Shown here: positions 1-64,000 of the stretch, piece by piece
Position numbering within the stretch: the stretch's first letter is position 1
Layout of the letters: every line of letters begins with the position of its first letter
DNA from: Trypanosoma brucei
Lineage: Eukaryota
Assembly: GCA_000002445.1 (NCBI GenBank)
Contig: CP000069.1
Coordinates: forward strand, 320,001-384,000
Length of the DNA: 64,000 nt
Direction: 5' to 3'
Translations under genes and position numbers: made by a program
Notes under the pieces: model-generated
Seen by the model: the letters and a program-made list of their open reading frames with translations, nothing else
Told to the model about the DNA's origin: nothing
Database searches by the model: none

Positions 1-767
1 GTTTATTTTTTTTTAACTCTTGTTTTTATTTTCTTACATATCAAATCTTCCAGTGGTAATTCTTCCCTTGTATGCCAACAGGAGTGCGTAGACCTGCATT
101 ATCTTTTAAAAAATACATATTACCTTCTTACGTGTTAACTTTGTGAAACATAACCTATGCGACATGATCTTTTCGAATGGTGGATATGCAAATGACTCTG
201 CCCCAATGCCATGTGTCATGCTGTCCAGCACTCAGTGTTGGTGGTGACTTTATGAGCACCGCTTTAACTATTGTTTGGCAGTGCATTCCTTGTTTTTATG
301 AAGTCAGGTTGATGCGCAGTGGTTGCCGTTATTTCTTTCCTTTGTAAATATACATAAATATATGCATATTTCAGTATTTAAATACGTATGCTTACCTTGT
401 TTGAGGTTCTATCATATTTGAAAAACATTTTTTTTATTTTTGTTTTGTCTACCTCACTTTAATGCTATATTTATCCACTACGGCACAGCAGGTGGCACCT
501 TCCTCACACAGTCCCATGGAGGTTTATTTGCGATTGCCCAGGAAGTGGAACAGGAGGGGGAATATGGGAGTTAGGCGATGCGTCACAATTGCACTTTGCC
601 GCTCTTACGGTGAGTTAACCGAATATTCTTTCGTGTGTGAACCGTAGTATTTCCACCCTCCCAGGGTTGAGGGTTTAATATTTTGATTATGTCGCGATTG
701 GTGACTTTCTATTTCTGTCCAATACGTCGCCGGGCATGATCTGCATATGTATTAAGCGCGCCGATGC

Positions 768-812
768 CACTTTACTGGTTTCTATTTTCCCTCTTTGATG
801 TTCTTCTCGAAG
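768..812 (+). promoter_or_regulatory. Polypyrimidine tract plus AG; putative trans-splice acceptor region for cyclase copy 1. The same element recurs at 5522-5566, 10276-10320 and 15035-15079.
   Basis: The sequence ctttactggtttctattttccctctttgatgttcttctcg is followed by AG at 811-812 and 818-819. This is the classical kinetoplastid SL-addition signal. It lies inside the 5' end of the maximal ORF. Confidence 0.45.
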
Positions 813-952
813 ACACAAGATTTCACATACGAATAATACCACACATTCCCGAAAATATGTGCCGGCAGGAAGGTGGCGGCAGAGGATGTGTGTACCCTCA
901 TGGAAACTGCAGGCGGAACCTTACCGCAAGGAGCCCTGCAAGGCGTTACAGC

Positions 953-3900
953 ATGTACAAGCACTCACCTGTCATTACTGCTATGTCACTGCTACACTTG
1001 TTGCCTTTGCTACTCATGTGGATGCCACCTGTGTGCGCGGATGACAGTGCTGTGACGGTAAATGTGCTATCCATGATGTACAATTCGGAATATTACGTTG
1101 AGAAAGTGAACGCCATCAATGCCGGCTTTGACGCATCACTGAGTGCCCACGGTTGGAAGACGGGCTCCGGTGCGACAATATCTGTCATCCGTCCCCCATC
1201 GTACAACACCACAGCTGAGGACATATTTCAGCTGGGGGCGAAACAAAGTGAAGGGAAGTTATTAGTTGTATTTGGGCCCCTGGGTACTGACCCTGTCGTT
1301 TGGGTTCGTGATAAACTAAAGGAAAATGATCTTGTTGCCATCGCTCCTATTGCGTACTCCGGTGAGGTCCGTGGTTGGAACCCTCACCTCTATTCAATAA
1401 GTGTCGAACCCGATGCTGAGCTCCTCGCCCTCATTCGATACGCTGTTGTTTATCTGGGTCTGCCGCGTGTAGGTTTGATGTATGCGAAGGGTAATGGGTT
1501 TGACAAGGAGTCATATGAGTTTACCATGCGAATAATGGAAATGATGGGCCGCAAGCCATGTGGAGTGTTCGCTGTGGAGAGCAGTGGGGGTCGGGACGTC
1601 TTGGAGGGTGAATTGAATACCAAGTGGGGGCAATTTGTTGCTGCACGTCCGCAGGCTGTACTGCTATTTTCGTCAATCGCGGATGATACCACCGGGTGGT
1701 TTGTCAAGAAGATAGCACAGGACAACCGCACTGTGGACATGTACCTGCTCGCCCCTTCCAGTTTTCAACATTTTCTGATCAAAACATGGAGCGATGCGCT
1801 GGTGTCACTTAATCGTACGTTCACTCCTGGACAGCTGATCACAACTGGAACAGTGCCACTCGCTAGTGACAATCGGTCCTCGATGGTTCGGCACTTCCAG
1901 CGTGACATGGACAATTACCTGGATACAAACAGTGACTGGAAGGGCTTTGCGAAACCTGAACATTACCTTAAGGACGACAAATTAGGGGAGATGATGGTGT
2001 TTGGATGGCTTGCGGGAGAAGTTCTGTTTGAGGCCCTAAACAACGCTCCACAACTGACAAACCGTACTTCATTCATGGAATCTCTGTACAAGCAGCGTCG
2101 CTACGTGATTGATGACTTTGTGGTTGGTGACTTTGGTGGTGAGTGCGATGAGGGCGCTGCATTACAGGGTGCCATGTGTAATTGCAATCAAGGTGGCAGC
2201 ATGGCGCATATGAGAGTTGTTGTCAACAGCCTCAGTTTGAAGCCTATGAACAGCGCCTCTGTGACGTGGAGTGTATCGGAGTGCTCAAGTGCTAATGTGC
2301 AGGTGAGCGCACCGTTAATCGGACTGTATGTAGTCCTTACGGATGATAAAGTTGCACAACGTGCGAGCATGAGGTGGTCGTTGGGCGCTCGGAGCCTCGA
2401 GGAAGCGGATGATGTTGATAAGAGAATATTTTTTTACCCACTATACGCAGAGTCAGGAAATGCAGCGAAGACTTTTGAAAAAATTCGTGACACGAAGGCT
2501 GTAGCTGCAGTTCTTGGTGTTGTTACCGCTGATATTCTGAGCGTGCCGAATATGACTTTCATTGGCCCTATTCCATTGTCCCCCCGGTTGAACAAGTTCT
2601 GGAGAAACGTGATCCATCTGCAACCGCTACTTGCGCAGCAGCTATATGTGCTTGCTGTATACCTCTCCAACACCTCTTCCTTGGGAGTGAAGGCGCTGGT
2701 TCGGTGGAGTGAAGCATCTGAGGTTGTAGACACGCTTGATAAGTCATTGGTTACGTTTGGTGTGTCGCTTGATTCCAGTAAGACACTTGGTGATGGTGAC
2801 CCGATATCGTCATATCTCTCGGGTAATGGAGATGTGTTTTGTATTGGACTCACTCCCCCTGACGTTGCTGCGGTTGCGCGGCACCTTCAGACCCACCTCA
2901 GGGCCCGTGTATTCGTTGGGTTCGGTGACATTTTGTTGTTTTACCAGGAGTTTGTGGCTGCATTTAATGCGAGTAAAGAGTCTATTGCCAGCTCAGAGCG
3001 GCTCCTATTCGCGACGAGTTTCCCACACTGGGCAAAGAAGAACACGAAATCAGATATGGTTGCGAGATTTCATCGCCATGTAAATGAATCGCATTGGGAT
3101 CCACTAACGTTCCTGGGCTTTGCTACCACTCGGCTGCTTCAGGTTGTTATCTCCAATATGAGGAAGGTGAATGCAGAGCTGCTGGCAGACCGCATTTACA
3201 CGGAGTCCAACATCAGAGTGGATGACGTGCGATTTGGACCCTTCAGTGATGCGGAATGTGTTTCTGGTACGAGTGTTTCGGCAAATGAGTGTGCCTCAAA
3301 CTTTGGAGCCACAAACATTTCTGTATGGTCGATGGCGCGTGTGCTGAATTCAAGCTTGCCCAGGACACAGGTTGGGATGACACCGTCTATGGACTATGTT
3401 ATTCCGCAAGAGGGTCAACTCACACAGTCACAGATAGCTGGAATAATTTCTGGGTGTGTATCCGCCTTGTTATTATTTATTGCCCTTGGTGTGTTCCTAC
3501 ACATCTCCCTGCGGAACGCTCGTAACAACAACCGTGCAGCCAAGGAACCAACGGACCCCGTGACACTAATATTTACTGACATTGAGAGCAGCACTGCGTT
3601 GTGGGCTGCACACCCTGATCTGATGCCCGATGCCGTCGCCGCGCATCATCGTATGGTCCGTTCACTGATTGGGAGGTATAAGTGCTACGAAGTTAAAACT
3701 GTTGGGGATTCGTTCATGATAGCGAGTAAGAGTCCTTTCGCTGCCGTCCAACTCGCACAGGAACTACAGCTGTGTTTCTTGCATCATGACTGGGGAACAA
3801 ATGCACTTGATGATTCTTACCGTGAGTTTGAGGAGCAGCGTGCGGAGGGAGAATGTGAGTACACACCACCAACCGCGCATATGGATCCTGAAGTGTACAG

Positions 3901-4588
3901 TCGTTTGTGGAATGGCCTGCGTGTACGTGTTGGAATCCACACCGGGTTGTGCGACATCCGACACGATGAAGTGACGAAGGGATATGACTACTATGGGCGG
4001 ACTCCAAACATGGCAGCAAGGACGGAGAGTGTAGCAAATGGTGGTCAGGTGCTGATGACGCATGCGGCGTACCTGTCACTGTCAGCTGAGGAGCGTGAGC
4101 AAATTGATGTCACTGCACTTGGTGCTGTCGCACTTCGCGGTGTGAGTGATCCGGTTAAGATGTACCAGCTGAATACCGTGCCTAGTCGTAACTTTGCTGC
4201 ATTGCGGCTGGACCGCGAATACTTTTTTGATGAGGGCGAGGATGGCACGACAACCTCCACAAGCGACCACAGTTCTTCACGTGCGGAGCTGAGTGAATCA
4301 GCTCAGATAATTGCAACTGCACTACAGTCGCTGTTAAGCACGTTCAAGACAGCGCATCGTGAGAAGTTGTTGCTGCCGTATTGTGAGCGTTGGCGTGTGC
4401 CTCTTCCCCGTAAAGCTGCATCCGAGTGGGATGACGCCTACTGTGAGGAAGTGGTGCGTCGCATTGCGGTTAAGGTTGGGCGCGTCGCTGACCATGGCGC
4501 TCATAGTGGAAGTGAGTCGTCAAGTACGCAAGGCAGTTCATCAATTATTATCGTCCCCTTTTACGACATGCACCTTCAGGAATACTAA
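953..4588 (+). CDS. GRESAG4: Receptor-type adenylate cyclase (GRESAG4/ESAG4-like), tandem copy 1
   Basis: The maximal ORF is 764-4588 (1274 aa). It has a signal-peptide-like segment (MSLLHLLPLLLMWMPPVCA), a large extracellular domain, one TM helix (IAGIISGCVSALLLFIALGVFLHISL) and a class III cyclase domain with the LIFTDIESSTALW, KTVGDSFM and GRTPNMAARTES motifs. The start is placed at the in-frame ATG at 953 because 768-812 is a polypyrimidine tract followed by an AG (a likely splice acceptor). The ATGs at 764 (ORF-maximal) and 980 are alternative starts. Confidence 0.85.
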   Translation: MYKHSPVITAMSLLHLLPLLLMWMPPVCADDSAVTVNVLSMMYNSEYYVEKVNAINAGFDASLSAHGWKTGSGATISVIRPPSYNTTAEDIFQLGAKQSEGKLLVVFGPLGTDPVVWVRDKLKENDLVAIAPIAYSGEVRGWNPHLYSISVEPDAELLALIRYAVVYLGLPRVGLMYAKGNGFDKESYEFTMRIMEMMGRKPCGVFAVESSGGRDVLEGELNTKWGQFVAARPQAVLLFSSIADDTTGWFVKKIAQDNRTVDMYLLAPSSFQHFLIKTWSDALVSLNRTFTPGQLITTGTVPLASDNRSSMVRHFQRDMDNYLDTNSDWKGFAKPEHYLKDDKLGEMMVFGWLAGEVLFEALNNAPQLTNRTSFMESLYKQRRYVIDDFVVGDFGGECDEGAALQGAMCNCNQGGSMAHMRVVVNSLSLKPMNSASVTWSVSECSSANVQVSAPLIGLYVVLTDDKVAQRASMRWSLGARSLEEADDVDKRIFFYPLYAESGNAAKTFEKIRDTKAVAAVLGVVTADILSVPNMTFIGPIPLSPRLNKFWRNVIHLQPLLAQQLYVLAVYLSNTSSLGVKALVRWSEASEVVDTLDKSLVTFGVSLDSSKTLGDGDPISSYLSGNGDVFCIGLTPPDVAAVARHLQTHLRARVFVGFGDILLFYQEFVAAFNASKESIASSERLLFATSFPHWAKKNTKSDMVARFHRHVNESHWDPLTFLGFATTRLLQVVISNMRKVNAELLADRIYTESNIRVDDVRFGPFSDAECVSGTSVSANECASNFGATNISVWSMARVLNSSLPRTQVGMTPSMDYVIPQEGQLTQSQIAGIISGCVSALLLFIALGVFLHISLRNARNNNRAAKEPTDPVTLIFTDIESSTALWAAHPDLMPDAVAAHHRMVRSLIGRYKCYEVKTVGDSFMIASKSPFAAVQLAQELQLCFLHHDWGTNALDDSYREFEEQRAEGECEYTPPTAHMDPEVYSRLWNGLRVRVGIHTGLCDIRHDEVTKGYDYYGRTPNMAARTESVANGGQVLMTHAAYLSLSAEEREQIDVTALGAVALRGVSDPVKMYQLNTVPSRNFAALRLDREYFFDEGEDGTTTSTSDHSSSRAELSESAQIIATALQSLLSTFKTAHREKLLLPYCERWRVPLPRKAASEWDDAYCEEVVRRIAVKVGRVADHGAHSGSESSSTQGSSSIIIVPFYDMHLQEY

Positions 4589-5706
4589 CCTTGTCATTGA
4601 TGATATTCGTAGAGTAGCAGTAACACACCGGATTTCTGTTGGGTCGCCATTATTACGATGAAGCCGTTGCCCATCGGCCGATGGCTCGCAATGTAAATGA
4701 ATGTTATATGCATTAATAGTGCCAGCGTTTAGTGACGTTCATGCTTATTTCAACAATATGTTTATTTTTTTTTAACTCTTGTTTTTATTTTCTTACATAT
4801 CAAATCTTCCAGTGGTAATTCTTCCCTTGTATGCCAACAGGAGTGCGTAGACCTGCATTATCTTTTAAAAAATACATATTACCTTCTTACGTGTTAACTT
4901 TGTGAAACATAACCTATGCGACATGATCTTTTCGAATGGTGGATATGCAAATGACTCTGCCCCAATGCCATGTGTCATGCTGTCCAGCACTCAGTGTTGG
5001 TGGTGACTTTATGAGCACCGCTTTAACTATTGTTTGGCAGTGCATTCCTTGTTTTTATGAAGTCAGGTTGATGCGCAGTGGTTGTCGTTATTTCTTTCCC
5101 TCATATATATACGCATGTGCATATTTCAGTATTTAAATACGTATGCTTACCTTGTTTGAGGTTCTATCATATTTGAAAAACATTTTTTTATTTTTGTTTT
5201 GTCTACCTCACTTTAATGCTATATTTATCCACTACGGCACAGCAGGTGGCACCTTCCTCACACAGTCCCATGGAGGTTTATTTGCGATTGCCCAGGAGGT
5301 GGAACAGGAGGGGGAATATGGGAGTTAGGCGATGCGTCACAATTGCACTTTGCCGCTCTTACGGTGAGTTAACCGAATATTCTTTCGTGTGTGAACCGTA
5401 GTATTTCCACCCTCCCAGGGTTGAGGGTTTAATATTTTGATTATGTCGCGATTGGTGACTTTCTATTTCTGTCCAATACGTCGCCGGGCATGATCTGCAT
5501 ATGTATTAAGCGCGCCGATGCCACTTTACTGGTTTCTATTTTCCCTCTTTGATATTCTTCTCGAAGACACAAGATTTCACATACGAATAATACCACACAT
5601 TACCGAAAATATGTGCCGGCAGGAAGGTGGCGGCAGAGGATGTGTGTACCCTCATGGAAACTGCAGGCGGAACCTTACCGCAAGGAGCCCTGCAAGGCGT
5701 TACAGC

Positions 5707-8700
5707 ATGTACAAGCACTCACCTGTCATTACTGCTATGTCACTGCTACACTTGTTGCCTTTGCTACTCATGTGGATGCCACCTGTGTGCGCGGATGACA
5801 GTGCTGTGACGGTAAATGTGCTATCCATGATGTACAATTCGGAATATTACGTTGAGAAAGTGAACGCCATCAATGCCGGCTTTGACGCATCACTGAGTGC
5901 CCACGGTTGGAAGACGGGCTCCGGTGCGACAATATCTGTCATCCGTCCCCCATCGTACAACACCACAGCTGAGGACATATTTCAGCTGGGGGCGAAACAA
6001 AGTGAAGGGAAGTTATTAGTTGTATTTGGGCCCCTGGGTACTGACCCTGTCGTTTGGGTTCGTGATAAACTAAAGGAAAATGATCTTGTTGCCATCGCTC
6101 CTATTGCGTACTCCGGTGAGGTCCGTGGTTGGAACCCTCACCTCTATTCAATAAGTGTCGAACCCGATGCTGAGCTCCTCGCCCTCATTCGATACGCTGT
6201 TGTTTATCTGGGTCTGCCGCGTGTAGGTTTGATGTATGCGAAGGGTAATGGGTTTGACAAGGAGTCATATGAGTTTACCATGCGAATAATGGAAATGATG
6301 GGCCGCAAGCCATGTGGAGTGTTCGCTGTGGAGAGCAGTGGGGGTCGGGACGTCTTGGAGGGTGAATTGAATACCAAGTGGGGGCAATTTGTTGCTACAC
6401 GTCCGCAGGCTGTACTGCTATTTTCGTCAATCGCGGATGATACCACCGGGTGGTTTGTCAAGAAGATAGCACAGGACAACCGCACTGTGGACATGTACCT
6501 GCTCGCCCCTTCCAGTTTTCAACATTTTCTGATCAAAACATGGAGCGATGCGCTGGTGTCACTTAATCGTACGTTCACTCCTGGACAGCTGATCACAACT
6601 GGAACAGTGCCACTCGCTAGTGACAATCGGTCCTCGATGGTTCGGCACTTCCAGCGTGACATGGACAATTACCTGGATACAAACAGTGACTGGAAGGGCT
6701 TTGCGAAACCTGAACATTACCTTAAGGACGACAAATTAGGGGAGATGATGGTGTTTGGATGGCTTGCGGGAGAAGTTCTGTTTGAGGCCCTAAACAACGC
6801 TCCACAACTGACAAACCGTACTTCATTCATGGAATCTCTGTACAAGCAGCGTCGCTACGTGATTGATGACTTTGTGGTTGGTGACTTTGGTGGTGAGTGC
6901 GATGAGGGCGCTGCATTACAGGGTGCCATGTGTAATTGCAATCAAGGTGGCAGCATGGCGCATATGAGAGTTGTTGTCAACAGCCTCAGTTTGAAGCCTA
7001 TGAACAGCGCCTCTGTGACGTGGAGTGTATCGGAGTGCTCAAGTGCTAATGTGCAGGTGAGCGCACCGTTAATCGGACTGTATGTAGTCCTTACGGATGA
7101 TAAAGTTGCACAACGTGCGAGCATGAGGTGGTCGTTGGGCGCTCGGAGCCTCGAGGAAGCGGATGATGTTGATAAGAGAATATTTTTTTACCCACTATAC
7201 GCAGAGTCAGGAAATGCAGCGAAGACTTTTGAAAAAATTCGTGACACGAAGGCTGTAGCTGCAGTTCTTGGTGTTGTTACCGCTGATATTCTGAGCGTGC
7301 CGAATATGACTTTCATTGGCCCTATTCCACTGTTCCCCCGGTTGAACAAGTTCTGGAGAAACGTGATCCATCTGCAACCGCTACTTGCGCAGCAGCTATA
7401 TGTGCTTGCTGTATACCTCTCCAACACCTCTTCCTTGGGAGTGAAGGCGCTTGTTCGCGGGGGTGAAGCATCTGAGGTTGTAGACACGCTTGATAAGTCA
7501 TTGGTTACGTTTGGTGTGTCGCTTGATTCCAGTAAGACACTTGGTGATGGTGACCCGATATCGTCATATCTCTCGGGTAATGGAGATGTGTTTTGTATTG
7601 GACTCACTCCCCCTGACGTTGCTGCGGTTGCGCGGCACCTTCAGACCCACCTCAGGGCCCGTGTATTCGTTCCATTCAATGACATTTTGTTGTTTTACCA
7701 GGAGTTTGTGGTTGCGTTTAATGCGAGTAAAGAGTCTATTGCCAGCTCAGAGCGGCTCCTATTCGCGACGAGTTTCCCACACTGGGCGGAGAAGAACACG
7801 AAATCAGATATGGTTGCGAGATTTCATCGCCATGTAAATGAATCGCATTGGGATCCACTAACGTTCCTGGGCTTTGCTACCACTCGGCTGCTTCAGGTTG
7901 TTATCTCCAATATGAAGAAAGTGAATGCAGAGCTGCTGGCAGACCGCATTTACACGGAGTCCAACATCAGAGTGGATGACGTGCGATTTGGACCCTTCAG
8001 TGATGCGGAATGTGTTTCTGGTACGAGTGTTTCGGCAAATGAGTGTGCCTCAAACTTTGGAGCCACAAACATTTCTGTATGGTCGATGGCGCGTGTGCTG
8101 AATTCAAGCTTGCCCAGGACACAGGTTGGGATGACACCGTCTATGGACTATGTTATTCCGCAAGAGGGTCAACTCACACAGTCACAGATAGCTGGAATAA
8201 TTTCTGGGTGTGTATCCGCCTTGTTATTATTTATTGCCCTTGGTGTGTTCCTACACATCTCCCTGCGGAACGCTCGTAACAACAACCGTGCACCCAAGGA
8301 GCCAACGGACCCCGTGACACTAATATTTACTGACATTGAGAGCAGCACTGCGTTGTGGGCTGCACACCCTGATCTGATGCCCGATGCCGTCGCCGCGCAT
8401 CATCGTATGGTCCGTTCACTGATTGGGAGGTATAAGTGCTACGAAGTTAAAACTGTTGGGGATTCGTTCATGATAGCGAGTAAGAGTCCTTTCGCTGCCG
8501 TCCAACTCGCACAGGAATTACAGCTGTGTTTCTTGCATCATGACTGGGGAACAAATGCAGTTGATGATTCTTACCGTGAGTTTGAGGAGCAGCGTGCGGA
8601 GGGAGAATGTGAGTACACACCACCAACCGCGCATATGGATCCTGAAGTGTACAGTCGTTTGTGGAATGGCCTGCGTGTACGTGTTGGAATCCACACCGGG

Positions 8701-9342
8701 TTGTGCGACATCCGACACGATGAAGTGACGAAGGGATATGACTACTATGGGCGGACTCCAAACATGGCAGCAAGGACGGAGAGTGTAGCAAATGGTGGTC
8801 AGGTGCTGATGACGCATGCGGCGTACATGTCGCTGTCAGCTGAGGATCGTAAGCAAATTGATGTCACTGCACTTGGTGCTGTCGCACTTCGCGGTGTGAG
8901 TGATCCGGTTAAGATGTACCAGCTGAATACCGTGCCTAGTCGTAACTTTGCTGCATTGCGGCTGGACCGCGAATACTTTTTTGATGAGGGCGAGGATGGC
9001 ACGACAACCTCCACAAGCGACCACAGTTCTTCACGTGCGGAGCTGAGTGAATCAGCTCAGATAATTGCAACTGCACTACAGTCGCTGTTAAGCACGTTCA
9101 AGACAGCGCATCGTGAGAAGTTGTTGCTGCCGTATTGTGAGCGTTGGCGTGTGCCTCTTCCCCGTAAAGCTGCATCCGAGTGGGATGACGCCTACTGTGA
9201 GGAAGTGGTGCGTCGCATTGCGGTTAAGGTTGGGCGCGTCGCTGACCATGGCGCTCATAGTGGAAGTGAGTCTTCAAGTACGCAAGGCAGTTCATCAATT
9301 ATTATCGTCCCCTTTTACGACATGCACCTTCAGGAATACTAA
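5707..9342 (+). CDS. GRESAG4: Receptor-type adenylate cyclase (GRESAG4-like), tandem copy 2
   Basis: The maximal ORF is 5518-9342 (1274 aa). It has the same architecture as copy 1 and differs from it by about a dozen mostly nonsynonymous substitutions (e.g. A->T, S->F, WS->GG, GFGD->PFND). Confidence 0.85.
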   Translation: MYKHSPVITAMSLLHLLPLLLMWMPPVCADDSAVTVNVLSMMYNSEYYVEKVNAINAGFDASLSAHGWKTGSGATISVIRPPSYNTTAEDIFQLGAKQSEGKLLVVFGPLGTDPVVWVRDKLKENDLVAIAPIAYSGEVRGWNPHLYSISVEPDAELLALIRYAVVYLGLPRVGLMYAKGNGFDKESYEFTMRIMEMMGRKPCGVFAVESSGGRDVLEGELNTKWGQFVATRPQAVLLFSSIADDTTGWFVKKIAQDNRTVDMYLLAPSSFQHFLIKTWSDALVSLNRTFTPGQLITTGTVPLASDNRSSMVRHFQRDMDNYLDTNSDWKGFAKPEHYLKDDKLGEMMVFGWLAGEVLFEALNNAPQLTNRTSFMESLYKQRRYVIDDFVVGDFGGECDEGAALQGAMCNCNQGGSMAHMRVVVNSLSLKPMNSASVTWSVSECSSANVQVSAPLIGLYVVLTDDKVAQRASMRWSLGARSLEEADDVDKRIFFYPLYAESGNAAKTFEKIRDTKAVAAVLGVVTADILSVPNMTFIGPIPLFPRLNKFWRNVIHLQPLLAQQLYVLAVYLSNTSSLGVKALVRGGEASEVVDTLDKSLVTFGVSLDSSKTLGDGDPISSYLSGNGDVFCIGLTPPDVAAVARHLQTHLRARVFVPFNDILLFYQEFVVAFNASKESIASSERLLFATSFPHWAEKNTKSDMVARFHRHVNESHWDPLTFLGFATTRLLQVVISNMKKVNAELLADRIYTESNIRVDDVRFGPFSDAECVSGTSVSANECASNFGATNISVWSMARVLNSSLPRTQVGMTPSMDYVIPQEGQLTQSQIAGIISGCVSALLLFIALGVFLHISLRNARNNNRAPKEPTDPVTLIFTDIESSTALWAAHPDLMPDAVAAHHRMVRSLIGRYKCYEVKTVGDSFMIASKSPFAAVQLAQELQLCFLHHDWGTNAVDDSYREFEEQRAEGECEYTPPTAHMDPEVYSRLWNGLRVRVGIHTGLCDIRHDEVTKGYDYYGRTPNMAARTESVANGGQVLMTHAAYMSLSAEDRKQIDVTALGAVALRGVSDPVKMYQLNTVPSRNFAALRLDREYFFDEGEDGTTTSTSDHSSSRAELSESAQIIATALQSLLSTFKTAHREKLLLPYCERWRVPLPRKAASEWDDAYCEEVVRRIAVKVGRVADHGAHSGSESSSTQGSSSIIIVPFYDMHLQEY

Positions 9343-10460
9343 CCTTGTCATTGATGATATTCGTAGAGTAGCAGTAACACACCGGATTTCTGTTGGGTCG
9401 CCATTATTACGATGAAGCCGTTGCCCATCGGCCGATGGCTCGCAATGTAAATGAATGTTATATGCATTAATAGTGCCAGCGTTTAGTGACGTTCATGCTT
9501 ATTTCAACAATATGTTTATTTTTTTTTAACTCTTGTTTTTATTTTCTTACATATCAAATCTTCCAGTGGTAATTCTTCCCTTGTATGCCAACAGGAGTGC
9601 GTAGACCTGCATTATCTTTTAAAAAATACATATTACCTTCTTACGTGTTAACTTTGTGAAACATAACCTATGCGACATGATCTTTTCGAATGGTGGATAT
9701 GCAAATGACTCTGCCCCAATGCCATGTGTCATGCTGTCCAGCACTCAGTGTTGGTGGTGACTTTATGAGCACCGCTTTAACTATTGTTTGGCAGTGCATT
9801 CCTTGTTTTTATGAAGTCAGGTTGATGCGCAGTGGTTGTCGTTATTTCTTTCCCTCATATATATACGCATGTGCATATTTCAGTATTTAAATACGTATGC
9901 TTACCTTGTTTGAGGTTCTATCATATTTGAAAAACATTTTTTTATTTTTGTTTTGTCTACCTCACTTTAATGCTATATTTATCCACTACGGCACAGCAGG
10001 TGGCACCTTCCTCACACAGTCCCATGGAGGTTTATTTGCGATTGCCCAGGAAGTGGAACAGGAGGGGGAATATGGGAGTTAGGCGATGCGTCACAATTGC
10101 ACTTTGCCGCTCTTACGGTGAGTTAACCGAATATTCTTTCGTGTGTGAACCGTAGTATTTCCACCCTCCCAGGGTTGAGGGTTTAATATTTTGATTATGT
10201 CGCGATTGGTGACTTTCTATTTCTGTCCAATACGTCGCCGGGCATGATCTGCATATGTATTAAGCGCGCCGATGCCACTTTACTGGTTTCTATTTTCCCT
10301 CTTTGATATTCTTCTCGAAGACACAAGATTTCACATACGAATAATACCACACATTACCGAAAATATGTGCCGGCAGGAAGGTGGCGGCAGAGGATGTGTG
10401 TACCCTCATGGAAACTGCAGGCGGAACCTTACCGCAAGGAGCCCTGCAAGGCGTTACAGC

Positions 10461-13400
10461 ATGTACAAGCACTCACCTGTCATTACTGCTATGTCACTGC
10501 TACACTTGTTGCCTTTGCTACTCATGTGGATGCCACCTGTGTGCGCGGATGACAGTGCTGTGACGGTAAATGTGCTATCCATGATGTACAATTCGGAATA
10601 TTACGTTGAGAAAGTGAACGCCATCAATGCCGGCTTTGACGCATCACTGAGTGCCCACGGTTGGAAGACGGGCTCCGGTGCGACAATATCTGTCATCCGT
10701 CCCCCATCGTACAACACCACAGCTGAGGACATATTTCAGCTGGGGGCGAAACAAAGTGAAGGGAAGTTATTAGTTGTATTTGGGCCCCTGGGTACTGACC
10801 CTGTCGTTTGGGTTCGTGATAAACTAAAGGAAAATGATCTTGTTGCCATCGCTCCTATTGCGTACTCCGGTGAGGTCCGTGGTTGGAACCCTCACCTCTA
10901 TTCAATAAGTGTCGAACCCGATGCTGAGCTCCTCGCCCTCATTCGATACGCTGTTGTTTATCTGGGTCTGCCGCGTGTAGGTTTGATGTATGCGAAGGGT
11001 AATGGGTTTGACAAGGAGTCATATGAGTTTACCATGCGAATAATGGAAATGATGGGCCGCAAGCCATGTGGAGTGTTCGCTGTGGAGAGCAGTGGGGGTC
11101 GGGACGTCTTGGAGGGTGAATTGAATACCAAGTGGGGGCAATTTGTTGCTACACGTCCGCAGGCTGTACTGCTATTTTCGTCAATCGCGGATGATACCAC
11201 CGGGTGGTTTGTCAAGAAGATAGCACAGGACAACCGCACTGTGGACATGTACCTGCTCGCCCCTTCCAGTTTTCAACATTTTCTGATCAAAACATGGAGC
11301 GATGCGCTGGTGTCACTTAATCGTACGTTCACTCCTGGACAGCTGATCACAACTGGAACAGTGCCACTCGCTAGTGACAATCGGTCCTCGATGGTTCGGC
11401 ACTTCCAGCGTGACATGGACAATTACCTGGATACAAACAGTGACTGGAAGGGCTTTGCGAAACCTGAACATTACCTTAAGGACGACAAATTAGGGGAGAT
11501 GATGGTGTTTGGATGGCTTGCGGGAGAAGTTCTGTTTGGGGCCCTAAACAACGCTCCACAACTGACAAACCGTACTTCATTCATGGAATCTCTGTACAAG
11601 CAGCGTCGCTACGTGATTGATGACTTTGTGGTTGGTGACTTTGGTGGTGAGTGCGATGAGGGCGCTGCATTACAGGGTGCCATGTGTAATTGCAATCAAG
11701 GTGGCAGCATGGCGCATATGAGAGTTGTTGATGACAGCCTCAGTTTGAAGCCTATGAAGAAAGGCTCTGTGACGTGGAGTGTATCGGAGTGCTCAAGTGC
11801 TAATGTGCGGGTGAGCGCACCGTTAATCGGACTGTATGTAGTCCTTACGGATGATAAAGTTGCACAACGTGCGAGCATGAGGTGGTCGTTGGGCGCTCGG
11901 AGCCTCGAGGAAGCGGATGATGTTGATAAGAGAATATTTTTCCATTCCTTAAAGGTTAATTTGAAAAATTTAACGCAATCACTTGAACAAGTAAGGGACA
12001 CGAAGGCTGTAGCTGCAGTTCTTGGTGTTGTTACCGCTGATATTCTGAGCGTGCCGAATATGACTTTCATTGGCCCTATTCCACTGTTCCCCCGGTTGAA
12101 CAAGTTCTGGAGAAACGTGATCCATCTGCAACCGCTACTTGCGCAGCAGCTATATGTGCTTGCTGTATACCTCTCCAACACCTCTTCCATGGGAGTGAAG
12201 GCGCTTGTTCGCGGGGGTGAAGCATCTGAGGTTGTAGACACGCTTGATAAGTCATTGGTTACGTTTGGTGTGTCGCTTGATTCCAGTAAGACACTTGGTG
12301 ATGATGACCCAATGTCGTCATATCTCTCGGGTAATGGAGATGTGTTTTGTATTGGACTCACTCCCCCTGACGTTGCTGCGGTTGCGCGGCACCTTCAGAC
12401 CCACCGCAGGGCCCGTGTATTCGTTCCATTCAATGACATTTTGTTGTTTTACCAGGAGTTTGTGGCTGCATTTAATGCGAGTAAAGAGTCTATTGCCAGC
12501 TCAGAGCGGCTCCTATTCGCGACGAGTTTCCCACACTGGGCGGAGAAGAACACGAAATCAGATATGGTTGCGAGATTTCATCGCCATGTAAATGAATCGC
12601 ATTGGGATCCACTAACGTTCCTGGGCTTTGCTACCACTCGGTTGCTTCAGGTTGTTATCTCCAATATGAGGAAGGTGAATGCAGAGCTGCTGGCAGACCG
12701 CATTTACACGGAGTCCAACATCAGAGTGGATGACGTGCGATTTGGACCCTTCAGTGATGCGGAATGTGTTTCTGGTACGAGTGTTTCGGCAAATGAGTGT
12801 GCCTCAAACTTTGGAGCCACAAACATTTCTGTATGGTCGATGGCGCGTGTGCTGAATTCAAGCTTGCCCAGAACACAGGTTGGGATGACACCGTCTATGG
12901 ACTATGTTATTCCGCAAGAGGGTCAACTAACACAGTCACAGATAGCTGGAATAATTTCTGGGTGTGTATCCGCCTTGTTATTATTTATTGCCCTTGGTGT
13001 GTTCCTACACATCTCCCTGCGGAACGCTCGTAACAACAACCGTGCACCCAAGGAACCAACGGACCCCGTGACACTAATATTTACTGACATTGAGAGCAGC
13101 ACTGCGTTGTGGGCTGCACACCCTGATCTGATGCCCGATGCCGTCGCCGCGCATCATCGTATGGTCCGTTCACTGATTGGGAGGTATAAGTGCTACGAAG
13201 TTAAAACTGTTGGGGATTCGTTCATGATAGCGAGTAAGAGTCCTTTGGCTGCCGTCCAACTCGCACAGGAATTACAACTGTGTTTCTTGCATCATGACTG
13301 GGGAACAAATGCAGTTGATGATTCTTACCGTGAGTTTGAGGAGCAGCGTGCGGAGGGAGAATGTGAGTACACACCACCAACCGCGCATATGGATCCTGAA

Positions 13401-14096
13401 GTGTACAGTCGTTTGTGGAATGGCCTGCGTGTACGTGTTGGAATCCACACCGGGTTGTGCGACATCCGACACGATGAAGTGACGAAGGGATATGACTACT
13501 ATGGGCGGACTCCAAACATGGCAGCAAGGACAGAGAGTGTAGCAAATGGTGGTCAGGTGCTGATGACGCATGCGGCGTACATGTCGCTGTCAGCTGAGGA
13601 TCGTAAGCAAATTGATGTCACTGCACTTGGTGCTGTCGCACTTCGCGGTGTGAGTGATCCGGTTAAGATGTACCAGCTGAATACCGTGCCTAGTCGTAAC
13701 TTTGCTGCATTACGGCTGGACCGCGAATACTTTTTTGATGAGGGCGAGGATGGCACGACAACCTCCACGAGCGACCACAGTTCTTCACGTGCGGAGCTGA
13801 GTGAATCAGCTCAGATAATTGCAACTGCACTACAGTCGCTGTTAAGCACGTTCAAGACAGCGCATCGTGAGAAGTTGTTGCTGCCGTATTGTGAGCGTTG
13901 GCGTGTGCCTCTTCCCCGTAAAGCTGCATCCGAGTGGGATGACGCCTACTGTGAGGAAGTGGTGCGTCGCATTGCAGTTAAGGTTGGGCGCGTCGCTGAC
14001 CATGGCGCTCATAGTGGAAGTGAGTCGTCAAGTACGCAAGGCAGTTCATCAATTATTATCGTCCCCTTTTACGACATGCACCTTCAGGAATACTAA
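10461..14096 (+). CDS. GRESAG4: Receptor-type adenylate cyclase (GRESAG4-like), tandem copy 3 (mosaic variant)
   Basis: The maximal ORF is 10272-14096 (1274 aa). A replaced patch at 11939-11996 (RIFFHSLKVNLKNLTQSLEQV instead of RIFFYPLYAESGNAAKTFEKI) and a second patch at 11728-11770 (VVDDSLSLKPMKKGS) distinguish it from its neighbours. Confidence 0.85.
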   Translation: MYKHSPVITAMSLLHLLPLLLMWMPPVCADDSAVTVNVLSMMYNSEYYVEKVNAINAGFDASLSAHGWKTGSGATISVIRPPSYNTTAEDIFQLGAKQSEGKLLVVFGPLGTDPVVWVRDKLKENDLVAIAPIAYSGEVRGWNPHLYSISVEPDAELLALIRYAVVYLGLPRVGLMYAKGNGFDKESYEFTMRIMEMMGRKPCGVFAVESSGGRDVLEGELNTKWGQFVATRPQAVLLFSSIADDTTGWFVKKIAQDNRTVDMYLLAPSSFQHFLIKTWSDALVSLNRTFTPGQLITTGTVPLASDNRSSMVRHFQRDMDNYLDTNSDWKGFAKPEHYLKDDKLGEMMVFGWLAGEVLFGALNNAPQLTNRTSFMESLYKQRRYVIDDFVVGDFGGECDEGAALQGAMCNCNQGGSMAHMRVVDDSLSLKPMKKGSVTWSVSECSSANVRVSAPLIGLYVVLTDDKVAQRASMRWSLGARSLEEADDVDKRIFFHSLKVNLKNLTQSLEQVRDTKAVAAVLGVVTADILSVPNMTFIGPIPLFPRLNKFWRNVIHLQPLLAQQLYVLAVYLSNTSSMGVKALVRGGEASEVVDTLDKSLVTFGVSLDSSKTLGDDDPMSSYLSGNGDVFCIGLTPPDVAAVARHLQTHRRARVFVPFNDILLFYQEFVAAFNASKESIASSERLLFATSFPHWAEKNTKSDMVARFHRHVNESHWDPLTFLGFATTRLLQVVISNMRKVNAELLADRIYTESNIRVDDVRFGPFSDAECVSGTSVSANECASNFGATNISVWSMARVLNSSLPRTQVGMTPSMDYVIPQEGQLTQSQIAGIISGCVSALLLFIALGVFLHISLRNARNNNRAPKEPTDPVTLIFTDIESSTALWAAHPDLMPDAVAAHHRMVRSLIGRYKCYEVKTVGDSFMIASKSPLAAVQLAQELQLCFLHHDWGTNAVDDSYREFEEQRAEGECEYTPPTAHMDPEVYSRLWNGLRVRVGIHTGLCDIRHDEVTKGYDYYGRTPNMAARTESVANGGQVLMTHAAYMSLSAEDRKQIDVTALGAVALRGVSDPVKMYQLNTVPSRNFAALRLDREYFFDEGEDGTTTSTSDHSSSRAELSESAQIIATALQSLLSTFKTAHREKLLLPYCERWRVPLPRKAASEWDDAYCEEVVRRIAVKVGRVADHGAHSGSESSSTQGSSSIIIVPFYDMHLQEY

Positions 14097-15219
14097 CCTT
14101 GTCATTGATGATATTCGTAGAGTAGCAGTAACACACCGGATTTCTGTTGGGTCGCCATTATTACGATGAAGCCGTTGCCCATCGGCCGATGGCTCGCAAT
14201 GTAAATGAATGTTATATGCATTAATAGTGCCAGCGTTTAGTGACGTTCATGCTTATTTCAACAATATGTTTATTTTTTTTTAACTCTTGTTTTTATTTTC
14301 TTACATATCAAATCTTCCAGTGGTAATTCTTCCCTTGTATGCCAACAGGAGTGCGTAGACCTGCATTATCTTTTAAAAAATACATATTACCTTCTTACGT
14401 GTTAACTTTGTGAAACATAACCTATGCGACATGATCTTTTCGAATGATGGATATGCAAATGACTCTGCCCCAATGCCATGTGTCATGCTGTCCAGCACTC
14501 AGTGTTGGTGGTGACTTTATGAGCACCGCTTTAACTATTGTTTGGCAGTGCATTCCTTGTTTTTATGAAGTCAGGTTGATGCGCAGTGGTTGCCGTTATT
14601 TCTTTCCTTTGTAAATATACATAAATATATGCATATTTCAGTATTTAAATACGTATGCTTACCTTGTTTGAGGTTCTATCATATTTGAAAAACATTTTTT
14701 TTATTTTTGTTTTGTCTACCTCACTTTAATGCTATATTTATCCACTACGGCACAGCAGGTGGCACCTTCCTCACACAGTCCCATGGAGGTTTATTTGCGA
14801 TTGCCCAGGAGGTGGAACAGGAGGGGGAATATGGGAGTTAGGCGATGCGTCACAATTGCACTTTGCCGCTCTTACGGTGAGTTAACCGAATATTCTTTCG
14901 TGTGTGAACCGTAGTATTTCCACCCTCCCAGGGTTGAGGGTTTAATATTTTGATTATGTCGCGATTGGTGACTTTCTATTTCTGTCCAATACGTCGCCGG
15001 GCATGATCTGCATATGTATTAAGCGCGCCGATGCCACTTTACTGGTTTCTATTTTCCCTCTTTGATATTCTTCTCGAAGACACAAGATTTCACATACGAA
15101 TAATACCACACATTACCGAAAATATGTGCCGGCAGGAAGGTGGCGGAAGAGGATGTGTGTACCCTCATGGAAACTGCAGGCGGAACCTTACCGCAAGGAG
15201 CCCTGCAAGGCGTTACAGC

Positions 15220-18200
15220 ATGTACAAGCACTTACCTGTCATTACTGCTATATCACTGCTACACTTGTTGCCTTTGCTACTCATGTGGATGCCACCTGTG
15301 TGCGCGGATGACAGTGCTGTGACGGTAAATGTGCTATCCATGATGTACAATTCGGAATATTACGTTGAGAAAGTGAACGCCATCAATGCCGGCTTTGACG
15401 CATCACTGAGTGCCCACGGTTGGAAGACGGGCTCCGGTGCGACAATATCTGTCATCCGTCCCCCATCGTACAACACCACAGCTGAGGACATATTTCAGCT
15501 GGGGGCGAAACAAAGTGAAGGGAAGTTATTAGTTGTATTCGGGCCCCTGGGTACTGACCCTGTCGTTTGGGTTCGTGATAAACTAAAGGAAAATGATCTT
15601 GTTGCCATCGCTCCTATTGCGTACTCCAGTGAGGTCCGTGGTTTTAATCCCCACCTCTATTCAATAAGTGTCGAACCCAATGCTGAGCTCCTCGCCCTCA
15701 TTCGATACGCTGTTGTTTATCTGGGTCTGCCGCGTGTGGGTTTGATGTATGCGAAGGGTAATGGGTTTGACAAGGAGTCATATGAGTTTACCATGCGAAT
15801 AATGGAAATGATGGGCCGCAAGCCATGTGGAGTGTTCGCTGTGGAGAGCAGTGGGGGTCGGGACGTCTTGGAGGGTGAATTGAATACCAAGTGGGGGCAA
15901 TTTGTTGCTACACGTCCGCAGGCTGTACTGCTATTTTCGTCAATCGCGGATGATACCACCGGGTGGTTTGTCAAGAAGATAGCACAGGACAACCGCACTG
16001 TGGACATGTACCTGCTCGCCCCTTCCAGTTTTCAACATTTTCTGATCAAAACATGGAGCGATGCGCTGGTGTCACTTAATCGTACGTTCACTCCTGGACA
16101 GCTGATCACAACTGGAACAGTGCCACTCGCTAGTGACAATCGGTCCTCGATGGTTCGGCACTTCCAGCGTGACATGGACAATTACCTGGATACAAACAGT
16201 GACTGGAAGGGCTTTGCGAAACCTGAACATTACCTTAAGGACGACAAATTAGGGGAGATGATGGTGTTTGGATGGCTTGCGGGAGAAGTTCTGTTTGAGG
16301 CCCTAAACAACGCTCCACAACTGACAAACCGTACTTCATTCATGGAATCTCTGTACAAGCAGCGTCGCTACGTGATTGATGACTTTGTGGTTGGTGACTT
16401 TGGTGGTGAGTGCGATGAGGGCGCTGCATTACAGGGTGCCATGTGTAATTGCAATCAAGGTGGCAGCATGGCGCATATGAGAGTTGTTGATGACAGCCTC
16501 AGTTTGAAGCCTATGAACAGCGCCTCTGTGACGTGGAGTGTATCGGAGTGCTCAAGTGCTAATGTGCGGGTGAGCGCACCGTTAATCGGACTGTATGTAG
16601 TCCTTACGGATGATAAAGTTGCACAACGTGCGAGCATGAGGTGGTCGTTGGGCGCTCGGAGCCTCGAGGAAGCGGATGATGTTGATAAGAGAATATTTTT
16701 TTACCCACTATACGCAGAGTCAGGAAATGCAGCGAAGACTTTTGAAAAAATTCGCGACACGAAGGCTGTAGCTGCAGTTCTTGGTGTTGTTACCGCTGAT
16801 ATTCTGAGCGTGCCGAATATGACTTTCATTGGTACTCTTCCCCTGTCCCCCCGGTTGAACAAGTTCTGGAGAAACGTGATCCATCTGCAACCGCTACTTG
16901 CGCAGCAGCTATATGTGCTTGCTGTATACCTCTCCAACACCTCTTCCATGGGAGTGAAGGCGCTTGTTCGCGGGGGTGAAGCATCTGAGGTTGTAGACAC
17001 GCTTGATAAGTCATTGGTTACGTTTGGTGTGTCGCTTGATTCCAGTAAGACACTTGGTGATGATGACCCAATGTCGTCATATCTCTCGGGTAATGGAGAT
17101 GTGTTTTGTATTGGACTCACTCCCCCTGACGTTGCTGCGGTTGCGCGGCACCTTCAGACCCACCTCAGGGCCCGTGTATTCGTTCCATTCAATGACATTT
17201 TGTTGTTTTACCAGGAGTTTGTGGCTGCATTTAATGCGAGTAAAGAGTCTATTGCCAGCTCAGAGCGGCTCCTATTCGCGACGAGTTTCCCACACTGGGC
17301 GGAGAAGAACACGAAATCAGATATGGTTGCGAGATTTCATCGCCATGTAAATGAATCGCATTGGGATCCACTAACGTTCCTGGGCTTTGCTACCACTCGG
17401 CTGCTTCAGGTTGTTATCTCCAATATGAGGAAGGTGAATGCAGAGCTGCTGGCAGACCGCATTTACACGGAGTCCAACATCAGAGTGGATGACGTGCGAT
17501 TTGGACCCTTCAGTGATGCGGAATGTGTTTCTGGTACGAGTGTTTCGGCAAATGAGTGTGCCTCAAACTTTGGAGCCACAAACATTTCTGTATGGTCGAT
17601 GGCGCGTGTGCTGAATTCAAGCTTGCCCAGAACACAGGTTGGGATGACACCGTCTATGGACTATGTTATTCCGCGAGAGGGTCAACTCACACAGTCACAG
17701 ATAGCTGGAATAATTTCTGGGTGTGTATCCGCCTTGTTATTATTTATTGCCCTTGGTGTGTTCCTACACATCTCCCTGCGGAACGCTCGTAACAACAACC
17801 GTGCACCCAAGGAACCAACGGACCCCGTGACACTAATATTTACTGACATTGAGAGCAGCACTGCGTTGTGGGCTGCACACCCTGATCTGATGCCCGATGC
17901 CGTCGCCGCGCATCATCGTATGGTCCGTTCACTGATTGGGAGGTATAACTGCTACGAAGTCAAAACTGTTGGGGATTCGTTCATGATAGCGAGTAAGAGT
18001 CCTTTCGCTGCCGTCCAACTCGCACAGGAATTACAACTGTGTTTCTTGCATCATGACTGGGGAACAAATGCAGTTGATGATTCTTACCGTGAGTTTGAGG
18101 AGCAGCGTGCGGAGGGAGAATGTGAGTACACACCACCAACCGCGCATATGGATCCTGAAGTGTACAGTCGTTTGTGGAATGGCCTGCGTGTACGTGTTGG

Positions 18201-18864
18201 AATCCACACCGGGTTGTGCGACATCCGACACGATGAAGTGACGAAGGGATATGACTACTATGGGCGGACTCCAAACATGGCAGCAAGGACGGAGAGTGTA
18301 GCAAATGGTGGTCAGGTGCTGATGACGCATGCGGCGTACATGTCGCTGTCAGCTGAGGATCGTAAGCAAATTGATGTCACTGCACTTGGTGCTGTCGCAC
18401 TTCGCGGTGTGAGTGATCCGGTTAAGATGTACCAGCTGAATACCGTGCCTAGTCGTAACTTTGCTGCATTGCGGCTGGACCGCGAATACTTTTTTGATGA
18501 GGGCGAGGATGGCACGACAACCTCCACAAGCGACCACAGTTCTTCACGTGCGGAGCTGAGTGAATCAGCTCAGATAATTGCAACTGCACTACAGTCGCTG
18601 TTAAGCACGTTCAAGACAGCGCATCGTGAGAAGTTGTTGCTGCCGTATTGTGAGCGTTGGCGTGTGCCTCTTCCCCGTAAAGCCGCATCCGAGTGGGATG
18701 ACGCCTACTGTGAGGAAGTGGTGCGTCGCATTGCAGTTAAGGTTGGGCGTGTCGCTGACCATGGCGCTCATAGTGGAAGTGAGTCGTCAAGTACGCAAGG
18801 CAGTTCATCAATTATTATCGTCCCCTTTTACGACCCTTGCTACCGTGAAATGTGTTCTTTTTAA
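15220..18864 (+). CDS. GRESAG4: Receptor-type adenylate cyclase (GRESAG4-like), tandem copy 4 (last copy, altered C-terminus)
   Basis: The maximal ORF is 15031-18864 (1277 aa). It is identical to the others until ~18829, then ends ...VPFYDPCYREMCSF instead of ...VPFYDMHLQEY. Unique substitutions are SSEVRGFNPH and GTLPLSPR. Confidence 0.85.
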   Translation: MYKHLPVITAISLLHLLPLLLMWMPPVCADDSAVTVNVLSMMYNSEYYVEKVNAINAGFDASLSAHGWKTGSGATISVIRPPSYNTTAEDIFQLGAKQSEGKLLVVFGPLGTDPVVWVRDKLKENDLVAIAPIAYSSEVRGFNPHLYSISVEPNAELLALIRYAVVYLGLPRVGLMYAKGNGFDKESYEFTMRIMEMMGRKPCGVFAVESSGGRDVLEGELNTKWGQFVATRPQAVLLFSSIADDTTGWFVKKIAQDNRTVDMYLLAPSSFQHFLIKTWSDALVSLNRTFTPGQLITTGTVPLASDNRSSMVRHFQRDMDNYLDTNSDWKGFAKPEHYLKDDKLGEMMVFGWLAGEVLFEALNNAPQLTNRTSFMESLYKQRRYVIDDFVVGDFGGECDEGAALQGAMCNCNQGGSMAHMRVVDDSLSLKPMNSASVTWSVSECSSANVRVSAPLIGLYVVLTDDKVAQRASMRWSLGARSLEEADDVDKRIFFYPLYAESGNAAKTFEKIRDTKAVAAVLGVVTADILSVPNMTFIGTLPLSPRLNKFWRNVIHLQPLLAQQLYVLAVYLSNTSSMGVKALVRGGEASEVVDTLDKSLVTFGVSLDSSKTLGDDDPMSSYLSGNGDVFCIGLTPPDVAAVARHLQTHLRARVFVPFNDILLFYQEFVAAFNASKESIASSERLLFATSFPHWAEKNTKSDMVARFHRHVNESHWDPLTFLGFATTRLLQVVISNMRKVNAELLADRIYTESNIRVDDVRFGPFSDAECVSGTSVSANECASNFGATNISVWSMARVLNSSLPRTQVGMTPSMDYVIPREGQLTQSQIAGIISGCVSALLLFIALGVFLHISLRNARNNNRAPKEPTDPVTLIFTDIESSTALWAAHPDLMPDAVAAHHRMVRSLIGRYNCYEVKTVGDSFMIASKSPFAAVQLAQELQLCFLHHDWGTNAVDDSYREFEEQRAEGECEYTPPTAHMDPEVYSRLWNGLRVRVGIHTGLCDIRHDEVTKGYDYYGRTPNMAARTESVANGGQVLMTHAAYMSLSAEDRKQIDVTALGAVALRGVSDPVKMYQLNTVPSRNFAALRLDREYFFDEGEDGTTTSTSDHSSSRAELSESAQIIATALQSLLSTFKTAHREKLLLPYCERWRVPLPRKAASEWDDAYCEEVVRRIAVKVGRVADHGAHSGSESSSTQGSSSIIIVPFYDPCYREMCSF

Positions 18865-30721: not shown

Positions 30722-33700
30722 TCATCCCTTCCTGCCGCGTTGCGTTTGCTTTCGTTTATTTGAGCGCGGGCCACTAATCACATCGACAGCCCTCTGAACG
30801 TCTGCTAGCGGACCCCTCACCGATCCGGCGGCGCTGGCGGGTGGTGGTGGTGGTGCCGGTGCGAAACTTCCCAATGAAGCCAAAAGCGCTTTAATGATTT
30901 CGACTTCTTGTGGTTTCATCTGCGGTGTTTCGCCAGCCGTACCGCTGCCATTGATGTTGTAATTGGTGGCTGGCCGATCCATAGGGATATTTGAATGAAA
31001 CGACGACTCGATGACGGAGCGACTGACATCCGCCAGACGGTCGGTGTAACGGTTCCCAATTAAATCCGCCTCACCCGCGTTGACGCCCCTTTCCTGCAAG
31101 TGGGTAATGATACGTTCCCTTGCCTGTTCCATCTTGGAGGCAATACGCTTTCCGAAGTTGTGTTTCATTATTTCAGGACTGAGTTTATGCAAAAGAAAAA
31201 GCAACTGAGCAAGCTCAGGACTAATGGGAAGCACATCAAGCATCGTCTGCACAACGTAGTTTCCGTATGAATTCAGGACGATGGTTTCCAATGCCGTGTT
31301 TTCCTGATACGGAGTAACAAATGCAGCGGCAGGCTGGATCATTAACCGCTGCTGTGGGTCCTGTTCCCCCAAAACGTAATCCATCCCCATTAACCTCGCT
31401 GACATCCCTGTGTTGATTGTGGACCTATTAAATAAGAATCGACACAATTCTAGCTTGGCGCTCGGCGCACACCCCTGCACAATTTTCTCCACCACGTTGG
31501 AAGCGAACTTGTTCGCGCATAGAAGTTCGAGGGCTGGTCCTGCACAGTGAGCGGCTTCATTAACCACGTGTCGCTGTGACTGCGAGTTGCACATGCTGAT
31601 GAGGTGAGTCACCACATAGTTTCCATAGGGATTTAGGGAGAGTTGCAACATGTGACGGAGTATTGCTTTTTGAGTTCGTTGCAGATGCACATTTATTGCG
31701 TGGTCCATACACTTCTGAACGACGCAGCAGCCGTGTTTATCGTTACAGACATCCACGGTGTCCTTCACAATGACATCGTACAGAAATGTTAGATCCTTCG
31801 GCGAGATGCATTGAAGCAGCTTTTGAATAACGTGACCACCGTTAAGATCCGTCATAAGCTGCAGCGTTCCACGCTGAAGCGCCCGACAAACTACTTGGAC
31901 TTCTTGACTAGAGCGAAGTGAATCAATTAACTTTTGTACAGCGTAGTTTCCATGCGGGGAGATGGCAACATCGCACAGGGAAGCCGATATATGATAGTCC
32001 AGCAACCGCATCCGTTCCTCATCCGGCGCAACCTCAAGCAGTTTCTGGACCAAAAAATTTCCGTACGGGTCTTTCATAACATCTGTAAGCACCGGCAACA
32101 ACTCGGAGATAACTTTTTGCACCTCTGAGGAGTGGAATGGAAAGCGCTCAAGCACGGATTGTAACATACGACAACCCTGTTGGTCGGCTGCCAGCTTCAC
32201 GATGCGGCCACCGTGGAGGGGCATTTGAACAGGGGCCCGCGAGCGTGCCGCTGCGTCGTGTGAGTTTTGTGAACCGGAAGCAGTAAAAGCAGCAGACTGG
32301 CCGTTTTCACTCATCATACTTCCGGCTAACGCCGTCACGTTTAGATCTCGTTGCTGCATAACTGGGTGAGAACTGTAGTGGCGGTGATGAACCACTTTTG
32401 TTGCTAACCGCATGAGAGCATCGGCATCTTCTTCAGCACGGAGCAAAGCAGTGGGATCTGCAAAGGCCGCGTGCACATCCCTCGCCTTTTCGCCGCTCCA
32501 CCCCTTTCCTTGGTGCTCGGAGCCCGACATAAATGAGATTCGCCTGTTGGGATTGGTCCCAGATGTTTGCATCATATCTATCGTGCTGTTGTTCCTGCTG
32601 CCGTGGCTCATGATGGGATTCCGGTTTACCGCACCGGAAGCTGCCGACGAGAGCGTGAACCGTTCGTACGGCTGTCCTGAACGCAGTGGGTAGGTGTCGT
32701 GCAACTCCTGCTTCTGGTGCTGCTGCTGACGTTGGTAATCGGCCATTCCGGCACTACGACCTCCAAGCAACAAATCGCTTTCCTGTGGCGGTAGCCTCTC
32801 TGGGCGTGCCAACTGGCTGTAGGAAGAATCACTTGTGGGACGTATACCCAAATTTGATCCCCACCTCCCGCTCGTTCTGCGAGTATTTGGTGTGCATAAA
32901 GGCGACAACTCGTCCAGAAGATTAATACCGCCAATCGCCTCATTGAGACAATGTGCATCGCTTCTGCTTGCGTGGACATCCTTGGTTTCTCCACCTGTTA
33001 CTTGATCAACAGCATCACCCCAGTCAAGTCGTGCAATAAATCCCGGTGAAGGATCTCCCGCCAGCTCAAGTGGTTCCCCTGTTCGCTGAGTTGTGATCCC
33101 GGCGGTGTTGTTCGCATTGGCAGAAGCCACTGTGGTGGAATTCGCTGCAGCGGCGGCAGCAATAGCGGCGACGCCACTGATGGCAGCACCGTGTGCGGAT
33201 TCCGACCTGGTGGCGCGGGCGCTGTACACAGAAGGTGTAAGCCCTGCGGCTACCGAAGTGGGGGATACGGATGGTGTGGTAGCGCTACCCTCCGCAGGTT
33301 CGCCAAGGTGCTGACAACTACGGCGGCGGTAAGCACAAGGTGTAAAGGTACTACTTCCTTCAACCATTAACAGGCCTCCCTCAGGGGCGAGAGGCGAAAC
33401 CTCCAATGACGTTGTCGCTCCGACTATTGAGCGTGTGAAGGTGTTATCGTCCACAGGTCGCCCCACACTCCGCGGACATGGCGGTGAGTTTCCCCAGAGT
33501 GAGCACCGTTTCACATCCATTGGAGAATTGCCAGCGGAAGGGCCTCCCAAAAGACTGGCGTTGTGGCGGCGCTCCCAAATGCGTTCTGAGAACTCGTCGC
33601 CTCCCCCTCTTGTTACCATTGCGGTTGCGCATCCTTTTCCATTTCCTAAATTTCCATCTACGCCAGTCACCTCGGCACTGGCCTCCATTGTAAGGTCACT

Positions 33701-33847
33701 AATGTTGATGTTAGAGCACCCGTGACGTCTTGCCTCGAGCTCCCGCGCTGCCTCCACCGCAGCCACTTGCGCGAGGAGGGTTGAAAGTTTAGACGTTATG
33801 TTTTCTTCCTCCATGGTTGTCATGATCCGGCGCGAGGGATGTAACAA
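30722..33847 (-). CDS. Pumilio/PUF-family RNA-binding protein (1041 aa), 8 Puf repeats in the C-terminal half
   Basis: The eight repeat cores are GCRMLQSVLE, YGNFLVQKLLE, HGNYAVQKLID, GGHVIQKLLQ, HGCCVVQKCMD, YGNYVVTHLIS, FASNVVEKIVQ and YGNYVVQTMLD. The N-terminal ~500 aa is Ser/Ala/Gly-rich low complexity. I cannot say which PUF paralogue this is. Confidence 0.85.
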   Translation of the reverse strand: MLHPSRRIMTTMEEENITSKLSTLLAQVAAVEAARELEARRHGCSNINISDLTMEASAEVTGVDGNLGNGKGCATAMVTRGGGDEFSERIWERRHNASLLGGPSAGNSPMDVKRCSLWGNSPPCPRSVGRPVDDNTFTRSIVGATTSLEVSPLAPEGGLLMVEGSSTFTPCAYRRRSCQHLGEPAEGSATTPSVSPTSVAAGLTPSVYSARATRSESAHGAAISGVAAIAAAAAANSTTVASANANNTAGITTQRTGEPLELAGDPSPGFIARLDWGDAVDQVTGGETKDVHASRSDAHCLNEAIGGINLLDELSPLCTPNTRRTSGRWGSNLGIRPTSDSSYSQLARPERLPPQESDLLLGGRSAGMADYQRQQQHQKQELHDTYPLRSGQPYERFTLSSAASGAVNRNPIMSHGSRNNSTIDMMQTSGTNPNRRISFMSGSEHQGKGWSGEKARDVHAAFADPTALLRAEEDADALMRLATKVVHHRHYSSHPVMQQRDLNVTALAGSMMSENGQSAAFTASGSQNSHDAAARSRAPVQMPLHGGRIVKLAADQQGCRMLQSVLERFPFHSSEVQKVISELLPVLTDVMKDPYGNFLVQKLLEVAPDEERMRLLDYHISASLCDVAISPHGNYAVQKLIDSLRSSQEVQVVCRALQRGTLQLMTDLNGGHVIQKLLQCISPKDLTFLYDVIVKDTVDVCNDKHGCCVVQKCMDHAINVHLQRTQKAILRHMLQLSLNPYGNYVVTHLISMCNSQSQRHVVNEAAHCAGPALELLCANKFASNVVEKIVQGCAPSAKLELCRFLFNRSTINTGMSARLMGMDYVLGEQDPQQRLMIQPAAAFVTPYQENTALETIVLNSYGNYVVQTMLDVLPISPELAQLLFLLHKLSPEIMKHNFGKRIASKMEQARERIITHLQERGVNAGEADLIGNRYTDRLADVSRSVIESSFHSNIPMDRPATNYNINGSGTAGETPQMKPQEVEIIKALLASLGSFAPAPPPPPASAAGSVRGPLADVQRAVDVISGPRSNKRKQTQRGRKG

Positions 33848-35443
33848 TTATTCTCGTCTCTTCTTTTCTTTTTCTTTTTTCCCCTCCTCTCCTCTCCCGT
33901 TCACTTCTTTCCGTTTCCCTCTCTCTATTGCTTCGTGGTCTCACTACAACAGTAGTTGCTGGGATCCCAACCAGCACCTAAAAATATCAAAAAAAAAAAA
34001 AAGAAAAACCTACAAAAGAGAAAAATTATATTTTTTCCTCTGGCCGGTGCTTCAACCTTTCCGTTACTACCTCTTCGTTTTATTCCTCTTCTCCCCTCTA
34101 TTTTCTTCTCTTGATAGCTTCTTCTTTCCGTTTCTATTCGAGTATGCGTATCTTTATATTTATTTATATATTTGTGTGGCTATATATCTTTTCGTGTGTA
34201 TATTTCTTCCTCCCTTAGGAGTCACTGAGAGTTTTTTTTTGTTGTTCCCTTCTCTTTCCCTGCAATCCACCTTCCTTTTGGTTAACAAATATATGTTGTA
34301 TATATATATATGTATATATATATATATTAGCGGTTTGGACGGAAGTGTGAACACGTCGTGATGCGAAATTGGACGACAAAAAAAAAAAAAAGAGTCAAAG
34401 AAAAGAGAAGAGAAGAAACAGGATCAAAATGTTGGGAAAGGTAATGGAAAGGAAAATAATAATAATAATAATAATAATGACACAAAATGTTACGAGGCCC
34501 TTTGCCAGTTTCTCTCTTTAAACGTATGGTATTTAAGTAGGAGCGCTTCTACACGCGTACTCCACAACTCCTTTTCTGTGCTTCTGGGCACATCAATAAA
34601 AAAAAAAATAACCTCTCCGGTAACACGAAAAGGAATGAGCCGTTTAATTTTTATTTAGCCTCTTTCTTTCCGTGACTTTTCTATTCTATGTTTACTTCCT
34701 CGTGCATTCATTCGGTTTCATGTTGAGAAGCTGCCCAGTAAGCGGGAGGAAATACACAAGAAATGTTAAAACGTAACAAAAAAAAACAAACAATTAATTG
34801 ACAGAAGAGAAAAAGAACTCGCCCGTATAGATATGTATGTTTGTTTATTTGCATGACACACCAGCAGACTAAGTGGAACTAAAGTTTAGAATCACAGTAG
34901 TAACACCAATAATAATAATAATAACAGTTGTAATCGTAGTAATAGTTTTTCTTTTGTGTGATCATTCCCTCTTCCGGCCATTCAATGTGAGTAAGCATCC
35001 GCAATATAAAACCAAAAAAGATATGTGAATGTTTGTGGGAGAAGTAACGCAAGAATCAATACGGAATGACCGCATCATCATGCTTTCATTCCGCTTCCTT
35101 GCAAGAAAGTTGTTGTGATGACGGTTATAATGAAGTGTCATTTCGTCACCTTCTTTTTTCCTTTTCTCGCCTCCGCGGGTAGAAGGCGGCGTCACTAATA
35201 AGAAAGTATAATAAGTGACAAAACAACAACAACAACTGTTTCTCACTTTAAGAAAAGGGCACATACACAGAAACACAAAAAAGTCAAAAAGAAGGAAAAG
35301 CGGACGCGGTCCAGCACGGAGAAGTTAAGTAGAAAGCGACACTGTCACCAAAAGCAAAGAGGAAAACTAAAACATAATACAATACAACAATACATGCGCA
35401 CACACGCCGCTATGTGTTTTGTTTATTCCTTTTTTTTTTCCAT

Positions 35444-36034
35444 TCACACGTTCGGATCAATCGCAATTCTTTCCTTCATTAGCGCCCTCCATTCGTCTTC
35501 ACAACGCTCGAACATCTCCCTCGCCTCCGTTTCCTGTTGGGCCGTTGTCCTCCACCACCAGCCTGTGGTTTCATTTTCCCTCAATGTGGCCGCAAGAGCT
35601 GCAGCGGATTCATACCGCCGTTTTAATATTAACGCCCGCACAGCGATATCATCCAACCGCTTCACATCCTCAAGTCGGGCTTCATGTAAACCTCCCGGAC
35701 CAATGGGGCTCAGCAGCAGAAGAAATGTTGCCGTTCCAAAGGTGCCGAAAGCCCACATCGCCTGCCGCTGCTGCGCTAATCGCCGCGGGTGCCGAATGCG
35801 CCAAACCCGATGGATGCGGCGGTATTGCCATGAGGCGAGAAGACCCACAACCCCAGCGGAGGCAACTGCGAGAACTAAAAGCGCCTGTCCCGCCTTTACG
35901 TAACGTTCAGCACTCAAAAGCAAACGACTGGCAGTCTTTTCCGTGCTGTTGTAGAGAAGTTGAGCGCCCACTGCACCCTCTTCGCAGTCATTTTTGAGAC
36001 TTGAGGAATTACTAGGCGTTGTCGTTGCGGTCAT
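35444..36034 (-). CDS. Hypothetical protein with two predicted TM helices (196 aa)
   Basis: The hydrophobic segments are ALLVLAVASAGVVGLLASW and AFGTFGTATFLLLLSPIGPGG. The strand matches the surrounding gene block. The overlapping + strand ORFs (35394-35903, 35419-35997) are R/S/C-rich and implausible. Confidence 0.5.
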   Translation of the reverse strand: MTATTTPSNSSSLKNDCEEGAVGAQLLYNSTEKTASRLLLSAERYVKAGQALLVLAVASAGVVGLLASWQYRRIHRVWRIRHPRRLAQQRQAMWAFGTFGTATFLLLLSPIGPGGLHEARLEDVKRLDDIAVRALILKRRYESAAALAATLRENETTGWWWRTTAQQETEAREMFERCEDEWRALMKERIAIDPNV

Positions 36035-37613
36035 TTATGATTTTGCTTTTGCTTTTGATATTTTCTCTCTCTCTTTTTTTTTTCTTCTAGTATATGTCTT
36101 GTCCTCGCTCCTTGTAACGAGTGTGACGGCCCCACCACCCCGAGGAGACAAAGGCAGCAAAAAACTATGAAACTCATCACACACACACACACACACACAC
36201 AAACCAAAAACGCAAAACAACAACAACAAGAACAGCGGCAAGAACAGCAGCAAGAACAACACCAAAAAAAAAAAAAGAAGAGAGAGAGAAAGATAATTAT
36301 CAGGAATGAAAACTATATGTGTCGCAGAAGACAATCGTGTATACGAACAACGCGTGGGAGACGAAATAATGTCATGTGAAACAACACGATGCACACGATG
36401 GGTAAAACAATACTAACTACAAACCTGTCGTACGTATACGAGTACATGACCACTCTTCTCTCTTCTATTCTGCCTTCTTGTACACCTTCTCCCCACTTAC
36501 CGCAATGCACACACACACACGGCAGACAAAAGCTCGTCTCAACATCTATTAGTGGACACACCACACATATACATAAAAATAAGTAAATATTCACAACAAC
36601 AACAACAATAACAATAACAATAACACCACCGACAGATAAACCAACAGGGATGCGGGGAGGGGAGCAAACTGGTGGAATGTCGCACTTATATATATATATA
36701 TATATTTATATATCAATTTCTCGCATTTTTGTTTGTCTATTTGGCCTCTGCGATTCGTGTTTTGGTACCCTCCAGGTTGTGCTAAGCCCCCCCCTCCCCT
36801 CAAAAAAAAAAAAAAAGAGAGGATCGAAACGACATAACAACAAAAGCAGAATAGGGCTACATTTAATCTACTCTCCCTTCCTCCCTTTCTCTCTCTCTCC
36901 TTCTTTTTTTTTTTCTTTCATTCTATTTTCCACTCTACATTTCACCTTTCATCATGTCGGTTTCGCCTTCACTTCAGTTTTGTCACTCCCACCCGCAACG
37001 CCACAAATTCTCCATATGCACAGAAAAGATAAAATAAAATGGAGCAACTGCAGCAACAACGACAAACAAAGAAAAAAAAAAAGAACAGAAAAAAAAAAAG
37101 TGCCATGCACGCCAACGTGTAAAATATCAACCGCAACAACGGAAACCCTTATTTTTTTTTTCCCTCCTCCTCCTCCAATTCGTTCACTTATTTATTGTCT
37201 CTGGGACGGGTAGCAAATTGTGATAGTTCGTTGTTAACAAAAGAGAGAGAGAGAGAAAAAAAAAAAAGAAGCGTAAACAACTGAACAAAAACAACAAGCG
37301 ACGTAAATAACAAAGGAAGAGGAACAGGAAAACAACGAAGAAACGAAAGAAAAAAAAAACGATCATAAGGGAAGGGCACACAGAGGCGCAACCAAAGCAA
37401 GGTTTAAGCGTCATGCCGGAGAGAAGGAAAAAAAAAACACGCAAAATAAAATAAAGTTTTAAAAAAAAAGAGACGAACAGAACTAACCAACCAACCAAAC
37501 GCAAAAACAAAACAAGAAAGAAAACGGCCAAACAAACACGAAAACGTGTGTATGTGTGTGGGAGGGGAGGAGGAGAAAGGAAGGAGAGGGAAGAAGTAAG
37601 ATAACATCCTTAT

Positions 37614-38669
37614 CTACATGATGTTTATCTTCAGCGCCGTTCGCAGGTTATCCGCTACGGGAAGGCGCATGATAACCCTGCTGTACTGCGTCAGCGTTGG
37701 GCACTTCTGCTTGACGAGTGGCATCAGCAGTTTTGTTGTGGCTGCCTGTACGATGGCCATTGACACGACAAGGTCTGCCGCCGTGAGAGAGTCACCTACC
37801 AAAAAAATAATATCACTTGGTGGAGCTACATTCCGTTGTGGTGCAATTGTTACGGGCCGTGGGGTACCTGCACTTCCGCGTGGCGACATTACATTAACTG
37901 TACACAATGATTGCCATGGGAAGGAAGAAGCGTCGTTGCCCTTTTCTTTGCTGTCAGGGGGACTGTTTCCCATAATAGAGCTGGATTCATGTCGTTCCTC
38001 CGTACAACTCTTAATGTTGTATGTGTGACAACCACGGAGAGCCGTAGTGCCGCGGGGAGTAAAGGCGATATGACCTTCCTCCTCCGACAAACCTCCATCT
38101 GCTTCTTCCACACAGACACTACCGTTAAGGTGTGTGCTGCCGTTGCATGTGTGTCCTTGTAGTTGCTTCTTTTTTGACTTAAGTTGCTGCTCCAAATCAC
38201 CCAGAGCCTCTAAGACCGCATCACACGCTCCCTGCGCTGCCGCTTGTTCCTGTCGCCTCGAGCCACGCTTCTCCGCCTCAACTATCTGAAGAACATGCGG
38301 ATCAACTTCTGTCATGATGAAGGCAAGCCATTGATCTACTGCTGCCACTTCAAGTTCACTTTTACCATAAAGAGTATACGGTACAGTGTGTTCTGGTGTG
38401 GGGTAACGCAAACTGCCATGAGGACCATACGGCCGCTCCGTTCGTGCAAAATGCCGAATGATGGCGTTGGTGCCGAACAAATAACCCTCATCGGACTTCA
38501 GAACTGGCGCACGCCCGAGCGGGTGGCAGTTTAGCCGATAGCTTTCCGTTGCATTTTCCACTCCATCAGTGATGGGGGCAACTTTCACTTTTGTCTGAGC
38601 GAAAGCGGCAACGAGAAGGATGCGATGGACGTTATGATCCTCAAGCGACCCAACCAATGTGAGAACCAT
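37614..38669 (-). CDS. GST-fold protein resembling the N-terminal domain of elongation factor 1B-gamma, with a large internal insertion (351 aa)
   Basis: The N-terminus MVLTLVGSLEDHNVHRILLVAAFAQTKVKVAP...RAPVLKSDEGYLFGTNAIIRHFAR matches the thioredoxin-like GST-N pattern of EF1B-gamma (..kvPafe.ddGf.lfeSnAI..y). The C-terminus FLVGDSLTAADLVVSMAIVQA...TLTQYSRV matches GST-C. There is no EF1G C-terminal domain. About 110 aa of low-complexity sequence is inserted between the two halves. Confidence 0.65.
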   Translation of the reverse strand: MVLTLVGSLEDHNVHRILLVAAFAQTKVKVAPITDGVENATESYRLNCHPLGRAPVLKSDEGYLFGTNAIIRHFARTERPYGPHGSLRYPTPEHTVPYTLYGKSELEVAAVDQWLAFIMTEVDPHVLQIVEAEKRGSRRQEQAAAQGACDAVLEALGDLEQQLKSKKKQLQGHTCNGSTHLNGSVCVEEADGGLSEEEGHIAFTPRGTTALRGCHTYNIKSCTEERHESSSIMGNSPPDSKEKGNDASSFPWQSLCTVNVMSPRGSAGTPRPVTIAPQRNVAPPSDIIFLVGDSLTAADLVVSMAIVQAATTKLLMPLVKQKCPTLTQYSRVIMRLPVADNLRTALKINIM

Positions 38670-40007
38670 CGCGACTGTTCACCCTTTTTTTTGTATGTAT
38701 TTATTTATTTATCTTCCCCCCTCCCTCTACGTATAATACAAGTGCTCCCCTTCGTATGCGTGTGTGTGTAGTCTCTGTCTGTCTGTCTGTCTGTCTGTAT
38801 GATTCCTTTTATTTTTTTGTTCTCTCTTTCTTTCTTTCTCTCTCTCTGTGTGTGTGTGTGTTTGTGTGATGTTCCCTCCTTCAACCCTAAATAACTACTC
38901 TTTTACTCAATATAACTTTCCTTTTTTTCTCACTGTGCTCTCCCTTTCTTTGTGCGGTGAAAGGAAGGGATAAACTGAGAGCCGTTTCTTAATTCTTTAT
39001 TTTTTTTTGATCCTTTCTTCCTAATTCTACTTCTTTGTTCTTGACCTTTATTTATTTGTTTCTTTCCTCTCCCTTTTCGTTTATTTTTCTTCTTTATTAT
39101 TTTCAGTCTCGAACGTAACTGCTGCGGTGAAGCTTGTGAACCAAATAAGAAGAAAAAGAAAAAGATAATGATAAGAACAATTGATATGCAGAAAGAATTC
39201 AAACACCAACGCCGAAATGAAGTGGGACAGGTAACAAAGCAGAAATGGCAAAACATACTTTTTTTTCTTTAAAAAAAAATAAGGTAAGTAAGTGAGAAGG
39301 AAAACAAAAATAATATAGTGAAGATATTTCTAATTAATTAGCTCCAGCAGTTTGATGCGATAACGAAACTGTTTCTTCTTTTTTTAAAAAAAAAGAAATT
39401 TATCGCACTTGCTTTGCTGATATTGTAGTTGGATACAACAGTGTCCTCATATGCGTGTGTCAATTCTGCCATGCGATGAGCGCCTAAAGAGAACTACGCT
39501 ACGAAGTGTAAATGAAAATAATAATAATAATAATAATGCTTATAATACTTTTGTAACTAAAACGGATAAGGTAATGGGAGAGAAGACGCGTTAGAGAAAT
39601 AAGCATATAAGCGATTATTTGATAAGCAAAAAATTTACACGCATGTAACGTCATACAAGTAAACGCACATGCAGATACACAAAGACACACACACACACAG
39701 AAATAGAGAGAGAAAGAGAGAAAGAAAGAGAGAGAGACACAAAGATATGAAGATATATATATATATATATTTATATTTGTGTACATAGTTATACATATGT
39801 AACCAAATAAACAAATGTGAGTGAAAATGGTGGTTGGGAGCATAGAAGTAACAGAAAATGAAAATGAAGATGTGGCTGTAGCTAAAAAATTGTGTCAGTG
39901 CAGGTGCTTTCAAGTGAAAGCAAAATAATAATAATAATAAAAACAACAACGCCAACAATAACAACAACAGCAACAACACATGATGCGGAACACATGACCA
40001 TTTGCAA

Positions 40008-40011
<4 letters not shown>

Positions 40012-40074
<63 letters not shown>
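40012..40074. repeat. (TA)~31 microsatellite
   Basis: An uninterrupted tatata... run is read directly from the sequence. Confidence 0.95.
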
Positions 40075-40080
<6 letters not shown>

Positions 40081-40164
40081 GTTTAGTTATTTATAAACTA
40101 AAATGTATGACTACTTGCACTATTGAGCAACTGCATCTTCGCTTGTGTTTGTCAGTTGCGGATG

Positions 40165-40329
40165 TCATTGGGAGGATACCGCGCAAACTTGAGTGAAATG
40201 AGTCCGTAAGGCAATGACGTACGCCGCTAAGAAAACAACGGCACCAAACGCAGCTTCGAATAAATTCCATCGCTCATAACCAAATGATTGTACTGGTGGA
40301 AACGCATGAAAGTAAAGAAATGGGGCCAT
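40165..40329 (-). CDS. Candidate small single-pass membrane protein (54 aa)
   Basis: The sequence is MAPFLYFHAFPPVQSFGYERWNLFEAAFGAVVFLAAYVIALRTHFTQVCAVSSQ. It has one hydrophobic helix and ordinary codon composition. On the - strand a long pyrimidine-rich tract lies immediately upstream of its ATG (40330-40480, which is purine-rich on the + strand). The 118-aa form in the ORF track extends into that low-complexity tract and is rejected. Confidence 0.3.
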   Translation of the reverse strand: MAPFLYFHAFPPVQSFGYERWNLFEAAFGAVVFLAAYVIALRTHFTQVCAVSSQ

Positions 40330-41952
40330 CCGGAAAGAAGTGAAAATAAAAATAATCAAACACACACGCACACAACGCATTGAAGAGGAGAGAGAAAGAG
40401 AGACGAAGCAAAAAAAGAGAAAAAAAGTAAAAAGTAAAGAAAAAACATAAGAAAACTGATTGTAGAGAAACGAAAAGGTCGGGAATCTATCGCGGGACTC
40501 GCAGGTTAAACCAAACCACACTGCGCAGACTTAAGAAAGATCTTTACGAGTCCTTCACTTTCTTCTTAAGTCACCAAATAATAACAATTATCATCGTGTT
40601 TTGTGCGTACCTTTTTTTTAAAAAAAAATATATTTGAGTCATCTTGCTTTACCTCTCCTCCTCTTTATTCCCGTTTCAGTACCTTCCCTCTCCCTTCTTT
40701 CTCTTTCATCATCAGCATTATTGCTATAATTATAATATATATATATATATATATTAATGGTTAATGTCATGATTTCCCCCCTTCAACTAGCTGCGATGCT
40801 TACAGATGCACCGGTAGGTGAATGCGTGACGGGCTCAATAAAATATATAAAAATACAACAGACGGCGCCTTTATTTTGTGTGCACTTTCGTCCGCTTCAT
40901 TTTCTTTTTTAAACGCATTCACCCCATTTCATTTCATTTCATTTTATTTCATTTTCACTTTTCTTCCCTTCTTCCAATACTTCACAAAATATCGGTTCCC
41001 CTGCCGCCCCTCGTTTCTGCTAATCCTTTCAACTCTTTTTTTTTTTTAAAAAAATAATTTCTTTTTCTTTTTTCACCTCCTTCTGTGGAATTCGTTAACC
41101 CTTTTGCTCTGTTTTGGGTTTCCAACCTGTTTATTTTCTCCTCTTTTTAATCTTCCCGCCCTCATCCTTTATCCTTCATCCTTTATTCCTTATATATATA
41201 TATATATATATATCTTCTCTTTTGCTTTTGAAAATAATGTACGTTACCAACGCCACGCTTCCTTCCCTTCTGTTCGACTCCTCTCTCCATTAGCCAACAC
41301 TTCCCTCCTTTATTTTACTTTTTTCTTTTCTACCTATTTTGTTTTATTTTTCGTATTCTTTTAATGTTATATTATATCGTATTAAATAAATATATTCGGT
41401 TTTATCTCCACTCTCTTCCTCTTTCTTTAAAAAAAAAAATCAATTCATATTTGCGGCGGGTTCACTGGTAGTTTCCTCCCTTTCCCTTTTTTTCTTCTCC
41501 GTTTTGCCAAATTCCGCCGCCATCACCGCATCACTTACACGTCAATTTCACACAACCGACTTATCAACATGAATAATCACCACAATCACAGAGAATAAAT
41601 GACAATAAATGATAACAATAACACTTGAAAAAGCAAACAAACGAAACAAAACAGCAACAGCAACAACCAACAACCAACAACGAAGTTAAATCAACTTCAA
41701 GAAGCGGAATAGTAACAAACTAGTAGACACACGTAAGCAGAAACAGACAAAACAGCACGCCCGATCGGCCGAACAGTTACTACAGAAAAAAAAAAGAGGG
41801 AACAAACAAACAAACAAACAAAGGGAGGAAGAAAGAAATAAAGAGAGGAAAATACAAAAAAAAAAGCTTGAAGTGAGCATCGATACACCCAACAAGTACA
41901 TGACCACCTTAATTCACCCTAATCTGGCCTTTTGCGTGCACACAACAGAATG

Positions 41953-42945
41953 TCAGTCCCCTCCCACCACACTACTGTTATTATTATTATTATTATTACC
42001 ACTGCTGTTGCTGTTGGTTGATGTGGGCGGTGGGGCCGCTGCACCCGTGCCAGTCGTTCCCGGTGCAGCAAGGAAAGAATCGGGAATATCGCGCAGAAGA
42101 TCCGACGCGTTCAGTTGATGCATTTCCTCGTTTTCTAACTTCCATGCATTTTGGTTGAAAACCTCGTACTCGTTCTGCACTACGCGCCGCATCCACTGAT
42201 GCCGCGCCTTGTGGAAGCACCAACCTCGCGACACGAGCACTTTAGCGGCTACCGTTTGCAGTAAGTCCCGCGGCATGGAGTAAAATATGTAAAACAGAGT
42301 TTCATTTTTATATTTCTGCAGCATCCTGAATGTGGGCTGCCGTGGCCTGGCCTGTTTGTAGCACTCCGGAATGCGATATTCGGGAATGACAGGCACCTCT
42401 GGCCGTTCTAATGCAATACTCGCGAGTGTTGGGTGTAGAGGCCTCTGCTGAGCGACATTAATTCCGAGTGAGTTGAGTTCAAAGCCACGTGTAAGATACA
42501 AAAATGCAGCGCTGTCAGACTTTTCTGCGTTAACAGGATGTTGAATGAGGTTTGGTAGTGCGAGGAGGCCGTAAGGACCTTCCACTGCCACACGCCCACG
42601 GGGTTGCTGCTGCTGTTGTTGCTGTTGAGCCTGTTGTTGTTGTTGCTGCTGAAGTTGTTGTTGTTGTTGCTGCTGTTGCTGTTGGAGTTGGGCCTGTTGT
42701 TGTTGCTGCTGTTGCTGAAGTTGGGCCTGTTGTTGCTGCTGCTGTTGCTGAAGTTGGGCCTGTTGTTGCTGCTGCTGTTGCTGAAGTTGTTGTTGTTGCT
42801 GCGCTACCAATGCTTGTGTGGTTACGGGGAATACCCCACGCAATGACTGATATGGGTTAGGAGCTCCTGCCTGTGCGGGGTAGGCGATGGGGATTCCTTG
42901 CGGAATGGTGCCCGGGTATCGTGTTCCCTGGTTGCTATTGTTCAT
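41953..42945 (-). CDS. NOT2: CCR4-NOT complex subunit NOT2-like protein (NOT-box family) with an N-terminal polyglutamine tract (330 aa)
   Basis: The NOT-box signature ETLFYIFYSMPRDLLQTVAAKVLVSRGWCFHKARHQWMRR is characteristic of NOT2/NOT3/NOT5 C-terminal domains; its size and single domain favour NOT2. A polyQ/A tract comes from 33-nt tandem repeats. The tail is rich in Gly, Thr and Asn. Confidence 0.75.
   Translation of the reverse strand: MNNSNQGTRYPGTIPQGIPIAYPAQAGAPNPYQSLRGVFPVTTQALVAQQQQQLQQQQQQQQAQLQQQQQQQQAQLQQQQQQQQAQLQQQQQQQQQQLQQQQQQQAQQQQQQQQPRGRVAVEGPYGLLALPNLIQHPVNAEKSDSAAFLYLTRGFELNSLGINVAQQRPLHPTLASIALERPEVPVIPEYRIPECYKQARPRQPTFRMLQKYKNETLFYIFYSMPRDLLQTVAAKVLVSRGWCFHKARHQWMRRVVQNEYEVFNQNAWKLENEEMHQLNASDLLRDIPDSFLAAPGTTGTGAAAPPPTSTNSNSSGNNNNNNNSSVVGGD
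42682..42790. repeat. Three tandem 33-nt units (ctgaagttgggcctgttgttgctgctgctgttg on the + strand) encoding AQLQQQQQQQQ, inside the NOT2-like CDS and embedded in a longer CAG/CAA tract (~42604-42806)
   Basis: Seen directly in the sequence. The units are perfect or near-perfect. Confidence 0.85.
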
Positions 42946-44467
42946 GTGATATATATTTTTTTCTTATATATTTATTTACTTATTAATTTTATTTTCTTCC
43001 TTTCCCTTTCGTGCCGTTTCCCCACCTCCTTCTTCGCGTTCCCACTCTACTTTTCCTTTTCCTTTATCCTCTTTTTTTTTTGAAAAAAAAACTACTGTTT
43101 CTCTTGTTGCGGTAACTTAACAAATGACATAGAATAGAACATGTAAACAACAAAAAAAAAAGCAGATAAACGAGACAAACACAAACCGAAAAAAGGAAGG
43201 AGAAAAATAAATGGGGAAAAAGTAAAGTAATGCGAGCCGTACACTTTACACTTTACACTCGCGACAGCACTGAACTAAATGATAGAATGAACTATAAAGT
43301 AATAATAAAAATTCATGTGATGCGCGACCGATGGCTCGTCAAACCGGAGGGGTGGTGGCGTGGCTGGAAGGTACGGAACCACACACGCATATATAAATAT
43401 ATATTGATGTGCAAGTAATTGCACACTTCTTCATTTACTGTCCTTCCTTTTTGTTTATTATTATTATTATTGTTTGAATTGATTTATTTCTCATCTCTCG
43501 TAATGCACCTAATGAAAGTAGCAGCTGCGTTTAATCATACCCAAGTGAATTTCTGTACAGAACCAAACACATATATACACCTATCTTATTATTGGGACTA
43601 TGATAATAACAGAAGAATCTAAAGAATATAGATGAAGAACAAAAGAACGAAGCGGATGAATTTGGTGAAAAGCCAACGATAAAAAGCACATATACGTTTT
43701 GCGTCATATCAAAACTCAAAAAAAAAAATAAACAAACAAACAACAACAACAAGAGTTGCGGTGGAGGAGTAAACACTAACGTTGGGAATAACAATTGGGG
43801 ATATTTCATGTTTATTTTCTCCCCCTTCATTCTTTTCTTCTTTTTTCCCCGTCCTTAACATTTTCATAATCGTCATTACTACCACCGTTATCAACATTAT
43901 CACTAGCGATGCTTCCCGTTTCCTCTCAAGGGAGGTGATGGAAAACATAAGTGAGAGGAGAGGAGGAAGATGATGGGAAAAAAAAGGAAGAAAGAAAGAA
44001 AAATCTCCTGCTGAGACGGGACAGGACGGGACGTAAAACACATAAAAAGGATTAAAACAAAAACAACAAAACACTCACATACGGAAGCGCATATATATAT
44101 ATATATATATATTTATTTATTTATTTATGTATTTATGTATGTATTTATTTATTTATTTCTCTCTTCTTACTTTTCTTTTTTCTTTTTTCCTTCCCCCCCC
44201 CTTTGCGGCTACAGTAAGAAACTGTTGAAGAGAACGCCAGCTATAACAACGATAAAAAATAGTAAGATACTACTACAACAGGTTTATGGAAAAATAAATA
44301 AATAAATAAAATACGACATAGTAAAAAACAAAAACAGCAACACGCGCATACAACACATAAATGAAAACAAAATATGTGAAACATTGACGCTAAAATAACA
44401 CATATGTGCATTACAACATTCCAAATATAACATGATGAATTGTATACGGCCTGTGCGAATAACATTT

Positions 44468-44503
<36 letters not shown>

Positions 44504-45932
44504 CATATATGTAAACAAAAAACATAAACGTAAATTTTTGTGCGGCACCACTTCGAGGTATTGAAAAAATAAAAAAAAAAGAGGTTGCGGTACTTTTTTG
44601 CGTGCATATGAGGAACTGAGAGGATCATATGAACAAAATAAATATTGAAGTCAAAAAAAAAAAAAAAGGAAAAAACAAACCCCCAAAAAAGGGGTGGTAA
44701 AAGAAAAGAAAATGTAGGAGAGCTCACATTAAATCAACATATCAGCTGCTGCTGCGTCCTCTTTTTCACTATAAATATTAAACATATATATATATATATA
44801 TATATATATACTAAACCCTCCCGTTACATTCATGCGTTTCTATTTGTTATATTTATTTTATTTATATTTATGTATTTTTTAATCTCCACACACGTGACGA
44901 AACGCATGTAAGGTTAAACCCGTGACGAACGATATAAATATAAAGTAAATGTGATGTACGTGGATCCGCAATCATGTTCTATGGAGGTTATTTAAAGTAC
45001 TAAAGCATGAAAAATAAACAACAACAACAACAACTCTAATAATAGTTAGAGCGAATATATGACCCAACATCGCATTCATTAAAAGAAAAAAAAAAACAGA
45101 TTCTTAAATAAATAAACATAAACAAAATCATGCAAACTAACACAAATAAGCATATAACACAAAAAAAAACATTTTGCGTGCGGCACATAAAAAGGTATGG
45201 AAAAAGGCGTGATAGAAAGTTCGTCTTTTTTTTTTTTTACATTTTTTTTTAAAAGTTAGCGGAGAGGAGGAAAGGAAGGCTGTCCACACGTACACACAAG
45301 TGAATATGACTCACATTTACTAAAAACAAAAAAAAAAACAAAGCAAAACAACCGACAAAAATGAGGAGGAAACAAAACAAAACGAGAAATCTCCTTTACC
45401 GTCTCCCATACACTTATCGAACAATTAATAAGCCCCCCTCCTCCCCCCCCCCACACACAAAAAAAAAAAGAAACGAAACGAAATGAAATGAAAACTCACA
45501 AATAGACATATTTGTGTACATCGTTGCGTTACAGCAGAAACAACAAAAGCATCAATATCGATAACATATGAACAACAATAAAAGTAATACACACATGCAT
45601 ACATACAAACACACAAACGAAAACAAAAAAAAACAACTAAAGAAATAAAAGAATTAAAGGAAAGAAAAAAAAAAAAAGAAAACAGGGCTGAGGAATGATT
45701 GGATTTGAATGACATTTGACGTTTGCGTGTGGGTTGTTGAGATGAATGTGCAGTTACAACATCCATGTGAAATGATGGTATGAAGGAGTCTGAACAATCA
45801 TCCCAACCGCAATGGAAGCAATGCACGTTTATGTATAAGTATATAATTTTATGTCGTTTGATTGATTCATTCATTCATTTTGTTAATTTCTTCTTCTTTT
45901 GTTCCTCTTCTCTTCTCTTTTCTTTTCATGTT

Positions 45933-45963
<31 letters not shown>

Positions 45964-46445
45964 CTTGCATTTAATAAACCCTTTAAACACCACCTTTTCA
46001 ACACAAAGCAAAACAACATATCGATTAAAAATAGGGCAAAAAAAAGTTCAAACGACAAAATAAAATAACACACACACACACACAAAAATAAAAGGAGGAA
46101 TACCGTTTTCTTTCATTATTTCTTGGCAGCCAATTGGACACATCACTTCTCGTTACGGTGGTGTAATATAAAAACAAGGGGCGAAAGGGGTTGAGAGAAA
46201 GTTATTAAACGACAAATAAACAAAACAAAAAAAAGAGCAAAAAGAAAAAAAACAAATACGAGGGGAAGAGCAACTAACAAAACAACCAGATAAAGTTAAA
46301 TGGCGGTACATGAATATTGTACATACGTGCATAAATAAATAAATATATATATATATATTTATATTTACATACGCGCGCCAACTCCCTTCGTATTGTACAC
46401 TTGTATACGGCACTTGAATAAAGGAAAAGAAGAGTCGTCATTCCT

Positions 46446-48782
46446 TCATGAACCGCCATTCTGTTGGTCTAATTGAAAGGCCGGCATCTGTAATTTCCCC
46501 CATTCCATTCCCTGATACACCTTCAGAAACAAATTCGATACATTATTCGATGAGGCCGATTGAATGGTGTCCGCACTGGCGCAAGAGGCCTCACTGTTGA
46601 GGCGGGCAAAGTTCAGCATCAACCCTGAGAAAAACGGAGGAGCATTATCGGGGTTCTGCGACAAGACGCCCTCGGAATTCTCCCGTCTTGTCGTCCACTC
46701 CAGTGGCTGCTCCTTCGTGTTATTCGCACTGCATTGAGCGGGTTGATTGCTGTACCGTTGATTAATGCTGTTGCTGTGACTTTCTATTCGTTCACGCGAG
46801 GCCGCGGCATCCACTGGTGAGTATAATCCCTTCAGGGCGTGAAAGTGGTGACTAGCGAGGCGTTTTGGTGTGAAGAGACTCGGGCTGCGGCCAGGTGGAA
46901 CGTTAGAACCAATATATGAAGATGCTGGAGTTAGTGGATGGGGAAATGGTAATGCTGCGTCGGGTCGCTCAACTACCGGTGAAATATTTTCACCGTTGCG
47001 GCCATAATCCAGCACAGAAAGTTCCTGTACATGCTGAAGTGGGTCAAAGGCATCTGAAACGATCGTGAAATTCATGGGACTTCGTACGACACGCGGGCGG
47101 CACACTGTTGGATGTTTGTCTTTTACATTCAGGCCAAACGCTTGCGCGCCGGTTAAACGTGTCATGCGACTGTCGAGTGACTGATTATCCATTCGAGAGA
47201 AGTCCGTAAGGCAAAGCACACCTCCCTGTAACTCCGAATATGCACGTTGAAGGCTATCTCGACTATCTCTAAGCATATCCAGTGCTCCTTGATCGTTTCC
47301 CAACCCATTCCACTCGTATAGCGCGGCTGAGGATAGGCTAGGGGAGTCATTTTCATTTCCCCTAAGTATCGAAACAGAGGGAGAGCTCATTTCCATATCT
47401 GCACGTGGGGGCTCGTCCAGCCGACGTTGCTGCTTGAACTCTTTTTTCATCTGATTTGCTCGTTTGAGTCCTTTCGACCTTTTGCTTCTTGGGGGAGAAT
47501 TGATGTACTCTGGCGAAAGGGAAGTGGATGGTGATGGCAACAACAACTCACACCCCATTTGTGGAAGTAAGTGATCCGCGCCAACAAACATCATCGCTGT
47601 CATGGAGCGCCCAGTGGAGCCCAGTGTGAGTTCGGAGATTGAGATTAATCCCGTCGCTTCAAGCTCATCGTTCGAACATTCTCTCTCATCCTCAGCATTG
47701 TCTCTGGTTGCAGCGGGCACCAATCCATTCTTCGTATTCGCAGATGCTCGTGCGGACTCTCCTTTGGCTCTGCGACCGTCACACGCACATGCACACGCGC
47801 ATGTAATCGGCTGCTCTCTGAAGGACACTGTTCCGTGAGGATTAGCCGTAGATGGAGGTACCAGTACAAATGTAGAGGCTTCCCTGTACAATTCACTCGT
47901 GAATCTCCTTGATCTGCCTCCTGTGTCATTGAGAACGTTCACACTCGTACAGCAGTTATCTTTGGATACCCCGCTCGCGCTGGTATTGGGAGGCGTTTGA
48001 CTCAGAATTTCACTGTTGCTATTTCTTCTTGTGTTGGGACGGGATGAGGTTGTGTGGCACCGCAAACAAGTCGAGTTCTCCTTCCGCTCCTCATGATATA
48101 TTTCCCCTGCTTCGCTGTTGCAGTCACATCCATTCGTGCATTCCTGATACCGTCGGTCCACCTCCACAGCGCAACGATGCAAGCGGTTGCTATTCTTCCT
48201 GCATGCTGGAATGGAAATAGCACTGTTGCTTCTACCATGATTTATTTTACAGCCGCTGTAGCAGCGCTCAACTCGTTTTGGCGCGACCCTCTTAACAACT
48301 GTGGAGGAGCGAGTTCGTCCTGTACGGCACTTTCGAATGCTCCTCGCAGCGGTAAATTTCGGTAACATCATTCCTGAAAAGCACAAGTCCCTGCCCCCAT
48401 CAAATATCGGGGTGGGCATTACATCATCGAGGTTGAGAGTGGATTCTGCCGTCTCCTGCTCCTGTTCCTGCAGTTGATCTTGTTGTGGTTGTGGTGGAGG
48501 CGAAACGGTGGTTCTCTTGCCATTTTTCTTCGTTGTGACAGTCCTCGTTCGTAACAGCCGGACTAATGGCGGACAGCGCGAGCCACTGTCATTTATTTCC
48601 TGCAGCAGATGGCTGTCTACTCGCCTTGTGTCGTGCCCAGGTTCTGTATCAATAATGTTGCTTTTATTATTGTTGCCGTTATTGTTATTGTTGACGTCAT
48701 TCCTGGAGCCTTCAGCTGAGCTGGAAGCGTAGGAGGATTGAATCTCCTTCTTAGAGCCCTCCACAGGGTTGTACATGTGCAT
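46446..48782 (-). CDS. Hypothetical Ser/Asn-rich, largely low-complexity protein (778 aa)
   Basis: This long ORF is on the gene-block strand. It has no recognisable domain, a Cys-containing stretch (RCYSGCKINHG...CTNGCDCNSEAG...CLRCH) and an N-terminal poly-Asn run. Confidence 0.55.
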   Translation of the reverse strand: MHMYNPVEGSKKEIQSSYASSSAEGSRNDVNNNNNGNNNKSNIIDTEPGHDTRRVDSHLLQEINDSGSRCPPLVRLLRTRTVTTKKNGKRTTVSPPPQPQQDQLQEQEQETAESTLNLDDVMPTPIFDGGRDLCFSGMMLPKFTAARSIRKCRTGRTRSSTVVKRVAPKRVERCYSGCKINHGRSNSAISIPACRKNSNRLHRCAVEVDRRYQECTNGCDCNSEAGEIYHEERKENSTCLRCHTTSSRPNTRRNSNSEILSQTPPNTSASGVSKDNCCTSVNVLNDTGGRSRRFTSELYREASTFVLVPPSTANPHGTVSFREQPITCACACACDGRRAKGESARASANTKNGLVPAATRDNAEDERECSNDELEATGLISISELTLGSTGRSMTAMMFVGADHLLPQMGCELLLPSPSTSLSPEYINSPPRSKRSKGLKRANQMKKEFKQQRRLDEPPRADMEMSSPSVSILRGNENDSPSLSSAALYEWNGLGNDQGALDMLRDSRDSLQRAYSELQGGVLCLTDFSRMDNQSLDSRMTRLTGAQAFGLNVKDKHPTVCRPRVVRSPMNFTIVSDAFDPLQHVQELSVLDYGRNGENISPVVERPDAALPFPHPLTPASSYIGSNVPPGRSPSLFTPKRLASHHFHALKGLYSPVDAAASRERIESHSNSINQRYSNQPAQCSANNTKEQPLEWTTRRENSEGVLSQNPDNAPPFFSGLMLNFARLNSEASCASADTIQSASSNNVSNLFLKVYQGMEWGKLQMPAFQLDQQNGGS

Positions 48783-51435
48783 GGTTAATATTATTTACTT
48801 TTTTTCTTTGTTTTCAAAATTTCCCCCCTCCACGCCCAATTATTTCTTTCGCAGTGGCAACACGAACGAAATCGACAAACCTCTCCCCCTCCGAAAACAA
48901 AAACAAACAGTGCCGGCAACAGCACTATAAAGCGTGTCTCTGTTGCTTCCTTTCCACAGCACAAGGACCTCCTTGAGCGTACGTGCGACCTCAGTTGAGG
49001 ATTTGGTGATTAATGATAATAACAGAGGCAAAAATAAAAAAAAACAAAAAGCAACGAATGAAGCAAACACGAAAACTGAATTACCGCTAACTTTCTTTCT
49101 TTTTTCTTTTTGTAAGCGGTGTTGCTATTAATTCTGGTGCAGCTTGTTCTGAAGTCACACCACCACGAAAGAAAAAAAAGTAAAAGAGAATACCTCCTTG
49201 ATAAACCACCGCTGAAGAGTTTAGAAAACTCACAAAAAAAAAAGATAACGAACAAACGAACCCCCCTTTTTTTAAACAACAACAACAACAACACTTCTCC
49301 CTTGTCTGGTGACCTTTCACTTCACCTGTTGGTGTTGTTGTTTAATTTTTTTACCTTTAGTTATTGTGTGGTCACTCACCTCGAAGGAAGAATGACGTTT
49401 TTTTTTTCCCCCTCTCGTTTCCTTTTCCTTTTCCTCTTTCTTCCTTCGTTTTGTTCTCACAAAAAACTTCTCGATATATAAATATACAAGTACAAAAACT
49501 TAACACAAACTTTATGTAAGTCCTTTTTCTTCCTTTTCTTTTTATTTCTCTATATATTTGAAATATTTAAACACGCAAACACCAGCACCAACCACTGGGG
49601 AGAAACGGGCGACACGTCAGTGGCAGTAAATACACTAAGAATTAGAAGGAAACGGGGGAATTACAATAAATCAAATTCAACTCCCCTAGATGTATAATAT
49701 GTTTATATATAAATTTATATATGCGCGCCGTGCACTTCCAGATCAATCCCTCCCCCTTTTTTTTGTATATTCCTACTTACAAAATAACTTACACTTGTTC
49801 GTGCGCACAAACTCCAAAGGGTGGTGTGGAACTCAATATATAAATAAATATAAATATACAGACGGTATGTATATACGTGAGAAAGTAAATAAATATAAAT
49901 ATATATATATATATATTTACGTGTAGTGGAAAAGAAAAATAGGCAACAACGAGTTTGAAGGTTGTGTGTTGCACTGGGGCAGTACCTTATCTAATAGTGA
50001 GGTTTTTTTAAAAAAAATGAGAAAGAGTTAAGGAAAGAGATGAAAAAGAAATGTTGTGTTTGACATAAAGGATGTGTGGTTTTGAGAAGTAATTACACCA
50101 ACAGCAACTGACACATATACACAATTGAGTGAATAACAGCGGGTATTCCAACGACAGATACAGAAGGGCAGTGCCACTTCGTTGCCTGGTTTTCTGAATT
50201 TTTTTTTCCTTCTTTTTCTTTTTCTTTTTTTTAAAAATGCCCTTTTGTTTTTATTTTCATGCGGATTCTTATGAGTCCAGATATAATTATATACGAGGGG
50301 AGGGGATCATAGGAGGAAAGTGAAGCCTTTATTTCCCTCTCCGAATAAGCAAACAAACAATAATAACAGTAGTAGTAGTAATAATAATAATAATAATAAC
50401 ACAAAGAAAGAAAGATTAAAAACACACAACACACAAACACACACACGCAAAAAGAAAAAAAGAACGTTTCATGCGAGAACTGCGACAGCTGCTGATTGCT
50501 TCACTGCCATTTTATCCACTGGAACCAAAAACGACACGCGCAGACTATATACTAATTTAAAATAAATAAATATACATATCTCCCTTATTTGTCAGGCATA
50601 AAGGAAAAAAAAACATTGGATGGAAAGGAAGCGTTATCTCGAAGAAACAAACGAACAACAGCGACATCTGTGGAAGACTAAGAGTAGACAAAAAGGCAAA
50701 AAAAAAAGAAGAGAAAACCAGATACCCCCCCCCACGAAACTTCTTTATAACATATTGTGACAACGAAGCAAACAAAATAGAAGAGGAAAAAAAAAAGAAA
50801 ACCGTAGCTCCAGTGATAAAACTAATAAAAATAGAACCACCAAACGCCACTCCACCGTGGGATCTCACTTATCTCTATTTCTTTTTTTCTTTTTAAATGC
50901 CCTTTTAACGCTGCTCATGCAACATCATCACTGAAGATAAATACAAAACACATCTATCTCATGGCCCCTTTGCACGAGCGATTATTAGACCAACGCTCCT
51001 CTTTTTCCGTTCATCATCTGTTTCCCCTCCCTTTCTTCCTTCCTCATTTCAGTTCACTCCACTTGATTCTTTTTAACATGACTTTAGCTCTTGTTGTCCT
51101 TCCATCCTTTAGAAAGAAAAAAAATCCATGACTTCGTTTTCGCCTCAGAGTGACGAATCTACACAAACTGAGTTTTACAAATGCATCATGCATACGAGAC
51201 AAATTATGTATTCCCGCCGCCGGGCCCGCAGACATTGATAACAGCAACTAAATACAAAAGGAGGAGATAAGCTATCGGGTTGGGCATAGCAAGTCAGATA
51301 AGGGGACGAAACATAAAAACAAACAAACAAAAAAGGGAAATAAATGAGCAAGAAGGCTGCCTAGCTAACCCTAACCCTAACCATAATCAATAGAACGAAG
51401 GAGAGAATGAAAACATCTACATTTGAAACCCGCCG

Positions 51436-54400
51436 CTATATATCAAAGGCCTCCTCCAGTTCATCCAGAAGAGACTCGTATCCACCGTGTAGACGAGGCG
51501 CGGCTGGTTCCGGTGGTGTTACCGCAGGGGTTTGTTGTTGTGAGCGTCTCGCCTCCGTTCCAGTGCCGCTCGGCGAATTTATAGATCCTTCACCCAGCGA
51601 AGATGTGAGTGAAAATGGCCGCCCTACTCTGCTTTCCTCACCAGCTGGCGCGGCCTTCTGCTGCAAACTGCTCCATCGTTCATCCAAAAAGGGCAAACTT
51701 CGTGATTTGGTTAACTGTTGGCCGGGGTCCCGCTGACGCAGCGCACAGCTTTTACTTGCCCCACTGCTGCACTCACTACCCTCGAGCCTTCCACAGCTGT
51801 TATTACCACTGCGACGGCGACTGATCTGACCGCGTGCTGAATACGTGCTTTCACACAGAGCGGCATGTGAGAAGGAACGTCTGAGAAAGGGATCGCCCGC
51901 ACCCATGGGTACGGGACTATGATGCCCCGCTAATCTAGCGGGTGGCGTGAAGGCAGCACCTCCACCTCTATTCACTCCACAGTGTATGACCGGCTGGCTA
52001 CGCGTTATGCGCTGATTGGTTGTACAACCTGTAAATGGCTGTTGACCACTTTCAAGACCCTCTCGACCTTCGGCTGGGGAGCTGTGGCTGGCAGATGCAC
52101 ACGAACAACATTCCACTGGTCCCGCATTTGTCGCCGCTAACCGCTTCCCCTCGTCACTATGGCGTTGTTCGCTCTCCACCGCTAAGTGGAAATACCGCTG
52201 TGACGTTGATGAGAAGCTATCCCTTAGTGAAGCAACAGTGACCGCATGGTACGTAGATGGGCTCTGCTCACTAAACCTCCGCAGTCTCTGCGGTCTTTCG
52301 TAGCAGAAGCTATAACGCATAAAGAAACGCTCCCACAAGGTAATGCCATCTAGGGGAAGTGGATCGAGCAGAGGCCCAACACATTCCTTGTTGTCAGCCA
52401 ACGAGAAATGTGGGTTCAGCAGACCGGAGTACATGAGAGCATCACTCGAAATACATAAACGTCGTGGCTTACATAGTGAAGAAAACTTACCCACCGCCGG
52501 GCACCAGTTGGGAGTATAAATTGATGAACCGCCATAACCCACTTTGAAAAAGGATTGCAGGGGGATGGGATGAGAGCAAGGTGATGTGGTGGCTTCTGTA
52601 TCTACCGATGCGTTCGTCACTCTGTACTCCCCGTCATCATACGCCCTCCGCACGTCTATAGATGATTCTAGCGAAGTCAGCTGTTCCCCTTCTGTTGGAA
52701 TGGTTGTCGCGAGAACGAGAGCTATGAGTTGACTGAGCGAAAGTGTGTGTTTTTCCACCCCCCACCGCTTGATGTCAGCCTCACAATTCACCGCGAAGGT
52801 ACCTACGATGCCCGCGTTAAGGATGTCGACAATCAGAAGAAGAAAATTTTCCGTAAATTCGAAGCAGTGCGGGTAGATGCGAAGGAGCTGGTATACGGCA
52901 TCAATAAACTGTAGCATAATGGGTGAGTTCTGCTTTCCACCCAACAGAGTATGCGGTGAGCCACTGGGTGAGGAACTCTCCTTTTCGTCAAATGTGTCCC
53001 CGTTTCCGCCACCGTTGTTGCAGTTTCCACTACCTTCGGAAACGGCGCTGCTACCATTTTGTGTGTCCCACTGGCTCTTCTTTCCTGTAGCTGTGCACGT
53101 AGAGCGGGTGGCAAAAGGGTGACCAAAGGCAACAAACTCCTTCTCCACCAGTATGAGAAAGCCTTCTACCGTGCGGTAGTATGGGTCGAGGAGGAGTTGC
53201 GATAAAGCACAGACCTGCGGTGTACGGTCCCACCCATCGGAGCAGTTCACCATTACTAAACGCGCATCCTTCCGACTCTGCAGTGGCGTGTACGAGGGTA
53301 TCTGTTGTGATTCGGTGGGGAGCGGTGCAGCAGACTTCACACCACCAATGTTCCGACATACAGAGTGGAATGCTCTCATCCACATATACATGGTGGAGGA
53401 GGTGCCAACATCTGTTTTGGCCGGGAAAAGGGCATTTTCCTCCGATACACCAGCCACTAGACGAGCGGCATCCTCAGCGGTGCGCAGTAATCCACGGATG
53501 TGTTCCACCCATGCCATTTTGGCTTTGCCAAGCGGTTGGTTCTCTTGCGCTCGCAGTTGGGCGAGTGATGAGGTTGGTCCCCCCGCTTGGGTGTTCTGCC
53601 TCTTTGGAGCCGTAGCGCATTTCATCACGGCTGTGGGAAAGTTCGGATTGTGGGTAAATATTTCTTCACAGAGTGAATCATAACTTTCGCGTACATGGTG
53701 AATGTTCTCAAGTGAGCAGAAGCGTCTGTTTTCACCCAGCGAAAAGCCCCCTCCCACAAGCGTACTGCTTAACGCACGTATACCACTGCGGAGGTCAAAA
53801 ATGTGCACGGGACGCATGCAAGCGTTTCGGTACTCTTCCACAGGGTCAGTCAGTGCCTTTGCGGAAGCGGCCGATGCATAAAGCGCCGGTATAACAGCGG
53901 GCTGTGCGGCACGAACAAGCCCCGCTTCGCTCGCTGAATAATAAAATGAAAGTGCCTCCACACGCCCACGTCCACGAAGCCGTGCTGTGTGCAACAGCCT
54001 GTCGTCGTGTAGACTGTTCGGTACAACAAAACGCTCCGGATACGTTGTAAAGTGCTTGTGGTCTATGTTAATATCAGTTATTCTCCACTGCTTCAGGGGA
54101 ATATCCTGCCTTTCAAATTCCTCTGCCACAGAGTAAAGCCACCAATGGTGTGCTCGCCCTTGGGTACTATCTTCACACTCATACTCACATTCACGCTTAT
54201 CTCTTCTTTCCTCCTCTTTCTGCCCTCCTCGTTCCTCCAAATCGACAAATGCAGTGAGAATATTTCGGATAACCTGCAGATAAAACGGAGTGTATGGATT
54301 CGGTAGGACATCACCAGCTGTTAGCACTAAGCCGACCATACGCCAAGGTCGGCGAGCGCTGGCCAATAGTCGGTTTCCGTATGAGGATGTCATTGGCGCA

Positions 54401-56754
54401 ATTAACTCGCTATGGACCGCACTCACCGCATCTATCCCATGAAATGCTAGCCACACGCGGCGACATGCCCGGGTTTGCAGCAGAAGAACGGTTGAAGGCG
54501 TTCCATCCCTGGTGGTCAGCCACTGCACATCCGCTAAAGAAACACGAGGAAATACGAGTCTGAGCCTTATATAATCTTTGGAATCGGAGGAATCACCGTT
54601 GAAATGGCTGGTAGGGTTATCCTCACTATCACTGCCATAGGGAGAAAACGGCGGCTCGCAAGAACCCTCATTGGTGTTGTCGCTGTTACCACTGCGCTCA
54701 CTGTCGCTGACAACTCTACTTTTGATGTTTGTCACTTCGTTGCTGCGTGACGTCTTCTCTGTTCTTAACGCTACCCGTTCCTCCCCACGGCCAACGGATG
54801 CCTGTCGCCTGTTGATGTTGTCAAATGCACTGGCTAAAATAATGTCAGTTTCGGTTAGATATAAATAACAGGGGTGACCGCTGTTAGCTTTAACGCCAAC
54901 ACCACCGGGTGACAGCCCGGTACCTGAGTTATACAGAGCAGCCGTCCCCCCAGCGTTGGTGGTCGCGTCACTTGCGGCCAGCAGATGCTGAGGGAACAGG
55001 TCATAAAACCAAACTTTTGTAGTTTTTTGTAGGCGCCGCTGAAGTAAGTCTGCTTTTTCCATTGCTCTGCGACTAGGAAAGAAATCGCCCCTCGCGAGTG
55101 CCGATAAACGGCGCCTATATTGCCTCCCTACGTCCGGGGAGAATAGCCCACTCGCTAGGCGGAGAGTTAAAGAGGGGAGAAATCCTCCCGTGATGGCACC
55201 ACTGCACTTCGTCTTGATGGTGCTGTTGGTGTTACCGCCCCGTTCAGCTGCTATAGCATGCTCCGCCTTCTCATTGTCGTCACTGCTATCAGATTTTGAA
55301 ACGGCAGGAAGCTGCTCTTCGAGGCTGTTACTAGTTGCAGCGTAAGCTGCTGCGGACGATGACTCCGGCGTACCCGCCCTTCTTCCATCACCCAAACTCC
55401 ACTCAGTTTTTAAGACATGTTGTTGATTCCCCTGGAGGTGGAAGGCATCCACGAGAACATCTGTACAAACCGACAATACGGGGTATAGTTCCTTATCCTG
55501 CTTGACCTCGGGGACGCGACGGCCATCATCGGCAATGTTGCCAAGTTCCTCCTGCATCTGCTGCTGTTGCTGGCCTGAAGACACATCCCCCACACTTTCC
55601 TCCGCGCCGAGGGTTGAGGTTGCAGCGGACCACGTCGACACCGAACGCAGCATCGTAGGTATAAAACTTGGCGGAGTCAGCGCCTTTACTGATGGCATCG
55701 TACCCTTAGCATGGGATGTCCTCTCCCCCTTATCCGTGCCGCGCCCCGTTTGGAGTGTTTTCGGGGGTCCAAAATCGTCACAATCGTCGTAGCATGTGGG
55801 TTCTCTAACGTGTAGGAAACTTATCTCGTCGGTGGCGGGGTGGGCGGAAGTACTGATTGGAGCAGAAAGTGTTTCATGCATCATCTGTGACCACCCAAAA
55901 ATAATCTCCATGAGGTTATCCACTTCCTTTCCTTCTTCCTGTTGCCGTTCCTTCAACACCCTATGTAAATAGCATATGGCTTGCACAACTTGTTCCACCT
56001 GCCGGGTCTTACCATCGTGGTTGCCCAACTTTTGAATCACGTTGCAAAAACTTCCCTGTACACCGCTGTGATTGAGGAAGGCCATATTCCATAGCGATGT
56101 TTGCCTGAGAAGTGTTAGTAGGAGTCGCGTAGATTCCCCTATAGCGAATTTTTCACTAGGGAAGTCAGTTCCTCCGCAACCCGTATCTTGCTCTTGCTTG
56201 CTTCCTCCATCGCTACTCAAGAGCACTGAGCTGACTGTTGGAATCGTAACGCTTCGGTCAGTCTTAACGAAAAATACGAAACGTGGAGCAGGAGAATCCA
56301 TTCGGTTTCGTCGGGGCGTGTTCGACGTTTCGAGGGAGTGGGCCCAGTGGAACTGCAAAGACACACGTAAATCGCCACATGTAAGAGTTGATGCTAAAAG
56401 TTGACGCACAACGGGCGGCACCTCTAACTTGGGTGGCACTTCGAGTGCATAGCATCTTGCATCAGTTTCTGTCACGTCTTCCAACTCCACGCGCCGGGCG
56501 AGCACCAAAAGCGATGGACCAAGTCCACTCAAACGCATGCGCTGCCACTGAAGTTCCTCAGAAGAGCCCTCCACTTCGCCGAGCACACACTTTAGCAGTA
56601 TCATTTCAATGGGCGAAGCAACCCAGTTTGATGGTTGAACGCTTTGTTTCCTCTGATGATGTTCTCCACCGTCCCGTCCTCCCGCAAGAACACCACATGC
56701 TCCATCAGCTTGCGTATCGGATGGGCATGCCACTGGTAGCGTTGTTCTATCCAT
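51436..56754 (-). CDS. Myotubularin-related phosphoinositide 3-phosphatase with long N- and C-terminal extensions (1772 aa)
   Basis: The catalytic block [47 protein letters not shown] is encoded around 53150-53260. The CX5R motif CSDGWDR is intact, so the protein is predicted to be catalytically active. Confidence 0.85.
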   Translation of the reverse strand: [1772 protein letters not shown]

Positions 56755-57623
56755 CGCTTCAAATAATGCAGGTTATGTGTCTTTGTATATTTATTCACCT
56801 ACGCCCCTCCTCTGACTGCGTTTGCCACCGACCACGCCGTCACTACCGATACTTTGCTCTGCTAAAAGCAGAAGCTCCCTTCCTCTCCTTAACCAAAACG
56901 TATGATAAAACTAAGGAAAGCAGAGGAGTTAAATCGTGAAATCGGTTGAACAAAGAAACTGCAAGAAATATGCTGGTTTCTACATAATTGAAGCGTTTCC
57001 TTGTTTAGAAACTTACCCGGACAACCTAAAACTTTCTGGTCACAATCATAAAGCAACCGACAATAGCAATCCCCTCTTACACCCCGGTTCCCTCTTTCGA
57101 GACTTGCAACTGCGTGGCAGCGGCGCAACACTAAAATTACGATCAGTTTCAACGGCACTCAGAGGTAGTGGCAAAGAACAGGAACAGAGAAGTAATGCTG
57201 AATCCACTTCAAGGAAGGGGAGAAGGGAGTAACGAAAGATCAACCCCCAGATCCATGCTGAGAACCAAACGAAGCGAATACTACATAATAAAGATGTGTG
57301 TGTTTGTGTGTATGTGCCAAATAAGTGGTCCAACCTCAGGTAGCAAACAGTTTAAACTGAGGCATCACTTACATGCCGATTCCACCGCAAGATACAAATG
57401 GAGGAGAGCAGATGATGGAAATAGGATACCCTTTTAAAAACTTGGTGACTGAATCCTCAATTACGCATCTCCCCCATCCTTCGACACGCTGCACCTCCGA
57501 TGTTACCCCTTCCTCCTTTTGTGGCTGGTCCATACGATATCCGCCCGTTTTCGATTTTCTCCCCTCCTTCCGACTTCTTTCGGTTGTTGTCTCCGTCGCT
57601 GCCTAGCACCTTCCAAGAGTATG

Positions 57624-59234
57624 CTACGCATTTTTCTTAGCATTTAGCGCTGCGGCAACGACGCTGCCTCTTCCCTCCGCATGATAGTCTTCCCCTCTTT
57701 GACTTTTCTTTTCGTCTCTACCTATTGGTTGGAGCCATTTCCAGCGGTTTTGTCTTTCTCGCCGTAGACTTTCATCCTGCCGCCGCAGCATAAGTATTAA
57801 AAGCAAGGCATCCACGAGAAGCATCAAAACCAAACCAACTGTGGCGTATACGATGCAATCATTCGCAGGACGTCCTCGCACATAGCCCAAATAATACCCA
57901 ACAGCCCCCCCAGAGAGAGCCATCAATTGCATATCAAACCCAATGGAAGCACCGCGGAGGAAGCTAGAAAAGGACTCCTCCTGTTTCCGGTTCTGTAGTC
58001 CCTGTGCCTCATCTTGATGAAGAGGAATGACTGGGTTGAACGCACCGTTGGCCCGCCTGTTGCTGGAGTGCGCCATGCTCTCATAGTACTGAGCAAACAC
58101 CGCTTGTTGTATCCTGTCAAGACGTTTATTCTTCTCTGCTCGGTGAGGGTTATTAGTTGGCGGTAACGCCGGGTTAATGATGAAAGAAACGGAGCGTCGG
58201 GACTTGCTCCACTCCGACAGGACTGTCTGCTTTTGAGTGCAGATTGCAATGACTTGGCGTAGCGAGAGGCCGCGGATAGAACGGCACACATGAAGGGGCA
58301 CAAGTACTACACATTCATGCGGAAAATCCGTGAACCGACTATGATCATCTTCTTCAATTTCTTCCTCCTCTGCTTGATCGCATCGTTGACCGTTGGTTTG
58401 ACAGGACAAAGGGAGGAGTTGCCTCATCAGGGTAGCAACAGCGTGGCGCACAAGCGCTACCAACCGTGTTAGAACCCACAAGTCCTCTGCCGTTCTGCAG
58501 CGAGTAGTTACATTCCTTTCCCTTGAAGTGTGGTTACTGGGCTCATCGGCCTCGCCAGCGAAGTGAAACTCATGACCGTCAGACGTTGGACGGGCCTTCT
58601 TAACCCATTGGAGCACTTGCTTTACGGTGATTTTTGCTACCCTACTCGTAAGTGGTGTGCTTTCGGGATAACAGTCGCTGGTAGAAGTTGCGAGCGTGGG
58701 AGATTCGACGAACTCGGCATGACTGGGTTCTACTGCATTTCTTGCCCTGTATGGTGTTTCTATAGGACTGTTGCCTCCTGGGACAGTTGCGACCCTTATG
58801 CCGTCTCCAACCTCATCTTCATCTATCTCACCGCTTTGTTGTCCTCTCTTCGCCTTCAGGGAGTGCCATAACCAACACACAAGCGACATTGTTGACGGTA
58901 GCTGAGTTTCCCTTAGTGAATCCCACTTGTTTTGAACAAATGACTGAACAGCGGTAGGGTCTCCGTGCCGGTCTAACAAGAGGCAAAGTACCACATCATG
59001 GGCAAGAATGTACACCATCACACACCCTTCGAAAGTGCAAGAAACAAGCAAAGGGGAAGATGCCACACCATGTGTATGCACGTGTGAGCAGATGGATGGG
59101 GACAAACGAGGACGCTCACATTTTTTCCCCAAGAAGAAATAGGCAGTTTTTATTTCGTTTAAAACAAAGAGAGGCGTGATGCACCTGCGGACGCTGAGGT
59201 GATCCAGCCACCACAAACAACACTGGCACCACAT
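57624..59234 (-). CDS. Hypothetical protein with a C-terminal hydrophobic anchor; start codon uncertain (maximal ORF 536 aa, more likely about 465 aa from the ATG at 59018)
   Basis: The first 72 codons of the maximal ORF are Cys/Trp-rich and not protein-like, and an in-frame MVYILAHDVV... follows. The C-terminus ...ALSGGAVGYYLGYVRGRPANDCIVYATVGLVLMLLVDALLLILMLRR looks like a membrane anchor. Confidence 0.5.
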   Translation of the reverse strand: MWCQCCLWWLDHLSVRRCITPLFVLNEIKTAYFFLGKKCERPRLSPSICSHVHTHGVASSPLLVSCTFEGCVMVYILAHDVVLCLLLDRHGDPTAVQSFVQNKWDSLRETQLPSTMSLVCWLWHSLKAKRGQQSGEIDEDEVGDGIRVATVPGGNSPIETPYRARNAVEPSHAEFVESPTLATSTSDCYPESTPLTSRVAKITVKQVLQWVKKARPTSDGHEFHFAGEADEPSNHTSRERNVTTRCRTAEDLWVLTRLVALVRHAVATLMRQLLPLSCQTNGQRCDQAEEEEIEEDDHSRFTDFPHECVVLVPLHVCRSIRGLSLRQVIAICTQKQTVLSEWSKSRRSVSFIINPALPPTNNPHRAEKNKRLDRIQQAVFAQYYESMAHSSNRRANGAFNPVIPLHQDEAQGLQNRKQEESFSSFLRGASIGFDMQLMALSGGAVGYYLGYVRGRPANDCIVYATVGLVLMLLVDALLLILMLRRQDESLRRERQNRWKWLQPIGRDEKKSQRGEDYHAEGRGSVVAAALNAKKNA

Positions 59235-59751
59235 TTACCTTTCTCGTTTCAGTAATGTGCACCCCCTTCACACGAGAAATGTAGCAGATATGCCCGCATC
59301 AGCGCACCAACTCATTCTGTACCTCCGATTGTAGTCGCAGATGCTTGTGTTTGCACGAAAGTCAGCGACGCACAAACAGAGGGATGTTGATGGGAGAAGG
59401 ATAAATGCACGTGAAAGAAACCATTGGTGGAGGAGGAAAGCACAGCAATCAGCATTCCATTCACCATACAGACTCTTTTCCTGCGGTCCCATTCTCTCTT
59501 GTTCTTATCATCCCCGACGCTATGTTTCAGCCCCGCACCTTCATCCCTCTGCACATAGTGATGTATGTGTCACTTGAGCTTCCAACAACTGAAAGTGATT
59601 TGCCGCCATTTTCCCAGCCCCCCTCCATGTTCGGTTGTTTCACTGGCGCATTTAACCCTGAGAAAGAGTAGAATACAGAGAGGACACGTTTCTAGTGACA
59701 ATCAACAGCCGTCAATGATTTCACAATCGCCGACATCCTTCCCTCCTACCG

Positions 59752-62700
59752 TTACCACGCATCAAACTTATTTTTCCGCAAAAAATCACGGCACCTCACT
59801 TCGTAGTCTTGTAGAAGCGAATGGACAGAGGAGTTCAGCATTTCCTTCAGTGCTATGACACCAAATGCGGTGAAACCACCATTGCCATATTGACTGCGGA
59901 ATGCTCTTGTATTTTTGTCCATAAGAGAATGGATAGGAACTACGAGTAGAGTAGGGTCTGGTGGTGCACCCGATGGCATCACCCTCCGCGATTTAATAAG
60001 CTTCTGAATTCGGTAAGGAAGGCTACGCTTCATATTTGAGTCAACTCCATCACCGCTTTCGATACTACTTGGTAGCGATGTAGCCGACAAGAAAGAACCA
60101 TCCGGTGATGAGCCGCTACACATCTGGGCTTGGGACCGCGCCTTCACCACGGCACGACGTATGGTGTTTTGATACATGGCACGCCATGGAGGCATCTTAT
60201 CATCATATAGAGTTGCGGCTGCTTGTAGTTCCGACTCTTCGGCTACCTTGCTGCATCGCTCCCATGTGGACCAGAAGAATTCTTCCACAGTCTTTTTCTT
60301 TTCTTCGTCTTCCTGAACAGATTCCGTGTAGAGTACAACGATGACACCCGCAAGTAGGACAGCCCGCTGTTCCACTGACTGAGAAATGAGCGACCGCAGC
60401 ACTTCCATACCTGCTGCAAACTCCTTGTGCCGGGTTGTATCGAGTGCGATGATCACCGTGGGATGCTCTCGTTGGCATTCACACGCCGCTACCTTGCATG
60501 CTGCCGGCGAAGATGTTTGGGTGTCTTGAGTCCACCGCAGTCGCGGAACATCGCGGAAATCCACAGCGTGCAACGCAATCTGTGTTTGAAGAAGCATCTT
60601 GGTTGACCCGCTAGGGAGGGGTCGCCGCCATGCGGCAGCGGCAGTTGAAAGAAGTCTCCACGCTGCCGGTGTTGTTTTTGCATCAGCGGCCCGTAGAACG
60701 TGCATTTGCTCCCATATACCAATGTGGTCACTGTCCCTGCTTTTCCCCAACTCGGCAGCGGATCCACCACCCTCATCGAAACATGCATCCATATCTGTTG
60801 ACTGAGGCGTTTTTGAGTGGTAGAGAATACCTTCCCTTAGAACTCTTGCCCGCTCCGCAGGCGGAAGCATCAGGGCAGCGATCCAATGCCCTAAAGACGG
60901 ATGCTGTCTGTCGGACAGCTGACTCGATACGAAACGGCTCCCAGCACCTCCACTGAGACCGGAGGATGCAAACAAAGATGCCCCATCCGTACCGGTGTGC
61001 TCGTCACGGTCGTCGTGTTCTCGCAGATCACTTCCAAAAACGATTATTTTCGATGTGAGACGGAGTATGGGCGTCTCCCGTGTCGGTGCATTTGTACTTT
61101 CATCGTGGCTGAGTTCCTCATTAAAATTTAACAACGAATCTTCACCTGTCTCACTGTACGGAATCATTGATGGTGTGAAACCTCGGCACATCCAACCTGT
61201 GATTTCCTGTGAGCGGGATCCACGACAAATGATGTCAGTAAGGTGCCGGCAAGCCGTAACATCGCTGTAGGAGGCAGAGTAGAAACTGACTAGGTAGCTC
61301 GTAAAAGTATCCACCCACTGTGGTAACTCCTGCAGTAACAACGCCACAGCAGAGTACTCAGCTCCAGTGGAAAAACAAAAGGGTAGCGGGGAATGTACCT
61401 GAAGCGACTGTTCACGTGAAGGTTTGGAAGGTGCACGCGGGAGAAGGGACACGTCCGCCTCAGACATCCGGGGCCACCGTTGCTCCTTGCCTTTCATTTC
61501 GTCTACACACGCCTTTATGACGTCTTTATAAGACACCAAACTGGGGCCACCTGCTTCCGGTAGTCTCGGAGCGGGGTCAACATCTGAGGAAGTTGCGCAG
61601 TGGGAGGTGGTTGGCACGCTCCGCTCACTTGTGTCTGTGTCCACTTTGCCTCGCTCAGCGCGCATTCGTTGCCTCGGGGCGTCCTCCTTTTGTTGCACTT
61701 CAGCTTTCAATGTTCTTTGTTCACTCTCCTCTTCCACCTCAGACGGCAGAAGCATAATCCTGTCGTCCACAGATGACGTGGTAGTGTCTAGAACGGTATC
61801 TACTTGTTGCCGACTTAGATAGGAACCTGGGATGGTAGCGTTGTTGTCGATTTCTTCTGAACGCGAACGTTTTAGTGCCGAATCTCCCTTTCCCTGCACG
61901 TTTTCCTCAACGTTCGCCTTTTGTTGTGTAGGTGAACCGGGGAACCCACTATGCAAATTTCCAAACGATATCGGGGGAAACTTTGACACACCAAAGAAAG
62001 CAGGAACCGCACTCTGTGAACCGAACAGCATGCTTCTGTTGCTCTGGTCTTGAGCCAGCGTTTCGTTGCGCTCTCCACTTTCACATTCCTTTTTGTTCGC
62101 CTGCTGGGGTCTCTCGGCGACGGCCACAATCTCAACCTCGGAATTCTCTGTTGATCGACTGCTCTCGCTCTCGGGTGCTTCAACAGTTGCGTGCAGAGTC
62201 GGTGACATCACACCTGGATGATCACTCGGCAGTGGAGTCACCGCTGTTTCAGCTCCACTTGATGGTTTGTACAACACCAGCTCTGAGGCATTTTCATCGA
62301 GCTTCTGCTGCTCCTGCTTCTCGTCCTCGTTATTCCTCTGTGAAGATCCCTGTGCGGCAGCATGTGCCTCATCAGCTCCTTTGATAGGGTCGGTAGCGGC
62401 TGCCGTATCTGGTAACTCCTTAGTTGTCTCTTTCTGCATATTGCTGCTTGCCAACTGGTATATCGAGGAGTTTTGAAGCGAATTGATCAGTATATTCGCT
62501 TCACGCAGAGCCTCGTCCTCCTCTCCATAATCGCTTTCATTGTTCAGCACATCCTCCTCGCCACACACTTCCTCAGCATGCAGGCCGAAGCCTGTCTCGT
62601 TGTGCGTCAGCTCAGTTTCATCATCGTCGTCAAATACGGAGCTACGCGTGGAAACGCTTTCCCTGTCCATCTCCGCCACAACCTCCCGGAGCTCTTCACC

Positions 62701-63987
62701 CAATTCATCACCCTTCATGCTTCCAGAAACACCATCGTATTCACAACCCATAGTAGCGTTTCCACCCCAACGGGAATCATCCTGAGCTTCTGTCTCCATT
62801 CCCTCACGCTTCACTTCCGCACGTGAAGCATTGTTAACACACCACGCCAACATGCGCTCCCGAGAGGCCTGTATACCATCAAACCATTCACTTCCTGCGT
62901 CCAACAATTCAAGCGCCGCTACATCCTCGTTGTAGGGCGGACAGTAAGGCTCCAACAGTTGCATAAGATTCACGGGGCAACGCATATTTTCGAGATCCGT
63001 TACGGGTGGTGACGATGCTCCTGACACGGTTCCCGCCGCATCGCCGTCGAACGCACTTGGAAACAACTCGAAAGCACGTTGCCAGACCGTAAAGCCGACG
63101 AAGGAGGAAAGTGTCGGTAGGCACAGACGTGGCTTACCACCGGTTTCTTCTAAGTGACGAAAAATTTGCTCTTGCGTGGTATACGGCGAGGAATCCTGCT
63201 GTGACAGACGTAGTACAGTACGGTCCTCACTTAGTTGTGGGCCCAGGCCCATCGTCAGCAGCAATTCCACGCAATGCTTTGGAGTAAAAAGCAACAGCTC
63301 TGCCAGTTCACTTACAGCCATGGAGCCCCGTACTCGACCTTTTCCGTACACCACTACGTTAGCTGTGACAAGGTCCACAACAGCGCGGAAGCGCGCGTAG
63401 CTAAAGGAGTGGGAAAGAATCGCACGTTGCAGGACTGTTAGTCGAGCAGTTCTACAAAGGTAGAAGAAGCGAAACCACTCACGTTGACACCAGCAGTGGA
63501 TAATTTTGAGCGCAATGCGCACGTGACGGCTGCGTGCCATGCAGGGAATATAGCTAAGCTCCCTATAAACACTACCGAAGTCTACACTGCTGCTTGGTGG
63601 TTCAAATACGGAGGTCGGTGCCGCAACTGTGGTGCCTCCAGAAACGGAACTAACCGTCACCTGTGAGACCCGAAAAAATCCTGCACGATTTTCAATTTTC
63701 GTCAGCTGGGAAAGACCGTAGAAAAGAATAACAGCAGAGAACATTTCTGAGTTTCTCAACCGTTGCTCCGCTCGATACGACACCACCAAATCACTAAAGC
63801 ACTGGGCAATAGACTCGAAAAAATTCTGCTTTTCCTGCACAAAGTGTCTACATCCCTCAACACTACGGCACAAGTTTGCCCCTCCCACAGAGAGTGCTGC
63901 TACAGTAAACTCCAACCAACGCAGGCGCCGACGCGACTCCCTCCTAACCATCTGCTTCGTCGTTATCGTCTCACACTGCTGTTGCAA
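59752..63987 (-). CDS. Large hypothetical protein (at least 1411 aa); the 5' end may lie beyond the window edge
   Basis: This is an uninterrupted ORF on the gene-block strand. Its first ATG is 13 nt from the window end. It has an acidic, disordered central region and no motif I can name. Confidence 0.55.
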   Translation of the reverse strand: MQQQCETITTKQMVRRESRRRLRWLEFTVAALSVGGANLCRSVEGCRHFVQEKQNFFESIAQCFSDLVVSYRAEQRLRNSEMFSAVILFYGLSQLTKIENRAGFFRVSQVTVSSVSGGTTVAAPTSVFEPPSSSVDFGSVYRELSYIPCMARSRHVRIALKIIHCWCQREWFRFFYLCRTARLTVLQRAILSHSFSYARFRAVVDLVTANVVVYGKGRVRGSMAVSELAELLLFTPKHCVELLLTMGLGPQLSEDRTVLRLSQQDSSPYTTQEQIFRHLEETGGKPRLCLPTLSSFVGFTVWQRAFELFPSAFDGDAAGTVSGASSPPVTDLENMRCPVNLMQLLEPYCPPYNEDVAALELLDAGSEWFDGIQASRERMLAWCVNNASRAEVKREGMETEAQDDSRWGGNATMGCEYDGVSGSMKGDELGEELREVVAEMDRESVSTRSSVFDDDDETELTHNETGFGLHAEEVCGEEDVLNNESDYGEEDEALREANILINSLQNSSIYQLASSNMQKETTKELPDTAAATDPIKGADEAHAAAQGSSQRNNEDEKQEQQKLDENASELVLYKPSSGAETAVTPLPSDHPGVMSPTLHATVEAPESESSRSTENSEVEIVAVAERPQQANKKECESGERNETLAQDQSNRSMLFGSQSAVPAFFGVSKFPPISFGNLHSGFPGSPTQQKANVEENVQGKGDSALKRSRSEEIDNNATIPGSYLSRQQVDTVLDTTTSSVDDRIMLLPSEVEEESEQRTLKAEVQQKEDAPRQRMRAERGKVDTDTSERSVPTTSHCATSSDVDPAPRLPEAGGPSLVSYKDVIKACVDEMKGKEQRWPRMSEADVSLLPRAPSKPSREQSLQVHSPLPFCFSTGAEYSAVALLLQELPQWVDTFTSYLVSFYSASYSDVTACRHLTDIICRGSRSQEITGWMCRGFTPSMIPYSETGEDSLLNFNEELSHDESTNAPTRETPILRLTSKIIVFGSDLREHDDRDEHTGTDGASLFASSGLSGGAGSRFVSSQLSDRQHPSLGHWIAALMLPPAERARVLREGILYHSKTPQSTDMDACFDEGGGSAAELGKSRDSDHIGIWEQMHVLRAADAKTTPAAWRLLSTAAAAWRRPLPSGSTKMLLQTQIALHAVDFRDVPRLRWTQDTQTSSPAACKVAACECQREHPTVIIALDTTRHKEFAAGMEVLRSLISQSVEQRAVLLAGVIVVLYTESVQEDEEKKKTVEEFFWSTWERCSKVAEESELQAAATLYDDKMPPWRAMYQNTIRRAVVKARSQAQMCSGSSPDGSFLSATSLPSSIESGDGVDSNMKRSLPYRIQKLIKSRRVMPSGAPPDPTLLVVPIHSLMDKNTRAFRSQYGNGGFTAFGVIALKEMLNSSVHSLLQDYEVRCRDFLRKNKFDAW

Positions 63988-64000
63988 TATTCCTCCACGT

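What the first reader, a model, noticed from the sequence alone, without database searches (positions are those of the whole stretch)
11728..11996. Two short replacement patches in cyclase copy 3 look like a gene-conversion mosaic from a diverged paralogue
At 11939-11996 copy 3 carries tccattccttaaaggttaatttgaaaaatttaacgcaatcacttgaacaagtaagggac, where the other copies have a completely different 58-nt segment. The frame is kept (RIFFHSLKVNLKNLTQSLEQVRDTK vs RIFFYPLYAESGNAAKTFEKIRDTK). A second patch at 11728-11770 changes VVVNSLSLKPMNSAS to VVDDSLSLKPMKKGS, and copy 4 shares only the first half of that change. Sharp-edged patches inside otherwise identical genes are the signature of short-tract gene conversion among family members.
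Basis: seen in the sequence. Interest (0 to 1): 0.5.

Follow-up and report, generated by a model that had tools for sequence, protein, structure and literature searches.

The report
Swapped cassette in trypanosome cyclase array
Copy 3 of a tandem Trypanosoma brucei surface adenylate-cyclase gene array really does carry sharp-edged alternative segments, but they are an old, shared "cassette" shuffled among array members by gene conversion, which has already been reported for this array.

Summary
Copy 3 (10272-14096) differs from copies 1, 2 and 4 at 29 of 55 nt in 11942-11996, in frame. It also differs at 11731-33 (change shared with copy 4) and 11759-64.

The window is T. b. brucei TREU927 chromosome 6, the GRESAG4.1-type array starting at Tb927.6.760, which has 5 copies.

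The patch is not an assembly chimera and is not private to copy 3. The same "H" cassette occurs in:
- the fifth array copy just left of the window (protein level);
- the 1990s GRESAG 4.1 protein entry (Q99279);
- three of four T. b. gambiense DAL972 copies, nucleotide-identical.

The other "Y" cassette (copies 1, 2, 4) is identical in the fourth DAL972 copy.

The three sub-patches occur in 5 of 8 possible combinations, and four-gamete tests fail between sites 12-26 nt apart. This indicates short-tract intra-array exchange.

H diverges from a sister paralogue as much as its flanks do (71%), whereas Y is the outlier (53%). No donor for Y was found.

Jackson 2007 and 2010 already reported gene conversion and mosaicism for this array (PHI p<0.001). 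The finding is ordinary and already known.

The parts
10272..14096 (+). Cyclase copy 3. It equals TREU927 protein XP_845202/AAZ11643 when read from the annotated ATG at 10365. It carries sub-patch states DD, KKG and H.
11942..11996 (+). H cassette in copy 3 (FHSLKVNLKNLTQSLEQVR). It has 29/55 nt and 14/19 codons different from the Y form. GC is 31%, against 50% for the CDS.
11759..11764 (+). KKG sub-patch (NSA in copies 1, 2 and 4). All four DAL972 copies, copy 0 and GRESAG 4.1 have KKG.
11731..11733 (+). DD sub-patch (VN in copies 1 and 2). Shared with copy 4, copy 0, DAL972 copies 570 and 572, and GRESAG 4.1.
764..4588 (+). Cyclase copy 1 (AAZ11641), states VN-NSA-Y. Its Y cassette lies at 2434-2488.
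5518..9342 (+). Cyclase copy 2 (AAZ11642), states VN-NSA-Y. Its Y cassette lies at 7188-7242.
15031..18864 (+). Cyclase copy 4 (AAZ11644), states DD-NSA-Y. Its Y cassette lies at 16701-16755. It is the last array member and has a different C-terminal tail.

Best explanation
The patches are alternative states of three closely spaced dimorphic segments: DD/VN, KKG/NSA and the 55-nt H/Y cassette. They lie in the second extracellular periplasmic-binding-protein-like domain of the GRESAG4.1-type receptor adenylate cyclases of the five-copy TREU927 chromosome 6 array that starts at Tb927.6.760.

[quoted passage not shown] Each copy is therefore a different mosaic.

Copy 3 (with copy 0) carries the H cassette, which is the family-typical and probably ancestral form. 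The Y cassette of copies 1, 2 and 4 is the divergent one. I infer that it entered the array once, from a more distant cyclase paralogue or as a relic of an older diverged copy, and then spread within the array.

Shown: the dimorphism, its sharing across copies, strains and subspecies, and the recombination signal. Inferred: the direction of change, the origin of Y and the molecular mechanism.
For: Identity of the locus:
- Copy 3 read from Met32 is XP_845202 of TREU927. The cluster holds 5 TREU927 and 4 DAL972 array proteins.
- The catalytic domain is 231/234 identical to PDB 1FX2, GRESAG 4.1.
- Pfam finds PF25495 + PF25493 + PF00211.

Sharing of the cassettes:
- Copy 0 (P0034) and GRESAG 4.1 (Q99279, P0002) have VVDDSLSLKPMKKGS and FFHSLKVNLKNLTQSLEQVRDTK.
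- DAL972 copies 569, 570 and 572 have the H cassette 55/55 nt identical to copy 3.
- DAL972 copy 571 has the Y cassette identical to copy 4.

Recombination:
- The observed combinations are DD-KKG-H, VN-NSA-Y, DD-NSA-Y, VN-KKG-H and VN-KKG-Y.
- Four gametes are seen between 11731-33 and 11759-64, between 11809 and 11942, and between 11942-94 and 12008. In all, 2382 of 4371 informative site pairs are incompatible.
- Variable sites outside the patch are also clustered: 48% of neighbouring sites lie within 10 nt, against 20% expected.

Direction of change:
- H against sister paralogue P0003 is 70.9% identical, the same as the flanks (70-71%). Y against P0003 is 52.7%.
- At protein level H matches P0003-P0006 at 11-12/18 and T. 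congolense P0007 at 8/18. Y matches them at 5-6/18.

Literature:
- Jackson 2010, Table 2, array 42 (Tb927.6.760; 5 Tbb and 4 Tbg copies): PHI p<0.001, GARD 11 breakpoints.
- Jackson 2007, Table S2: one 261-bp conversion event in array 42, GENECONV p=1.9e-7.
Against: - No donor for Y was found. The best similarity outside the array is only 7/18 residues, to a T. congolense cyclase, so the ectopic origin of Y is inferred.
- The direction rests on one sister-paralogue DNA sequence and about 20 family proteins.
- Copy 0 was available only as protein.
- The DAL972 array has assembly gaps, and its assembly may have leaned on the TREU927 reference. Its copy-by-copy haplotypes are therefore less certain than the existence of both cassettes.
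- Site 11809 (G in copies 3 and 4, A elsewhere) lies between KKG and H. No single continuous tract explains copy 3 or copy 4. Two tracts or patchy repair must be assumed.
Confidence: 0.8

Rival explanations
1. Copy 3 was recently converted over two short tracts by a diverged GRESAG4/ESAG4 paralogue outside the array, and copies 1, 2 and 4 keep the original sequence.
For: The edges are sharp and the frame is kept. Synonymous as well as replacement differences are present. The H cassette does resemble the sister paralogues P0003-P0006. Other micro-patches in the array do match outside paralogues, for example the copy-1 segment YLSLSAEEREQ, which equals P0004-P0006.
Against: H is only 70.9% identical to the P0003 DNA, the same as the unconverted flanks, so it is not a recent import from that lineage. 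The identical cassette sits in copy 0, in GRESAG 4.1 and in 3 of 4 DAL972 copies. It is therefore old and is the commoner form overall.
Confidence: 0.07
2. Assembly chimera. Reads from another paralogue were merged into copy 3 when the near-identical repeats were assembled.
For: Tandem 4.75-kb repeats at 99% identity are hard to assemble. The DAL972 array has gaps.
Against: The same patch combination occurs in an independently cloned GRESAG 4.1 protein entry, in a different subspecies' genome and in a second TREU927 copy.
Confidence: 0.03
3. Relic of incomplete homogenisation. The array descends from two much more diverged neighbouring genes. Concerted evolution erased the differences everywhere except a few islands too divergent (47% identity) to be crossed by heteroduplex, and these persist as cassettes.
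For: Only two discrete forms exist, with no intermediates, and each is conserved between subspecies. The 5' third shows subspecies-specific fixed differences typical of concerted evolution. Several other dimorphic islands exist.
Against: It requires near-complete homogenisation of 4.7 kb, spacers included, around a 55-nt island. Y is more distant from H than the sister paralogues are, which implies a very old partner gene that has left no other trace.
Confidence: 0.1

Closest known systems
Mosaic tandem gene arrays of T. brucei shaped by 'allelic' (intra-array) gene conversion: Jackson 2007, BMC Evol Biol 7:54 (PMC1855330); Jackson et al. 2010, PLoS NTD 4:e658 (PMC2854126)
   Same: It is the same array: no. 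42, adenylate cyclase GRESAG4, Tb927.6.760, chromosome 6, with 5 copies in T. b. brucei and 4 in T. b. gambiense. Published results are PHI p<0.001, GARD 11 breakpoints and one catalogued 261-bp conversion event in the CDS at positions 1370-1631. If position 1 is the annotated ATG, that interval is window 11734-11995, which is the KKG-to-H/Y span.
   Different: The papers, as far as I read them, give no cassette-level description and no direction of change, and do not note that the two forms are nucleotide-identical across subspecies. The coordinate frame and copy numbering of Table S2 could not be verified. Its 'donor 1 or 4, recipient 5' does not map simply onto my reading.
GRESAG 4.1 receptor-type adenylate cyclase (UniProt Q99279; catalytic domain PDB 1FX2)
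   Same: The architecture is the same. The catalytic domain is 231/234 identical. Q99279 carries exactly the copy-3 states DD, KKG and H.
   Different: Q99279 is 89% identical overall. Part of the difference consists of frameshift-like stretches in the old entry. It comes from another strain.
Segmental gene conversion that builds mosaic VSG genes in T. brucei
   Same: Short homologous tracts are exchanged between family members of a surface-protein gene family in the same organism. This comparison rests on established knowledge; PMC2854126 discusses VSG mosaics.
   Different: Here the exchange is among chromosome-internal tandem copies, not into a telomeric expression site. There is no evidence of programmed or selected switching.

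Membership tests
Trypanosomatid receptor-type adenylate cyclase (GRESAG4/ESAG4 family) | Two extracellular periplasmic-binding-protein-like domains followed by a class III cyclase catalytic domain | tested here: met
   PF25495 (E=3e-53), PF25493 (E=1.5e-127) and PF00211 (E=2e-42) occur in order in copies 3 and 4.
Trypanosomatid receptor-type adenylate cyclase (GRESAG4/ESAG4 family) | Close sequence identity to characterised GRESAG 4.1 | tested here: met
   PDB 1FX2 matches at E=8e-157, 231/234 identical. Copy 3 is in the same 90% cluster as the TREU927 GRESAG4 annotations.
Trypanosomatid receptor-type adenylate cyclase (GRESAG4/ESAG4 family) | N-terminal signal peptide and a single transmembrane helix before the catalytic domain | not tested
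   Hydrophobic stretches (LLHLLPLLLMWMPPVCA; IAGIISGCVSALLLFIALGVFLHI) are visible in the translation. No predictor was run.
Intra-array (interlocus) short-tract gene conversion mosaic | Differences clustered in sharp-edged tracts far beyond chance | tested here: met
   28 private sites fall in 55 nt, against a maximum of 8 in 100,000 random placements. Clustering also holds outside the patch.
Intra-array (interlocus) short-tract gene conversion mosaic | The same tract is present in another array member, which is a candidate donor or co-carrier | tested here: met
   Copy 0 (P0034) matches at protein level. DAL972 copies 569, 570 and 572 match at nucleotide level, 55/55.
Intra-array (interlocus) short-tract gene conversion mosaic | Phylogenetic incompatibility (four gametes) between nearby sites | tested here: met
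   5 of 8 sub-patch combinations are observed. Incompatible site pairs lie 12-26 nt apart. Published PHI p<0.001.
   H against P0003 is 70.9% in the tract and 70-71% in the flanks. Only one outside paralogue was available as DNA.
Ectopic conversion as the origin of the Y cassette | An identifiable donor carries a Y-like segment | tested here: inconclusive
   The best match is T. congolense P0038, at 7/18 residues. No T. brucei relative was retrieved. The TREU927 genome could not be searched as DNA.

The most novel reading that the evidence does not exclude
The H/Y cassette replaces the end of a beta-strand and a whole alpha-helix of the membrane-proximal ligand-binding-type domain. It could be a functionally distinct, selectively maintained dimorphism, for example in ligand specificity or antigenicity. 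It would be kept in both forms within the array across T. brucei subspecies, with gene conversion serving to vary the dosage of each form.
Probability: 0.12. Interest if true: 0.45.

Novelty: already known. Interest (0 to 1): 0.15.

Why it matters
It matters little beyond annotation. It is a clean worked example of how T. brucei tandem surface-receptor arrays hold a few old alternative cassettes and shuffle them by very short conversion tracts. It also shows that majority rule within one window can point the direction of change the wrong way. If the two cassettes differed in function, the array would encode receptor isoforms whose ratio recombination can tune. Nothing here shows that.

Tried and rejected
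Searches that gave nothing:
- A 151-aa fragment search of the 5.8-billion-protein set found nothing. This was a limit of the word index: the full-length query found the family.
- Exact-protein look-ups of TREU927 genes (copy 3 in long and short form, P0001, P0034) are not on record as gene positions. TREU927 DNA outside the window, including copy 0 and other paralogues, could therefore not be read.
- The exhaustive 50%-representative search with the Y-form fragment gave hits no better than 39% identical and no Y-like donor.
- A search seeded with the weakly Y-like T. congolense P0038 found no T. brucei relative.
- No tRNA or Rfam features are in the window.

Explanations rejected:
- A compensated frameshift or an inversion as the source of the patch.
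- An assembly chimera.
- Gradual hypermutation. There are only two discrete forms, each identical across subspecies.

Not done:
- I did not run a fold search. The structure model was used only to place the cassette on secondary structure.

Full report
**What is in the window**

The left 19 kb holds four head-to-tail ORFs of 1274-1277 codons: 764-4588, 5518-9342, 10272-14096 and 15031-18864, with a period of 4754-4759 nt. Each has two periplasmic-binding-protein-like domains (PF25495, PF25493) and a class III cyclase domain (PF00211). The catalytic domain is 231/234 identical to the crystallised T. brucei GRESAG 4.1 domain, 1FX2.

Copy 3, read from its 32nd codon (10365), is exactly XP_845202/AAZ11643 of T. 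b. brucei TREU927 chromosome 6. Its 90% cluster contains five consecutive TREU927 proteins (AAZ11640-44) and four T. b. gambiense DAL972 proteins (CBH11569-72).

The array therefore has a fifth member, here called copy 0 (AAZ11640). It lies just left of the window, which begins inside the copy 0 to copy 1 spacer.

Downstream genes on the opposite strand are a PUF protein, a protein with a GST N-terminal domain, NOT2, a myotubularin-like phosphatase and a SAC3/GANP-family protein.

**Checking the observation**

An alignment of the four copies shows 122 variable columns.
- Copy 3 differs from copies 1 and 2 at 29 of the 55 positions 11942-11996. There is no indel and identity is perfect on both sides.
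- Nineteen codons are affected. Fourteen change the residue. F526, L529 and R544 change only synonymously, and N535 and E541 are unchanged.
- The second patch is really two. 11731-33 (VN to DD) is shared by copies 3 and 4. 11759-64 (NSA to KKG) is in copy 3 only within the window.
The start coordinate is 2-3 nt early.
- Random placement of copy 3's 40 private sites never put more than 8 in a 55-nt window, against 28 observed.
- The two versions align best in register zero (47% identity, against 18-35% at other offsets). They are collinear diverged homologues, not a frameshift artefact.

**The patch is not private to copy 3 and is not an artefact**

Call the copy-3 version H and the version of copies 1, 2 and 4 Y.
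- At protein level, copy 0 and the old GRESAG 4.1 entry Q99279 both carry DD, KKG and H.
- I fetched the DAL972 array as DNA (L001 and L002).
- Three of its four copies carry an H cassette identical to copy 3 at all 55 positions.
- The fourth copy carries a Y cassette identical to copy 4.

Both forms therefore predate the separation of the two subspecies and have not changed since. That rules out an assembly chimera. It also rules out gradual hypermutation.

**Evidence for shuffling**

Across ten sequences the three segments occur as:

| Combination | Carriers |
|---|---|
| DD-KKG-H | copy 0, copy 3, D570, D572, GRESAG 4.1 |
| VN-NSA-Y | copies 1 and 2 |
| DD-NSA-Y | copy 4 |
| VN-KKG-H | D569 |
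| VN-KKG-Y | D571 |

These are five of the eight possible combinations.
- At DNA level all four gametes are present between 11731-33 and 11759-64 (26 nt apart), between 11809 and the cassette, and between the cassette and 12008 (12 nt apart).
- 2382 of 4371 informative site pairs are incompatible.
- Elsewhere copy 3 is most like copy 4. They share R482, M609, D647 and M650.
- Copy 0 sides with copies 1 and 2 at those same sites.
- Site 11809 lies between KKG and H and does not follow either. At least two tracts, or patchy repair of one heteroduplex, must be assumed.
- Other clustered micro-patches exist in copies 1, 2 and 4, so the whole array is a mosaic.

**Direction of change**

The only outside paralogue available as DNA is DAL972 P0003 (81% protein identity; L003).
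- It is 70.9% identical to H within the cassette and 70-71% identical in the flanks.
- It is only 52.7% identical to Y.
- Four sister paralogues (P0003-P0006) read FFHPLTVSSENVTQSLEQV. They match H at 11-12 of 18 positions and Y at 5-6.
- T. congolense P0007 matches H at 8 of 18.

H therefore behaves like native sequence that has co-diverged with its flanks, and Y is the foreign or derived segment.

**Where Y came from**

This is unresolved. Its best similarity outside the array is 7/18 residues, to a T. congolense cyclase (YPLSITSRGAAAAVREIN). A search seeded with that protein found no T. brucei relative.

Import from a distant cyclase paralogue and survival as an island of an older diverged copy both remain possible.

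**Structural context**

An AlphaFold2 model of residues 440-900 was made (mean pLDDT 78.7, pTM 0.80).
- It places the cassette on the end of strand E116-123 and the whole of helix H125-138. This is one beta-alpha unit of the second binding-protein-like domain.
- The block-mean pLDDT over the cassette is 75-91.
- DD and KKG lie in a low-confidence hairpin.
- The residues kept in both forms (L, N, E, R, D, plus F/L and V/I) are spaced as expected for the buried face of a helix. This is inference.

**Comparison with the literature**

Jackson et al. 2010 list this array in Table 2 as no. 42 (adenylate cyclase GRESAG4, Tb927.6.760, chromosome 6).
- Copies: 5 in T. b. brucei and 4 in T. b. gambiense.
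- Tests: PHI p<0.001, 2 LRT breakpoints and 11 GARD breakpoints.

Jackson 2007, Table S2, catalogues one conversion event in array 42: 261 bp, positions 1370-1631, CDS, GENECONV p=1.88e-7, donor '1 or 4', recipient '5'.
- If position 1 is the annotated ATG, this is window 11734-11995. That span runs from just after DD to the end of the cassette.
- Copies 1 and 4 in chromosomal order are the two H carriers.
- I could not verify that coordinate frame or the copy numbering.
- The donor and recipient assignment does not map simply onto my reading.

**Verdict**

Three points need correction:
- The exchange partner is within the array.
- The cassette is old and shared across subspecies.
- Copy 3 most likely keeps the ancestral form.

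The phenomenon, and this array in particular, are already in the literature, so novelty and interest are low.

Noticed in passing
window 4073-4097 (copy 1; copy-3 equivalent 13581-13605): A copy-1-private micro-patch (M to L, D to E, K to E, giving YLSLSAEEREQ) matches the sister paralogues P0004-P0006. It is a better candidate than the reported patch for ectopic conversion from outside the array.
   Followed up: partly
window 18835-18864 (copy 4 C-terminus; copy-3 equivalent 14076-14093): The last array copy ends in PCYREMCSF instead of MHLQEY, with a 9-nt insertion and an unrelated downstream spacer. The same tail is on the first DAL972 copy (CBH11569) and on a T. equiperdum fragment.
   Followed up: partly
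window 326-362 and 14593-14629, against 5085-5117 and 9839-9871: The intergenic spacers are also dimorphic, with a roughly 37-nt patch that includes a 4-nt indel. The spacers after copy 0 and copy 3 (the two H carriers) share one form, and those after copies 1 and 2 share the other. The assembled DAL972 array shows only the first form.
   Followed up: partly
window 10363-10747 (5' part of copy 3 and its equivalents): In the 5' third of the gene, the window's four TREU927 copies share bases that differ from the three DAL972 copies covered there. This is concerted evolution within each genome. The middle of the gene instead carries cassettes shared across subspecies.
   Followed up: no
proteins P0004 (Smp_112590) and P0031 (Smp_186530): Two 'Schistosoma mansoni' proteins are T. 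brucei-type GRESAG4 cyclases: one is 76% identical to copy 3, the other sits in the same 90% cluster. This is probably trypanosome contamination of that assembly.
   Followed up: no
protein P0002 (UniProt Q99279, GRESAG 4.1): The old entry has short stretches that read like frameshifts relative to all genomic copies. One example is ALHYRVPCVIAIKAAAWT against GAALQGAMCNCNQGGSMA; there is also a scrambled transmembrane region.
   Followed up: no
window 10272-10364 and the equivalent in each copy: The ORF is open for 31 codons upstream of the TREU927-annotated ATG (MPLYWFLFSLFD...). The DAL972 annotation uses the longer ORF.
   Followed up: no
window about 18900-30700: This is a convergent strand-switch region between the cyclase array (+) and the PUF, NOT2 and myotubularin-like genes (-). 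It has no ORF of 300 aa or more and no tRNA or Rfam hit. A/T-rich simple repeats lie at 22507-22567 and 29394-29546.
   Followed up: no
L001/L002 (DAL972 FN554969 109669-148161): The T. b. gambiense array has N-gaps at three copy boundaries. The third copy runs into unrelated sequence from about CDS column 2726 of the alignment. Copy number and order there are uncertain.
   Followed up: partly
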